A stretch of 64,000 bases of DNA from Acidobacteriota bacterium (GTDB lineage: Bacteria; Acidobacteriota; JAAYUB01), in NCBI GenBank assembly GCA_016935015.1, contig JAFGRT010000022.1, positions 118 through 64,117 on the forward strand, given 5' to 3'. Every line of letters begins with the position of its first letter. Position 1 is the first letter of the stretch. A program made the translations under genes and the position numbers. Of this stretch, positions 1 to 64,000 are shown piece by piece. The notes below the pieces were generated by a model, which worked only from the letters and a program-made list of their open reading frames with translations, was not told the origin of the DNA and did not search any database.

Positions 1-182
1 CGGCCAGGATGTATTCTACTCCAATATTTGCGACATATCAAGTGTGACATGACACTAGTTACAAGTTTCGAGATTTTAGGGGGACATCCTTCGTATTCTG
101 TGGATTCCAGACAACAACTTACAAGCTTACAGTCAGCATTTGCCCTGTGCCTCACCTTGCGGGGGAAACCGGAGAAGAAAAC

Positions 183-1457
183 TCACAAATCCAAAGGCGA
201 ATCATCATACAGCTCAGCAGGCAAGCCGCTGGCGACACTAAACAGCACACGCTCCACGCGCCTGTACACTTTATCCCAACTGTAATGTTCAACTGTTAAT
301 CGTGCCTGCTCAGTAAGTGTTTTTGCCAAGGCAGGAGATTCTACTATCATTCGAATGGCCTCAGCCAGTTTTCGATCATCCCCACGCGGTGAGATCAAAC
401 CATCCTGCATGTGCGTGACTATTCCCGCTGGTCCCGGCGCATCACTGACGATAACAGGCACTCCTGCGGCCATGGCTTCAAGTACAACGATCCCGAACGG
501 CTCCGGCCATAGCGACGGCACGACACAGAGATCGGCACTGGAATATAATTCCGGCAAGGATTCCTGAGACATCCAAGGATGTGTGATCATCCACGATTCA
601 GATCCGGGCGCCCGATCATTACTGGTCACATGCAAACGGATGTTGGGGAAGTCGAGAATCAACCTGCTCACTGCTTTCTTGAGTACTTGGAATCCTTTGG
701 TTGGATCGGATTTCCGGCCAACCATAAGGATATTAAAATCGTCTCTATCTTTTTCCAGTTCAGGAGGGTGCTTAAGATTGGAAAAGGAAGAGATGTTTAT
801 CCCGCTGGGGATAATATATATTCTATTATTAAAAGGATGTATGCGCTTAGCAATAAATTGATTATAGCAGATGACCGCCTGTGCATTAGCAAGGGATTGG
901 ATAACTCCTCGCCTGTAAGATCGAGAGAAAGCCCTACTGATAAGGAACTCATGGATAAAGTGAAGCTGACGTTCATCTGCCATCCATCGACGGGCACAAG
1001 TACTGCAGAACCTCCATTCTGAAGAATCCTCAAGTAATAAATTACGATTACATTCACACCCATTGCGGAAAAATGTGCCATGTTGACGTAAACATAATCC
1101 TTCATAGGCATAATAACGGATTACATATGGTCGAAAACTGAAGCGGCGAATGATCTCAGATTTTATATACCACCCATCGGTAAAAAAAGTACAGTCCGGT
1201 TGAAATTTATCAATCAGCTGGTGTAATCGGCTGGAGAAGATCTCCGGTTGAAATGTGAGCAAATTGCTCGAAATCCGCTCGAAGGGAACACCGATATCCT
1301 CCACGCCTCTTCCCCTAGGGAAAAGCCGCTGAAACTCTGGAACGAAGAGACAAACATTATGATCGCGACTCAGTCGGGAGAGAATTTCTTTGACATCTGT
1401 GGCGGAACCACCATCTGGAGGCCACATGAATCTGAAATCAACGACCGCAACTCTCAT
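183..1457 (-). CDS. Glycosyltransferase, GT-B fold (GT1/GT4-like)
   Basis: 424-aa ORF. The C-terminal half has the GT1-type signature VVPSLWPEPFGIVVLEAMAAGVPVIVSD. An in-frame TAG 45 nt upstream of ATG 1457 excludes a longer form. Confidence 0.85.
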   Translation of the reverse strand: MRVAVVDFRFMWPPDGGSATDVKEILSRLSRDHNVCLFVPEFQRLFPRGRGVEDIGVPFERISSNLLTFQPEIFSSRLHQLIDKFQPDCTFFTDGWYIKSEIIRRFSFRPYVIRYYAYEGLCLRQHGTFFRNGCECNRNLLLEDSSEWRFCSTCARRWMADERQLHFIHEFLISRAFSRSYRRGVIQSLANAQAVICYNQFIAKRIHPFNNRIYIIPSGINISSFSNLKHPPELEKDRDDFNILMVGRKSDPTKGFQVLKKAVSRLILDFPNIRLHVTSNDRAPGSESWMITHPWMSQESLPELYSSADLCVVPSLWPEPFGIVVLEAMAAGVPVIVSDAPGPAGIVTHMQDGLISPRGDDRKLAEAIRMIVESPALAKTLTEQARLTVEHYSWDKVYRRVERVLFSVASGLPAELYDDSPLDL

Positions 1458-1611
1458 GAATAAAAAGCCCTGTTTATAATTAAAATTTCCAATATCCTCC
1501 TACGAAATTCAGTCTTTCGATCCATTGCCAACATACACATATGAAGCATTTTTTAAAGATTGCCATTTTCATTGACCGGATTTGGACTTTCTCATTATCA
1601 ATCCACGCTGC

Positions 1612-1623
1612 TCAGAATACTAT
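1612..1623. repeat. 12-nt direct repeat copy 1 (tcagaatactat)
   Basis: Exact 12-mer, repeated 68 nt downstream, inside the only long (322 nt) intergenic gap of the island. Confidence 0.6.
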
Positions 1624-1679
1624 TTCAGGTGGCCAGATGTTCGATACCCGCTAATTCCAGATCGGCATTGAGCAACCGG

Positions 1680-1691
1680 TCAGAATACTAT
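1680..1691. repeat. 12-nt direct repeat copy 2 (tcagaatactat)
   Basis: Exact second copy of the 12-mer at 1612-1623. Confidence 0.6.
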
Positions 1692-1779
1692 GCGCCGCTG
1701 GTGACTTACGACAAGGATATTTCATTTTGTGCATGATTAGTGATTATCGGTTGTTCAGATACTCTCATCACCATCCACT

Positions 1780-3033
1780 TCAAGACAGCGAACGACTCGT
1801 ATCCAATATTCTGCGGTATTGATCCACAGCTGCGGTAATCGACCAATCCCGATCCACATACGCCCGGGCTCTAAGCCCCATACTAGTCAAGTCCTCTGGT
1901 TTTGAAAGCAACTTTTCCATGCATTGGGCCAGGTCTTCAGGAGAACTCACAATATAACCTGTTTCTCCTTCGATTACATACTCCGTCGCTGCGCCTGTGG
2001 CCGTGGCGATTACCGGCCGACCGACAGCATAGTACTCGAAAATACGGGTCGGACATTTCGCCTGTTGAAAGGCCGAGGGGCTTTTCAAGATATAAAGTCC
2101 ACAATGGACTCCCGCCAGGTAATTCGGCATGTCTTTAGGAGCGACTGGCGACTTCACCGAGATCTGCGGCTGGTCGTGTATAGACCTAAGTATCTCCTTC
2201 ACCTGTTCGTTCAACTCTGTCTGTTTTGGATCCATGATAATCAGGCACTCCAGCCTATAGGGTTTGTCCGGCTGGCACTCCAGCATTCCGGCCGCATCAA
2301 CAACGAAAAGCAGATTCTCCAAAGCTTCCACAGAAAACACGCTGCCTGTCCAGGAGAAAACAAAAGGATATCCCACCGGAGCCGGTTGATATCGAAATAT
2401 ATTTTCGTCCGCAAATGTCGGGATCGTTTCCACTGCCGGAAACAAGGGTTCGAGTTTTTTGGCAAGGGGATTCGTCGACACGACAACCGAATCGACCATA
2501 GGACGAATCCACTTCAGGAAAATATCTGTTCTGATCGGTAAAAGATAATTCCAATCATTAAAAATCCAATCATCGACATCGACACAAATCCGCCCGCCGT
2601 CTGTAATCCGGTACAAAAGAGTCGCTAGAGTATGATAGTTCGGCCGCTGATCTACCACAACGACGAAGCGATGCCGGCACATATAATTCCAGGAACGGAT
2701 AACGGCAATCGCCAATTCTGTTTTCCACAGATTTCTGGGTCTGATCTGGTGCCAACCGAATACATGGTCCCAATGACAGAAAACCAAAGTGTTGGCTTTT
2801 CCAGAAGTCATGCGATTCAAAGCATCAGAAAAATGATAACACCGCACCCGAGATGGAGCTACAGCGACACCTTCATGGGAATAAAATAAGACACCGGCTT
2901 CGTGGGCAGGATTTCGTCGCTTCCTGTTCAGTACAGCCCTGGGCACACCTCGGGCCAGAAAATTGACCAACAACAACATCCAGGCCAAAAGTAAATCGAC
3001 TGGCAGAACAATGAGATAGAAATACCTTTGCAT
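1780..3033 (-). CDS. Glycosyltransferase, GT-B fold (GT1-like), N-terminal membrane anchor
   Basis: 417-aa ORF. It has a hydrophobic N-terminus (YFYLIVLPVDLLLAWMLLLVNFLA) and the C-terminal GT1-type region FEYYAVGRPVIATATGAATEYVIEGETGYIV. Confidence 0.7.
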   Translation of the reverse strand: MQRYFYLIVLPVDLLLAWMLLLVNFLARGVPRAVLNRKRRNPAHEAGVLFYSHEGVAVAPSRVRCYHFSDALNRMTSGKANTLVFCHWDHVFGWHQIRPRNLWKTELAIAVIRSWNYMCRHRFVVVVDQRPNYHTLATLLYRITDGGRICVDVDDWIFNDWNYLLPIRTDIFLKWIRPMVDSVVVSTNPLAKKLEPLFPAVETIPTFADENIFRYQPAPVGYPFVFSWTGSVFSVEALENLLFVVDAAGMLECQPDKPYRLECLIIMDPKQTELNEQVKEILRSIHDQPQISVKSPVAPKDMPNYLAGVHCGLYILKSPSAFQQAKCPTRIFEYYAVGRPVIATATGAATEYVIEGETGYIVSSPEDLAQCMEKLLSKPEDLTSMGLRARAYVDRDWSITAAVDQYRRILDTSRSLS

Positions 3034-3040
3034 ATCAGAC

Positions 3041-4135
3041 TCAAGGATCCATGACGGAACGGATGACCCGCTGTAGCCCTACGCCCAGATTTTCCCAGCA
3101 ATATCCTTGCAAAATCGTATCCCTGGCCGAGCGAGAAATCTCGGTCATCCTGGAGGGATTCCGAAGCAAGAATTCAACGATCTTCTGTCCCTCCTTGAGT
3201 GATTCGATAAGAAATCCGTTGATGCCATGCCGAATCACATGATCTGCTTCCGTTCCCCGGGTACAGATCGGAACGAGTCCGGCTGCCATATATTCAAACA
3301 ACTTGGTTGGACTCTTTGAAATTACCCACCGATTGTTCATGTGATATGTGAGAAAGCCAATTGTTGCCCTTGACAGTAGCTCAGGCACATCCTGGTGCGC
3401 AACATTCTCATGTACTTGTATTCGCTCTGCAGCTGGACTTTGATGAACTTGGGTCTTGATTTCTGACAGGTAGCGCCCCTTGAGAACCAAGCAGAGATTC
3501 ACGGTCTGATCTCGTGTGGCGATTTGCTCAAACATCCCGACAATATCCAGAATTGTATCAAATATCAAACGATCGATTACAACACCTAGCCAAACCAAGG
3601 TTTGGCTCCGATGGCAAATTTCCATTTTCGGACTAAACATAGCCGCGTCGACACCTGTCGGGATCAAGAATGTGTTAGAATTATGCATACTACACCAATC
3701 AGCCAAGGCATGACTTGAGGCCACAACTCCCGCCGCTCGGCGCAGGACATAACGTATCACGCGGTTCTGCCAAGCATCTTGGTCTTCTTCCAAGTACTCA
3801 AAATCATCAAAATCTATAAGATAGGGTATTCGGCGAAATTTGCTAATCATGACCGGAGCCAGAATATGGTAGTTGATCTTTTGGATGTAAAATAGATCAA
3901 CTTTTGCCGAAAACAGTTTAGGTAAAGCACGCAAATTCAAAAGGATTTTTTCTCCCCAACCCATCTCGCACAACTGGACTCCATGACGGCTGGCTTTCAG
4001 ATGATCACGATAGGACAACAATTCGGCTTCCATTCCTGATTTTTTCACTATTTCCGCAAAAGCATATCCCCGAACTCGGGCGGTAGGAAGTTGTTTGCCA
4101 TCCTGCGTGATAAAAAGTACTCGCATCGGGCTCAC
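3041..4135 (-). CDS. Glycosyltransferase, GT-B fold (GT1-like)
   Basis: 364-aa ORF. The C-terminal region KLFEYMAAGLVPICTRGTEADHVIRHGINGFLI resembles the GT1 nucleotide-sugar binding region. It overlaps the upstream radical SAM gene by 4 nt (ATGA). Confidence 0.7.
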   Translation of the reverse strand: MSPMRVLFITQDGKQLPTARVRGYAFAEIVKKSGMEAELLSYRDHLKASRHGVQLCEMGWGEKILLNLRALPKLFSAKVDLFYIQKINYHILAPVMISKFRRIPYLIDFDDFEYLEEDQDAWQNRVIRYVLRRAAGVVASSHALADWCSMHNSNTFLIPTGVDAAMFSPKMEICHRSQTLVWLGVVIDRLIFDTILDIVGMFEQIATRDQTVNLCLVLKGRYLSEIKTQVHQSPAAERIQVHENVAHQDVPELLSRATIGFLTYHMNNRWVISKSPTKLFEYMAAGLVPICTRGTEADHVIRHGINGFLIESLKEGQKIVEFLLRNPSRMTEISRSARDTILQGYCWENLGVGLQRVIRSVMDP

Positions 4136-5607
4136 ATTTTTCTAGACGCAAAAAAAAGCTGAAGCAAATAACGGGCGCTGCGCCAAGGATGTTTGACGCC
4201 GTCTTTCAAATATTGTCTGGACTTTGTCCAGAACCCATTTTTTAAAGAATGGGCGGTCCAGCGGCGATAGGCGATTTTCAATGCATTTGTCAGTTCATCA
4301 GCGCTAAGATTTGGGGTTGAGAAAACGGCACCACGGCTCCCGTCGTAATCACTCCAATCCAAGGAAATCAATGCGTTATCCCGCTTTAAACGTTCAAAGT
4401 ACTCACTACCCGGAAAAGGAGTTACGATAGAGTACTGAACGGAATCCGGATTCATATCCAGCGAGTGCTGAATACTCTGATTAATCGTCTCCCTCGTCTC
4501 GCCAGGTAATCCAAAACAGTATGTCAAGTGCACCTTGATCCCCAGCGTTTGGGTCAGCCGTATGGTCTTTTCCGCTTTCTCCAGATTCAAACCTTTTCCA
4601 GCGGCATCGATCAGCTTCTGTGAACTAGATTCAACACCATATTTCACAACCTGCAACCCGGCATCTTTCATCCTGCAGAGCATTCTCTCTGTCATGGTAT
4701 CCGCTCGGGCCATAATTGCCCAAGGAATGGAAAAACCACGTGAGATGAATTCATCACAAAGACGAATTATTCGCGCTTCTCCGATATTGAATGTGTCATC
4801 ATCAAAATATACGGATTTAAACTCATATCGCTGAAGGCAATACTCAATTTCATCTGCGATATTGCCCGGGGAACGAACGCGATACTTGTTGCCACCATAC
4901 ATAATCTGGGGCCAAGAACAGAAAGTACATTGAAAGGGACATCCTCGACTGGCTATGATCTGAAGACTGGGATTCGGAAGCCCTCCTGGAGAGTCGCAAT
5001 ATCGGTACATGGGAAGTTGGTGACGCGCGGGAAACGGAAGGTCATCCAGGTTTTCGATCAGCGGGCGACGCCCTGTTTCAATAATCTGGCCACTCATCTG
5101 GTCTCGAAGAATCAAACCTGGCACCTGTCCCGGCTTATTATTTTCTGACAGGGTTTGAACCAGTTCAAGCACAGTGAGTTCAAATTCCCCCAAAAAAACC
5201 ATGTCAAGAGCCGGATTTTCAGCAATAAAGTCCGGACGATACATGTCATGATGCGGACCTGCCAATGCAATTCGAGTTTCAGGCAATTTTTTTTTGATGG
5301 TTTGGCACAATTCCAGGTCCCAAATAATGGAGGGAGTTGAGGTTTCGAGGATGATGAGGTCGGGAGCATAATTTTCAATATGTACCAGGAAATCTGCAAC
5401 ACTTTCTCCTAAAGCGATCGAATCCACCAGTTTCACATCGATGGAATTCTGCTCGAGAAGAGCTGCTGTATACGCCAAAAAGAACGGGAACGGGATGTAC
5501 TTTGAATATGATTCTTCCGCATGCGGCCATCGGGATCCGGCCCGGACGCCGTAACCTCCATCTGATCGAAGATTCTGCCATGGTGGATTGGATAAGAGTA
5601 CTTTCAT
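4132..5607 (-). CDS. B12-binding-domain radical SAM enzyme (class B type)
   Basis: CxxxCxxC cluster motif in ASRGCPFQCTFCSWPQ, preceded by an N-terminal Rossmann-like cobalamin-domain-type region. I moved the start to ATG 5607 (GGAGAAAG about 7 nt upstream) rather than the ORF-track start at 5646. Confidence 0.8.
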   Translation of the reverse strand: MKVLLSNPPWQNLRSDGGYGVRAGSRWPHAEESYSKYIPFPFFLAYTAALLEQNSIDVKLVDSIALGESVADFLVHIENYAPDLIILETSTPSIIWDLELCQTIKKKLPETRIALAGPHHDMYRPDFIAENPALDMVFLGEFELTVLELVQTLSENNKPGQVPGLILRDQMSGQIIETGRRPLIENLDDLPFPARHQLPMYRYCDSPGGLPNPSLQIIASRGCPFQCTFCSWPQIMYGGNKYRVRSPGNIADEIEYCLQRYEFKSVYFDDDTFNIGEARIIRLCDEFISRGFSIPWAIMARADTMTERMLCRMKDAGLQVVKYGVESSSQKLIDAAGKGLNLEKAEKTIRLTQTLGIKVHLTYCFGLPGETRETINQSIQHSLDMNPDSVQYSIVTPFPGSEYFERLKRDNALISLDWSDYDGSRGAVFSTPNLSADELTNALKIAYRRWTAHSLKNGFWTKSRQYLKDGVKHPWRSARYLLQLFFASRKM

Positions 5608-5668
5608 AATATGCTTTCTCCAACGCCACGCTCGGATCGATTGCACGCTACGCTTCGACGTTCATGAC

Positions 5669-6583
5669 CTATTCCGGGTGGCCCGATTTCCCGTAACCCT
5701 GAGGATCAGGTGGTTTTCGGCCTTCTAGATCCAGAACAGCCCGGATACGTAAAGCGGCTATCCGGAAAGGTATCCACAAGGCACGGACATTGCCCAATCC
5801 CAGCGAAAAGAAAAAATGGGGGAAAATATCCGCCACTGCTTTGATCAAAAACGGCAAAAGGTAGGCCTTCCCATTAACCTGGTATGCCCTCGCCCCCCAG
5901 TAATACCAACGATATACAAGGCGGAAGAATGAATCACGATCATCACGCCGGTGATGAAAGACCTTGAGATCCGGATTGTAGATGATTCTGGTTCCTGCTG
6001 CTCTCAATCGGAATGCCAAGTCAAAATCCTCGCCATTCGTCAGGAATTCAGGATTATAGCCGCCAATCGCAACCAGGACATCCTTCCGGATCGCGCTGCA
6101 CAGACCGAACATAACAGGAGCATCTTCCTTTCTTCTGCAACCCATATCTTGGCTAAAAAATCGTTTACGAAACGCGTCATACTTATTCTGGACGTTTACC
6201 TCTATGCCTCGGCCGCATACAACTTCCGTTTGCTTGCGGGAAAATTCCTTCATTATCAACTCGATCAGGTCTTCCGCAGGCCATGCATCAACATCGAGAA
6301 ACATAATCACATCGCCCGAAACTGCATCAATCGCTCGATTCCGTGCATAGGCGAGTCCTCTGTTCTTTTCGTTTCGCATCAATCGCACTGGAAATTCAAC
6401 AGCGATTTCAAAACTGTAATCTGTGGACCCATCATCGATGAACAGAACTTCGTGTGGGTTACATCTCTGGCTGAAAGTTCGCTTGAGCGTTTCCCTGATA
6501 TATTCTGCACCATTATAACAAGGGATAACAATGGAGACAGATGGTGAGAAGGAATCAGAGCAATGGGCGGAGCATTTGTTCAT
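5669..6583 (-). CDS. Glycosyltransferase family 2
   Basis: VSIVIPCYNGAEYI...FIDDGSTD...FLDVDA (DxD) motifs. The start is uncertain (ATG 6583 or TTG 6613). Either choice overlaps the upstream SDR gene by 29-59 nt. Confidence 0.8.
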   Translation of the reverse strand: MNKCSAHCSDSFSPSVSIVIPCYNGAEYIRETLKRTFSQRCNPHEVLFIDDGSTDYSFEIAVEFPVRLMRNEKNRGLAYARNRAIDAVSGDVIMFLDVDAWPAEDLIELIMKEFSRKQTEVVCGRGIEVNVQNKYDAFRKRFFSQDMGCRRKEDAPVMFGLCSAIRKDVLVAIGGYNPEFLTNGEDFDLAFRLRAAGTRIIYNPDLKVFHHRRDDRDSFFRLVYRWYYWGARAYQVNGKAYLLPFLIKAVADIFPHFFFSLGLGNVRALWIPFRIAALRIRAVLDLEGRKPPDPQGYGKSGHPE

Positions 6584-7622
6584 TATCTCTAACCCAGCGG
6601 GCAATTTTCTCAATCGTCTCTTCCCGACTCAGAACAGGAGACCAACCCAAAGCAGCTGATATCCTTGAATTATCCGTAACGTAAAAGGGCACATCACCTG
6701 GCCGTGTCGAAGATTCCGACCCAAGCGGAATCTCGCAACCCATCTTCATCCTGCATAGCTCGGTCAGTTCCCTGAGGGATACGGAACGTTTGGGTCCACC
6801 CCCGATATTGAACACCTGGCCATTGACTTTATCGAAATGTGTCAGTTGCATGAGAACCAGAGCGCAGAAATCGTCAATATCAAGAAAATCTCGCACTTGC
6901 TTACCGGTCCCACCAAATCCAATATAGCACAGTGGCATTTGAAAATGATGTCGCATTACCCACAATGCCACAATCCCTTGGTCCACCTTCCCCATCTGCC
7001 ATGGTCCCGCGATTATTCCACACCGATTGATGACAGTCGGAACATGATAGGCGGCATGATACTCTTCAATAAAAAGTTCCGATGCATATTTTGCTGCACC
7101 GTAAAGGGACCGTGGACCGGAAATCGGAAATTCTTCACTAATCCCAAGTGGAGAGATCCCCGGAAGAGCCTGATCAGCACAAGGAGTGAATCGCTCATCT
7201 GTTTCAATCAGTTGAATCTCCAGAAGAGATGGAATGGGATATACTCTACTTGTTGAGATAAAAAGAAACGCAGCGCCAAATCGCCGGCACAATTCTAGAC
7301 AGTGGACAGCTCCAACAAAGTTTGTGTTTATCATATACAATGGTGCTTTGTACCCTGCCAAAATGGAAGGTTCGGCTGAACATTCGATCAACAGATCAAC
7401 ATCTAGCGAATCTAGATCCTCAGGGCACCGGACATCTCCGTGAATGAAAGGCACGTTCGCTTCCTGCAAACGACGGATGTTGAACTCACTCCCCCTTCTC
7501 TTCAGATTGTCTAGACATGTAATGCTGAGGTTAGGCAATTGACGTGACAGAAAAATTGCCAAATTTGCGCCAACAAACCCGACCCCACCTGTAATCAACA
7601 CTTTTCGGAAATCGATGGACAT
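6555..7622 (-). CDS. NAD-dependent epimerase/dehydratase, extended SDR (CDP-paratose/tyvelose 2-epimerase-like)
   Basis: VLITGGVGFVGANLA (GxxGxxG), SLYGAAK (YxxxK), DQGIVALW and GTGKQVRDF, which resemble recalled Salmonella tyvelose epimerase motifs. ATG 7622 shares one base with the upstream stop (TAATG). Confidence 0.85.
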   Translation of the reverse strand: MSIDFRKVLITGGVGFVGANLAIFLSRQLPNLSITCLDNLKRRGSEFNIRRLQEANVPFIHGDVRCPEDLDSLDVDLLIECSAEPSILAGYKAPLYMINTNFVGAVHCLELCRRFGAAFLFISTSRVYPIPSLLEIQLIETDERFTPCADQALPGISPLGISEEFPISGPRSLYGAAKYASELFIEEYHAAYHVPTVINRCGIIAGPWQMGKVDQGIVALWVMRHHFQMPLCYIGFGGTGKQVRDFLDIDDFCALVLMQLTHFDKVNGQVFNIGGGPKRSVSLRELTELCRMKMGCEIPLGSESSTRPGDVPFYVTDNSRISAALGWSPVLSREETIEKIARWVRDNEQMLRPLL

Positions 7623-8668
7623 TAGAAGTGCCCCTGCGAACAAATCTCTTCCAGAATCATTTCAATATCATATTTATATTTCCAACCGGGATAATGCTGC
7701 TGGAATTTCGTAACATCCGAGATATACCAAATGTGATCCCCAATACGGTTCGTTTCAGTATATTCATAGACAGCTGATTTTCCTGTTATTCGTTCGAGGG
7801 CTTGTATCGCTTCCAGCATGGAAATATTAGAATACCTTGATCCACCCATATTGTAAACTTCACCTTTTCTGGGTTTCTGATAGTAGTGATAGAATGAATT
7901 GACCAGATCATATGAATGGATATTATCCCGAACCTGTTTGCCCTTATATCCGTAAATCGTATATTTCCTTCCGGTAGCAACACATTTTGCCAGATATGCC
8001 AGGAATCCGTGTAGTTCCGCACCACTGTGATAGGGTCCTGTTAAACATCCGCCCCTAAAAGTAACGGTGTTAAGTTTGAAATATCTGCCATACTCCTGAA
8101 CCAAGATATCCGCCGCAACTTTACTGGCACCGAACAAGCTGTGTCTACTCTGGTCGATACTCATGGATTCATCGATGCCGATGTGGAATGGGTGAGCAGG
8201 ATCTAGCTCCCATCTCAATTCCTGTTCAACCAGAGGAAGCTCATTGGGGGCATCCCCATATACTTTATTAGTGGAGCAAAATATGAATGAAGCATCCGCT
8301 TGATAGCGACGGTATGCCTCAAGCAACACGAGAGTACCATTTGCGTTTATTGAAAAGTCAGTAAGAGGCTCCTTGGCCGCCCAGTCGTGAGAGGGTTGAG
8401 CCGCAGCGTGAATGATCATTTCAAAAGGATATCTCTGAAATGTCTCATTGATCTTTTCCTCATCACGGATATCAATATCTAGATGGTAGTATCCGTTAAA
8501 CTTATGCCGCAAATTATCGATCCTCCACTGGGTGCTTGCTTCGGTTCCAAAAAAATACTCTCTCATATTATTGTCAATTCCTACAACTTCGAAGCCCAAC
8601 TCGCAAAAAAACTCGGCAGCCTGTGAGCCAATCAGCCCACCTGATCCAGTAATTAAAATCACACTCAT
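7622..8668 (-). CDS. NAD-dependent epimerase/dehydratase-like extended SDR (tyvelose-epimerase-like paralogue, YxxxK read as FxxxK)
   Basis: [24 protein letters not shown] and [12 protein letters not shown] motifs. The expected catalytic YxxxK reads SLFGASK. Start taken at ATG 8668 (GGAG 7 nt upstream), not GTG 8683. Confidence 0.8.
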
Positions 8669-8733
8669 TTTTTTACTCCACACCTATTTTTCATAGATTA
8701 CCAGATTGCCATAATTCGAAAAAGAATATTATC

Positions 8734-9366
8734 TTAAACGCCTAAAACTTTTAAAAGGTTTGCGGCCGCGCGCCGCGGGTCGGCGGCGGCGCAGATGGCG
8801 CTGACCACGGCCACGCCGGCCAGGCCGATGCCGCACAGCGACGGCAGGGTGGCGGCGTGGATGCCACCGATGGCCACTACCGGCAAGGGAGTGGCGGCCG
8901 CCAGGTGCCGCAATCCTTCGGGCCCCAATTCGGGATCGGTGTCGAGCTTGGTGGCGGTGGCGTAGGCCGGCCCGGCACCGAGGTAGTCGGCACCTCCGGC
9001 CTGGGCCTGCTGAACCTCCTCGACCGTGTTTACCGATAGGCCGATGAACATGCGGTCGCCCACCAGCCGGCGGGCCGCCACCAACGGCAGGTCGCGCTGG
9101 CCGAGGTGAACGCCGTCGGCCCCGGCCGCCAGGGCCACGTCCACCCGATCATTAATGATGAGGGGCACACCCGTACCGGCCAGGACATCCTTTACTTGCA
9201 ACGCCAGGCGGTAAAATTCGTCCCCCGTGGCCTCCTTTTCCCGCAATTGAACGGCGGTCACGCCACCGGCGACCGCCTCGTGGACCAGTTCAGCCAGGGA
9301 TTTCCCCCGCAGCATGGGCCGGTCCGTCACCAGGTACAGGCGAAGACAATCAGGGGTAAACCGCAT
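8734..9366 (-). CDS. thiE: Thiamine-phosphate synthase
   Basis: 210 aa. LYLVTDRP...GGVTAVQLREKE...LIINDRVDVALAAGADGVHLGQ...AIGGI pattern typical of ThiE. The last 8 codons are abruptly AT-rich. Confidence 0.9.
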   Translation of the reverse strand: MRFTPDCLRLYLVTDRPMLRGKSLAELVHEAVAGGVTAVQLREKEATGDEFYRLALQVKDVLAGTGVPLIINDRVDVALAAGADGVHLGQRDLPLVAARRLVGDRMFIGLSVNTVEEVQQAQAGGADYLGAGPAYATATKLDTDPELGPEGLRHLAAATPLPVVAIGGIHAATLPSLCGIGLAGVAVVSAICAAADPRRAAANLLKVLGV

Positions 9367-9453
9367 GCTCTAGCCTCCTGCAAAGTCGCCGGCCATTCTG
9401 GGTTCAGGACTTTCCTTTGACGAGTCGCGCGATCAGGGTGAAACCATCAGGGA

Positions 9454-10260
9454 TCAGTTGGCACCCGCCGGTGAACCAGCAGGGGTTGCATCCGCCGCCG
9501 CTCCGACGGATGACGTCGGCAGATCACCCCATTGCTCCACCCTGCCCAGCACCCAGGCCAGGGCTCTCAGCCGTTCGGTGCTCACCGAGGCGACGAACCG
9601 TCGCTGGGCCGGCTCCAAATCCCGATAGGGCTTGCCGAAACAGGCCAGGTCGTCGTCCAGCGGGGCGGGCACGACGCCCTCCTCGTGGGCCAGGTCCAGG
9701 GTGACGCGGATGATTTTTGGCCACGTCCAGTCGTCCGGCGGCGTCAGTTCGCCACGGATGGCGGCGTCCACCTGGGCCCGCCAGTGCCAGATATCCATCA
9801 CCCGGAAGGCCTGTTCGAGCTCGCTCAGCGGTCGCAGCGCCACCGCCTGCAGAAAAGGAGCGGGATCCTGCAACAGGGGCAGCTTGCGGACGATGGCCAG
9901 GACATCGAACACCTCCTCAATGGGCGGCAAATGGGCCAGCCTCCCCAGAGCCCACAGGAGGGTACCGTTACTCTCGGGCAACCAGCTGGTCCGGATGGTC
10001 GTCGCCGGGAGCCATTGCCCCAGCGGCAACTCCCATTCGAGAGTTTCGGCAGGGTGGAACCATTTGTGCAAATCGCCCTGCCGGGTCCATTCATACAGCC
10101 GGGCATGGGTGTCGCGGTGGATTTTCCGGGCCCCGTCGGAGGAGGCACCCGCCATATTCTGCTCGATTTCACCGCGCAAAAACAGCAAGCCGAGACACAC
10201 GATCCGTTGGGCCACCGCTTCCGGTTTCCGGACGGCTGTATTCTGGGTTCCTTGATTCAT
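9454..10260 (-). CDS. Hypothetical protein (resembles DUF4272-type proteins by recall)
   Basis: Protein-like composition. Start set at ATG 10260 (MNQGTQ...) with AAGGA/GGGAGG upstream. The longer ORF-track N-terminus has junk-like composition. Confidence 0.6.
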   Translation of the reverse strand: MNQGTQNTAVRKPEAVAQRIVCLGLLFLRGEIEQNMAGASSDGARKIHRDTHARLYEWTRQGDLHKWFHPAETLEWELPLGQWLPATTIRTSWLPESNGTLLWALGRLAHLPPIEEVFDVLAIVRKLPLLQDPAPFLQAVALRPLSELEQAFRVMDIWHWRAQVDAAIRGELTPPDDWTWPKIIRVTLDLAHEEGVVPAPLDDDLACFGKPYRDLEPAQRRFVASVSTERLRALAWVLGRVEQWGDLPTSSVGAAADATPAGSPAGAN

Positions 10261-10479
10261 GATTTTTCCTTTCCTCCCGGCTGCGAAGGCCGTCACGCTG
10301 CCCGCCGGCCGACCGCCACCACATGTTCCGGCTGATTGATTGAAAACATCGCCCACCTTCGGCGGCTCCGCGACGTCCGGCATGGCCGACGGGAGCGTCC
10401 CCCCCGGGCAGGAACCCGACATCATATCACAACTTCCCGTTCTCCGACACGTGTATTCGCCCCTGCGCTTCCGGTCCGA

Positions 10480-10508
10480 TCGAAGTTTGCGGGCAGGAAT
10501 GGTATAAT
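10480..10508 (+). promoter_or_regulatory. Candidate sigma70-type promoter with extended -10 (TGgTATAAT)
   Basis: TATAAT at 10503-10508, preceded by TGn. Weak -35 (tcgaag) 17 nt upstream. The -10 ends only 9 nt before ATG 10518, which implies a leaderless or near-leaderless mRNA. Confidence 0.35.
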
Positions 10509-10517
10509 ACGAAAACC

Positions 10518-11348
10518 ATGAACCCCGCTCCGCCGCCCGAACACGACCCCGCCACGGACAGGATCCGCCACGCCCTGCGCCTGCGCGGCTACGATTCCCT
10601 GCAGCCCGCCTATCTGCCGGCGGACATCCCCTTCCTGGCCCGGCTGGACAAGGCGGCCGTCGAGGATTTCTATCAGCTGATGAAAAAATACTCGTTCCGG
10701 CTCTTCGTGCGCGATCTGCTGCTCACGGGCGCCGAACGGCCGCAGCGGGGCCGCAAGTTCTACAATCCGGAGACCGCCTGCCAATATCTCCGCGAACTGG
10801 AACGGATCCTCGGGGCGGCGGCGATGTCCGAACTGGTCGGTCACTTTCGGGCCAGCATGGGCGGTCTGCTGGAATGGTTCGTGGCGGAAATGCTGCAGCG
10901 GGAATTCCGGCTGTCTTCCCTGCGGGGCGTCAAGCTCCTGAACGCTGGAAGCGGTGGCGACTTCGACATCCTCACCTGCCTGGAAGATCATCTCCTGGTC
11001 GTGGAAGTGAAATCCTCCCCCCCCAAACACATCCATTATGATGAAATACGAGCCTTCGTACAGCGATTGGCCGATTTGGGACCTCGCTTCGCCCTGTTGG
11101 TGGAAGACACCCATCTGCGGATGACCGACAAACTGCTGCCTCTCTTTCACCGGGCCCTGGCCGAGGTATTGGATCGGCCGGCCGAATTCCGGCGTCTGGA
11201 CGGCGAAATCTTCGGCTGGGAGGGCTGCCTGGCCATCAGCAACACCAAACCGGATCTCGCCCGCAACCTGCAGGTCGTGATCCGCTATTTCCTGCACAGA
11301 GTCTCCCCCTTTCAGCCGGCCGGTGGTCCGGGTTTCCCCGCACGCTGA
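10518..11348 (+). CDS. Hypothetical protein with PD-(D/E)XK nuclease-like motif
   Basis: 276 aa. GDFDILTCLEDHLLVVEVKSSP fits a D...(D/E)xK core. The composition is protein-like, unlike the antisense 343-aa ORF. Confidence 0.6.
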   Translation: MNPAPPPEHDPATDRIRHALRLRGYDSLQPAYLPADIPFLARLDKAAVEDFYQLMKKYSFRLFVRDLLLTGAERPQRGRKFYNPETACQYLRELERILGAAAMSELVGHFRASMGGLLEWFVAEMLQREFRLSSLRGVKLLNAGSGGDFDILTCLEDHLLVVEVKSSPPKHIHYDEIRAFVQRLADLGPRFALLVEDTHLRMTDKLLPLFHRALAEVLDRPAEFRRLDGEIFGWEGCLAISNTKPDLARNLQVVIRYFLHRVSPFQPAGGPGFPAR

Positions 11349-11450
11349 ATGGCGGTCGCCCGGGTTTCCGGGCGCCATCGGCCGGGGAGGACCGGCCCAA
11401 CGACGCCCCGAAACCGGCTGCCCCCCCCGGAATCCAAGGAAGGGTAAACG

Positions 11451-11486
11451 CAAAAAAGCCTTCCGCGATCAGGTCACGGAAGGCTT
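11451..11486 (-). terminator. Rho-independent terminator after tRNA-Leu
   Basis: 10-bp perfect stem (aagccttccg at 11456-11465 pairs with cggaaggctt at 11477-11486) and an 11-nt loop. It is followed on the minus strand by TTTTTTG. Confidence 0.75.
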
Positions 11487-11492
11487 CCGTTC

Positions 11493-11579
11493 TGGTGCCG
11501 AAGGCGGGATTTGAACCCGCACACCCGGTTGGGCACCACCCCCTCAAGATGGCGTGTCTGCCAGTTCCACCACTTCGGC
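11493..11579 (-). tRNA. leuU: tRNA-Leu (anticodon GAG), CCA encoded
   Basis: Minus strand reads GCCGAAGTGGTGGAACTGGCAGACACGCCATCTTGAGGGGGTGGTGCCCAACCGGGTGTGCGGGTTCAAATCCCGCCTTCGGCACCA. It has a 7-bp acceptor stem, anticodon stem CCATC/GGTGG with loop TTGAGGG, a long variable arm and a GGTTCAAATCC T-loop. Confidence 0.9.
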
Positions 11580-11612
11580 ATCGAAATGCATCGGATCAAA
11601 TAACCACGGGGC

Positions 11613-12194
11613 TTACGGTTGTTTTTTGCCCTCGTCCTGTTTCTTGCCTTCTTCCTTCTGCTCCCGCTGCTGGCGGCGTTCTTCCTGCTGCTTGAGGAAG
11701 GCCGCCCGCTGTTCGGGCGTCATATCCTTCATCAGTTCCTCTTTGGAAACCTTACGGAATTCCACATTCCCGACGACACCCCCTTCATCCTCCACCGGGA
11801 CGGTTTTGATGACCTCACCGATATCATCATCATCTCCCGTCGGGGCGGTGGCCGGGGCTTGCTGGCCCGTCGGCGGCCGCGGTTGGGATTGCGGCTGGGG
11901 CTGCGTCGGTGTTTCCGCCTCGGCAGCCGGGGCCGTATCCGTCACCACGCTGGAACCCTGTGAACCACCGGCCATCATGATGGACAGCGCCAGGGAGGTG
12001 ATCATGAAAATCACGGCAGCGGCGGTGGTCAGCTTGGTCAGAATATTGGCGGTTGTCCGGGGACCAAAAGTCGTCTGTGATCCGCCGCCGCCGAACGCAC
12101 CGGCCAGATCCGCGCTCTTGCCGGATTGCAACAGGATGACCAGGATCAGAATCAGGCAGCAAATCAGGTGAATGAGAATGGTAATCGTTAGCAT
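11613..12194 (-). CDS. secG: Preprotein translocase subunit SecG with long acidic/basic C-terminal extension
   Basis: The N-terminal 75 aa show the SecG pattern LLQSGKSADLAGAFGGGGSQTTFG plus a second TM segment. A low-complexity tail of about 118 aa follows. Confidence 0.85.
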   Translation of the reverse strand: MLTITILIHLICCLILILVILLQSGKSADLAGAFGGGGSQTTFGPRTTANILTKLTTAAAVIFMITSLALSIMMAGGSQGSSVVTDTAPAAEAETPTQPQPQSQPRPPTGQQAPATAPTGDDDDIGEVIKTVPVEDEGGVVGNVEFRKVSKEELMKDMTPEQRAAFLKQQEERRQQREQKEEGKKQDEGKKQP

Positions 12195-12204
12195 CGTCTC
12201 TTTC

Positions 12205-12960
12205 CTACGTGTATTCCACGATCTGAATAAAATCTTCCGCCTTGAGACTGGCCCCGCCCACCAGTGCGCCGTCGATGTCTGTCTCCGCCATCAGGGCGGA
12301 AATATTTTCCGGTTTCACACTTCCCCCATACAGAATCCGCACCTGGGCGGCGATGGGGTCGCTGAAAAGATCCTGAAGCAGGCGGCGGATAGTGGCGTGC
12401 ATCTCCTGGGCGATATCAGGCGTCGCCGTCCGGCCGGTACCGATCGCCCATACCGGCTCGTAGGCGATGATGATACGCAAAGCCTCCGATTTTGTCAAGC
12501 CTTTTAAAGCCGCCCGCAACTGGCGGGAAACCACTTCCACAGCCGTTTCCGCTTCTCGTTCCGGCAGGGTTTCCCCCACGCAAAGCACCGGCGTCAAATC
12601 CGTCGCTAGGGCCTTGGCTACCTTACGGGCGATAAAGTCATCGCTTTCGTTGAAAATCTGTCGTCTTTCGGAATGGCCGAGGATTACGTGACTACAGCCG
12701 ACACTTCGCAGCATGGCCGGTGCAATCTCGCCGGTGAAGGCGCCGCTGTCCTCGGGATACATGTTCTGAGCGCCCAGGTGGATACTGCTGCCCGTCAATT
12801 CGCGGGCCACCTCGGACAGGGCGGTGCACGGAGGCGCGATCATCACTTCGCGGCCGGCCAGATTGCCCAAGGCCCCACGCAGAGCAGCCGCCAGGCGCAC
12901 GGCCTCGGCCACCGTCTTGTGCATTTTCCAGTTACCAGCGATCATTGGGATGCGGGACAT
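12205..12960 (-). CDS. tpiA: Triosephosphate isomerase
   Basis: 251 aa. IAGNWKMH, GHSERR, AYEPVWAIGTG and YGGS motifs. Confidence 0.95.
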   Translation of the reverse strand: MSRIPMIAGNWKMHKTVAEAVRLAAALRGALGNLAGREVMIAPPCTALSEVARELTGSSIHLGAQNMYPEDSGAFTGEIAPAMLRSVGCSHVILGHSERRQIFNESDDFIARKVAKALATDLTPVLCVGETLPEREAETAVEVVSRQLRAALKGLTKSEALRIIIAYEPVWAIGTGRTATPDIAQEMHATIRRLLQDLFSDPIAAQVRILYGGSVKPENISALMAETDIDGALVGGASLKAEDFIQIVEYT

Positions 12961-12974
12961 TTTTCATTCCTCCT

Positions 12975-14165
12975 CTACCGGCGGGGGGACAACGCCGCCA
13001 CACCGGGCAGCTCTTTGCCGGCCAGGAACTCCAGCGAGGCTCCGCCACCAGTGGAGATATGGGAGATGTCATCGGCCACGCCTGCTTTCTGAACCGCCGA
13101 CACGGAATCCCCGCCACCGACGATGCTTACGGCATCCGCCGCCGCCGCCGCGTGGGCCACAGCCATGGTTCCGGCAGCAAAAGCCTCCATCTCGAATACG
13201 CCCATGGGACCGTTCCAGACGATGGTACGGGCGTCCTTGAGGCAAGCGGTATAGCGCCGGATGGTCTTCGGTCCGATATCAAGACCCATCCAGCCTGGGG
13301 GAATCGCGTCACCCTCCTCCAGCGTCCGCACCTGGGCATCAGCGGCCAAACGATCGGCAATGATGTGATCCACAGGCAACAAGAATTGCACCGATTGCCG
13401 GTCGGCTTCCTGTAACAATTGCCGGGCCAGCTCCACTTTGTCCTCCTCCACCAGGGAATCGCCCGTGGAGAGTCCCCGGGCACGGAAAAACGTATAGGCC
13501 ATACCGCCGCCGATCAGCAGCGTATTGACTTTACCCAGCAAGTTGGCGATGACCTCGATCTTGTCCGACACCTTGGCTCCGCCCAGAACAGCCACAAACG
13601 GTCGATCCGGATTTTCCAGCGCCCGGCCCAGGTACTGCAGCTCCTTCTCCATCAACAGCCCGGCCGCCCGCACCGACAGGTAGTGCGTGATGCCCTCCGT
13701 GGAAGCGTGGGCCCGGTGAGCGGTACCAAAGGCATCGTTGATATAGACATCGGCCAGCTGGGCCAATTGACGTGCGAAATCGGGATCGTTTTTTGTCTCC
13801 GCCTTGTGAAAGCGGAGATTCTCCAGCAGCAGCACGTTGCTCGCCACCAGCCGTTCGACCGCCTGCGCCACCTCCCCACCGACACAATCCTGCGCAAACG
13901 CCACCGGCTGGCCCAGAAGCTGCTGCAGATGGCGGGCAACCGGCTGCAGGCTCATCTCGGGCCGGTGTTCGCCTTTGGGCCGGCCGAGATGTGAGGCCAA
14001 AATCAGCCGGGCGCCGCGTTCAACGGCATGCCGAATGGTGGGCAGGGCCGACCGGATACGGGTATCGTCGTCGACCTCTCCGTCCTTCAGGGGGACGTTG
14101 AAATCCACTCGCATGAATACCCGTTTGTCTTTCAGGGCAATGTCACGAATGGTGAGCTTGTCCAT
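12975..14165 (-). CDS. pgk: Phosphoglycerate kinase
   Basis: 396 aa. [18 protein letters not shown] and GGGDS...STGGGASLE motifs. Confidence 0.95.
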
Positions 14166-14230
14166 GGCCTGCTCCTTTCATGCGGCCGTTTCCGGCCGGC
14201 TGACCGGGCCGGAAAGGGCGAATGGTGTCG

Positions 14231-15226
14231 CTACTTCATGATAAACTTGATCAAATCGGCCACCCGGCAGGAATATCCCCACTCGTTGTCATACCAGGCC
14301 AACACCTTGACGGTGTTGTCGATGACTTTGGTGTATTCCGCATCGAAGATGGAACTGTGCGCATCGCCGATAAAATCGGACGATACCAGCGGGACGTCGG
14401 AGTAGGCCAGGATGCCCTTCAGTTCGCCTTCGGCCGCCCGTTTCATTGCGTCATTGATATCGCCGGCTGTCGGTGTGCGCGACACTTCCACCACCAGATC
14501 GACCAGCGACACATCGGGCGTGGGCACACGCACGGAGATCCCATCCACTCGTCCGGCCAGTTCGGGGATGACCAGCCCGATGGCCCGGGCCGCACCGGTG
14601 GAGGTCGGAATAATATTAACCGCGGCGGCGCGGGCACGGCGCAGGTCCTTGTGGGGCAGATCCAGAATCCGCTGATCGTTGGTGTAGGAGTGAATGGTGG
14701 TCATGAATCCCCTGACGATGCCCCAGTTGTCATGAAGCACTTTGGCCACGGGCGCCAGGCAATTGGTGGTACAGGAGGCATTGGAAATGATGTGATGCCG
14801 TCCCTTGTCGTACTCAGCATCATTGACGCCCAGTACCAGGGTGACATCCGGTTCGGTGGCCGGGGCGCTGATAATCACCTTCCGGACGGAATCTCGCAGA
14901 TGCTTCATGGCACCGTCCCGCTTGCGGAACATACCCGTCGCCTCCACCACCACTTCAATATCGTGATCCTGCCAGGGAATTTCCATCGGGTCCTTGACGG
15001 AATATACCTTGATGGGCTGACCGTTCACCAGGATGGAATCACCCTCGGCCTTGACGTCGGCATCAAACGTCCGCAGAATGGAATCATATTTCAAAAGATG
15101 CGCCAGGGTTTCCGCGTTGGTAAGATCATTCACGGCAACCACTTCGATCTCCGGATCCGCGAAAGCGTACCGGAAAAAGTTTCGCCCGATGCGCCCGAAA
15201 CCATTGACTCCGACTTTGATACTCAT
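14231..15226 (-). CDS. gap: Glyceraldehyde-3-phosphate dehydrogenase (type I)
   Basis: 331 aa. VGVNGFGRIGR and the catalytic SNASCTTNCLAP motif. Confidence 0.95.
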   Translation of the reverse strand: MSIKVGVNGFGRIGRNFFRYAFADPEIEVVAVNDLTNAETLAHLLKYDSILRTFDADVKAEGDSILVNGQPIKVYSVKDPMEIPWQDHDIEVVVEATGMFRKRDGAMKHLRDSVRKVIISAPATEPDVTLVLGVNDAEYDKGRHHIISNASCTTNCLAPVAKVLHDNWGIVRGFMTTIHSYTNDQRILDLPHKDLRRARAAAVNIIPTSTGAARAIGLVIPELAGRVDGISVRVPTPDVSLVDLVVEVSRTPTAGDINDAMKRAAEGELKGILAYSDVPLVSSDFIGDAHSSIFDAEYTKVIDNTVKVLAWYDNEWGYSCRVADLIKFIMK

Positions 15227-15485
15227 GACTACCTCCAGGTGATTTTTAAGTATTTACTCATTGTTAGTTGCATCCATCAGCCCGAGAGACTCTGGAATCA
15301 AAAACAGTTGAACATCAAAGGTTTATTAAGATATCAATCCCCGTAGGAAGATTCAAGAAAATTGTGCTCACAGACGCCGGAAATCCGGCGCCGTCCCTCT
15401 GCATCTAACTGCAGGGAAAAACATTGACTTCCCTGCCCGATGATGGGAAGATATGGCGTTTTTGACAATCAAAGGAGGATCCACC

Positions 15486-15713
15486 ATGGATATTCAAGAA
15501 AGAGTGAAGCAGACCCTGGAAAAAGCCCGCCCGTACCTGCAGGCCGACGGCGGCGATGTGGAACTCGTGGAAGTGACCGAAGACAATATTGTCCGCGTTA
15601 AGCTGACGGGTGCCTGCGGTGGCTGCCCCATGGCCACCATCACCCTGAAGAATGGAATCGAGCGGCTGGTTCGCCAGGATATACCGGAAATCAAGGAAGT
15701 GCAATCCGTCTGA
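15486..15713 (+). CDS. NifU C-terminal-domain (Nfu-type) Fe-S cluster protein
   Basis: DGGDVELVEV...CGGCPMATITLK motif. Start set at ATG 15486 with AAGGAGGA about 7 nt upstream; the ORF-track start is 15453. Confidence 0.85.
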   Translation: MDIQERVKQTLEKARPYLQADGGDVELVEVTEDNIVRVKLTGACGGCPMATITLKNGIERLVRQDIPEIKEVQSV

Positions 15714-15746
15714 TTTTCCGGAATTTCGCCGAGCAGTTCCCACCGG

Positions 15747-15777
15747 CGGCGGCCTTGCTTGGCCGCCGTCCTTTTTA
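15747..15777 (+). terminator. Rho-independent terminator after nfu-like gene
   Basis: 8-bp GC stem (cggcggcc at 15747-15754 pairs with ggccgccg at 15761-15768), loop ttgctt, then tcCTTTTTat. Confidence 0.6.
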
Positions 15778-16015
15778 TATCGGCCGCCCGCTGGGTCAAG
15801 ACCGTGGTCCGGCCGGATCGGCCACGGAGCCCAGAGGCTTCCGTCCGAATTCAAAGTAACCTCAACGCATTTGTATTGAAGCCTTCCCTGGCCTAACTTA
15901 TAATCGGATAGAGGCGTAGCGTGTTGCCGGCGACTTGCGGACATTGCTCTGGTGGTTCCCGGCGCCGGTTTCATCCGGCAGGGCGAATCGTCGCCGCAGT
16001 GTCCGGCCGGCTTTC

Positions 16016-19000
16016 ATGGAATCAGCCTGGGAGTCCGCCGCAGTGAGGAAACCGTTCCGGCTCATTTCATGGCTTTCCTGTCTGGTGATGGTGTGGGGAA
16101 CCTGCCTGGCGGCCATCCCGCATGAAAAACTGAACTTCGATCACCTTTCCGTCGACCATGGCCTGTCCCAGGTCACGGGGAACTGCGTCATCCAGGACCG
16201 GTTCGGCTTCATGTGGTTTGGAACCCAGAACGGACTAAACCGTTACAATGGCTATGACTTCCGGATCTATCGCCATGACCCCCAGGATCCGCTTTCACTG
16301 GCCGATAGTTATATCTGGACCCTCTTCATCGACTCCCAGGATCGCCTGTGGATCGGCACCTACAACGGCGGGCTCAACCGCTACGAATACCAGACCAATA
16401 CGTTTCAGCGCATCCTCCACTCTCCTCGCGACGGGCGCAGCCTGAGTAACAATACGGTCCGGGCCATCGCTGAAACCGGCGACGGCTCTATCTGGATCGG
16501 GACCGATAACGGCCTCAACCGGATGGATCCGGCCACCGGTGAATGCCGCCGCTATCTCTACCGAAAAAAGGAGCCCGGCAGCCTCAGCGACAACATCGTC
16601 CTGGCGCTGTGTGTGGATCCGGAGAACCGGCTATGGGTCGGCACCCGAACCGGCGGCTTGAATCTGTACCAACAGGAAACAGACGATTTCCGTCGATTCC
16701 TCTATGAACCCAGCGATCCCGCCGGGCCCGGCACCGAAAGCATCACATCCCTTTGCGCCGACCGGGACGGCCGCCTGTGGATCGGATCCAGCCGGGGCGG
16801 ACTGAACCGGCTGGACCCAGCCACCGGCCGTTGGGAACGTTTCCGCCACAATCCCATCGATGTGTCCAGCATCGGCGGTGACAACATCCATGTCATTCTG
16901 CAAGGAAAAAACGGTACCATTTGGATCGGCACCGAATCCAGCGGTCTCAGCCGTTATCAGTCCGCCAGCGGGACATTCGGTCACTATCGATTCAGTCCCG
17001 GTGATCCCACATCCTTGTGCGACAACTACATTCGTTCCCTTTACGAAGACCGCTCCGGTACTCTCTGGGTGGGCACCTATCACCGGGGTTTCAGCAAGTA
17101 CAACCGGTTCAAGCGAAAATTCGTCCACTACAAGCACGACCCGTCGGAGCCGGGCAGCCTGAGCAATGATACCGTCCGTACCATTTTCGAAGACCGGAAA
17201 GGCACGCTCTGGATCGGTACCGCCGGCGGCGGATTAAACTGCATGCGCGGCAACAGCGGCGTGTTTGAGACCTTCCGGCACGATCCGCGGGATCCGTTTT
17301 CCCTGAGCGACGACACTGTGCGGGCCATTGCCGAAGACGGCAACGGACAGTTGTGGATCGGCACAGACCGCGGCCTCAACCGGTTCGATGCCGGCCGTCG
17401 GCGTTTCAACGTTTACCGCCATAATCCGCAACACTCTACTTCCCTGAGCGATGATCATATCCGGGACATCTTCTGCGACAGTGCCGGCACGCTATGGATC
17501 GGCACCAACACCGGCGGACTCAATCGATTCAATCCGGCGGCTGAAACGTTCACTCATTACCGGCACGACCCCAACGATCCCAGGAGTCTTTGCCAGGACT
17601 GCGCCTACGTCATGTTCGAAGATTCCCGTGGTCGGCTCTGGATCGGCACCGAAGGCGGTTTATCCCGGTTTCATGCCGAAACGGAAATCTTCATTAACTT
17701 CCGCCATCAAACCCGCGAGCAGAGTTCCCTCAGCCAGGACATCGTCACATCCATTCTGGAGGATCGAAAAAGCCGTCTCTGGATCGGCACCTGGGGCGGC
17801 GGCCTGGATCTGTTTCACCCTGAAACCCATACGTTTTCTCATTTCACCGAAAAGGACGGACTTCCCAGCAACGCCATCTCCGGAATCCTCGAAGACAGCC
17901 AGGGCCGGCTCTGGATCAGCACCATCAACGGGCTGGCCCGCTTCCACCCGGACACGGGCGAGGTGCGCAAATACGATGTCAGCGACGGCCTGCAGAGCAA
18001 TGGATTCAACGGTGGTTCCTACTTCAAGAGTGCCTCCGGCGAAATGTTTTTCGGCGGAATCAACGGCTTCAATGTGTTTCGTCCAGCAGATGTGCGGGAA
18101 AACCCTTATGTGCCGCCGGTGATTCTGACGCAATTCCGTAAGTTCGACCAGGCAGTACCGCTGGACAAACCGGTGTGGCTTCTGGATCGAATCGAGCTCA
18201 GCCACCGGGACAACTACATTGCGTTCGAATTTGCGGCCCTTGATTTCGCCGATCCGGCCAAGAATCAATATGCCTACAAACTGGAGGGTTTCGACCAGGA
18301 TTGGATCCGCTGCGGCACCCGCCGCTTCGCCAGCTACACCAATCTGGACGGCGGCGAATACGTGCTCCATATCCGGGCCGCCAACAATGACGGCGTGTGG
18401 AATGAAACCGGCCGGCAGCTGCAGCTGTACATCCGTCCTCCCTTCTACGAAACCACCTGGTTTTATCTGTTGAGCGTCCTGGTATTGCTGCTGGCCGTCA
18501 CGACCGTCATCCGGATCCGAACCCAGCACCTGCAGCGTCTGCGCAAGAAACTGAAGGCCATGGTGGATCAGCGAACCTGGCAACTGCAGATCGAGAAGGA
18601 AAAGTCCGAAAGCGCCCGGCGGCAGCTGGAACAGATCAACCTGGAACTGGAAAAACTGTCGCTGGTGGCCAGCCGCACCGACAATGCCGTCCTCATCGCC
18701 GATGCCGACGGCAATATCGAGTGGGTCAATGACGGATTCACACGGATGACGGGGGAAACACTGGCTGATCTCACCCGGGCCCGGGGCGCGACCATTCAGG
18801 AAGCCAGTGTCAATCCCGACATCGAACATCACCTGGAAGAAAGTGTTCGTGAAAAACGGTCTGTGATTTATGAATCGATTATCGTCAACCGGCAGGGACG
18901 GGAAATTTGTGTTTCCTCCACCCTGACCCCTATTTTTGACGATGAGGGGGCGCTGCGCAAGTTCGTCATCATCGATACGGACATCACTGCCCGCAAGAAA

Positions 19001-20644
19001 GCCGAGGACGACCTGCGGGAAGCCATGAAACTGGCCGAGGCCGCCAGTGAGGCGAAATCCCTGTTTCTGGCCAACATGAGCCACGAGATCCGTACCCCCA
19101 TGAACGGCATCATCGGCATGACGGAGTTGGCACTGGACACCGATTTGAATCCGGAACAGCGGGAATACCTGGAAATGGTCAAATCATCCGCTGAATCGCT
19201 GCTGAACATCATCAACGATATCCTTGATTTCTCCAAGATTGAAGCCGGCAAGATGGAACTGGATGAAATCGACTTCAGTCTGCGGAACTGCCTCAATAAA
19301 GCTCTGAAAACAATGGCTTTCAAAATCAACGAAAAAGGTCTGGAGCTCCTGACTCACATCGACGCCAACGTGCCCGACGATCTCATCGGTGATCCCGGTC
19401 GTCTGCGCCAGATCATCCTGAATCTCGTCGGGAATGCCATCAAGTTCACCGAACAGGGAGACGTGGTACTGCGGGTGGAGAACGAATGGCAGAGTGACGA
19501 AGAAATCTGCCTGGCCTTCTCCGTAACCGACACAGGGCCGGGGATACCCGTATACAAACAGGCAAGCATATTCAACGCCTTCGAACAAGGAGACACTTCC
19601 GCCACTCGCAAATTCGGCGGCACGGGGCTGGGCCTCGCCATCTGCGCCCAGCTGATCCGCCTCATGGGCGGGCAGATTCGCGTGGAGAGTCCCACGCGCG
19701 AATCCCGCTCGGCCCGGGGGGGAGCCGGCTCCACGTTCTATTTTTCACTCCGTTTCCGCTGGCAAACTCAGCCATCCCAGATCCCAGGCTGGACCGAGCC
19801 CCGGGAACTGCACAACGTGCCCGTGCTGGTGGTGGATGACAATCCCCTGTCCCTTCGCTTTCTGGAAGAACTTCTGCAAAAATGGAATATGCGTGTCACC
19901 GTTGTGGATAACGCACCTGAAGCCCTCCGACGGCTGGAACAATCCGCTGCCGAGACTCCCCTTCCTTTTCAGCTGGCGATTCTGGATGCACAGATGCCGG
20001 ACATGGATGGCTTTGTTCTGGCGGAAAAAATCCGGGCATTGGACCCCTCGTACCATATGGCTATTATTATGCTGACATCATCGGGCCAACTTGGTGATGC
20101 CCGTCGTTGCCGGGATCTGGGGGTGGACAGCTACCTGATGAAACCCATCCGTTCCGAGGAAATCATGTCGGCCATCCTGTCGGTGCTGGGAGTGGCGCGG
20201 AGTGGAGAGGAAACGACCGAATCCGCCGCCCGGATTCCGCTGGATATTGCGCCGACGGGACTGAATGTCCTGGTGGTGGAAGACAATCTCGTCAACCGCC
20301 AGTTGCTGGCAAGGCTCCTGGAAAAGCGGGGACATCTTGCCGCCGTCGCGGAGAATGGCCGGCAGGCCCTGGATATGATGGCGCAAAACCGTTATCATGC
20401 GATCCTGATGGATCTGCAGATGCCCGAAATGGATGGCTTTACGGCCACCGCGGCCATCCGGGAACAGGAACGGGCGACGGGCGGACACGTGCCCATCATC
20501 GCCCTGACGGCCCACGCCCTGGATGGTGACCGGGAGCGCTGCCTGGAAGCCGGGATGGACGGCTATCTGGCCAAGCCTGTCAACAGCCGTGAATTGTATG
20601 GTATTCTCGAGGAGATCACCCGAGACAGCGGGGCGGAAGTATGA
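16016..20644 (+). CDS. Hybrid sensor histidine kinase with propeller (Reg_prop) repeats, Y_Y_Y region, TM, PAS, HisKA/HATPase and two receiver domains
   Basis: More than a dozen LWIGT..GGLNRF-type repeats. H-box MSHEIRTPMNGIIG; N and G boxes NLVGNAIKFT and GGTGLGLAI. Two REC domains (VLVVDDN...DAQMPDMDG...MKP and VLVVEDN...DLQMPEMDG...AKP). Start is uncertain (ATG 16016 precedes a signal/TM segment; the ORF-track start is 15935). Confidence 0.9.
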   Translation: MESAWESAAVRKPFRLISWLSCLVMVWGTCLAAIPHEKLNFDHLSVDHGLSQVTGNCVIQDRFGFMWFGTQNGLNRYNGYDFRIYRHDPQDPLSLADSYIWTLFIDSQDRLWIGTYNGGLNRYEYQTNTFQRILHSPRDGRSLSNNTVRAIAETGDGSIWIGTDNGLNRMDPATGECRRYLYRKKEPGSLSDNIVLALCVDPENRLWVGTRTGGLNLYQQETDDFRRFLYEPSDPAGPGTESITSLCADRDGRLWIGSSRGGLNRLDPATGRWERFRHNPIDVSSIGGDNIHVILQGKNGTIWIGTESSGLSRYQSASGTFGHYRFSPGDPTSLCDNYIRSLYEDRSGTLWVGTYHRGFSKYNRFKRKFVHYKHDPSEPGSLSNDTVRTIFEDRKGTLWIGTAGGGLNCMRGNSGVFETFRHDPRDPFSLSDDTVRAIAEDGNGQLWIGTDRGLNRFDAGRRRFNVYRHNPQHSTSLSDDHIRDIFCDSAGTLWIGTNTGGLNRFNPAAETFTHYRHDPNDPRSLCQDCAYVMFEDSRGRLWIGTEGGLSRFHAETEIFINFRHQTREQSSLSQDIVTSILEDRKSRLWIGTWGGGLDLFHPETHTFSHFTEKDGLPSNAISGILEDSQGRLWISTINGLARFHPDTGEVRKYDVSDGLQSNGFNGGSYFKSASGEMFFGGINGFNVFRPADVRENPYVPPVILTQFRKFDQAVPLDKPVWLLDRIELSHRDNYIAFEFAALDFADPAKNQYAYKLEGFDQDWIRCGTRRFASYTNLDGGEYVLHIRAANNDGVWNETGRQLQLYIRPPFYETTWFYLLSVLVLLLAVTTVIRIRTQHLQRLRKKLKAMVDQRTWQLQIEKEKSESARRQLEQINLELEKLSLVASRTDNAVLIADADGNIEWVNDGFTRMTGETLADLTRARGATIQEASVNPDIEHHLEESVREKRSVIYESIIVNRQGREICVSSTLTPIFDDEGALRKFVIIDTDITARKKAEDDLREAMKLAEAASEAKSLFLANMSHEIRTPMNGIIGMTELALDTDLNPEQREYLEMVKSSAESLLNIINDILDFSKIEAGKMELDEIDFSLRNCLNKALKTMAFKINEKGLELLTHIDANVPDDLIGDPGRLRQIILNLVGNAIKFTEQGDVVLRVENEWQSDEEICLAFSVTDTGPGIPVYKQASIFNAFEQGDTSATRKFGGTGLGLAICAQLIRLMGGQIRVESPTRESRSARGGAGSTFYFSLRFRWQTQPSQIPGWTEPRELHNVPVLVVDDNPLSLRFLEELLQKWNMRVTVVDNAPEALRRLEQSAAETPLPFQLAILDAQMPDMDGFVLAEKIRALDPSYHMAIIMLTSSGQLGDARRCRDLGVDSYLMKPIRSEEIMSAILSVLGVARSGEETTESAARIPLDIAPTGLNVLVVEDNLVNRQLLARLLEKRGHLAAVAENGRQALDMMAQNRYHAILMDLQMPEMDGFTATAAIREQERATGGHVPIIALTAHALDGDRERCLEAGMDGYLAKPVNSRELYGILEEITRDSGAEV

Positions 20645-20705
20645 ACAACACGTCCGCCAGTCTTAACAAACGTGAGCATCAACCTGGAGGAACAAGGAAC
20701 CATCA

Positions 20706-22496
20706 GTGGAAATCATTGTTCTTTTTGTGATTATCGCTTCGGCGGTTGTCCTCTTTTTCAGTGAACGCCTGGATGTGGAGATCACGGCCATGCTGGTCAT
20801 GGTGGCCCTGATGCTCAGCCGGATCCTCACCCCGGAGGAAGCGCTCAGCGGCTTTTCAAGCCCGGCCACCGCCGCCGTCGCCGGGCTGTTGATCATGAGT
20901 GCGGCCATTCAGCGCACCGGTGCCCTGCAGATCATCGCCAAGCGAATTCTGCGGTTCTCGCGGCATAATCCGGTGCGCATCATCGTGACCATGATGATTT
21001 CCACCGGACTGGTCTCCATGTTCGTGAACAACACACCGGCTGTAGCCGTCCAGCTGCCCATCGCTGTTTCCCTGGCGGAAAAGGCCCGGCTGAGTCTGTC
21101 CAAAATTCTCATGCCCCTGTCCTTCGCCGCTATCCTGGGCGGCACCTGCACCATGATCGGCACTTCGACCAACATCCTGGTCAAGACCATCAGCGCCGAG
21201 CACGCCGGGGGATGGGACATCGGAATCTTTGAAATCACCCCCATCGGGCTGGTTTATTTCTGTGTCGGGCTCGTATACCTGATTTTCGTGGGTCGGCGAA
21301 TCACCCCCGACCGCCGGTCCCGCGAAGAATTGTCCAAACGTTACCAGTTGCGGGAGTACATCACCGAAATCAAGATCGGTGAAAGATGCCAATGGATCGG
21401 CCGTTCACTGAATGAATATGCGAATCTACCGGGTGGGCCGCCACCCGGGGTGGAAGTCATCGAAATGATCCGCCAGGGCCGGAAATTCCTGCCGTCCGAT
21501 CATCCGGTGATTCAGGCGGGCGACTCCCTGCTGGTTCACGGTGCCGTCGATGACCTGATGAAAATGAAAGACGAACACGAGATCTCCATCCGACATGAAT
21601 TCGAAGTCCACGACAAGGACTTGCATGACAGCAAAATCATCCTGGCCGAAGGAGTACTTTCCCCCACTTCCCGTCTCATCGGCCGCACGCTCAAGGAGAT
21701 CGAATTTAAATCCAATTACGGGGTGGCAGCTCTGGCCATCCGCCGCTATGGCCGGCCGGTGACGCAAAAAATCGGCAGGATACGGCTGACCTTCGGGGAC
21801 TCCCTGTTGCTGCAGGGGGACCGGGAACACATCGACCGGCTGCTGGAATCGCCTGACTTCCTGCTGCTGGAACGCATCAAGCTGCCCCAGCCCCGCCGCG
21901 GCAAAATCGCCTTCGCCCTCAGCATCTTCGGTTTGACGATCCTCATCCTGGCCCTCGGTCTTCTTCCCCTGGTCACGGCGGTGGTGCTGGGCTCTCTGGC
22001 CATGGTGATCACCGGTTGCATCAGCCTCAAGGAACTTTACGAATCGTTCCCTTTCAAGGTCATCATCCTGCTGGGCTGTCTCATCCCATTGGGCGTGGCG
22101 ATGGAGAAAACCGGCGCGGCGGCGCTCGTAGCCCGGCAGCTTGTCGAAGTCCCTTTTCAAAACAACTTCCACCTGTATCTTCTGTTGCTGGCTCTGGTAA
22201 CCATCGTGCTGACGGAAATCATGTCCAACAACGCCACGGCAGTGATCATGGTCCCGGTGGCCTTTTCGGTGGCCGCCCAGCTGGGGGTGTCGCCCAAGCC
22301 GCTGGTTCTGGCCGTCATGTTCGCCGCGTCCTTCTCCTTTCTGACACCGGTGGGCTACCAGACCAACACCATTATCTACGGCCCGGGCGGTTATCGCTTC
22401 TCCGACTTCGCCCGGGTGGGTGCGCCGCTAACCTTCATCATGCTGCTGATCTCCCTGTTCCTGATCCCCGCCATTTGGCCGTTCGACGCACTGTAG
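20706..22496 (+). CDS. SLC13/DASS-family anion permease with two central TrkA-C (RCK_C)-like domains
   Basis: 596 aa. Hydrophobic N and C halves (GGTCTMIGTSTN, LTPVGYQTNTIIYGPGGY) flank a soluble duplicated region of about 170 aa. GTG start. Confidence 0.8.
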   Translation: MEIIVLFVIIASAVVLFFSERLDVEITAMLVMVALMLSRILTPEEALSGFSSPATAAVAGLLIMSAAIQRTGALQIIAKRILRFSRHNPVRIIVTMMISTGLVSMFVNNTPAVAVQLPIAVSLAEKARLSLSKILMPLSFAAILGGTCTMIGTSTNILVKTISAEHAGGWDIGIFEITPIGLVYFCVGLVYLIFVGRRITPDRRSREELSKRYQLREYITEIKIGERCQWIGRSLNEYANLPGGPPPGVEVIEMIRQGRKFLPSDHPVIQAGDSLLVHGAVDDLMKMKDEHEISIRHEFEVHDKDLHDSKIILAEGVLSPTSRLIGRTLKEIEFKSNYGVAALAIRRYGRPVTQKIGRIRLTFGDSLLLQGDREHIDRLLESPDFLLLERIKLPQPRRGKIAFALSIFGLTILILALGLLPLVTAVVLGSLAMVITGCISLKELYESFPFKVIILLGCLIPLGVAMEKTGAAALVARQLVEVPFQNNFHLYLLLLALVTIVLTEIMSNNATAVIMVPVAFSVAAQLGVSPKPLVLAVMFAASFSFLTPVGYQTNTIIYGPGGYRFSDFARVGAPLTFIMLLISLFLIPAIWPFDAL

Positions 22497-22647
22497 CGAC
22501 TGTCGGTTTATCCGAGGATTCTCGGCGCCTGTTTTTCTTTGACACGGAACGCCGTACCATGCATCATGGATGCCGTCCCGGTCGTGGTGGGCCAGGCCCA
22601 TGCGGGCGAAGCCGGGATTATTTCGCAAACGAGATGAGGAATTGGCT

Positions 22648-24786
22648 ATGAGTGGTCAAGCCGCCGGGGACAAAAATCCCAAAAAGGATCTGAATGATCC
22701 CGGATTGTATTTCAACCGCGAACTGAGCTGGCTGCAGTTCAACCGGCGCGTCCTCGAAGAAGCGTTGGATCCGCGCACACCCCTGCTGGAACGGCTCAAG
22801 TTTCTCGCCATCTTCTGCACCAACCTGGACGAGTTTTTTATGATCCGCGTGTCAGGATTGCGCCAGCAGATGCTGGTCAAGCCCCATCTGGCCTCGCCCG
22901 ACGGCATGACCCCCGCCGAACAACTGGCCGCCATTCGCCGGGAATTACTCCCCCTGCTGGAACAGCACGAGTCCTGCTGGCAAAAAGACCTCCTGCCCAA
23001 ACTGGCGGAAACCGGCATTCACATTCTGCAGTACGACCAGTTGAAGCGCAAGCAACGCAAGTTGCTGCGCCGCTATTTTCGGCAGGAAATCTTTCCAGTA
23101 CTGACACCGCTGGCCTTTGATCCCGGGCACCCCTTTCCGCATATTTCCAATCTGAGCATCAATCTGGCGGTGGTCATCCGGGATCCGCTGCTTGGTGACC
23201 GCTTCGCCCGCCTGAAGGTCCCGCCCCTGTTCCCCAGATTGCTGCGCGTCCCTTCCGAGGAAAAAGCGGATGAGTACGAAGAACTGGGCCTGACGGGTGA
23301 AGAAACGTCCCTGCATTTCGTCTGGCTGGAGCAGGTCGTGGCCGCCAATCTCGATCTCCTTTTCCCGGGCATGGAAATCAGTTCCGTCTACCCCTTTCGG
23401 GTGACACGCAACGCCGATCCGGAGATCGAGGAGGACGAAGCGGCGGACCTGCTGACCACCATCGAGGAAAGCGTGCGGATGCGCCATTTCGGTTCCGAGG
23501 TTCGCCTGGAAATCGACGAAGGGATGTCTGCCCAGGTCCGGGATATCCTGATGACCAATCTTCAGCTGGAACCGTTTCAGGTCTATACCAGCCAATACAC
23601 CATCGGTCTCGCCCATCTGATGGAACTGACCAAAATCGAGCGTCCCGATCTCAAGGATCCGCCGCTCATCCCCCAAACAGCGCCCAGCCTGGCCAATCCT
23701 GAAGAGTTCTTTCGTCAGATTCGCCGGCGGGATATCCTGCTCTATCATCCGTATGACAGTTTCAAGCCGGTAGTGGATTTCGTCTGGCGGGCCGCCCGTG
23801 ATCCCAAGGTGCTGGCCATCAAACACACCTTGTACCGGGTGGGACCCCGTTCACCCATTGTCGCCGCCCTCATGGAAGCCCGCCGGAACAACAAGCAGGT
23901 GGCCGTCCTGGTGGAACTGAAGGCCCGTTTCGACGAAGAGAACAATATCGAATGGGCCCGGTCCCTGGAACGGGCCGGCGTGCATGTAGTTTACGGCCTC
24001 GTGGGTCTCAAGACCCACGCCAAGCTGCTGCTGGTTGTGCGCCGGGAGAAGAACCGGATTGTACGCTATGTCCATATGAGCACCGGCAACTATAACGACG
24101 TTACCGCCCGGATTTACACGGACATCGGCTATTTTACCCGAGAACCGCAAATCGGGGACGAAGTGTCCGACCTCTTCAACGCCCTCACGGGTTATTCGAA
24201 GAAGGAAGACTACGAAAAACTGCTGGTGGCGCCACAGAAAATGCTCGACCGAATGATCGCCCTCATCGAACGGGAAATCGCCCGCCATGCCAAACATGGC
24301 GACGGCTACCTGGCGTTCAAAATGAACTCCCTGGTGGATAAAACGTGCATCCAGGCGCTCTATCGGGCATCCCAGGCTGGTGTTACCGTGGATCTGCAGG
24401 TGCGGGGGATTTGCTGTCTCCGCCCCGGAATACCGGGCATCAGTGACAACATCCGTGTCACCTCCATAGTGGGCCGCTTCCTGGAACACACCCGCATCTA
24501 TTATTTCCGGAACGGCGGTGACGAGGAAATTCTCCTGGGCAGCGCCGACCTCATGCCGCGCAACCTCTACCGGCGAGTGGAAACCCTTTTCCCCGTCAAC
24601 GATCCGCATCTGCGCAAGGTCTTGCGCGATCATATCTTGATGATGCATCTCCGTGATAACGTCCAGTCACGCCGCCTTCTTCCCGACGGCACCCACGAGC
24701 GGATCAGCCCCGCCGAAGGGGAAGAAGCCCTGAATTCACAACTATGGATGATGGAACATCGGGAATTGTGGCACGCGGAAGAATGA
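22648..24786 (+). CDS. ppk1: Polyphosphate kinase 1
   Basis: YFNRELSWLQFNRRVLEEA N-terminus and the HKD-type KTHAKLLLVVRRE motif. Start set at ATG 22648 with GAGGA 7 nt upstream. Confidence 0.93.
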   Translation: MSGQAAGDKNPKKDLNDPGLYFNRELSWLQFNRRVLEEALDPRTPLLERLKFLAIFCTNLDEFFMIRVSGLRQQMLVKPHLASPDGMTPAEQLAAIRRELLPLLEQHESCWQKDLLPKLAETGIHILQYDQLKRKQRKLLRRYFRQEIFPVLTPLAFDPGHPFPHISNLSINLAVVIRDPLLGDRFARLKVPPLFPRLLRVPSEEKADEYEELGLTGEETSLHFVWLEQVVAANLDLLFPGMEISSVYPFRVTRNADPEIEEDEAADLLTTIEESVRMRHFGSEVRLEIDEGMSAQVRDILMTNLQLEPFQVYTSQYTIGLAHLMELTKIERPDLKDPPLIPQTAPSLANPEEFFRQIRRRDILLYHPYDSFKPVVDFVWRAARDPKVLAIKHTLYRVGPRSPIVAALMEARRNNKQVAVLVELKARFDEENNIEWARSLERAGVHVVYGLVGLKTHAKLLLVVRREKNRIVRYVHMSTGNYNDVTARIYTDIGYFTREPQIGDEVSDLFNALTGYSKKEDYEKLLVAPQKMLDRMIALIEREIARHAKHGDGYLAFKMNSLVDKTCIQALYRASQAGVTVDLQVRGICCLRPGIPGISDNIRVTSIVGRFLEHTRIYYFRNGGDEEILLGSADLMPRNLYRRVETLFPVNDPHLRKVLRDHILMMHLRDNVQSRRLLPDGTHERISPAEGEEALNSQLWMMEHRELWHAEE

Positions 24787-24854
24787 AGAACGAGCAGTTC
24801 AGACGGCCTTCCTCCGCCGTAAGCAAAGGATCCTGGCCGAACTGATGGGACGTG

Positions 24855-25019
24855 CTAAGTCGGATTGTCGTCCGACCGGGCGATCACCGCATCCTGCGGT
24901 GCTCCCCGCCGGGCGAGATAGGCTTCCCGCCAACGGTTGGTCAGCCAGGCGTACCCTAGCAGGAACAGAAACCGGAAGGGAAAGACGATCGCCCGCAGCA
25001 CTTTAAGAAGTGTATTCAT
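24855..25019 (-). CDS. Possible 54-aa membrane peptide downstream of lpxA
   Basis: My own translation: MNTLLKVLRAIVFPFRFLFLLGYAWLTNRWREAYLARRGAPQDAVIARSDDNPT. It has one hydrophobic segment and starts 15 nt after the lpxA stop. No Shine-Dalgarno sequence. It falls below the ORF-track size cutoff. Confidence 0.25.
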   Translation of the reverse strand: MNTLLKVLRAIVFPFRFLFLLGYAWLTNRWREAYLARRGAPQDAVIARSDDNPT

Positions 25020-25034
25020 CGTTAGGCACCGTGG

Positions 25035-25859
25035 CTACGGAGAATCAGGACGGTTGTCATCCGCTGTACCGGGAGACTGGTGGATCACCCCCCGCGGAGA
25101 GCTTTCGATGAAATCCACCAACGTCTTGATGTCGCCTGTGATGGGCATATTCTCGGTCAGCTGCGCCAGTCCCTTGGCCAGATTGCTGCTGGACCGGAAA
25201 AGGTGTCGGTACGCCCGCTTGAGCAGATCAATGCGGTCCTGGGAGAAACCTAGGCGGGTCAGACCCAGCGAATTGATCCCGTAAATGGCGGCCCTGCCGC
25301 GCATCCCCACGGTCTTGACGAAGGGCAGGGCATCCTTGGTGATGACGGAATAACCGCCGACATAGGCATAGGCCCCGACGCGGCAGAACTGGTGCACGCC
25401 GGTGAAGGCCCCCACGGTGGCAAAATCGTCCACCATGATGTGACCGGCCAAAGTGGCCCCATTGGCCATGATGACACGATTACCGATGATGCAATCGTGC
25501 GCCACATGGGAATAGGCCATGATTAGGCACTTGTCGCCGATTTGCGTCCGGCTGCCGCCGCCTTCCGTTCCCCGATTGACGGTGACGGATTCCCGAAACG
25601 TGTTGTCATCACCGATGACGACCTCGCTCTCCTCGCCATGATACTTGAGGTCCTGGGGAATGGCCCCGATGGAGCAAAAGGGGAAAAACCGGTTCCGGCT
25701 TCCAATCCGGATCGAACCCTCGATAAAGACATGACCATCCAGGACGGAACCGTCACCGATCTCGACCGGGCCGCGGATGACCACATACGGACCGATGCGT
25801 ACGTCCACTCCCAGACGGACATCGCCCTCGAGTACTGCCGTCGGATGGACGTCACTCAT
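25035..25859 (-). CDS. lpxA: Acyl-ACP--UDP-N-acetylglucosamine O-acyltransferase
   Basis: Left-handed hexapeptide repeats from MSDVHPTAVLEGDVRLG onward, plus an LpxA-type C-terminal helical domain. Start at ATG 25859 overlaps the fabZ stop (ATGA). Confidence 0.9.
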   Translation of the reverse strand: MSDVHPTAVLEGDVRLGVDVRIGPYVVIRGPVEIGDGSVLDGHVFIEGSIRIGSRNRFFPFCSIGAIPQDLKYHGEESEVVIGDDNTFRESVTVNRGTEGGGSRTQIGDKCLIMAYSHVAHDCIIGNRVIMANGATLAGHIMVDDFATVGAFTGVHQFCRVGAYAYVGGYSVITKDALPFVKTVGMRGRAAIYGINSLGLTRLGFSQDRIDLLKRAYRHLFRSSSNLAKGLAQLTENMPITGDIKTLVDFIESSPRGVIHQSPGTADDNRPDSP

Positions 25860-26314
25860 CGCGCTGCCTCCACGAGGGAGGACAACAGGACGGCCTCCGC
25901 CACGAGCTCGCCATCCACGTACGCGCGCGCCTGTATCTGGCAGACACGGGACCTCAGTTTCAGCACTTCGCATTCCATCAATAGCTGATCGCCCGGGATC
26001 ACGGGCTTCCGAAAACGCGCCCGATCGATCCCCATGAAATAGATGAGATTATCCCCGATGGGTTCTTCCCGGGTGGACAGCGCCAATACTCCGCCCGTCT
26101 GGGCCATGGCCTCAATGATGAGCACGCCCGGCATAACCGGTGCTCCGGGGAAATGTCCCATGAAGAAAGGCTCATTGATGGTGACGTTCTTATATCCCTT
26201 GATGCGGACACCCGGCTCGAACTCCACGATACGGTCCACCAGGAGGAAAGGATAGCGATGGGGCAGGATATTCATGATCCGATGAATATCCGGTAAATCC
26301 GTTGATTGGGTCAC
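25856..26314 (-). CDS. fabZ: 3-hydroxyacyl-ACP dehydratase
   Basis: 152 aa. LPHRYPFLLVDRI and FFMGHFPGAPVMPGVLIIEAMAQ motifs. Confidence 0.95.
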   Translation of the reverse strand: MTQSTDLPDIHRIMNILPHRYPFLLVDRIVEFEPGVRIKGYKNVTINEPFFMGHFPGAPVMPGVLIIEAMAQTGGVLALSTREEPIGDNLIYFMGIDRARFRKPVIPGDQLLMECEVLKLRSRVCQIQARAYVDGELVAEAVLLSSLVEAAR

Positions 26315-26330
26315 GACAACGCCTCCTCTG

Positions 26331-26366
26331 AAAAGTAAAATCGGCTCGAACCGAACGTCCGAGCCG
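26331..26366 (-). terminator. Hairpin plus T-tract between skp and fabZ (terminator or attenuator)
   Basis: 7-bp stem (26342-26348 pairs with 26360-26366), 11-nt loop, followed on the minus strand by TTTTACTTTT. Confidence 0.5.
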
Positions 26367-26396
26367 GAGGAATTCCGTCACTGCCGCGCTGCCGCC

Positions 26397-26939
26397 CTAA
26401 GAACCGGGGGTGAACGGGTAGGTCTGGTTGTACAGCTTGATGATGGCGTCGGTAATATCGTTCTCCTCGGAATAGTAAGCGATCACCTGGGAAATGGACT
26501 GGGGACTGATGTACAGGATCATGGTGTAGTTGTTGTCCTTGGCATATTTGTTGAACAACGGCGACATTTTGCGATCCATTTTTCGGCCGAATTCCTGCAT
26601 CAGGCGCTCGTATTCCTTCTGGGCGTCTTCCTGCACCCGCTTCATGGTGGTTTCCAGCCGATCGATCTCTTCAATGAGCTCCGCCTTCTTCTCATCGGAC
26701 AGCATGTTCTGCTGGTTCCGCAGCTGCTGTTTTTTCTCATTGGCGTCGTTCTGCATGGCCGCGATCTTGTCCTGTTCGCCTTTGGCCCAATTCTCGATCT
26801 TCTGCACTTCGGCCTTACCTTCATCGGTTTCGGTGACCGCCCGAGTGGAATTCACGAAACCAATTTTGGCCTGGGCGCACAAAAATGACGACATGACGAT
26901 CATGGCAAAAATGCTGCATAACAGTGTGACTTGCTTCAT
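26397..26939 (-). CDS. skp: Periplasmic chaperone Skp/OmpH
   Basis: Signal peptide followed by a Lys/Glu/Gln-rich coiled-coil protein, in the conserved position after bamA. Start at ATG 26939 with AAGGAG 9 nt upstream. Confidence 0.8.
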   Translation of the reverse strand: MKQVTLLCSIFAMIVMSSFLCAQAKIGFVNSTRAVTETDEGKAEVQKIENWAKGEQDKIAAMQNDANEKKQQLRNQQNMLSDEKKAELIEEIDRLETTMKRVQEDAQKEYERLMQEFGRKMDRKMSPLFNKYAKDNNYTMILYISPQSISQVIAYYSEENDITDAIIKLYNQTYPFTPGS

Positions 26940-26964
26940 CCCGCAATTCTCCTTCAATATTGTT

Positions 26965-29571
26965 CTAAAAACTTTTCCCTATTGTAAACTGAACGTTTCG
27001 CTCGGGTTCCTCATAGAAGATAACCCGGTCCCGCAGACGGAACTCGCGCGTCATGCGCACGGGGTTGTACGCGAATATCAAGCGAAAGGGGGCGTTGATC
27101 ATGGGTAGCATGAACTGCAGTTCGACACCGGTGGATACCCGGTATTCCCGGTTGGTATCCGTCAGCAGGTAGACATTGCTGTCCGGGGAAAATCCCAACT
27201 TGTCGAACTGGGTGATGGTCGTCATCCCGATGTCACCGAAGACGGACATGGAAACCGGCCCCACCAGCGGAATCCGGTATTCCGCCTGGGCCAGTCCGTA
27301 GAGATCACCCCCCAGGGGCTGCACGATATCGGAACGGAGGGGCAATCCGGTCTCGGTATCCATGATGGGTATCCCCTGGTTATCCTTCTGGATGGTGGAG
27401 ACAATGCCGTAGGGACTGATACCGCGGATGTCGAAGCCGCGCATGTCCCAGTCGCCGCCCATGAAAAAACGCTCATAAAAAGGCACGGCCAGGGTGTCTC
27501 CGAAAGGCGACACGAACATGGAACGGACATGAAAGGCCCACACATGCCGGCCGCCGGAAAAAAGCTTGTCTTTCAGGAAAACCTTGTAATCGGCGGTGGG
27601 ACTGAGCAGATTAAAATCACCCTGCAGGATCCCACCGCTCACGGAGAAGCCGATGCTGATCTCCTGGCCCCGGGTGGGGAAGAAATAGTCGTCGGTGGAG
27701 TTGTAGGCCAGCCGGGCCGTCACCTGGGACCGATGAAGTCCGGACAGCGCGTCATCTAGCGGCAATCCGGGGTTCACGCCCCAAAGCTGATATTCCACCA
27801 GGTAGCGGTAATCCTCATCGATATCACCCAGCGGAAAAGAGATATTCTGAAATTCGTAGGTCAGGTAGTAGCGCCAGAACAGGCTGAGGGGTCGACCGAA
27901 GGTCAGACTGAATCCCAGGGTTTTTTGGACGTACAGGTCCCGGGCGTCATCGGTATAAAAGTAAGAGTAGTCGTTCACATCATAGGAATAGCGCCGGTTA
28001 TAGATGGAAAAACCGAAGAGCGTATTGGTGTCCAGGAAATACGGATCCTGGAAGCTGAACATAAAATTGACAAGGCGGGTGCCGAAGATGGCATCGAAGG
28101 ATAGCTTGTCGCCGTAGCCCAGAAAATTGTTGGTGCTGTAATTCAGACCGATGAAACTGCCTTGATAGCCGCTGATGCCACCGGTCAGGCCGATGGATTG
28201 TTGCCCCTTCTCCTGCACGGTCACGTTGATGTCCACCATCCCTTCCTCGGGATTGCGTTTGATTTCGTAGTCGTCCTCCTCGATCTTTTCGAAAAGGCCC
28301 AACTGGTTCAGGCGCTGAACACTGATGTCCAGCAATGCCTGGGAAAACACTTCCTGTTCGAAAAGGCGGAATTCCCGGCGCAAGACCTTGTCCCGGGTGC
28401 GGGTATTACCGAAAAACTCAATCTTGTCCACCCGGTACTGTCTTCCCTGGTCGATGGTAAATGTAATGGCGACCTGCAGATTCTTCTTGTCGTAATCGAC
28501 GATGGGGGCGATATCGAAATCGATATAGCCGAAGAGGCCATACATTTTTTTCAGGCTCTCCATGCCGTCCTTGATGGCTTTGAAATTGGCCACATCCCCG
28601 GGCTCGAGGTTGAAGTGGCCGCGCAGCTGCTCATCCTTGAACAGGGTGTTCCCGTCGAACTTGACTTCTTTGATTTTGTATTGGGCCCCTTCATCGATGG
28701 GTATGGTCAGATAGAACTGTTTCTTGGTTTTGCGGAACAAGGGAATAAAGCCGCGGGGGCCCTCCACGATCTCCATGCGGGGCTGGCCGTATTTCATGTC
28801 CAGATAGCCGTATTCCTGGTAAAGGGCCTTGACGTTCTCTTCCAGATCGTAGAGGAGCTTGTCATTGTGGTATTTATCCGTCCCCTTGAAAATACTCATG
28901 ATGCCGCGTTCTTTGTTCAGCTTCAGGGCATCCTTGAGTTTGCCGTCATCGAAGACCGTGTTTCCCTCGAACATGATCTTGCCGATACGCACTTTCTCCC
29001 CCTCATCGATCTGGAAGGTGATTTTCACCGAATTGGGAGGGATCTCCTCGACGGCGGACGTGACATTGCCGAGCGGTCGACCATTGGTGAGCAGCAGCCC
29101 CTTGATGAGTCGCTCCGCCTTCTTGATCTTGGTGGGCTCAAAGGGCGAGTCGACGGTCAGACCCAGTTTTTCCTCGTTGAACTTGTCGAGGATGTCTGAC
29201 GTTTTAAAGGATTTGTTCCCCACATAATCGATGCTGCGGATGATGGGTTTCTCTTCCACGATAAACGTGACGATCTTGCCGGTCTCACCATCGGCGACAT
29301 CTATTTTGATGTCCTTGAACAGATTGGTTTTAAACAGCGACTGAAAATCACTCAAGACCTTGCGTTCGTCATACACATCGCCCGGCCGTGACTGAATATA
29401 ATAGAAGATGGTATCCTGAGGAATGCGGTGATTCCCCCGGATTTCGATTTTTTCTATGGTCTGGCGGGATTGAGCCGGCATCCAGGCGGCAAGTGTTAGA
29501 AGAAGCGCGCTGGTGACAGCATGTACGACCATCTTTTTGCCAAGCATCCATCCTCCCGTTAGTATTCGCAT
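26965..29571 (-). CDS. bamA: Outer membrane protein assembly factor BamA
   Basis: Signal peptide, POTRA repeats (IEKIEIRGNHRI...), a C-terminal beta-barrel and a terminal Phe (FTIGKSF). An alternative start at ATG 29547 follows GGGAGGA. Confidence 0.93.
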   Translation of the reverse strand: MRILTGGWMLGKKMVVHAVTSALLLTLAAWMPAQSRQTIEKIEIRGNHRIPQDTIFYYIQSRPGDVYDERKVLSDFQSLFKTNLFKDIKIDVADGETGKIVTFIVEEKPIIRSIDYVGNKSFKTSDILDKFNEEKLGLTVDSPFEPTKIKKAERLIKGLLLTNGRPLGNVTSAVEEIPPNSVKITFQIDEGEKVRIGKIMFEGNTVFDDGKLKDALKLNKERGIMSIFKGTDKYHNDKLLYDLEENVKALYQEYGYLDMKYGQPRMEIVEGPRGFIPLFRKTKKQFYLTIPIDEGAQYKIKEVKFDGNTLFKDEQLRGHFNLEPGDVANFKAIKDGMESLKKMYGLFGYIDFDIAPIVDYDKKNLQVAITFTIDQGRQYRVDKIEFFGNTRTRDKVLRREFRLFEQEVFSQALLDISVQRLNQLGLFEKIEEDDYEIKRNPEEGMVDINVTVQEKGQQSIGLTGGISGYQGSFIGLNYSTNNFLGYGDKLSFDAIFGTRLVNFMFSFQDPYFLDTNTLFGFSIYNRRYSYDVNDYSYFYTDDARDLYVQKTLGFSLTFGRPLSLFWRYYLTYEFQNISFPLGDIDEDYRYLVEYQLWGVNPGLPLDDALSGLHRSQVTARLAYNSTDDYFFPTRGQEISIGFSVSGGILQGDFNLLSPTADYKVFLKDKLFSGGRHVWAFHVRSMFVSPFGDTLAVPFYERFFMGGDWDMRGFDIRGISPYGIVSTIQKDNQGIPIMDTETGLPLRSDIVQPLGGDLYGLAQAEYRIPLVGPVSMSVFGDIGMTTITQFDKLGFSPDSNVYLLTDTNREYRVSTGVELQFMLPMINAPFRLIFAYNPVRMTREFRLRDRVIFYEEPERNVQFTIGKSF

Positions 29572-29590
29572 GGTGCCTTAAAAGATCGAG

Positions 29591-29619
29591 ATTATATCAT
29601 CCCGAAGGCCTTTTTTACA
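29591..29619 (-). promoter_or_regulatory. Candidate promoter for bamA operon (extended -10 TGaTATAAT)
   Basis: Minus strand reads TGTAAA, a 17-nt spacer that ends in the TGn of the extended -10, then TATAAT. The -10 lies about 20 nt upstream of ATG 29571. Confidence 0.35.
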
Positions 29620-29712
29620 TCTTATTTTTAGAAAATTCAAGGTGGGGAAAAGTTCAAAAGAATCGATTTCTGGAACAGATAAGGGACCACCGGCTGGTAA
29701 CCCACGGGCAGG

Positions 29713-32181
29713 TTATTCGGTGGGAGCCGTGGTGCCGCTGACCACAAGCGGTTTACCCTCAGACTCATCTTCTCCGGAGATGCGGAAGGCGATTTCACCC
29801 AGATCCACATAAACTTCCACCGTGGATCCTTCCGGTATCTCGCCCCGGATCAGAATCTCGGAAATAGGATCTTCGATGAATTTCTGGATGGCCCGCCGGA
29901 GCGGCCGGGCCCCGTACGTCCGGTCGCGGCAGGTACGCTCTACGATGAGGTCCGTTACCTCGGGTGTGATCTCGATGCGAATGTCCCGACGGCTGAGATT
30001 CAAATTCAGCTCATCCACCAGCAATCGGACGATCTGACGCAAGTCATCTGTATGCAGGGCTTTGAAGATAATAATCTCGTCAATTCGGTTGAGGAATTCC
30101 GGCCGGAAAACTTTCTTGATTTCACTGCGGATCATTTCATCGCCGCGTTTTTCCACGATGGAATCGTCGGCGGCGAAACCCAAGCCGCCCTTTTTGTCCA
30201 GGTACTTGGCCCCGATGTTGGAGGTCATGATGATGATGACGTTCTTGAAATTCACCTTGTTGCCGAGGGAATCGGTGAGATGGCCTTCTTCGAACACCTG
30301 GAGCAGAATGTTGAACACTTCCGGATGTGCCTTCTCGATCTCGTCGAGCAGGACGACGGAATAGGGGTTTCGTTTGACCTTTTCGGTGATCTGGCCGCCT
30401 TCGTCGTGACCGATGTAGCCAGGTGGCGATCCGATCAGTTTGGCCACCGAGTGTTTCTCCATGAATTCCGACATGTCGAAACGGATTAGGGCCTGATCAC
30501 TGCCGAAGAGGAATTCCGTCAGTCGCTTGGCGACTTCCGTCTTGCCGACGCCGGTGGGCCCCAGAAACAGGAAGGAACCGACGGGGCGATGTGGGTTCTT
30601 GAGCCCGGCCCGGCTGCGCCGGATGGCCCGTGCCAGGGCGGATATGGCCTGATCCTGGCTGATAATCCGTCGGTGCAGCTCCTCTTCCATCCGGAGCAGC
30701 TTGTTCATTTCCTCTTCCTTGATTTCCGAGACGGGCACACCCGTCCAGCGGGCCACCACTTCCTCGATGTCCGCCCGGGCAACCACCGCCGGGTAATCCA
30801 CATTGATTTTCCACTTGGTCCGTTGCTCGTTCTGCTCTTTCTGAAGTGACAGCTGTTCTTCCTTCAGCTTGGCCGCCTCTTCAAAATTCCGTTTGGAGAT
30901 GGCCTCCTTGACCAGGTCGGTCAGTTCTTCGATCCGCTTCTGGCCGCGTAAAATGTCATCGGGGATTTCGGCAAAACGCAGCTTGACCCGGGCCCCGGCT
31001 TCATCCATGAGGTCGATGGCCTTGTCGGGCAGGAAACGGTCGGAAATGTACCTGGAGGAGAGATAAACCGCCGCCCCGATGGCTTCGGGGGAATATTTCA
31101 ATCCGTGAAATTTTTCATACCGTTCGCGCAATCCATTCAGGATATTGATGGATTGCTCCTCGGAAGGGGCATCCACCTTGATGGCCTGGAATCGCCGTTC
31201 CAGGGAACGGTCCTTTTCGATGGATTTCCGGAATTCGGCCGGGGTGGTGGAACCGATGCACTGGATCTCGCCCCGCGACAGGGACGGCTTGAGAATATTG
31301 GCGGCATCCAGTGAACCTTCGGCCGAACCGGCACCAACCAGCGTATGCAACTCGTCGATGAAAACGATAAAATCCTTGTTTTCAACCAGTTCCTTGAGAA
31401 TGGACTTGAGGCGTTCCTCGAACTGGCCCCGATACTTGGTGCCGGCGACGATGAGGGACAGATCGAGGGCGATAATCCGCTTGTTGGCCAGAAAAGAGGG
31501 AACTTCACCGTCGATGATCCGTTGGGCAAGCCCCTCAACGATAGCCGTCTTGCCGACGCCCGGCTCGCCGATGAGCACCGGGTTATTTTTGGTACGCCGG
31601 CAAAGGATCTGGATGACCCGGTCCAGCTCGTTCTCGCGGCCGATGAGAGGATCCAATTCCCCGCGATAGGCCGCTTCCGTGAGGTCGCGGGAGAACTCCT
31701 GGATGATGGAAGTGTCCTTCTTCTTGCGGGCACTCTTGGCCGGATCTTCTTCCCCGGCACTGGATTCCAAGCTCTCCCGCACCGACGGCAGGCGCAATCC
31801 CTGCTCGAAGAGAAGTTTGCCGGCCAAGGTGTGCTTTTCGCGCAAAAGACCCAGCAGGATATGCTCCGTACCCACAAACTTGTGCCCCAGAAGCTGGGAT
31901 TCCTCGGCGGCGTTGTTGAGCACCTTCTTCACATCATTGGACAAGGGGATCTCGATGGAGGTGGAAATTTTCTCTCGCATCTTCGTCCGCGACTCGATAT
32001 TCTTGCGAATCACGTCGAAGCTGGATTCCCCCTTCGGAAAGAAACGGCCCAGTTTTTTGTCTTCCCGCACCAGGCCCAGCAGGATGTGCTCGGTATCGAT
32101 GTACCGACTCCCCAGCTGGCTGGCTTCAAAACGGGCAAAAAATATAACCCGTCGGGCTTTTTCAGTATATTTTTCAAACAT
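29713..32181 (-). CDS. clpC: ATP-dependent Clp protease ATP-binding subunit ClpC-type (class I AAA+)
   Basis: [13 protein letters not shown] plus two Clp_N repeats. Walker A motifs GEPGVGKT and GPTGVGKT, with a middle-domain coiled coil. ATG 32181 preferred over TTG 32187. Confidence 0.92.
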
Positions 32182-32425
32182 GATCAACTCATTTCGATCC
32201 AGGTTTCGTCACATAAACGTCTTGCACGGCGCGGCCCGGATTCCTGTACGGTACGCCCAGGCAACCTGCTCGCAGGGCGCGGAGCCCCGCCAGGGATCAC
32301 CGGCGCGCTGTCGTCGTCCACGCTCACTACCTATGATGCATCAAGGTTGCCGTTTGTATCAATGGGAAATCAGAAAAATCCGCGGAATCCGCCGCCGCCG
32401 GAACAGGCTGCCGGGCACGGCACCC

Positions 32426-33166
32426 TCAGGGGCTTTCCTGGTCCGCCCTTTTTTCGTGCACTGCCTGCGGCCGATCGTGGACGAGTGTGTCCAGACTCTC
32501 CAGCCGGCCATCGGTCATGCGGAATATCCGATGCCCGCGGGCCGCAATGTCCGGATTATGGGTCACAACCATGACAGTCACTCCGCGCGAAGCCACAATT
32601 TGTTCCACCAGGTTTACGATCTGGTCCCCGGTGCGATGATCCAGGTTGCCGGTGGGTTCATCCATCAAGATAAGTGACGGCTCACTGATCAGCGCCCGGG
32701 CGATGGCCAGTCGTTGCTGTTCGCCGCCGCTCAGTTCACCGGGCCGGTTGAGCAGGCGGTTCGCCAGACCGACCTCGGCCAGCAATTCCCGGGTACGGGG
32801 TTCGGCCTGCCGGCGTGTCTGGCCACGAATCAGTAGCGGCATCATGGCATTCTCCAGCGCATCGAATTCCGGCAACAGGTGATGGAACTGGAAGACGAAG
32901 CCGATCTTCCGGTTGCGGAACCGGGCCTGGTCGTCGTTTTTGAGAGCATAGAAATCGGTTCCCTGGATGCGGACGTCTCCCTTGTCGGGGCGTTCCATGC
33001 CGCCGATAACGTGCAGCAGCGTGCTCTTCCCCGAGCCCGAATCACCGACAATGGTGGCCAGCACACCCGCCTCCAGGTCCAGGGTGACATGACGCAACAC
33101 GTGGATGGAACCCGCGCCGTAGGGGAAGCTCTTGTTGACGTCACGCAACGAGAGAAACTCACTCAT
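32426..33166 (-). CDS. lolD: Lipoprotein-releasing ABC transporter ATP-binding protein
   Basis: [26 protein letters not shown] and [12 protein letters not shown] motifs. ATG 33166 overlaps the lolC/E stop by 8 nt. Confidence 0.85.
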
Positions 33167-34376
33167 AGCGAATGACCTCCACCGGATCGATCCCGGCGGC
33201 CTGGCGCGAAGGATACAGGGTAGCCGCAAAACTCACCACGACAGCGGCGGCGGCGACCAGGAAAACCTCCAGGCCGCCGATGCGAAATGGCAGATAGGAG
33301 ATGAGATAAACCTCGGCATCCATGCTGATCCAGCGAAAATGATCGGCCGCCCACGCCAGCGTAACCCCGAGGGCGCTGCCCAGCAACGCGCCGATCACCC
33401 CGATGATGACACCCTGGGCCATGAAGATATGCATGATCTGCCGCGACGTGGCCCCCATGGCGCGAAAAATGGCGATGTCCCGGTTTTTTTCCATGACCAT
33501 CATTACCAGAGTGGAAATGATGTTCAGGGCCGCCACAATGATGATGAGAGCGATGGCCAGAAACATGCTCCATTTTTCCATGGTCAAAGCCGCGAAAAAG
33601 GCCTTGTTCTTCTCAATCCAATGGCTGAGTTCGTACTCGTCCCCCAGCGCGCGGGAGATGCGCGCCTGTGCCCGTTCCACATCGTAGATATCCGTGGTGC
33701 GGACCTCCAGACACTGCACGTTGCCCTTGTCGAGCCGGGCCAGCGGCTGCGCGTTCTGCAGGCTGATGTAGGCCCAGGAATTGTCCAGATCGTACAGACC
33801 CGTTTCCACGATGCCCGTCACCCGAAACCGCTGAATCCGCGGCATCATCCCCAGGGGTGAGAGGGTGCCCTGGGGGATGATCAGGTTGACGAACGCACCT
33901 TCCCGTACCGCCAGCAGACGGGCCAGTCCCGTGCCCAGAATCACGTGGCGGCCGGTGGCCAGATCCGCCCATTGCCCCGCCTGCAGAACGGCATGACCAG
34001 CCATGTTGCGTGCGGCGGCAGCCGGATCCACCCCTTTGAGGACCACCCCGCTGGAGGCCGGACCCGCGTTAATCATCGCCTGAACGAAGATCGCCGGACT
34101 CACCTGCCGCACGCCTGGCAGGGCGCTGATCCGTTCCGCGGTCGCCTCATAGTCAACCAGACCACCGCTGCGCGCCAGCACGGTGACATGGGCCGTCGAC
34201 CCCAGGATCTTCTGCTGGATGTCATCGATCAGGCCGCTGTACAGGGACAACACGATGATGAGCGCCGCCACCCCCGTCATGATGCCCAACACCGAGATGA
34301 GGGTGATGAAGGAAAGGACCACATGCTTGCGCCGGGCCCGCAAGTAGCGCCAGGCGACGGATAATTCGAACTTCAT
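33159..34376 (-). CDS. lolC: Lipoprotein-releasing system permease LolC/E family
   Basis: 405 aa. [19 protein letters not shown]-terminus, a periplasmic domain, an FtsX-type C-terminal TM bundle ending DPVEVIRYE. Overlaps lysS by 4 nt. Confidence 0.85.
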
Positions 34377-35875
34377 TCCTTTTCCGGTTTCAACAGCGGG
34401 AACAGAATGACATCCCGGATGGAAGGCGAATCGGTCAGCACCATGGTCAGCCGGTCGACACCGATCCCCTCGCCGGCCGTCGGCGGCATGCCATAGCGGA
34501 GGGCGCGGATATAGTCCTCGTCCATCATCTGCGCCTCGTCGTCCCCCTTCTCCCGCTTGCGCACCTGCTCCAGAAAGCGCTGTCGCTGTTCGTCCGGGTC
34601 ATTCAACTCGCTGTAGGCATTGGCGATTTCCATGCCGGCGATATACAGCTCGAAACGTTCCACAAAATCCGGTTCGTCATCCTTCTGCTTGGACAGGGGC
34701 GAGAGCTCCACGGGGTATTCGTAGATGAAGGTCGGCTGTACCAGCTGCTCCTCCACCACTTCCTCGAAGAGCTGCCCCAGCAGGGCGCCCCGGCTCTCAC
34801 CGGCGGCAGGCTCCGCTCCGGTGCGCCGCAGCAAGGCCGCCACACCTTCCCGATCGGCCAGGTCCGCCATGGCCGGCCGCGGCTCCCCCCGATTCCAGAA
34901 ATGCAGGATGGCCTCGCGCATGGTGAACCGGTGCCAGGTCCCGAAATCGATGGCCTGCCCCTTGAAAGTCACGACACGCTGGCCGACCACCTCGTCCACC
35001 ACCCAGGTGATCATGTCACGGGTCAGCTCCATCAGATCCCGGTAATCGCTGTAGGCCTGATAGAACTCGATCATGGTGAATTCCGGGTTGTGCTGGGTGG
35101 AAATTCCCTCGTTCCGGAAGTTCCGGTTGATCTCGAACACCCGCTCCATTCCGCCGACCGTCAGCCGCTTGAGATACAGCTCGGGAGCGATCCGCAGATA
35201 CAGGGGCATGTCCAGCTTGTTATGGTGGGTAATGAACGGCCGGGCCGAGGCGCCGCCCACCAGCGGATGCATCATGGGCGTTTCCACCTCCACGTAGCGG
35301 CGCGCTTCCAGGAACTCACGCATTTTCCGGATGATCAGTGAACGCTTTCGGAAGATGGCGTTCACCTCGGGATTGACGATGAGGTCCAGGTAGCGCTGGC
35401 GATAGCGGATTTCCACGTCCGTCAGGCCGTGCCACTTTTCGGGCATGGGCAGCAGGCATTTGGCCAGAAAAACCAGATCCCGCGCCAGGATCGTCAACTC
35501 GCCGGTCCGGGTCCGGAACAGTGCTCCGTCGACGCCGACGATATCCCCCACGTCCAGCAACTGGAAGAGCTGGAATATCTTCTCGTCCACTTCGTTCTTC
35601 TTGAGATAGAACTGTATCCGCTGCGTACCGTCGGAGATATGGGCAAACGCGGCCTTGCCGAACGTGCGGATGGCCATGATGCGGCCACAGGTCCGGACGG
35701 TTTGTGGCTCGGCCTCCAGGGCGGCGGCATCCCGGTCGGCGTATTCGGTCACGATCCGGCTCACCGTATGGGTATAATCGAATTTGTGCGGATAGGGATC
35801 AAAGCCCAGCTGCCGGATCTCCGCCAGCTTGTTTTCGCGATTCTGAACAAGAGTTTCTTGGGGTCCGCTACTCAT
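34373..35875 (-). CDS. lysS: Lysine--tRNA ligase (class II)
   Basis: 500 aa. [20 protein letters not shown] and [12 protein letters not shown] motifs. Confidence 0.95.
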
Positions 35876-35979
35876 TCCATCCTTCCTTTGATTGTTGGAG
35901 TATGGGTGATGGTCGCCAGCAGGTTGCCCGTCGGGATGATTCCGTCCGGCTCTCCGACCCGGCGGCCGGCCGCCGGCAG

Positions 35980-36456
35980 CTACGGGGATCCGGGCTCCTC
36001 TGGTGCGGTTTCGCCGCCCGCGGGATCCGGCAGCGTTGGATCATCCTTGCCGGGGAGATAATGCTTGTTGATGGCATCCAGAATCCCGTTGATGAACTGG
36101 GTGGATTCCTCGGTGCTGAATTTGCGGGCGATCTCCAGGGCTTCGTTGATGACGACGGTGGTCGGCGTTTCCTGTTCATGCAGAAATTCGAAAACCGCCA
36201 TGCGGAGGATATTACGATCGACGGCGGCCATGCGTTCGATCCGCCAATGCTCGGAGTACTTCTGGACCAGGGCGTCGATATCGGTTCGATGTGCCAGCGT
36301 CCCCAAAAAAAGAAAATCGGCATATTTGCGGATCTCCGGCGACTTGGGGTGCAGACGCCAGTAAATATCATGGAATTCAGACACGGACATGGGCGAGAGA
36401 TCCGCCTGAAACAGCAGCTGCAATGCACATTCCCGTGCTTTTCTGCGGGCGCCCAT
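35980..36456 (-). CDS. nusB: Transcription antitermination factor NusB
   Basis: [15 protein letters not shown]-terminus. Conserved ribH-nusB order. Confidence 0.9.
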
Positions 36457-36481
36457 CCGGACCTCCGGTTGAAAGAACGAA

Positions 36482-36946
36482 CTACACGGATTTCAACAGA
36501 TTGACCATCTCCACGGCCGTCATAGCGGCCTCGAAGCCCTTGTTGCCGCTTTTCAGTCCGGCGCGATTGATTGCCTGTTCCACGGTATCGGCGGTAATGA
36601 TGCCGTACGTGATCGGCAATCCGGAATCCAGCGAGACCTGGGCAATGCCTTTGGTCACTTCGGCACTGATATATTCGAAGTGAGGGGTCTCACCCCGCAC
36701 CAACGCACCCAGGCAGATGACGGCGTCATATTTCTGCATTGTAGCCAGCCGCTTGGCCAGCAGCGGGATCTCAAACGAACCCGGCACCCGGAAAATATGA
36801 ACGTGCTCCTCGGCAGCACCGGTCCGCTTCAGGGCATCCAGGGCCCCGTCCAGCAAACGGCCCGTGATCATGCTGTTGTAACGGCTGACGATGATTCCAA
36901 AATAAAATTCCGCGGCCTGCAGCTGTCCTTCAAATACCTTCGACAC
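36482..36946 (-). CDS. ribH: 6,7-dimethyl-8-ribityllumazine synthase
   Basis: [34 protein letters not shown] and GVIRGxTxH-like [14 protein letters not shown] motifs. GTG 36946 lies 8 nt after AGGAG and is preferred over GTG 36955. Confidence 0.9.
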
Positions 36947-36976
36947 AGCACACACTCCTGCGCAAAGTTGGTACCC

Positions 36977-37004
36977 ATTATAAGTGTAAAATCACAAAAC
37001 ACAA
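36977..37004 (-). promoter_or_regulatory. Candidate sigma70 promoter for ribH-nusB
   Basis: Minus strand reads TTGTGT, 16 nt, TATAAT. It lies about 30 nt upstream of the ribH start. Confidence 0.4.
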
Positions 37005-37088
37005 CCTATTTAACAAACCGGGCGCCCCCGGAACCCATCGATGTCGGCGATCATGCCCGGTGCGACAATGCCCGGCCGGATGGCACAC

Positions 37089-37118
37089 TTGGCAACCATC
37101 GCTTCCGACTGCTACAAT
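37089..37118 (+). promoter_or_regulatory. Candidate sigma70 promoter placing the TSS at the Mut7-C gene start codon (leaderless)
   Basis: TTGGCA, 18 nt, TACAAT. The -10 ends 6 nt before ATG 37125. Confidence 0.35.
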
Positions 37119-37124
37119 AGGAGC

Positions 37125-37619
37125 ATGAATGGCCAACCGCCCGTGTTTATCGTGGATGTCATGCTGGGCAAATTGGCCCGCTGGTTGCGGTTGCTTGGCC
37201 TGGACGCCCTTTATGTGCGCCGCCGGAAACCGGAGGAGCTCCGGGCAGTGGCAACAAGCCCGGGCATCCTGGTCACCCGCGACCACCATCTGACCACCGG
37301 CCGTAAATACCCCGGGCCGGTCATCCTGATCGAATCCACAAACTGGCAGCAACAAATCCCGGAGTTTCTGGCCAAATCCGGCTGCCGGCCGTTCGTGCGA
37401 CCGTTCACCCGGTGCCCGACCTGCAACGGTCTCCTGGCGGAGCAACCGGCAACGGCGGTGGAGGGGAAAGTGCCCCGTTTCGTCGCCGCCCGGCATCGAA
37501 GGTTCTGCCGTTGCACCGTCTGCGGACAAATTTACTGGCCCGGCAGCCATCAGCGCCGCGTCCGGGAAATGCTCCGGCAATGGGGCCTGGCGGATACGCT
37601 TCCCCGCAACCGGACCTGA
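37125..37619 (+). CDS. Mut7-C/DUF82 PIN-like RNase domain protein with C-terminal zinc ribbon
   Basis: FIVDVMLGKLARWLRLLGLDALY N-terminus and CPTCNG...CTVCGQIYWPGSH ribbon. Start set at ATG 37125. Confidence 0.8.
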   Translation: MNGQPPVFIVDVMLGKLARWLRLLGLDALYVRRRKPEELRAVATSPGILVTRDHHLTTGRKYPGPVILIESTNWQQQIPEFLAKSGCRPFVRPFTRCPTCNGLLAEQPATAVEGKVPRFVAARHRRFCRCTVCGQIYWPGSHQRRVREMLRQWGLADTLPRNRT

Positions 37620-37643
37620 CGGCCGCTCCGGTCCACGGCCGGT

Positions 37644-38987
37644 TTACATCCGCGCCGCAACGGCCTCGCCGAAACCCGAACAGGAGAGCTCCTCCACGTC
37701 GGTGCGCCCTTCCCGGTGCATCAGACGGGCCAGGTCGTAGGTTACTTTTCCGTCCCGGATGGCCGCCGACATTCCCTGGATGATCAATTCGGCCGCTTCA
37801 TTCCAACCGAGATGCTCCAGCATCATGGCCGCCGAAAGGATGATGGATCCCGGATTTACCTTGTCCTGGCCGGTGTATTTGGGAGCGGTTCCGTGCGTTG
37901 CCTCGAAAACGGCGATCTCGTCGCCGATATTGGCTCCGGGTCCCAGCCCCAGCCCACCCACCAGGGCGATGGCCGCGTCCGACAGATAGTCGCCGTTGAG
38001 ATTGGGCAGTGCCAGGACGCTGTATTCATCGGGACGGGTTTGAATCTGCTGGAAAATGGAATCGGCGATTCGATCCCTGACCAGGATCTTGCCAGCCGGC
38101 AGCTGCCCGTCGAGTTCCTCCCACAGCTGTTTTTCGGTGACAATCCGGGCACCGAACTCTTCCCGGGCCACCTCGTAGCCCCACTTGGCGAAGGAACCCT
38201 CGGTGAACTTCATGATGTTTCCCTTGTGGACCAGGGTGACGGATGACAATCCCTGATCGACGGCCCACTGCAGTGCCTTGCGCACCAGCCGTTTGGTGCC
38301 GAAAACCGAAATGGGCTTGACTCCAATCCCGCTGTCGCTACGAATTTCGCGACCGGTCTTCTCCCGGATCAGATCGATGATGGCCAGAGCCACCTCAGAG
38401 CCTTTCTGAAAATCGTGACCGGCGTAGACATCCTCCGTATTTTCACGAAAAATGATGAAATTCACCTTGTCCGCATACTTATTGGGCGCCGGCACTCCCT
38501 CAAAATAACGCACCGGCCGGACACAGGCATACAAGTCCATGGACTGCCGCAGCCCGACATTGATGGAGCGGTAGCGTGGCGAAACGCCGTCGTCCCGACC
38601 GCAATTGTCGCAGCGCCCGGAGTGGTACTGCTGATGGGCGCAGTACAGACAGACATGCGTCTCCTCACCGATCGGCGTGGTGAACGGGCCCTTGATGGCC
38701 ACCTTGAGGTGCTTGATGGCGGCGATGCCTTCATCGGGAAAAACGGTGCCATAGTGATGCAGACCCTCCAATCCGAAATAGAGGGGGCACCAGGCGATGC
38801 TCCGCCGACCGCCGAAGGCTTTGGCCACCGCCTTGTCCACCGTGGCCTGCATCACCGGTGTGATGTCGAGTCCGATACCGTCACCCCGCAGGAAACCGAT
38901 GATGGGATGATCTCCAACCTGCAATTTGCCGTTCGTGACGGTGATCAGGTCGCCCTCCGGTATCTTGACTTCCTTAAAATCAACCAT
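37644..38987 (-). CDS. icd: Isocitrate dehydrogenase (NADP-type, homodimeric family) with Cys4 insertion
   Basis: Aligns by eye along its whole length to recalled E. coli Icd (GDGIG, NLNGDYLSD, FEATHGTAPKY, DKVNPGSIILS). GGGAGG Shine-Dalgarno sequence upstream. An extra CxxC-x9-CxxC segment sits at aa 108-138. Confidence 0.93.
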   Translation of the reverse strand: MVDFKEVKIPEGDLITVTNGKLQVGDHPIIGFLRGDGIGLDITPVMQATVDKAVAKAFGGRRSIAWCPLYFGLEGLHHYGTVFPDEGIAAIKHLKVAIKGPFTTPIGEETHVCLYCAHQQYHSGRCDNCGRDDGVSPRYRSINVGLRQSMDLYACVRPVRYFEGVPAPNKYADKVNFIIFRENTEDVYAGHDFQKGSEVALAIIDLIREKTGREIRSDSGIGVKPISVFGTKRLVRKALQWAVDQGLSSVTLVHKGNIMKFTEGSFAKWGYEVAREEFGARIVTEKQLWEELDGQLPAGKILVRDRIADSIFQQIQTRPDEYSVLALPNLNGDYLSDAAIALVGGLGLGPGANIGDEIAVFEATHGTAPKYTGQDKVNPGSIILSAAMMLEHLGWNEAAELIIQGMSAAIRDGKVTYDLARLMHREGRTDVEELSCSGFGEAVAARM

Positions 38988-39241
38988 GATTACCTCCCAC
39001 AGATAAATGGATTATTTTCATTTCTTACAAAAACCACCGGATCCCGGCGGCGATCCTCGCCTGTTGAACCGGCCCGCCTGATGCGGACGATGAATCTTGC
39101 CGCATGAGACGCACGGCGACGGATCGCGCTTCGACCGGGAACACACCGATTATCATATTGCAAATTTCTCTAAATTCAGATAAAGATTGTAAACGAATTC
39201 TTTGTTTTTACCAGGTGCCCGCCCAGGGAGGAATGGCAATC

Positions 39242-40033
39242 ATGCGATGTATGGCCGTGATACCCGTGCGCTACGCCTCCACGAGGCTCCCCGGCAAACC
39301 CCTGCTGCCCCTGGCTGGCAAACCTGTGATCCAGCACGTCTGGGAAAGAGCCATGTCCTGCCCCGATCTCGACGAGGTCCTGGTGGCGACGGATGATGAG
39401 CGGATCTCCGCGGCGGTCCAGGCTTTCGGCGGCCAGGTCACCATGACTTCGCCCGATCATACCTCCGGCACAGACCGCATCGCCGAAGCCACACTGGAAC
39501 TCGATGCCGACATCGTGGTGAACATCCAGGGTGATGAACCACTGATCGCCCCGCGCACCATCAGTGAAGTGGTGCGACCATTCGCCGTCAAGGAAGAAAT
39601 CGGCGTCACCACGGCCTGCACCGCCATCACCAGCCTGGACGAGTTGATGAATCCCAACTGCGTCAAAGTCGTTGTCGATTATGAAGGCTACGCCATTTAT
39701 TTTTCGCGGCTGCCTGTCCCCTTCTGCCGGATACCCGGCGGCACTCTGGACAATTACCGGGCCCAGCTGGCACGCAATCCGCTCTTGCTGAAGCAATTCA
39801 ACAAACACGTCGGTATCTACGCCTATCGCAAGAATTTCCTGCAGATTTTCGTCAACCTGCCGGTCTCTTTTCTTGAAAAGATGGAAAAGCTCGAACAGCT
39901 GCGATTCATCGAATACGGCTACCGGATCAAAGTGGTGGAAGTGCATGACAGCCCTCCCGGCATCGATACCCGGGAAGACTATGAGATCATCCGGCACATG
40001 CTGGAGGGGAGCGCGGCGGCGGATCGTCAGTAG
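39242..40033 (+). CDS. kdsB: 3-deoxy-manno-octulosonate cytidylyltransferase
   Basis: AVIPVRYASTRLPGKPL and VNIQGDEPLI motifs. ATG 39242 lies 10 nt after GGGAGGA. The 3' end overlaps convergent lepB by 7 nt. Confidence 0.9.
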   Translation: MRCMAVIPVRYASTRLPGKPLLPLAGKPVIQHVWERAMSCPDLDEVLVATDDERISAAVQAFGGQVTMTSPDHTSGTDRIAEATLELDADIVVNIQGDEPLIAPRTISEVVRPFAVKEEIGVTTACTAITSLDELMNPNCVKVVVDYEGYAIYFSRLPVPFCRIPGGTLDNYRAQLARNPLLLKQFNKHVGIYAYRKNFLQIFVNLPVSFLEKMEKLEQLRFIEYGYRIKVVEVHDSPPGIDTREDYEIIRHMLEGSAAADRQ

Positions 40034-40575
40034 ACCAACCCGATATCGTTCAACGGCCAATACTTCAACACGGCCTTGCCGTAAATGAAGCGACGGTGCA
40101 ACGCTCCCCAGTGCCGACTGTCGTTGCTGACACTGCGGTGGTCACCCATGACGAAAAAATGATCTTCCGGCACCCGGATCGGGCCGAGGCTGTGGCGGCT
40201 CTGAAAGTCCGGCGGGATGTAAGGTTCGGCCAGCAACCGGTCGTTGATGTAGACCCGCCCTTGTTCGATGGCCAGAGTTTCTCCGGGCAAGGCGACCACC
40301 CGCTTGATAAACGATTTGCGCACATCGCCCGGAAAGGAGAAGACCACCACATCCCCCCGCTCGATTTCAAAAACCCGGTAGCTGAATTTGTTGATGAACA
40401 CCCGCTCCTGATCGCCCAACTCCGGTTCCATGCTGGTACCTTCCACCCGAACCGGCTGGACAAGAAACGCCACCACAAACAACAGAATACCCAGTGCCAG
40501 TAGCAGGTTGCGCGAAAAATCACCCATCAGATCCAGAAATTGCCTGATCCGACGGTTTTCGGTATGTTCAAACAT
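40027..40575 (-). CDS. lepB: Signal peptidase I
   Basis: VEGTSMEPEL (catalytic Ser box), KRVVALPGE and GDHRSVSNDSRHWG motifs. Start at ATG 40575. Confidence 0.9.
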   Translation of the reverse strand: MFEHTENRRIRQFLDLMGDFSRNLLLALGILLFVVAFLVQPVRVEGTSMEPELGDQERVFINKFSYRVFEIERGDVVVFSFPGDVRKSFIKRVVALPGETLAIEQGRVYINDRLLAEPYIPPDFQSRHSLGPIRVPEDHFFVMGDHRSVSNDSRHWGALHRRFIYGKAVLKYWPLNDIGLVY

Positions 40576-40600
40576 AGTCTTCCGATCCAGGCCGGATGGT

Positions 40601-42382
40601 TTATTCTTCCAGCGCGAAAATCTCCTCCAGATTCCAGCACATGGTGGCACAACGATGACTTAACCGGATGTTCCGGATTTTACCCTTGGCCCCGAAAAGT
40701 CCGTGGGGCTTGACCAGGGTGATCATAAAATTGCTCTGATCCATCAATTGCTGAATACGGCGAGCGGCCTCGAACTTGGCACCGGGCTCCCCATGGAGGA
40801 AGATCCGATCCAGCACCGTGTTGATCTCCCGTTCGGCATCCGTCTCGGCCACATCCTGCTGGGTGTACCAGTAATGGCGGATACTGGATGAATGCATGAT
40901 CTCTTTCATGAAAAAAGGGTGCAGCGGATCAAGGAGAGTCATTACCACCATCTGGTAATTGGGCCGGGCAGAAAACAGATCCTTGTAGAAGAACTCATAG
41001 GGCAGGGACAGAACCGTGGCGCGGATACCCAGATTGGCGAGATCGGTCTCCACCCGGTTCGCCACTTTCTCGGCGGCGGTGTCGCCGGAAAGAACGGCAA
41101 TGGAGAAACTGACCTGATCATTGTTGCGTCCATAGGTGGCCGGTGAGCCGCCGCCGCGGTTATAGGTGAAATTGATTTCCCGCAGCTGCTGGAGCGCGGC
41201 ACCGGTACTGAGCTGGGTGAAGGGTGTCTCGAAATACCAGAGAGATTCCTGGGGGGAGATAATACTGCCGGCCGCAACTGCCTGGTTCATATAAACTTCT
41301 GAAACAAGGGCTCCCCGGTCGATCACACCGGCCACCGCCTGTCGAAAGACCGGCTCGGCGAAGAGATTGAACTGCCAGCGCTCAATGTTGGGCTGATCCG
41401 TCTGCGGATCCGTCCGGCGGCTGAGGTTGAACCAGGCGACGACTGTTGAACAGGAAGGCCCAACATCCTGGATATTGATACCGCGTACATTGGCCAATCG
41501 TTCCGAATCTTCCGGCGGGATAAAATCGATCAAATCCGTTTCGCCGGTTCTGAATTTCATGGATATTTCGGTGGAAGTATTGGCGAAACTGATGACCACT
41601 TCACGGGCATAAGGCAGGTTCTGCCCGGCTGGATCCACCGCCCAGAAGTTCGGATTGCGCTGCAGGAGCACCCGGTTCTCGTCCGGCGCAAACCGCTGGA
41701 TCATGAAGGGGCCGATGCTGGGCAATTCTTCCGGTGGAGACCGTAATTCATACAATGACGATAAACGATTCTGGCTGCGGGCTTCCTGAATCAACTCATG
41801 GGGCAGCGCCGGGATGCGGGCCAGGATGGGTTCGATGGCGGCTGTACTGTCCGGCAGAGTGAACTGCAGGGTGTTGTCGTCGATTTTACTATAGCCGATG
41901 GTGCCACCGGCGAATTGCAGAAACACCCGCAGCGGCGAAGGCTCCGGGGCTGACTGGAGGATAAGATTGAGTGTTTCAACCACATCATCCGCCGTGAACG
42001 GCCGCCCGTCACTGAACACGATATTGCGCCGCAGATGAATCGTGAAGATCTTGCTCTCGCTACCCCGGTCATACCCGCTGGCCAGCCAGGGATCGAATGT
42101 GTTCTTTACCGGGTCGAACCGGTACAGGGTGGCGGTGAGTTGCGCCGAGATCAGGCGGGAAACGTCATCCAGCGCCATCACCGGATTAAAGGTCAGCGGC
42201 GGATGCAATACCGCCATTTTCAGCAGGGGGGTGGCCACGCCGACCTCGCAATCCAGAATCCTGAACTCCGGCTTTTCCTCCGTTTTGATGAGCGGCATGT
42301 CCTCGACATACCCGCAGGAGACCACAAGCAAGGAAACCAGCGCGATGATGAGAACCGCTAGCAAGGATATTTTTTTGTTCAT
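40601..42382 (-). CDS. ABC-transporter substrate-binding protein, family 5 (peptide/nickel type), lipoprotein
   Basis: 593 aa. Lipobox LLVVSCG. Size and pattern fit the OppA/DppA family by eye. No cognate permease or ATPase genes are adjacent. Confidence 0.7.
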   Translation of the reverse strand: MNKKISLLAVLIIALVSLLVVSCGYVEDMPLIKTEEKPEFRILDCEVGVATPLLKMAVLHPPLTFNPVMALDDVSRLISAQLTATLYRFDPVKNTFDPWLASGYDRGSESKIFTIHLRRNIVFSDGRPFTADDVVETLNLILQSAPEPSPLRVFLQFAGGTIGYSKIDDNTLQFTLPDSTAAIEPILARIPALPHELIQEARSQNRLSSLYELRSPPEELPSIGPFMIQRFAPDENRVLLQRNPNFWAVDPAGQNLPYAREVVISFANTSTEISMKFRTGETDLIDFIPPEDSERLANVRGINIQDVGPSCSTVVAWFNLSRRTDPQTDQPNIERWQFNLFAEPVFRQAVAGVIDRGALVSEVYMNQAVAAGSIISPQESLWYFETPFTQLSTGAALQQLREINFTYNRGGGSPATYGRNNDQVSFSIAVLSGDTAAEKVANRVETDLANLGIRATVLSLPYEFFYKDLFSARPNYQMVVMTLLDPLHPFFMKEIMHSSSIRHYWYTQQDVAETDAEREINTVLDRIFLHGEPGAKFEAARRIQQLMDQSNFMITLVKPHGLFGAKGKIRNIRLSHRCATMCWNLEEIFALEE

Positions 42383-42424
42383 GCGCCCCTCTTCGGCCCG
42401 AATTTGTCAGCAAGTTACTTCAAA

Positions 42425-42454
42425 TATATAGCATATCGGCACAATTCATCTCAA
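42425..42454 (-). promoter_or_regulatory. Candidate promoter for the family-5 SBP gene (extended -10)
   Basis: Minus strand reads TTGAGA, an 18-nt spacer that ends in the TGn of the extended -10, then TATATA. It lies about 40 nt upstream of ATG 42382. Confidence 0.3.
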
Positions 42455-42574
42455 CATCTAATCCCCATTCATGGGAAAAAGGGGAACAATGGCCGACGCG
42501 GCCGGTCTTCTCCGTCATCCGCCATTGGGCGCAGAGACGACATGGCGAAGAAATTCCTGACCGGAATACCGCCG

Positions 42575-43249
42575 TCAGGAAATGTACTCGACGTCCCGGG
42601 GAAACTTGATTTCAAAGTTCTTGTCTTTGATTTTCTTGTTTATTTTGACCTTGAAGAACTGGATGATGGTCCGATCGCCGTTGAGCTCCTCGATGCGTTG
42701 CTGCATCGGAATGCCGGTATCGGCGTCGACCCAGAGAATGAGCTTGCTGAAGTAATCCTTGATTTTGGGATTGGTGGGCAATAGCTCGATGATATGGAAG
42801 ATCTGTTCCTCGATCACTTCATCTTTCACGAACGAAATATCAAAATTCTTCTTCAGCTCTTCGCTCGATGTACCGATGCCCACACCGGCATAGCGATCTC
42901 GATGATTTTCCAGAGAGCGCCGCAGCGCCTGGTTCTTCTTGGGGTAGTAAATGATGATTTCGTCAGGCGAAACCACCAGGATGGTGTTGCCCGGCTCCTC
43001 GATCTCCTTGCGTAGGAGAAATCCGCCCGGAATTTTTTTAAACAGGATCTTGCCCTTTTCCGGCTCATCCATCTCCTGCAACAGTTTGATCCATTTGGTC
43101 TGGATAAGCTCCGCCTGGAATGTCTGGACTTCGGAATTGAGGTGGTCCAGTTTGTCCAGAACGCGTTTCAGTTTGGAATTGTCTGCCGCCAGCCACATAC
43201 CGGGCAGACAGATCAGAATGATCACGATGGATGGAATTATCTTTTTCAT
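42575..43249 (-). CDS. LolA-family periplasmic carrier-like protein
   Basis: Signal peptide. LKRVLDKLDHLNSEVQTFQAELIQTK, GKILFKKIPGGF...LVVSPDEIIIYYPKKNQ and FEIKFPRDVEYI track recalled E. coli LolA motifs. Confidence 0.8.
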   Translation of the reverse strand: MKKIIPSIVIILICLPGMWLAADNSKLKRVLDKLDHLNSEVQTFQAELIQTKWIKLLQEMDEPEKGKILFKKIPGGFLLRKEIEEPGNTILVVSPDEIIIYYPKKNQALRRSLENHRDRYAGVGIGTSSEELKKNFDISFVKDEVIEEQIFHIIELLPTNPKIKDYFSKLILWVDADTGIPMQQRIEELNGDRTIIQFFKVKINKKIKDKNFEIKFPRDVEYIS

Positions 43250-43270
43250 GAAAAATCCTTGTTGTACCGA

Positions 43271-43474
43271 TCAGTTGTCGGCGTCGGTCATTTCGCCCGT
43301 CGTCAGGGCGGCCGTTTGCTCGATATGCGTCTGCGGGATGGTTTTGCGGACGCAGCTGTGGGGCGTCAGGAAGATGAACAGCAAGATCAGGATAACAATC
43401 ACATCGTATGCCAGGGATCCCCGTTCATGGGTCCACAGGAAAATTTGGCCGAGTCTCCGGGTAAACTTGCTCAT
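43271..43474 (-). CDS. Small single-TM protein (67 aa), unknown function
   Basis: MSKFTRRLGQIFLW...YDVIVILILLFIFLTP. Sits between the ABC ATPase and LolA-like genes with gaps of about 21 nt. Start is uncertain. Confidence 0.45.
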   Translation of the reverse strand: MSKFTRRLGQIFLWTHERGSLAYDVIVILILLFIFLTPHSCVRKTIPQTHIEQTAALTTGEMTDADN

Positions 43475-43496
43475 GGCAATCCAACCCCGCGTTCGT

Positions 43497-44213
43497 TTAT
43501 AGGGTGAAAACGCCTTCGTGCTCGACATGGAAGTCGGCGTGTTTGGGCACGATCTTCCCGTCGAGCATCTCGATGATGCGATGCGTGTATGTCGCCGTGG
43601 TGGGCTCGTGGGTGATCACGACGATGGTCTGGTTGTATTTGAGATTGAGATCCCGCAACATCCGCATGACGATGTGGGAGTTGACGGAGTCCAGGTTGCC
43701 GGTGGGCTCGTCGGCCAGCAGGAGACTGGGGCGATTGATCACCGCCCGGGCCAGGGCGACCCGTTGCTGCTCCCCGCCGGAAAGCTCCAGCGGTTTGTGA
43801 TCCATTTTGCCCTTGAGGCCCAGCATCTCCAGAATCTCGTCCACGGTGGTCGCGTCAGCGCCGTGGTTCCCGTGGATTTTGCGCGCCAGTTCGATATTGT
43901 CCTTGGCGCTGATGGTGGGGAAGAGATTAAACCGCTGGAACACGAATCCGATCTTCTTGCGCCGAACTTCGGTGCGCCGCCGGTCGCCGCTGCTGGCGAT
44001 ATTGATGCCGTCGATGATGATGTCCCCGGACGTCGGGCTCAACAAGCCGCCCAGCAGATGCAGCAGCGTTGATTTCCCGCAACCAGACGGCCCCATAATG
44101 GCCACGAATTCGCCCTTCTTCACCTGGAAATTCACACCGCGCAGGGCCGGGACATCCACTTTGCCCACCCGGTAAACCTTGGTCAGATCTCTGGTTTCAA
44201 CGATAAATCGCAT
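43497..44213 (-). CDS. ABC transporter ATP-binding protein (MacB/LolD/FtsE-like)
   Basis: [25 protein letters not shown] and [12 protein letters not shown] motifs. Start at ATG 44213 ([14 protein letters not shown]). Confidence 0.9.
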
Positions 44214-44303
44214 CTCTCGCGTGCACTCACTTCTACAATTTCGACGGTTTAGTATAAAACCTTTGCCGGTGCGGATCAAGGAATAAGGGACCGGGACAGA
44301 TTC

Positions 44304-45404
44304 CTACTCGTACATCAAGGCCTCGACCGGATCCTGTTGGGCGGCCCGAAAAGCGGGATAGAACGACCCCAACGCCCCGCTGACCAGCGCGATGAGGGCC
44401 ACATAACCCATCACGTCCAGCTTCAGCAGGATGGGCAGGGAAGGATACAGCCGGGTCAGGATTTCGGTGGCGGCCATGGAAAGCACCAACCCCAACCCGA
44501 CGCCGATGGATGTCAGCAGCAGCGATTCACGCAGGATGAGGGAAACGATGAACAGTTTGGTGGCTCCCAGGGACTTGAGAATGCCGATCTCACGGGTTCT
44601 CTCGGTGATGGTGGTGTACATGGTCAGCAGGATCACCAGAAAGCTGATGAGGACAGCCACGACGACGATGGCGGCGGTGAACTCCTGCAGACCGGGCAAA
44701 TTGGAGGACATGACCATCTCAATATCCGAGCCCTTGGTCGTGTTGTAGCCCTTGAACAGCTCATTGGTGGTCAGGAAGCGATAGACGTCGTCCACCCGAT
44801 CCTTGTTCTCGCAACGGATATAGAAAATACTGGCCTTGTTGCGGGAATCATTGAGTTCCTGCAGTGTTTCCAGGGGAACCAAGATTCGTGAGCCTATACC
44901 CGACTTGAAGATGCCTACAATCATGAAAGCATGATTTAGAATATCGAGGGTCTGCCCCACCTGAACCTTGTTGCTCTCGGCGTAAATGTCGTCGACCACG
45001 CATTCGTAAGGATCATCGAACAGACGACCCTGCATGATGATCAGACCGTTCTGGCTGACCTCGTTGAACGAGACGGGATCGATGCCGAACACCAGGGAGA
45101 ATTTCTTCTTGCTGAACTGGTGGAGCATGGGGGAGACGTGCTTGATACCGTCCACCTCCATGAGTTTTTCCTGGATGCGCACCGGCATGGTGGCATTGTT
45201 CAGGGCGAAAAGAAGGGACGAGCCGGACGGCTGGAACAGGATATCGGCCTTGACGTTCTGAAGACGATCGGACGCATCCTTGAGCATACCCTGGGACATG
45301 CCCACGAACAGAACGATCATGACAACTCCGACACTGACGGCCAGAATGCTGACAATCGTGCGGGTCGGACGCTTCTTGATATTGGAGACGATTAAACCGG
45401 CCAA
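44304..45404 (-). CDS. FtsX/MacB-type (type VII) ABC permease with periplasmic domain
   Basis: 366 aa. TM1, a periplasmic domain of about 190 aa, then three TM segments. Ends DPVEALMYE. Confidence 0.85.
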   Translation of the reverse strand: MAGLIVSNIKKRPTRTIVSILAVSVGVVMIVLFVGMSQGMLKDASDRLQNVKADILFQPSGSSLLFALNNATMPVRIQEKLMEVDGIKHVSPMLHQFSKKKFSLVFGIDPVSFNEVSQNGLIIMQGRLFDDPYECVVDDIYAESNKVQVGQTLDILNHAFMIVGIFKSGIGSRILVPLETLQELNDSRNKASIFYIRCENKDRVDDVYRFLTTNELFKGYNTTKGSDIEMVMSSNLPGLQEFTAAIVVVAVLISFLVILLTMYTTITERTREIGILKSLGATKLFIVSLILRESLLLTSIGVGLGLVLSMAATEILTRLYPSLPILLKLDVMGYVALIALVSGALGSFYPAFRAAQQDPVEALMYE

Positions 45405-45407
45405 ACG

Positions 45408-46325
45408 CTACCTCGAATTTTCTTGACTCAATTCCACAATTTTCGCTGACTCCGGGACGGTCATGTGAAACATCTCGTCGTTGAGTTCCGCATCCGCATC
45501 CACCCGATCCAGCCGGAACTGGATTCGGTAGCCCTCGATGGGCCGGTAGAGAAAAATCTCCTGGGGAAAAGACCGACCGGAGGTTGTCGGTGGATACCAG
45601 TAGATCACCTGGCTGATGGTGACGCCTTCCTCGTTGTAGATGAATTTCTTGCGAATATTCAGGGTGGAACGCTCCAACCATATTTTTTGCCGCAGGACAG
45701 GATAGCCGCCCTCGGTCCGACCGATCTCGTGTAGCACATAATAGCGTTCCTGGGGCGAGTCCTCCTCGATGACGACGAAATCGGACGGGTTCACGCCCAG
45801 CGGAGAATGAAAAAAAGTGGTGGTAATGTGCCAGGGCCTCAGTTTTGCCAGATTCTGGCGGGGTTCGGCGTCACTCTCCACCCCATCGTTCGTTTCATTG
45901 AGCGGCACTTTCAGCAGATCATCACCGATTTTCCCTTTGTACAGGGTTTTCTTTTTGGGGAACCAGATCTCGAACAGACCCTCTCGGGCGGCGACATCCG
46001 CCATGGTGGTCTTGATAAGCGGGGCAAACACCTGCAGCCGGAGATCGCCGTTCCGGCGTAGCGCAAGAACCCCCGAAACCGTGGGTAATTTTTCCCTCTT
46101 CATCCGGATCAGGGACTCACCCGAAAACGTCATGGACGCTTTCTTGATCAGGACGGACTGATGACGGGAAAACAGCTCCTGAAACTGCGCGAGGATCTCA
46201 TCCCGGCTCAATTCTTTGGCATCTTCATACCGCTGGCCCACGGAGATTTTTTCCTTCTTGACACCGCACGCCAGGGCCAGCAAGACCAGCAGGGCAGTTG
46301 CGACGAGAACCAGTTTTCGGGACAT
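45408..46325 (-). CDS. Lipoprotein with LolA/LolB-superfamily-like sequence pattern
   Basis: Lipobox LLALACG. GVLALRRNGDLRLQVFAPL...LFEIWFP...MFHMTVPESAKIVEL resembles LolB/DUF4292-type proteins by eye. The functional assignment is inferred. Confidence 0.6.
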   Translation of the reverse strand: MSRKLVLVATALLVLLALACGVKKEKISVGQRYEDAKELSRDEILAQFQELFSRHQSVLIKKASMTFSGESLIRMKREKLPTVSGVLALRRNGDLRLQVFAPLIKTTMADVAAREGLFEIWFPKKKTLYKGKIGDDLLKVPLNETNDGVESDAEPRQNLAKLRPWHITTTFFHSPLGVNPSDFVVIEEDSPQERYYVLHEIGRTEGGYPVLRQKIWLERSTLNIRKKFIYNEEGVTISQVIYWYPPTTSGRSFPQEIFLYRPIEGYRIQFRLDRVDADAELNDEMFHMTVPESAKIVELSQENSR

Positions 46326-46471
46326 GGATTACTCTCACAATCGAGGCCGGGCCTCCGGAAAATCGAAGAAACTCTAACAAAACTACCCAATTGTGTCAAG
46401 AATAACTGCTGTTTTTTGCTTTTTGATCTGTTACAATATTTTTTCCATATTCCAAAAAATGGTCGAGGGGA

Positions 46472-48682
46472 ATGACCACACGCAAACGAAGGAAGCTGGC
46501 CGAGATCACGGGCATGGCCCTGCTGGTGATCGCCATTCTGCTGACATTGGCCCTGGTGAGTCATCACCCCACCGATCCCTCCTGGAGCGTCACCACCACC
46601 GCCGACCACTCGCGAAATCTCATCGGCCGGGTGGGGGCTTGGTTCAGTGATATCTTGTTCCAGCTACTGGGTCTGGGAGCGTTCGTCCTCCTGATTCCCC
46701 TGTTTCATTTGGCCATCCGGCTTCTGTTCAAAAAGGCTTTTATTCATCTTTTCGCCCATTTCAGCGGGGTTTTTCTGGTGCTGGTGTCACTCAGCGGGCT
46801 GGGGAGTACATGGCAAATTCGCGTTCCCGCCGCCGGCAACGCCGCGCCGGGCGGATTACTGGGCACCAACCTGGCGACTCTTCTCATTCGCTATTTCAAT
46901 GAGGGGGGTGCGACCATCATGCTGGTGGCCGGATTCATCATCGGCGTGCTGCTCCTTACATCCCGCACCCTTGATGAACTGCGGGCCGCACTTTTTTACC
47001 GGGTGGCCCGGTTGTTCCGGCGAAAATCCACGGCGTCCGCCGGATCGGCGGTCACGGTTCCCCGACCGGAAGTCGAGGCTCCGGATCCCCCTTCCCCGAT
47101 GCCCGAATCCCGTTTGCGTCCCCGGCCCGACTCCGCACCGGCGGCCCCCAAACCGGCCGCGACAACGGCCAGCATCCCGATTTCCCGAATGGAATTTCGG
47201 GACGATTTCTCCGGCGATGAAACACCGGAAGGGATCAAAAACCTGGTGACTTTCCCCAGCCCGCCCCTGTCTCTGCTCCATGAATCCCATGAGACAGCCA
47301 AGGTCAACGAGACGGAACTCATGGAAAAGGCCGGCCAGATTATCGAAAAGCTTTCCGAATTCAATATCAGCGGCAGTATCGCCGCCATTCATCCCGGCCC
47401 GGTGGTTACCCTCTTTGAATTTCGACCGGCGCCGGGGGTCAAGTACAGCCGCATTCTTTCCCTGGTGGATGACCTGTGCCTGGGGCTCAAGGCCGTGTCC
47501 ATTCGCATCGATCGCATCCCGGGCAAATCCACCATCGGCATCGAGGTACCCAACAACCAGCGGCAGTTGATCCCGATCCGCTCCCTGCTTGAATCCCGGG
47601 AATTCCAAAGCGCCCGCTCGCCCCTCACCCTGGCCCTGGGCAAGCGGATCAACGGTGATGCCTTTATCACCGACCTCGGTGTCATGCCGCACCTGCTGGT
47701 GGCCGGGGCCACCGGTACGGGGAAAAGCGTCGGCCTCAATTCCATGATCACGTCCATCCTTTACAAGAGCAATCCACAGCAGGTCCGGTTCGTCATGATC
47801 GATATCAAGCGCACGGAGTTAAATTTTTACGAAGATATTCCCCACCTGTTGACCCCCATTGTCACCGATGCCAAGGTGGCGGCCAACACTCTCATCTGGA
47901 CCGTTCAGGAGATGGAGGAGCGGTACAAGCTGCTGGCCAAGTACGCCGTGCGGGACATCTCCCAGTTCAACAAGGTGAGTGCCGATACCGGCGAGACGGA
48001 ACCGTTGCCTTATGTGGTTATCGTGATCGATGAATTTGCCGAATTGTTGTCCGTCGCCTCCAAGGAAGTGGAGCTCTGCCTTCAACGCCTGGCCCAGATG
48101 GCGCGGGCGGTAGGCATTCATGTGCTGCTGGCGACCCAGCGCCCATCGGTGGAGACCATTACCGGCGTCATCAAGGCCAATTTTCCAGCCCGCATCTCAT
48201 TCCGGCTTTTATCGCGGCATGATTCCAAGACCATCCTGGACACCGTGGGGGCCGAGCATTTGCTGGGCAAGGGTGACATGCTGTTTCTGCCGCCCAACTC
48301 TTCCAAGCTGATCCGTATTCACGGCTGCTATACGGATGAGGATGAAACCAAGCGGCTGGTGGATTTTCTGAAAAAATACGGCGAGCCGGACTATCAGGAT
48401 CTACCCATTCCCCGTGCGGATGACGATTCGGAAGAGGGCGTTCTGGATCCCCAGGACGATGATCTTTACGAAGATGTCGCCCGTTTCATTGTGAAGTACC
48501 GCAAGGCTTCCACGTCGGTGCTCCAGCGCCGTTTCCGCATCGGGTACGGCCGCGCGGCCCGTCTCATGGATGTCCTGGAAGAAAATGGACTCGTGGGTCC
48601 ACCCAACGGCAGCCGGCCCCGGGAAGTTTTGGTTCCACCCGATTTTTACGACCAGGTGGACAGCACCAAAGACGAACCATGA
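46472..48682 (+). CDS. ftsK: DNA translocase FtsK
   Basis: N-terminal TM segments, a Pro-rich linker, Walker A GATGTGKS and the gamma-domain wHTH STSVLQRRFRIGYGRAARLMD. Confidence 0.93.
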   Translation: MTTRKRRKLAEITGMALLVIAILLTLALVSHHPTDPSWSVTTTADHSRNLIGRVGAWFSDILFQLLGLGAFVLLIPLFHLAIRLLFKKAFIHLFAHFSGVFLVLVSLSGLGSTWQIRVPAAGNAAPGGLLGTNLATLLIRYFNEGGATIMLVAGFIIGVLLLTSRTLDELRAALFYRVARLFRRKSTASAGSAVTVPRPEVEAPDPPSPMPESRLRPRPDSAPAAPKPAATTASIPISRMEFRDDFSGDETPEGIKNLVTFPSPPLSLLHESHETAKVNETELMEKAGQIIEKLSEFNISGSIAAIHPGPVVTLFEFRPAPGVKYSRILSLVDDLCLGLKAVSIRIDRIPGKSTIGIEVPNNQRQLIPIRSLLESREFQSARSPLTLALGKRINGDAFITDLGVMPHLLVAGATGTGKSVGLNSMITSILYKSNPQQVRFVMIDIKRTELNFYEDIPHLLTPIVTDAKVAANTLIWTVQEMEERYKLLAKYAVRDISQFNKVSADTGETEPLPYVVIVIDEFAELLSVASKEVELCLQRLAQMARAVGIHVLLATQRPSVETITGVIKANFPARISFRLLSRHDSKTILDTVGAEHLLGKGDMLFLPPNSSKLIRIHGCYTDEDETKRLVDFLKKYGEPDYQDLPIPRADDDSEEGVLDPQDDDLYEDVARFIVKYRKASTSVLQRRFRIGYGRAARLMDVLEENGLVGPPNGSRPREVLVPPDFYDQVDSTKDEP

Positions 48683-49728
48683 TCCTCCCCCGCCCCGCCG
48701 CGCGACGATGCCTGTTCCTGCTCCTGGCGCTGGGCCTGCTGGCAGCGTGTCCATCCACTGACAGCCCTCCCTCCGCCACCACCTGCTTCATCCGTCGGAA
48801 TCTGTTTTTGGGCACGCTGTACACGGTGACCATTTATCATCACCAGCCGACGGGGAAAGTTTATGCCGCCTACGAGCAGCTGGTTCGAGACCTGAACCGG
48901 CTGGAAGCAATGACCAGCTTTCAATCGCCCGACAGCGAGATCCGCCGGATCAACAATTCCGCCGGTGGCTCGCGCATTGCCCTGTCACGGCCGTTCGCCC
49001 GTCTGCTGGACACGGCCGACCGTTATTACCGGGAGACCGATGGCTGTTTCGACGTGACCGTGCATCCCTTGCTGGCCGAATGGGGCTTCTATCGGCAAAA
49101 GCAGTCGGATCCCGATCCCCGGCAAATGTCGGCCATCCTGGCACGGATCGGCTTTCACCGCTTGCACTGGCAGCCTGGCACCGCCGAGCTGCTCATTCCG
49201 GAAGGAGGCGTGCAATTGGATTTCGGCGGCATGATCAAAGGGGTTGCCATGGACCGGGCTGTTACGATCCTGCGCTCCGCCGGCCTGACCAATTTCCATC
49301 TCGATTTCGGGCGCAGCAGTCATTTCGCGGCGGGTCCCGCTGATGGCCGGGGTTGGCGGATTCCCATCGCCACTCCCCGAAACCCGGAACAGGTGCTGCT
49401 GGAAGCACGGCTGGACGGGTATGCGCTGGCCATCTCCGCCGGCGGGGCGGATTGGCACTCGCGAAGCGGCCAATCCTATTCCCTCATTGTCGATCCGCGC
49501 AACGGCCAGCCAGCCACGACTCCGACCATGAGCGTTGTGATATCCGCCCGGGCCACCGCCGCCGACGCCTGGTCCACCGCCCTGCTGGTGGATGAAGGGC
49601 TTCTTCAAAAACGGACGTCCCTCTCCCCGGATCTGACCGCGGCGGCGGTCATTACGCCCGGCGGCGTCATCCGCTGGTATCCCGACCGGGTCACGGTGCG
49701 CCCTTTTTTTCCGGATCCATCCCCCTGA
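48679..49728 (+). CDS. apbE: FAD:protein FMN transferase (ApbE family), lipoprotein
   Basis: Lipobox LLAAC and a GGMIKGVAMD-type ApbE motif. Overlaps the ftsK stop by 4 nt (ATGA). Confidence 0.8.
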   Translation: MILPRPAARRCLFLLLALGLLAACPSTDSPPSATTCFIRRNLFLGTLYTVTIYHHQPTGKVYAAYEQLVRDLNRLEAMTSFQSPDSEIRRINNSAGGSRIALSRPFARLLDTADRYYRETDGCFDVTVHPLLAEWGFYRQKQSDPDPRQMSAILARIGFHRLHWQPGTAELLIPEGGVQLDFGGMIKGVAMDRAVTILRSAGLTNFHLDFGRSSHFAAGPADGRGWRIPIATPRNPEQVLLEARLDGYALAISAGGADWHSRSGQSYSLIVDPRNGQPATTPTMSVVISARATAADAWSTALLVDEGLLQKRTSLSPDLTAAAVITPGGVIRWYPDRVTVRPFFPDPSP

Positions 49729-49859
49729 TGTCCGCCCCGCCCTGATTTCCTGTTTCCGGAGCGCCATGCTGCCTGACCGGTAATGCCGGCGGGAACTTGG
49801 ATCATCTTTGTACGTGATACTGATGTGGAAGATGAAATCATTGCGGAGGTGCTCCACTC

Positions 49860-50696
49860 ATGAAACAAATGCTCCTTTTCACCCTGCTGACCCTGGTTGG
49901 TTCGCTGCAGCCCCTGGCCGGCGCACCCCAGGAGGACCCGGAAGACAATCTTGTCTTCATGCTGGGGGAAAACGCCGGCAATGCCTGGCTCGGTGTCAAA
50001 ATACGGGATCTCAACGCCGCCGAGTTGGACGAAATTTCGGCCATGGATGACCTGGGCGTTTACATCAGCGAGATTCTGGCGGATTCCCCAGCCGAGAAAG
50101 CCGGATTGGAAAAAGGCGACATCATTGTCCGCCTGGCCGGCATTCCCGTCATCGGCGCCGAACATTTCATCCAGATGATCCGCAGCAGCGCATCCGGGCG
50201 GACCTTCACCATCGAGTTCCTGCGGCAAGGAAAAAACCGGACGGCCAAAGTGACCCTGGCGGAAAAATCCCGGGATCGACGCTATCGCTATTTCTCTCCT
50301 TCCGGAGCGGTGATCCCCGAAATACCACAACCATCGTCGCCGCGGCTGTTCGACTTTTTCTCTTACCGCAACCGGCCACGTTTGGGCATCTACTACGAGG
50401 ACATCACCGAACAGCTGGCCCGCTTTCTCGGGGTGGAGGAAGGAACCGGCGTTCTCATCACCTCGGTGATCAAGGATTCTCCGGCGGAAAAGGCCGGTTT
50501 GCGGGCCGGGGATGTGATCGTCCGGATCGACGACACCGCCGTGGAAAATTCCGGCGATCTCATGGCAGCGTTACAGGAGAATGATCCGTCGGCCGTACTG
50601 AAGGTGCGGGTGGTTCGGAAAGGGGAACGGCTGGAGTTCGAAATCAGCCCACAGAAACAGGAACGTTCCCAGCGGCGAGGACGCCTGTCCATCTGA
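49860..50696 (+). CDS. Secreted tandem-PDZ-domain protein (no protease domain)
   Basis: Signal peptide. Two PDZ-type segments (SPAEKAGLEKGDIIVRLAG and SPAEKAGLRAGDVIVRIDD). GGAGG Shine-Dalgarno sequence upstream. Confidence 0.8.
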   Translation: MKQMLLFTLLTLVGSLQPLAGAPQEDPEDNLVFMLGENAGNAWLGVKIRDLNAAELDEISAMDDLGVYISEILADSPAEKAGLEKGDIIVRLAGIPVIGAEHFIQMIRSSASGRTFTIEFLRQGKNRTAKVTLAEKSRDRRYRYFSPSGAVIPEIPQPSSPRLFDFFSYRNRPRLGIYYEDITEQLARFLGVEEGTGVLITSVIKDSPAEKAGLRAGDVIVRIDDTAVENSGDLMAALQENDPSAVLKVRVVRKGERLEFEISPQKQERSQRRGRLSI

Positions 50697-50707
50697 ATCA
50701 GGGAATG

Positions 50708-50735
50708 GATCCCCGGACAAGGACGCCCGGGGATC
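50708..50735. terminator. 9-bp perfect hairpin between convergent genes (possible bidirectional terminator)
   Basis: gatccccgg (50708-50716) pairs with ccggggatc (50727-50735), 10-nt loop. No clear T-tract on either side. Confidence 0.35.
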
Positions 50736-50761
50736 ATCTGATCATCCGGCGGAGATCACGA

Positions 50762-51679
50762 TCAGAACATCTGATCGGATTCCCCTTCTTGCTCTTCCTG
50801 CTGTTTCTTTAACTGCAGTTCCTTGATGGCCAGCCGGCTGGCTTTCTTGCGAAATTCGGTTTTCGCTTCCTCGTCATCCGTCAGGGCCGCCTTCTGGAAA
50901 TAGCACAGGCTGAGATAGCGGACGGTCATATAGTCCTCTTTAAGTTCATTGGACTGTTCCAGGGCCGCAATGGCCTCGTCCACCGTCTTCATGATCATCT
51001 GGGGTTGCCGGATGATCTCTTCTCGGGCCTGGATATCCATCTGGATCTGTTCGATCTCGGACTGCAATTCCTGTCTCCGCTCATCCGTGCGCGCCCGATC
51101 CATCTGCCGCTGCAGCTGGGTAATTTCCTTCTGCTTGGCGTCCACTTCTTCCTTGGCCTTGTTGACTTCATCGAATAGCATCTCGGCGCGCTGGCCGTTA
51201 TCCCCGATGACGTTCTTGGCTTCGTCCCATTTGATCAGTCCGATACCAAACAGCGGCATGGGATTCTGCGGATCGATCTCGCTGTGAATCTGTTGATAGC
51301 ATTGGGCGGCATCATCCAGTTTCCCTGTGGTGTAATAGGCACGGGCCAGACGCAGCAGGGCGTTGACATTCTTGGGATCCTTCTCCAGCGCCTTCTGGAA
51401 GGCCAGGATGGCCTTGGCCGCGATCTCTTCCTGTCCCGGTATGTATTGTTTCATGTAAGCCATACCGAGATATTCATAAACAATGTTCAGTTCGGGATCC
51501 ATTTCCAGCGCCTTGGTGAAAAACTCGATGGCCTGATTGTATTGTTTCCCGCGAAATGACTTCACACCCTTGTTCAGCTGATCCCGGGCCTTGAGTTTAT
51601 CCACATACTGGCATCCGCTCAGCAGCAGGGCAAAAACAACCAGTACCGCCACCAGGGTCGATATTCGAAATCGCTTCAT
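50762..51679 (-). CDS. TPR-repeat lipoprotein with C-terminal coiled coil
   Basis: Lipobox LLLSGC. TPR-like repeats (AIEFFTKALEMDP..., AILAFQKALEKDP...). It is the last gene of the tonB-exbBDD run. Confidence 0.8.
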   Translation of the reverse strand: MKRFRISTLVAVLVVFALLLSGCQYVDKLKARDQLNKGVKSFRGKQYNQAIEFFTKALEMDPELNIVYEYLGMAYMKQYIPGQEEIAAKAILAFQKALEKDPKNVNALLRLARAYYTTGKLDDAAQCYQQIHSEIDPQNPMPLFGIGLIKWDEAKNVIGDNGQRAEMLFDEVNKAKEEVDAKQKEITQLQRQMDRARTDERRQELQSEIEQIQMDIQAREEIIRQPQMIMKTVDEAIAALEQSNELKEDYMTVRYLSLCYFQKAALTDDEEAKTEFRKKASRLAIKELQLKKQQEEQEGESDQMF

Positions 51680-51691
51680 GTTCAGACCTCC

Positions 51692-52114
51692 CTAATCTTC
51701 CAGTTCTGTCATCAGGCTGATTTGTTCGACTCCAGCGCCCTTGGCGGCATCGATGGCTTGAACGATGTACAGATAAAACACATCTTTGTCGCCCTTGACA
51801 AAAATGCTTTTGTCCGCCCTTCCGGCATAAATCTCCTGCAATTTGGCCTGCAAGCCTCCCCAACCGACGTTGTCCCGGTTGACCTCTACGATGGTTCCGC
51901 CTTCCTTGACGTCCACAACGATACCCTTCAACTTGTCCAGAATCTCCTGCGGTACATCTTGTTCCAGCTTCTCGGGCACCTGGACGAAGATACCCTTCGG
52001 GGTAAAGGGCGTAATCACCATAAAGATGATCAGGAGGACGAGCAGAATGTCGATATAGGGGGTAACGTTAATATCGGATTTGGGGCCACCGCCCCCACCC
52101 GTTGACATTCCCAT
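51692..52114 (-). CDS. exbD: Biopolymer transport protein ExbD/TolR
   Basis: 140 aa. INVTPYIDILLVLLIIFM TM motif. Confidence 0.88.
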   Translation of the reverse strand: MGMSTGGGGGPKSDINVTPYIDILLVLLIIFMVITPFTPKGIFVQVPEKLEQDVPQEILDKLKGIVVDVKEGGTIVEVNRDNVGWGGLQAKLQEIYAGRADKSIFVKGDKDVFYLYIVQAIDAAKGAGVEQISLMTELED

Positions 52115-52133
52115 GGTAACTCTCCTTTACACG

Positions 52134-52550
52134 CTATTTTTCGTCGATAACCAACCCGATTTGATCGAGTCCGGCCTCCTTGATCAATTCCAGAGCCGCC
52201 ACCACCGACTCATAGGACACTTTCGCGTCACATTTGAAGTAGGCTTGTCCCTGGGCATTGAAATCTCTAAGATACTCGACTTGCTTTTTCAATTCATCCC
52301 GGTCGCCGAAGGCCTCATCCCAGATAAAGAGTGTGCGCTCCACATCCATGCCCACCAAGATGGCTTCCCGGTCTTCGGCCTCGGGCATATCCACCAGATT
52401 GGCTCCCCGGGGAAGATTCACGGTGATCCCGCTTTGCAGCAGGGGCGTGGTGATCATGAAAATGATCAGCAACACCAGCATGATGTCAGCCATGGGAGTC
52501 ACGTTAATATCGGAGTTGACCCCACTGACCGCCTTCTTTTTTTTAGCCAC
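52134..52550 (-). CDS. exbD: Biopolymer transport protein ExbD/TolR (second copy)
   Basis: 138 aa. INVTPMADIMLVLLIIFM TM motif. Confidence 0.88.
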   Translation of the reverse strand: MAKKKKAVSGVNSDINVTPMADIMLVLLIIFMITTPLLQSGITVNLPRGANLVDMPEAEDREAILVGMDVERTLFIWDEAFGDRDELKKQVEYLRDFNAQGQAYFKCDAKVSYESVVAALELIKEAGLDQIGLVIDEK

Positions 52551-53250
52551 GGCTCAAAGACCTCCGTTTTACAAAGTAGTCAATCAATTCGGACGAGGAA
52601 TTGTCCATCTCCACCGTAAAGGCTTCGATACGGCTGGTGAAATAGTTGAAGAACCACACCGCGGGAACGGCCACGAACAGACCGAAAGCCGTGGTCACCA
52701 GCGCTTCGGAGATGCCGCCCGCCACGGCGCCGATACCGGCCGCTTCAGCCTGGCTCATGCCCTGGAAGGCGTTGATGATGCCGACGGTGGTTCCGAAGAG
52801 ACCCACGAATGGTGCCGTCGAACCGATGGTCGCCAGGGCGTTGGTGCCCCGCTTGAATTCCTCGTGGGTGATAGCCGCCGCCCGCTCGCAAGCCCGGCGG
52901 GAAGCCTCGTGGACTTCACCCGACAGTTCGTCACTGGCGCCGTGCGCCTGGAATTCCTTCAAACCGGCGACCACCACGCGGGCGAGGTGAGACTTGGTGT
53001 ATTTTTCCGAAACCATGATGGCTTCTTCGATTTTGCTCTCCTTCAGCGCTTCCGCTACCGCCGGGGCGAACTCACGGCTCTGTTTCTTGGCCGCTCGAAA
53101 AGAGAACCACCGCTCGATGGCGACGGCGATAGACCAAATGGACATGATCAGCAGAATCCAGACAACGGCTTTGGCGACCCAGCCCATCTTGTCCCACATT
53201 TCCATAAGATCCAATCCTTGCATCGCTTCTTGAAGTAAGAACCAAAACAT
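52543..53250 (-). CDS. exbB: MotA/TolQ/ExbB proton-channel protein
   Basis: GLFGTTVGIINAF and ISEALVTTAFGL motifs. ATG 53250 lies 8 nt after GGAGG; the ORF-track start is 53265. Confidence 0.88.
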   Translation of the reverse strand: MFWFLLQEAMQGLDLMEMWDKMGWVAKAVVWILLIMSIWSIAVAIERWFSFRAAKKQSREFAPAVAEALKESKIEEAIMVSEKYTKSHLARVVVAGLKEFQAHGASDELSGEVHEASRRACERAAAITHEEFKRGTNALATIGSTAPFVGLFGTTVGIINAFQGMSQAEAAGIGAVAGGISEALVTTAFGLFVAVPAVWFFNYFTSRIEAFTVEMDNSSSELIDYFVKRRSLSRG

Positions 53251-53287
53251 TGGCGTAACCTCCATAAAAATTTTTTCTAATCTATGG

Positions 53288-54094
53288 TTATTGCAAATTG
53301 AAACGCACGGTGATGGTGGCGACCACGGGGATCGGTTCGCCGTTCAGCAGCGTGGGCGTATAGACCCACTGCTTCACGGCATCCACCGCCGACTGCTGCA
53401 ACAGCGGATGACCGCTGATGACCTTGACGTCCGTCACATGTCCGGACTCATCCACCGTCACCTGCAGGATGACGGCCCCGCTGATACGGGCGGCTTTCGC
53501 CACGGCCGGATACATGGGCTTGACCTGTTTCACCAGCTTCGAGCCCAGCACGTTCCCGCCGATACGTATGGGGGTCTTCTTCGGTGGCGGGGGAGGAGGC
53601 GGGGCCGCGATATCGGGCACGCCACCGGCGACACCCCCACCACCGCCACCACCGACCACGCCGCCCGGGACGCCGCCGGGTACACCGCCGGGAATGCCGG
53701 TGCTGGTGTTGGCCTCGCTGAGCCTGATCAGATCCGCCAGGTCTTCCCGGTTGGTCGGAGGCGGGATGGTGTCGGAAATTTCCTTGATCTGGTAGGTCTT
53801 GCTCAGGTCTATATTCACATCGAGTTTGGGTATATCCTCCTTGGGCCTTTCCACCGGTTGCGGCGGCGGGGCTTCCGCCGGCGCCGGCGGTGGAGGGGGC
53901 GGAGGCGGCATCGTCGTGCCGCCAAGGAAGGTCAGAATCCCCTCCACCTGCTGCTGCATCATTTCGGGAAACAGCAGGGGCACGATGACAATGGCCAGCA
54001 CCACCAGGGCATGGACCAAAAAGGCCGCCAGCATAGTGTACTTCGTCTTCGTGCCTTGTCGACTCGTCGAAGAGTACAATAATTGGTCAAACAT
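53288..54094 (-). CDS. tonB: Energy transducer TonB
   Basis: N-terminal TM segment, Pro- and Gly-rich linkers, and the C-terminal TonB domain YPAVAKAARISGAVILQVTVDESGHV. Confidence 0.88.
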   Translation of the reverse strand: MFDQLLYSSTSRQGTKTKYTMLAAFLVHALVVLAIVIVPLLFPEMMQQQVEGILTFLGGTTMPPPPPPPPAPAEAPPPQPVERPKEDIPKLDVNIDLSKTYQIKEISDTIPPPTNREDLADLIRLSEANTSTGIPGGVPGGVPGGVVGGGGGGGVAGGVPDIAAPPPPPPPKKTPIRIGGNVLGSKLVKQVKPMYPAVAKAARISGAVILQVTVDESGHVTDVKVISGHPLLQQSAVDAVKQWVYTPTLLNGEPIPVVATITVRFNLQ

Positions 54095-54180
54095 TTGATC
54101 CTCCAGACTATCGAAATAGTCGAATTTTGACGATTTTCAAACAAACGTATCAAAAATTAAATGACTTCCTCAAAATGATG

Positions 54181-55389
54181 TCAAGCCATTTTTAAAGATT
54201 TTTTATCCTTGGCGGATCCCAGAAATCTGTACCACCAGAACAGCAGGGGACTGGCGATGGCAATTGAGGAATAAGTCCCCACCAGGATACCGATTACCAG
54301 CACCAGAGAGAAGCCTTCCAGGGTTTCGCCGCCGAACAGCCACAGGCAGAAGACGGCGACAAAGGTGGTCCCGGTGGTGATGATGGTCCGGGAAAGCGTC
54401 TGGTTGATGGAGGTGTTGATGATGACGAGGAAACTTTCATTGCGCATGAGTTTGAGATTTTCGCGTATGCGGTCGAACACGATGATGCTGTCGTTCATGG
54501 AATAACCGACCAGGGTGAGCAGGGCCGCCACCACCACCAGCGACAGTTCCTTGTTCATCAGGGAGAAAAGTCCGAGGGTGATGGCCACGTCATGCACCAG
54601 GGCGATGACGGCGGCGATGCCGTAGGCGAATTTGAACCGGAAGGCGATGTAAATTAGCATGCCGCCCAGGGCCAGCAAGACGGCCATCTGGGCCTTTTCA
54701 CGCAACTGCTTGCCGATTTTGGGGCCGACGCTGTCGATGCCGATGATGACGAACGAGCCGAGGTAATAGTTGTTCTTCATGTTGTCCAGCAGGGGTTTGG
54801 GCAGGTCCTCGATCTCGGACAGTTCATCAAGGCTTGTGATCAGACCATTTTCCGTCCGCAGGTCGATGATGCGGGCGGCCAGATCGGCATAGGCCTGTTC
54901 CCGCTCGGTTATGGTGGCGTCGCTTTTGAGGATGCCCATGGTTTCCAGCACATTGCTGCGCTGCAGGTCGGCGGCCAGTTCGTTCTGGCCCACCTTGTTC
55001 AGATCGCCCCGCTGGGCCGACTTGTCCTGGTCCAGCAGATCATGGAAAGCATCATAGACGATGGTCTGGGTTTTCTGGAACTCCAGCCGTTCCTCGGTCT
55101 CCACCCGGGCCAGCTTGATCTGGACCTCGTTTTTGTCTTCCTGGCCGAAGCGGGTCACTTCCACCTTGCCCAGGGCGGTATTCCCCAGCACGTCACGCAA
55201 CACGTCATACTGGGGCTTCTCGGCGAATTTCACCTTGATGACGGTGCCGCCGGCGAAATCGATGCCATAAATAAAGCCGCCGCGCTGGATGACGGTGTAC
55301 CAGCCGATGATCAGCAGAATCAGCGAGAGGATGATAAATATCCATTTCAGTTTAAGCCAGTTAACGTTTACGTTGGCGAGTATGTGCAT
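54181..55389 (-). CDS. secF: Protein translocase subunit SecF (enlarged periplasmic domain)
   Basis: GIDFAGGT motif and a C-terminal six-TM SecF pattern (DVAITLG, YSMNDSIIVFDRIRE). 402 aa, versus about 320 aa in E. coli. Confidence 0.9.
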   Translation of the reverse strand: MHILANVNVNWLKLKWIFIILSLILLIIGWYTVIQRGGFIYGIDFAGGTVIKVKFAEKPQYDVLRDVLGNTALGKVEVTRFGQEDKNEVQIKLARVETEERLEFQKTQTIVYDAFHDLLDQDKSAQRGDLNKVGQNELAADLQRSNVLETMGILKSDATITEREQAYADLAARIIDLRTENGLITSLDELSEIEDLPKPLLDNMKNNYYLGSFVIIGIDSVGPKIGKQLREKAQMAVLLALGGMLIYIAFRFKFAYGIAAVIALVHDVAITLGLFSLMNKELSLVVVAALLTLVGYSMNDSIIVFDRIRENLKLMRNESFLVIINTSINQTLSRTIITTGTTFVAVFCLWLFGGETLEGFSLVLVIGILVGTYSSIAIASPLLFWWYRFLGSAKDKKSLKMA

Positions 55390-55437
55390 GGTCTCTCCTC
55401 AAAATTGCTTAGACACGCAGTCTCTTGGAATGTTCCG

Positions 55438-57042
55438 TCAAATTGACAGTTTCTTGACCTGCCAGCGGTCGAGAACGGACTCGAAAATCGCCCGGGACAC
55501 AAAGATGGCGGCGAACAGGTTGGCCAGCAGTCCGGCCGTCAGGGTCACGGCGAAGCCGCGGATGGGCCCGGTACCGAACTGGTAGAGGAAGGCGGCGGCG
55601 ATCAGGGTGGTGACGTTGGCGTCCAGAATGGTCAGGGCCGCCTTGGAAAAGCCGGCTTCCACGGCCGTGCGCACAGCCTTGCCCAGCAAGAGTTCCTCGC
55701 GGATGCGCTCGAAGATCAGCACATTGGAGTCGACGGCCATACCGATGGTCAGGATGATGCCGGCGATGCCGGGCAGGGTCAGGACACCCTGGAGATAGCC
55801 CAGTGCGCCCATCAGAATGGTCATGTTGATGATCAGGCAGATGATGGCGTTCAAGCCGGACAACCGGTAATAGACGACGATGATCAGGATCACCAGCACC
55901 AGGCCCAACAGCATGGCGTTGATGCCGGCCTTGATGGATTCCAATCCCAAGGAAGGACCGACGGTGCGCTCCTCCAGGATGAGGATGTCCGCCGGCAAGG
56001 CGCCGGACCGCAGGGACAGGGCCAGGATTTCCGCTTCCCGCGGACTGCCCAACCCGGTGATGATGCCGGAATCGGAGATCTTGCCCTCGATGACGGGATC
56101 GGAGATGGCCTTGCCGTCAAGAATGATGGCCAGGCTCTTGCCGATGTTTTCGGCTGTGGCCTGTTCGAAACGCTGGGCGCCCTCGGAATTGAGGGTAAAG
56201 CTCACCGCCGGTCGACTCAGGCCCATCTGGGAGTCCTGGGAAGGACGGGCGCCGGTCATATGCTTGCCGGTGATCACCGGGGCCGACTTGACCAGCAGGT
56301 ACGTCTCGCCCTCGATTCGGGATTCTTGTCCCGAATGACCGGTGTACTGAATCAGCTCATACCCTTCGGGCAACTGCCCGCCGAAGGATTCTAGAATGGA
56401 CTGGCGGGGGACATAGCGGGGCGCCGTGGGGTGCACCAGCTGCAGTTGCAGCGACGCCGTCTTCTTCAATAGTTCCTTGACTTCCTCGGGATCTTCCACA
56501 CCGGGGAGTTCCACGATGATTTGTTTCTCAACGGAGCCTTCCCCGCCGCCGAAAAGCTGGATATTGGGCTCGGACACGCCATAGGCGTCGATGCGGCGGG
56601 TCAGGGTTTCCCTGGACTGCTGCACCGTGCTGCGCTCCAGCTCATGGACATACTGCGTCTGCATTTCCAGCAGCAGCGTCGGTCGTCCCTGCTCGTAACG
56701 GGAATCCAGCTGATACGCACGTCCGTAATAATCTTCGAGAGTTTGGCGGGCCTCCTCGAAATTGTTTTCGGGCAGCCCTTCGATGAGAATTCGCTGGGCC
56801 TCGGTCCGCACCGTGTCAAAGGGAATCTTCTTGTCTTCGCGCAGCAGGCGGCGGATGTTGTCGGCCGCTTGTTCCAGTTCGCCCTGGATGACTCGTTCCG
56901 TCTGCACTTCAAGGACCAGATGCATGCCGCCCTTGAGGTCGAGACCGAGATTTATTTTCTCCGAGGGTGGATAAAACGCCCAAACGCTGGCCGCAATCAC
57001 GACAAGTGCGATGATGAGTTTGGTCCTTACGTTTTTAATCAT
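55438..57042 (-). CDS. secD: Protein translocase subunit SecD
   Basis: 534 aa. LGLDLKGG and GMAVDSNVLIFERIREE motifs. Confidence 0.93.
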   Translation of the reverse strand: MIKNVRTKLIIALVVIAASVWAFYPPSEKINLGLDLKGGMHLVLEVQTERVIQGELEQAADNIRRLLREDKKIPFDTVRTEAQRILIEGLPENNFEEARQTLEDYYGRAYQLDSRYEQGRPTLLLEMQTQYVHELERSTVQQSRETLTRRIDAYGVSEPNIQLFGGGEGSVEKQIIVELPGVEDPEEVKELLKKTASLQLQLVHPTAPRYVPRQSILESFGGQLPEGYELIQYTGHSGQESRIEGETYLLVKSAPVITGKHMTGARPSQDSQMGLSRPAVSFTLNSEGAQRFEQATAENIGKSLAIILDGKAISDPVIEGKISDSGIITGLGSPREAEILALSLRSGALPADILILEERTVGPSLGLESIKAGINAMLLGLVLVILIIVVYYRLSGLNAIICLIINMTILMGALGYLQGVLTLPGIAGIILTIGMAVDSNVLIFERIREELLLGKAVRTAVEAGFSKAALTILDANVTTLIAAAFLYQFGTGPIRGFAVTLTAGLLANLFAAIFVSRAIFESVLDRWQVKKLSI

Positions 57043-57170
57043 TCTGTCGATCCTTCGGTTTTGATTTTGATGGCATCCGGCCGCGCCGTACGTGCGGGGT
57101 CATGGTCGACCCGATCTGTTTCATGATTACTTAATGCAAAGACTGTCGCGCAAAGGCAACGGGAGACAGA

Positions 57171-57482
57171 TTATTTCGTTTCCTCCGGCGGGGATGACTG
57201 AAGTCCGGCGACGGCTGTTTTGGCCACTTCGATCTTGACGTTGTCGGCGATTTTCAGAATGAGCGTCTTTTCCCGCAACCCGGAGACGGTGCCATAGATA
57301 CCACCCGAAGTGATGACCCTGTCACCGTTCTTCAGGTCAGAAATCATTTGTTCCGTTTGTTTTTGGCGCTTGCGCATGGGCCGAATCAGGAGGAAGTAGA
57401 AGATCAGGGCGATGATGACCATGGGCATGAGCATCATCAGGGGACTTTGCTCGGGTGCTCCCGCGGTAAGGAAGTAAAACAT
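57171..57482 (-). CDS. yajC: Preprotein translocase subunit YajC
   Basis: IFYFLLIRPMRKRQK and GDRVITSGGIYGTV motifs. Start at ATG 57482 or 57500. Confidence 0.88.
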   Translation of the reverse strand: MFYFLTAGAPEQSPLMMLMPMVIIALIFYFLLIRPMRKRQKQTEQMISDLKNGDRVITSGGIYGTVSGLREKTLILKIADNVKIEVAKTAVAGLQSSPPEETK

Positions 57483-57559
57483 TGTGCAGAGACCTTTCAT
57501 TTATATACTCTTGATATGGCGAAGTGACAGGGAAATTCAAATATGTTACAGCCTACCGT

Positions 57560-60185
<2,626 letters not shown>

Positions 60186-60186
<1 letters not shown>

Positions 60187-60677
60187 CAGTACTCCACGAA
60201 CTTGTCGGCCGGCACACCGCACACGGGGCACCGGTCGGGCAGGGTGCTGTCCTCCACGTAGCCACAAATGCGGCATACATGATAACGCGTCTCCCGCTCT
60301 GCCAGGAGATGCCCCATGGCCGCCTTGTACAGGCGGGCGTGCCCGGCCTCCACATCGCGGCTGTGGGTGAAAATGCGCACGGCGATGTCGTCGCCGGTCT
60401 CGTGAGCCAGTTTGATGAAATCCTCGTAGGCGACGCCGGCCACCCGGGTCTCCGACTCGAAGCTGGCCTGCAGGTTCTCCTCGGTGGAAGGCGGCTTCTG
60501 CAAGAGCCGGAGCATGCGGCCGCCGTGGATCTCCTCGGACAGGGCGATGACCCGGAACAGCCGGGCGATCTGCGGGTAGCCTTCCTTGTCCGCCACCTCG
60601 GCGAAGACCTTCAACCGCAGGGCGGCCTTGGCCTCGCCCACGTATGCCTGGTAGTACGCATCTCGCAACGTATCCAT
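60186..60677 (-). CDS. rbr: Rubrerythrin
   Basis: Ferritin-like diiron helices (EAKAAL..., SEEIHGG, ETRVAGV...) plus a C-terminal rubredoxin-type CRICGY...CPVCG. AAGGAG Shine-Dalgarno sequence upstream. Confidence 0.9.
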
Positions 60678-60755
60678 AGTCCTGTCTCCTTTTCTGGGCT
60701 GACCGGCAACGTCTCCGGCGCCGGCGTTTGCTCACAGTGGCGTCGCCGCCGGGTG

Positions 60756-61529
60756 TCACGGCTCCTTGTGCAGGCAGTACGCGTTGCGCTGGGCGGTGGG
60801 CAGGATCATCAGCTCCCGGACATTCACATGCTCCGGCGCGTTGACGATGTAGCTCACGGCGTCGGCGATGTCCTGGGGCCGCAGCGGCGTATAGCCTTGA
60901 TAGACCTGCCGGGCGCGTGCCGTGTCACCGTCGAAACGCACCTCCGAAAATTCCGTCTCCACCAGGCCGGGGTTGACGCTGGACACCCGCACCCGTGTGC
61001 CCAGCAAATCGAGGCTCATAGCTTCGGTCAGGGCGCGCACCGCGAACTTCGAGGCGTTGTAAACGTTGCCGCCCGGATAGGCCTGATAGCCGGCGATGCT
61101 GCCGATGTTCACAATGTGCCCGGAATTCCGTTCGACCATGCCCGGGATGAAGGCCCGGGACATGTAAAGAAGTCCCTTGACATTGGTGTCTAGCATGCGG
61201 TCCCAGTTCTCAAGATCGCCCTCGTGCAGCTTGTCCAGACCGGCGGCCAAACCGGCGTTGTTGAGCAGGACGTCGGGTTCAACGGACCGGGCGGCCAGTT
61301 CCTCGGCCAGGTGGGCCACCTCCCATCGCTCCCGGACATCCAGACGAAAAACCAGGACCGTGGACGACGCGGTTGTCGTCAGCTCGTCATGCAGGGTTTC
61401 CAGACGCTCCAGGCGTCGCGCCGTCAGGATCAGATTCGCCCCGTCGGCGGCGAGCCGGCGGGCGCAGGCTGCGCCGATACCGGCACTGGCCCCGGTGATC
61501 AACGCCCACTTGCCTTGAATTCGCGACAT
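60756..61529 (-). CDS. SDR-family NADP-dependent oxidoreductase (YdfG-like)
   Basis: ALITGASAGIG, NNAG and YNASKFAV (YxxxK) motifs. Confidence 0.88.
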   Translation of the reverse strand: MSRIQGKWALITGASAGIGAACARRLAADGANLILTARRLERLETLHDELTTTASSTVLVFRLDVRERWEVAHLAEELAARSVEPDVLLNNAGLAAGLDKLHEGDLENWDRMLDTNVKGLLYMSRAFIPGMVERNSGHIVNIGSIAGYQAYPGGNVYNASKFAVRALTEAMSLDLLGTRVRVSSVNPGLVETEFSEVRFDGDTARARQVYQGYTPLRPQDIADAVSYIVNAPEHVNVRELMILPTAQRNAYCLHKEP

Positions 61530-61913
61530 GATGTCTCCTTCCGGTTTCGATAAAACATGAGCATTTCCGGTTCAATCCGCTGCCCGGAGTTTCCGGTGAC
61601 GGCCGACCCGCGGCAGTGCGGCCCTGATTGTAGCAGAATCGGGGGCAATTTGCGACCCGTGGAAAGCCCGGCATGTGAAAAGGATCGAAACGGCGAAAAA
61701 TTCCGGTGAGGGAATGTCTGGTTTGGTGTATCATAAGAGCAGCCGGTCCACAGCACGCCTGGATCACCTGGCCCCCGCCACCGCGCCAGCCGTGTCGGTG
61801 TATCCTTTGGACGGAAGCCAGGAATCATCGGCAGGGTGCCGCGGGAGTGGGCCGTCTGTGTCAGCCGTCTTCAACCGGCCAAAGCCGTCAATCCAGGAAA
61901 ACGGGTCTACGGC

Positions 61914-62285
61914 ATGAGCAACCATCCGCCAGAAGAAAACCGGCCCCCCATCGATCACTCGACAGCGTTAGGCCACCTCGAAGGCGACCGGGAATTGCTC
62001 CGTGAAATACATGCGGTTTTTCTGGAAGAAGCCCCCCGCCAATTCCGGCAGCTGCAGGCCGCCCTGGCCAACGAGGACCGGGAGCGTAGCGCCCGCCACG
62101 CCCACACTCTCAAAGGGATGGCCGGCCAAATCGGCGCCTTCCTGCTGGAGAAGGCTTGTCGACATCTGGAGGCGACCCTTCTTAATGAAACCGGCGATCC
62201 CGATCCCGAATCCATCCGTCAGCTGGCCCGCCTACTGGAGCAGGTTCTGGCCGAGTTAACCTCATCCGAAAACGCCCCTTTATAA
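61914..62285 (+). CDS. Stand-alone histidine phosphotransfer (Hpt) domain protein
   Basis: HAHTLKGMAGQIGA phosphohistidine motif. Start set at ATG 61914 (about 123 aa), but this is uncertain. Confidence 0.75.
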   Translation: MSNHPPEENRPPIDHSTALGHLEGDRELLREIHAVFLEEAPRQFRQLQAALANEDRERSARHAHTLKGMAGQIGAFLLEKACRHLEATLLNETGDPDPESIRQLARLLEQVLAELTSSENAPL

Positions 62286-62356
62286 CGCTATCCGGTTGGA
62301 TGACTGCTGAATCCGGTGTCCGTGCCGAAGCATCCATTCCGACGGAGGAGCTCCGG

Positions 62357-62806
62357 ATGAACCGGAAATCTACATCACAGAAAAAACGAAGCTGGGCCTG
62401 GCTGGCACTGGTCGTTGTTGTTTTTTTCAGCGTGAGCAGTACCCGCCACTTTGCCATATGCGGATTACTCCACCCGGGACTCTCAACCACTGCCACCGCG
62501 GTCTGCTGTCAAACCGAATCTTCTCTCCACCGGCCGACATGCCACCCGGCACCCGAAGAGCCCACGTCGGACGACGCAGACACGCCGCCGATGCCTTGCC
62601 AGTGCCAGATGGAAGCGCCACCGTTGCACACCACCAAAACGACAATGGTCTTTGGGTCGGGAGATGATCCGCTGATCTCGACCACCACCGATGGATTCCC
62701 GGCCCAACAGCTCCTCTCCGTCGGGCATCAGACGATGCATGTTCCTCTTTGTCCATTACCCCATCCCCTGAACAGTTTCCTTCGCTCCGTCATTCTGCTG
62801 ATTTAA
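62357..62806 (+). CDS. Small Cys/His/Met-rich membrane-anchored protein upstream of czcC-like gene
   Basis: ATG 62357 lies 6 nt after GGAGGAG. N-terminal TM segment (WAWLALVVVVFFSV), then 7 Cys and multiple His/Met (CC, TCHP, PCQCQM, HVPLCPLPHP). Confidence 0.6.
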   Translation: MNRKSTSQKKRSWAWLALVVVVFFSVSSTRHFAICGLLHPGLSTTATAVCCQTESSLHRPTCHPAPEEPTSDDADTPPMPCQCQMEAPPLHTTKTTMVFGSGDDPLISTTTDGFPAQQLLSVGHQTMHVPLCPLPHPLNSFLRSVILLI

Positions 62807-62926
62807 ACCCCTTCCATTCCGCTGCCATTGCCGGGTGAACGCTAATCGTTCCGACAGGATCGTCCGCTACACCCGCCGACAGCTTTACAGCTGCGATTGA
62901 CATTGTGAAAACAACCGGAGGATACC

Positions 62927-64000
62927 ATGAAACACCGTCCCGGCGCCTTCAGCCGCGAGTGGTTGTGGGTTCATCTGATCCGATTTAGCCTTTTGATTTT
63001 TGGAGCCGTTGGGTCCTTCACACCGGCCGCAACTCCGACCGTCCCGCCGCAGACGACGGACCTCATCGGACCTTCCTCCACCCTCGCCGATCTGCTGGCG
63101 CATGCCGCCGTGCGAAACGCCGAAATCCGTGCGGTCATGGCGGAGATCGAAGCCCTGCGGGCGCGGGTCCCCCAGGCCGAGGCCCTGCCCGATCCTATGC
63201 TGACCTACGCCTATTTCCCCCGCAGCGTGGAAACCCGGGTCGGGCCGCAGCGGCAGCGCCTGGCCGTATCCCAGAAGTTTTTCTGGCCTGGCAAGCGCGA
63301 CCTGCGGGCCGCCGCCGCCCGCGAGGACGTGCGCGCGGCGAAGGAACGGCTGAACGGTGTCCGGACCGCTCTCGCCTTCCGCATCAAGCAGGCCTGGTAC
63401 GAGTACGCCTACCTGAACCGAGCCCTGGCCGTTACCCGCGACAACATCCAGCTGGTAACCCGCCTGGAAGCGACCGCCCGCAGCCGCTACAGCGCCGGCC
63501 AGGCCACCTACGCCGACATCCTCAAGGCCCAGGTGACGCTGGCCCGGCTGGAGGACCAGTGGCTGACGCTGACCGACATGGCCGCCCCACTGCGCGCCCG
63601 GCTCAACACCGAGCTGAACCGGCCTGTGACCGCGCCGCTGCCTGTGCCGCAGGCGATCGACGCCCCGGACGTGTCCCTGAATGCCGAGGATCTGCTGACC
63701 CGACTCCATGGCCGGAACCCGGAGTTGCGGGAGATCCGCCGCCACCAGGCCGGGCAGGAATTTAACCGCGAGCTGGCCCGCCGCGAGAACCGGCCCGATT
63801 TCACCATCGGCGTGGACTACCTGGACATGGGTGGCGCGCGCATGGACGGCGTACCCGACAGCGGCAAGAACGCGCTGGGCGTTTCCGTGTCCCTCAATAT
63901 CCCCCTCTGGCGCGATAAATACGACGCCGCCCGCGAGGAAGCCACCCGCCGGACACTCCAGCTCCGGGAGCGGGAGACCGGGCAGGCCAACCGCCTGACG
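62927..64000 (+). CDS. TolC-family outer membrane efflux protein (CzcC/CusC-like), 3' end beyond window
   Basis: My own translation from ATG 62927 (GGAGGA upstream) stays open to the window end: MKHRPG...LADLLAHAAVRNAEIRAVMAEIEALRARVPQAEALPDPML...RVGPQRQRLAVSQKFFWPGKR. This is the typical heavy-metal OMF N-terminal pattern. It is absent from the ORF track because no stop codon is reached. Confidence 0.8.
   Translation, partial: MKHRPGAFSREWLWVHLIRFSLLIFGAVGSFTPAATPTVPPQTTDLIGPSSTLADLLAHAAVRNAEIRAVMAEIEALRARVPQAEALPDPMLTYAYFPRSVETRVGPQRQRLAVSQKFFWPGKRDLRAAAAREDVRAAKERLNGVRTALAFRIKQAWYEYAYLNRALAVTRDNIQLVTRLEATARSRYSAGQATYADILKAQVTLARLEDQWLTLTDMAAPLRARLNTELNRPVTAPLPVPQAIDAPDVSLNAEDLLTRLHGRNPELREIRRHQAGQEFNRELARRENRPDFTIGVDYLDMGGARMDGVPDSGKNALGVSVSLNIPLWRDKYDAAREEATRRTLQLRERETGQANRLT

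Follow-up and report, generated by a model that had tools for sequence, protein, structure and literature searches.

Five genes on the minus strand, here called A to E, run from position 46325 to position 42575 of the window (the whole stretch of 64,000 nucleotides analysed, from an Acidobacteriota bacterium), where the original prediction had located them. Gene A (45408-46325) encodes a putative lipoprotein of 305 aa that belongs to the LolA/LolB open-barrel superfamily and is a candidate LolB-type acceptor. It is followed by B (44304-45404), encoding a predicted type VII ABC permease of 366 aa that begins at a TTG codon; by C (43497-44213), a LolD/MacB/MJ0796-type ABC ATPase of 238 aa that appears dedicated to the module; by D (43271-43474), a 67-aa bitopic membrane protein whose sequence begins MSKFTRR; and by E (42575-43249), a 224-aa LolA-family periplasmic protein with a putative type I signal peptide. 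Successive genes are separated by 3, 24-90, 22 and 21 nt. The longest ORF for C spans 43497-44279 and the ATG at 44213 is its likely start, as called in the related metagenome locus L004; the longest ORF for D spans 43271-43528, with the ATG at 43474 as the start codon of the 67-aa product. The 366-aa N-terminus of B is kept in loci L001, L010 and L011. A consensus scan found a promoter-like site, only suggestive, on the minus strand about 45 nt 5' of A (46371..46399; TTGACA-17-TAGAGT, TG-extended), within the divergent ftsK-A intergenic region, and a sequence scan found no terminator-like sites inside the operon. Since orthologues occur in the same order on unrelated metagenome contigs, we regard the five ORFs as real genes rather than chance reading frames.

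The order A-B-C-D-E is kept in loci L001, L004, L010, L011, L012, L092 and L096 and in about 20 more. It persists down to approximately 25% identity of A, with differing flanks. A survey of 80 metagenome loci included 58 that were testable for adjacency of A and B; A lies directly 5' of B in 50 of these, and the two genes often overlap. In the permease clade closest to B, A is found upstream in 25/25 loci and C downstream in 25/25. About 35 A-B loci have no adjoining C, D or E, and most clade-II loci are of this A-B form. Further variants carry A-C-D-E without a permease, or A alone; no permease adjoins A in L007-9 and L094-95, and D and E are absent from L025. The module had been called self-contained, which holds for this lineage but not family-wide. 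No published description of the five-gene module was found in the literature.

On its own, protein A has no significant match in Pfam or NCBIfam and no LolB model above its cut-off; its only Pfam match, to LolA_like, is sub-threshold (E = 0.019). The lipobox LLALA-C-G and the motifs LFEIWFP, GVLALRRNGDLRLQVFAPL and MFHMTVPESAKIVEL, on which the original prediction had drawn, are all present in it. The A family comprises 357 clusters at 50% identity and is not represented by a dedicated model in Pfam or NCBIfam. In an alignment of 43 members, which is the basis of the AlphaFold model and of the match counts below, the lipobox cysteine (Cys20) is invariant (43/43) and is preceded by [LAS][SAL][GSA], as expected of the predicted lipoprotein. 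PF17131 is matched by 26 of the 43 members and DUF4292 by 17 (best 5.7e-9), while 14 weakly match NF053559, LolB1_Flavo (best E = 1.8e-8); all matches to LolB1 and DUF4292 fall under the curated cut-offs, which for LolB1_Flavo is 50 bits.

The AF2 model of A built from the family alignment (pLDDT 90.3, pTM 0.85) predicts an unclosed antiparallel beta-barrel with internal helices, of the LolA/LolB type. Using this model, Foldseek retrieved NE2245, LolA, P. gingivalis LolB and E. coli LolB with E-values from 1e-12 to 1e-6, and all top matches were LolA/LolB-superfamily structures, including 9tpm, 1iwm and 8orn. P. gingivalis LolB (9tpm) was matched at E = 1.5e-9 with a TMt of 0.63 and E. coli LolB with a TMt of 0.62; the PF17131 'LolA-like' structures (3buu, 4z48, LolA3) are as close to A as LolB is. 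The assignment of a LolA/LolB-type fold to A, unconfirmed from the single sequence, was borne out at the family level by profile matches, structure prediction, structural search and hhalign. In E. coli LolB, the exposed hydrophobic residue of the beta3-beta4 loop is Leu68. In the A family, Pro102 and a Val, Leu or Ile at position 103 are each found in 40/43 members, between predicted strands 95-100 and 107-114, and AF2 strands combined with the alignment map this pair to the predicted beta3-beta4 loop. A hydrophobic residue protrudes from this loop in LolB (PMC11885536); the predicted loop of A has a conserved hydrophobic residue that may likewise be exposed. Proteobacterial LolB (PF03550) is shorter than A by about 100 aa, and A has additional strands and an acidic loop.

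Protein E scores 42.9 bits on Pfam LolA (PF03548), over the gathering score of 23.6, in agreement with its earlier placement in the LolA family. It stays under the cut-offs of the NCBI equivalog TIGR00547 (56 bits, cut-off 112) and of its best NCBIfam match, LolA2_flexi (59 bits, cut-off 125). A profile of the E family aligns with the whole of P. aeruginosa LolA (8.6e-13), and in the alignment with proteobacterial LolA the position equivalent to Arg43 mostly carries a basic residue. The N-terminus of E is hydrophobic and without a lipobox, and a lipobox-like motif is likewise absent from 17 of 21 orthologues; E is accordingly predicted to carry a type I signal peptide and to be soluble, periplasmic and non-lipidated. 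When A was compared with the E family by hhalign (98.4%, E = 5e-15), the two emerged as homologous, and by this comparison paralogous, barrels.

Protein B contains Pfam domains MacB_PCD (residues 16-207, 65.9 bits) and FtsX (residues 245-359, 68 bits) and has four TM helices, with an N-terminal TM helix, a MacB-like periplasmic core and a C-terminal FtsX three-TM bundle. Together with C, it is predicted to form a type VII (MacB/FtsX-fold) ABC transporter. The window encodes a second permease on the minus strand at 33159-34376, and the C-termini earlier read for the two, DPVEALMYE in B and DPVEVIRYE in the second, were recovered. The second permease is a genuine LolF, with 382 bits on TIGR02212 (cut-off 362) and a PDB match to LolF at 2e-67. 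In contrast, B reaches 56.5 bits on the same model, is 21% identical to this LolF, and has its best PDB matches in Spr0695 (3e-11), MacB (5e-11), LolC (3e-7) and LolF (5e-5). Given this score and the closer matches to MacB and Spr0695, B was ruled out as a LolC/E/F orthologue. B does not group with characterised MacB-type exporters either. MFP, TolC or biosynthetic genes lie next to the module in none of more than 10 annotated loci, and the window, L001, L004, L010, L011, L092 and L096 have no MFP/OEP gene by it; by gene neighbourhood, a tripartite MacAB-TolC pump is therefore unlikely, although cognate MFP or OMF genes might lie elsewhere in the genome. On the fold of A, the recurrence of the gene order and the position of B relative to MacB, the findings all went the way of the original prediction.

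The ATPase C matches ABC_tran (134 bits, Pfam), and its best NCBIfam match is the LolD model, at 221 bits under a cut-off of 308. Its top PDB matches are MJ0796, Spr0694 and LolD, with MacB NBDs also matched. Its orthologues in other modules share 54-70% identity with it, compared to 38% for the LolD of the window. Protein D, which matches nothing in Pfam or NCBIfam, shows the motif W-x-Y-x-R-G-S-x-x-Y-D followed by one TM helix. It had been left without an assignable role; no database model covers it, but rather than a stray ORF it represents a conserved family of the module, and virtually all full modules have an orthologue placed between C and E.

The genuine LolF is paired with a LolD gene (32426-33229, minus strand) whose product has only LolD proteins as top PDB matches. 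This pair lies downstream of lysS, 8 kb from the module and outside it, and was never found as a member of the module cluster.

On balance, the operon probably encodes a relay of the Lol type. Its cargo would be some component of the envelope that is lipid-anchored or hydrophobic in another way, most likely lipoproteins. In such a relay, a B homodimer with two copies of C would use ATP to extract cargo from the outer leaflet of the inner membrane, working by mechanotransmission as type VII ABC systems do, with D probably acting as an intramembrane accessory during extraction. B would then hand the cargo to E, the soluble periplasmic barrel, which would pass it on to its lipoprotein paralogue A, a LolB-like membrane-anchored acceptor or insertase that may reside in the outer membrane. 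The paralogy of A and E mirrors the relationship of LolA and LolB and supports this reading. Several features weigh against it: the A family matches LolB1 and DUF4292 under their cut-offs, A is structurally as near to PF17131 proteins as to LolB, it is longer than LolB, its linkage to B is the tightest, and in some lineages the permease, or D and E, are missing beside A. Compared to the proteobacterial Lol system (LolCDE or LolF2D2, LolA and LolB), the parts are the same, namely a type VII extractor, a soluble carrier and a paralogous barrel lipoprotein. However, all parts of the module are encoded in a single operon with the additional one-TM protein D, B is no LolC/E/F orthologue, and a genuine LolF-LolD pair coexists in the genome.

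A second trafficking route had been proposed for the operon, which our results do not establish, as E and A may be the only LolA/LolB pair of the lineage. It is possible, if less probable than a relay driven by B and C, that E and A are the sole housekeeping LolA and LolB-analogue, fed mainly by LolF-LolD, and that B, C and D serve as an auxiliary or alternative extractor. E is the only LolA-like ORF in the 64-kb window and in the flanking sequences retrieved, profiles of its family align with genuine LolA from end to end, and the E orthologue in L007 reaches 99 bits on TIGR00547, against the cut-off of 112. A genes that are solitary or accompanied by B only adjoin housekeeping genes such as mltG and ruvX, as expected of a general factor. 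In the window, L004 and L096 the module also has ftsK as a neighbour, similar to E. coli, in which lolA adjoins ftsK. What speaks against this arrangement is that A, D and E co-evolve with an ATPase and a permease of their own, whereas LolF-LolD always stays outside the cluster; a separate lolA may also lie outside the 64 kb analysed.

The linkage of A and B, the tightest in the module (50/58 loci, with about 35 lacking C, D and E), also fits A as a partner of the permease in the inner membrane. A could then be a tethered LolA-like adaptor on the periplasmic domain of B, handling a non-protein hydrophobic cargo such as a lipid, pigment or toxic amphiphile, like the PF17131 proteins found beside FtsX/MMPL transporters. 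The frequent overlap of the two genes, the excess of PF17131 over DUF4292 matches in the A family and the uncharacterised LolA-superfamily proteins among the top structural matches of A are consistent with this, and LolA2/LolB2 of the flexirubin locus offer a precedent for a lipid pigment (PMC11885536). We nevertheless consider it rather improbable: in no locus is the module flanked by genes for the biosynthesis of lipids or pigments, A is found also without B, and transfer from a carrier to an acceptor is the most economical explanation for a separate soluble E. Asp at position +2 occurs in 0/43 A-family members, which argues weakly in the same direction, although sorting rules may differ in this lineage. 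That B and C form a pump of the MacB type, serving efflux or detoxification of a soluble substrate (peptide, antibiotic or toxin) and linked to LolA-like genes by chance, is very unlikely, since, although the best PDB matches of B include MacB and the Spr0693-0695 pump, B is as weakly similar to MacB as to LolC, HlyD/MacA or TolC/OEP genes adjoin in 0 of the more than 10 annotated loci, and five-gene synteny down to 25% identity is not accidental.

Returning to the relay, the module would represent a conserved, seemingly complete and uncharacterised copy of the outer-membrane lipoprotein pathway beside ordinary export genes, with A as a candidate LolB-type receptor of the kind long missing outside Proteobacteria and Bacteroidota. 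More tentatively, A may be the founder of the LolB-type family of outer-membrane lipoprotein insertases in another major phylum, probably Acidobacteriota and relatives, serving in this lineage a second, genetically self-contained Lol pathway with a non-LolF type VII extractor, a LolA and the new subunit D of its own and a distinct class of lipid-anchored cargo, in parallel to LolF-LolD.

The statement that LolB is confined to beta/gamma-proteobacteria is outdated, as DUF4292 lipoproteins of Bacteroidota are functional LolB proteins (PMC11885536, PMC12889592, PMC13103446) and Bacteroides DUF4292 complements E. coli LolB depletion (PMC12889592). The curated family nearest to A is in fact Bacteroidota LolB1 (NF053559), which includes Bacteroides BF9343_0270/BT_3463 and P. 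gingivalis LolB (9tpm), and LolB1, like the predicted lipoprotein A, exceeds E. coli LolB in size and has an extended loop. The matches to LolB1 and DUF4292 are, however, below cut-off, and none is made by the window protein. Unlike A, Bacteroidota LolB1 has neither an ABC transporter nor LolA encoded beside it (PMC11885536). A likeness in gene arrangement is offered by LolA2/LolB2 of the Flavobacterium johnsoniae flexirubin locus, where a LolA-like and a LolB-like protein are encoded side by side in one operon, as here, and form a specialised copy beside a housekeeping pair, to which the module can be likened. In contrast to that locus, the module has no pigment or polyketide biosynthesis genes, and its transporter is a type VII ABC system.

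By both structure and profile, A lies nearest to the PF17131 'LolA_like / TP_0789-like' proteins (3buu, 3bk5, 4z48 and LolA3, 9tp6), which share with A a larger barrel of 13 strands. The solved examples are uncharacterised, whereas A is a predicted lipoprotein encoded with a bona fide LolA-family partner. P. gingivalis LolA3, which carries a type I signal peptide, shows no binding to LolB (PMC13103446). Permease architecture (MacB_PCD plus FtsX, four TM helices) and NBD family are common to B-C and to MacAB-TolC, FtsEX, HrtBA, BceAB and YbbAP; in place of the adaptor and TolC, EnvC-like partner or sensor kinase of those systems, the partners here are LolA/LolB-fold proteins. Finally, the plasmid-borne Borrelia lp38 cluster BBJ23-BBJ29, known from computational prediction (PMC13078400), differs from the module in combining an Omp85 barrel with chaperones; it lacks a LolB-like lipoprotein and a D-type micro-protein, both of which the module has.

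Five co-directional genes occupy positions 42575–46325 on the minus strand, exactly as the original prediction had described them. In order, they encode a 305-aa lipoprotein with the lipobox LLALA-C-G (A, 45408–46325), a 366-aa permease with a TTG start (B, 44304–45404), an ABC ATPase (C, 43497–44213; 238 aa counted from the ATG, with the longest ORF extending to 44279), a 67-aa single-TM protein (D, 43271–43474) and a 224-aa LolA-family periplasmic protein (E, 42575–43249). Intergenic spacing is 3 to 90 nt. A promoter-like sequence (TTGACA-17-TAGAGT) lies about 45 nt 5′ of A, and no terminator-like hairpin was found within the A–E cluster; as evidence on transcription, both features are only suggestive. 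An Rfam search of the region returned no regulatory RNA.

Used alone against Pfam and NCBIfam, A gave only a sub-threshold match to LolA_like (E = 0.019). Word-indexed homologue searches (queries A, A2 and A5) produced few matches, with four relatives of A, and are not usable as an argument for the absence of a second LolA. An exhaustive profile search with A recovered 357 cluster representatives; 129 reach E <= 1e-10, with lengths mostly of 290–320 aa. A scan of genome contigs with A1 gave a single, spurious match in Segniliparus, and a tblastn search of plasmids with A and B gave none. In a 43-member alignment of the A family (A2), the lipobox cysteine is invariant and Asp is found at +2 in 0/43 sequences. 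Members match the Pfam families PF17131 LolA_like (26/43), DUF4292 (17/43) and DUF2092 (6/43), and the top NCBIfam family is LolB1_Flavo (14/43). One member has DUF3738 and CarboxypepD_reg neighbours, which together with the soil and peat origin of the samples suggest Acidobacteriota or a relative as the host; some A genes stand alone.

An AF2 model of A built from only four to five close homologues was unusable (pLDDT 41). With the A2 alignment, pLDDT reached 90.3 and pTM 0.85, and the model comprises, from N to C terminus, a helix, six strands, a poorly ordered acidic loop (approximately residues 133–155), two internal helices and seven or eight strands. When this model was searched against the PDB with Foldseek, the top matches were exclusively LolA/LolB-superfamily structures: NE2245 (E = 5.6e-12), 4z48, P. 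aeruginosa LolA, P. gingivalis LolA3, P. gingivalis LolB (E = 1.5e-9, TMt 0.63), the Xanthomonas LolA–LolB complex and E. coli LolB (E = 5.9e-7, TMt 0.62). In a profile–profile comparison, A and E proved to be homologues along the entire barrel (98.4%, E = 4.8e-15, 204 columns), with A containing insertions relative to E. In LolB, a protruding hydrophobic residue sits in the beta3–beta4 loop (PMC11885536); the predicted beta3–beta4 loop of A carries a conserved Pro followed by Val, Leu or Ile in 40/43 members. The confident model, the Foldseek matches, the homology to E and the lipobox together confirm A as a LolA/LolB-type lipoprotein at the level of fold. The open-barrel assignment made from the sequence pattern of A thus stands for the fold, but does not extend to membership of a curated LolB family.

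The suggestion that E resembles LolA was also borne out. E scores 42.9 bits on the Pfam LolA family PF03548 (gathering score 23.6), and its family profile aligns end to end with genuine LolA; on the stricter NCBI equivalogs it stays under the cut-offs, with 56 of 112 bits for lolA and 59 of 125 bits for LolA2_flexi. Most E orthologues (17/21) lack a lipobox. The other four (L011:5387-6103, L036, L058 and L079) have a lipobox-like motif, such as LAAC or FAGC, inside the signal peptide, so that the predicted carrier might itself be lipidated in some lineages. D matches no model in Pfam or NCBIfam. It is conserved throughout the modules as a W-x-Y-x-R-G-S-x-x-Y-D motif and, after it, a single TM helix; its C-terminal tail varies and is sometimes about 100 aa. 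In one peat/soil lineage (L015, L016, L018, L024, L027, L029 and L031), D is extended by a further C-terminal domain of about 100 aa, NDRPTLELTDLRHQQG...

B has the Pfam architecture MacB_PCD + FtsX but scores only 56 bits on the lolCE equivalog (cut-off 362). Its best solved relatives are Spr0695 (3e-11), MacB (5e-11), YtrF, LolC (3e-7) and LolF (5e-5), and it is only 21% identical to the LolF of the same window. B is a type VII ABC permease outside every characterised subfamily. The public NCBI gene call for B is 338 aa; the 366-aa form, which includes TM1, is the one kept in L001, L010 and L011, and the deposited annotation probably cuts off the N-terminus. Among NCBIfam models, C matches LolD best, with 221 bits against a cut-off of 308. 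Since C is 54–70% identical across all modules but only 38% identical to the window LolD, it is a dedicated module orthologue. The second ABC pair, at 32426–34376 (−), proved to be the conventional lolC/E–lolD pair it had been taken for: its permease (33159–34376) scores 382 bits on the lolCE equivalog and finds solved LolF structures at 2e-67, while the first match of its ATPase is LolD. This LolF–LolD pair is a real Lol extractor.

The five-gene order is kept beyond the window genome. A-B-C-D-E recurs amid unrelated flanks in six metagenome loci, in which A is 85% (L004), about 50% (L010 and L096), 40% (L001) or 26% (L011) identical to the window protein, or in which the order alone was recorded (L092). 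A metagenome scan with the permease alignment A4 gave at least 589 relatives, and the best 80 loci were analysed with custom HMMs. Of these best 80 of at least 589, 58 have enough flanking sequence, and in 50 of those A sits immediately upstream of B. For the clade closest to the window, again within the best 80, A is upstream of B and C downstream in 25/25 loci each, and D and E follow wherever the contig is long enough, with the one exception of L025, where A-B-C is followed by ispH. A farther clade of this set, from soil and peat (permease identity 37–40%), has A-B alone, frequently next to mltG and ruvX. Five loci (L007, L008, L009, L094 and L095) carry A-C-D-E without an adjacent permease; one AT-rich anaerobe lineage with this arrangement includes assembly GCA_964645975.1. 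At L041:3-326 (−), a D-like small TM gene lies downstream of mutS2, and the permease there is without A, C or E.

Rather than moving substrates through the inner membrane, type VII ABC transporters (MacB, LolCDE and FtsEX) spend ATP on mechanical work at its periplasmic side. For the module, we lean towards a relay of general Lol type, in which B2C2, with D in the membrane, would extract a lipid-anchored cargo, E would carry the extracted cargo and A would receive or insert it. This is the most economical reading because a type VII permease and ATPase are joined with a LolA-family barrel and a paralogous lipoprotein barrel, and because MFP/TolC and biosynthetic neighbours are absent. The cargo is most likely lipoproteins; a lipid is possible, for which the flexirubin LolA2/LolB2 proteins offer a precedent (PMC11885536). 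Such a relay need not run parallel to LolF–LolD: no other LolA-like ORF was found in the 64-kb window or the fetched flanks, and E and A may be the lineage's only LolA and LolB. The very tight A–B linkage would also fit A acting as an inner-membrane adaptor rather than as the acceptor of the relay. A MacAB-type pump was rejected, as no membrane-fusion/TolC-like gene adjoins the module in the window or in any related locus.

In Caulobacter, the recent answer to outer-membrane lipoprotein insertion is a bifunctional LolA. How insertion proceeds where no LolB can be recognised has long been an open question (PMC11784454), and reviews up to 2024 state that no LolB can be identified beyond the beta- and gamma-proteobacteria (PMC11784454, PMC8871954). 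Papers from 2025–26 widen LolB to Bacteroidota only, where DUF4292 is a functional LolB (PMC11885536, PMC12889592, PMC13103446). Most similar among known systems are the canonical Lol pathway, the Bacteroidota LolA1/LolB1 and flexirubin LolA2/LolB2 pair (PMC11885536), uncharacterised PF17131 proteins and the computationally described Borrelia BBJ23-29 cluster (PMC13078400), which combines a MacB-like ABC with a LolA-like protein but carries an Omp85 in place of the LolB-like lipoprotein. Literature searches (for the module, for LolB with DUF4292, Acidobacteria or Foldseek, and for TP0789) returned no description of the five-gene module or of the A or D families. A, a widespread family of lipoproteins with a LolB-like fold and conserved synteny with a LolA and a type VII ABC extractor, provides a further large group of environmental diderms with a concrete LolB candidate that can be tested, and the module is of interest to research on outer-membrane biogenesis. 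The module suggests that a duplicated or rebuilt set of Lol parts can centre on a non-LolF permease and a new small membrane subunit, which bears on the evolution of Lol from MacB-like pumps.

Envelope-biogenesis genes crowd both sides of the module (25035–40650 and 46472–57042); the window encodes LpxA, BamA, ClpB, LolF–LolD after lysS, KdsB, LepB (signal peptidase I), FtsK, ApbE and SecD, a density that marks the host as an LPS-bearing diderm. L004 additionally has ExbB/ExbD and a TPR protein. A 593-aa orphan solute-binding lipoprotein of the SBP_bac_5 (peptide/nickel) type is encoded 192 nt downstream of E (40601–42382, −); the gene overlaps at its 3′ end with the longest signal-peptidase ORF, and no ABC importer genes lie beside it. 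Because it is kept only in the closest relative, L004, it was excluded from the module. The divergent neighbour of A in the window, L004 and L096 (about 50% identity) is ftsK (46472–48682, +). In E. coli, lolA lies immediately downstream of ftsK, and the arrangement beside A may be a remnant of an old ftsK–lolA linkage. Farther away, positions 1–8700 have a GC content of 45–47%, against about 58% elsewhere, and encode three glycosyltransferases of the GT4 type and one of the GT2 type, together with a B12-binding radical-SAM enzyme and two sugar epimerases/dehydratases that depend on NAD; the stretch is probably an island for surface polysaccharide and may have come in by horizontal transfer. 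At 15935–20644 (+) lies the gene for a hybrid histidine kinase/response regulator of 1569 aa, whose N-terminal region weakly matches a PorZ-type beta-propeller model.
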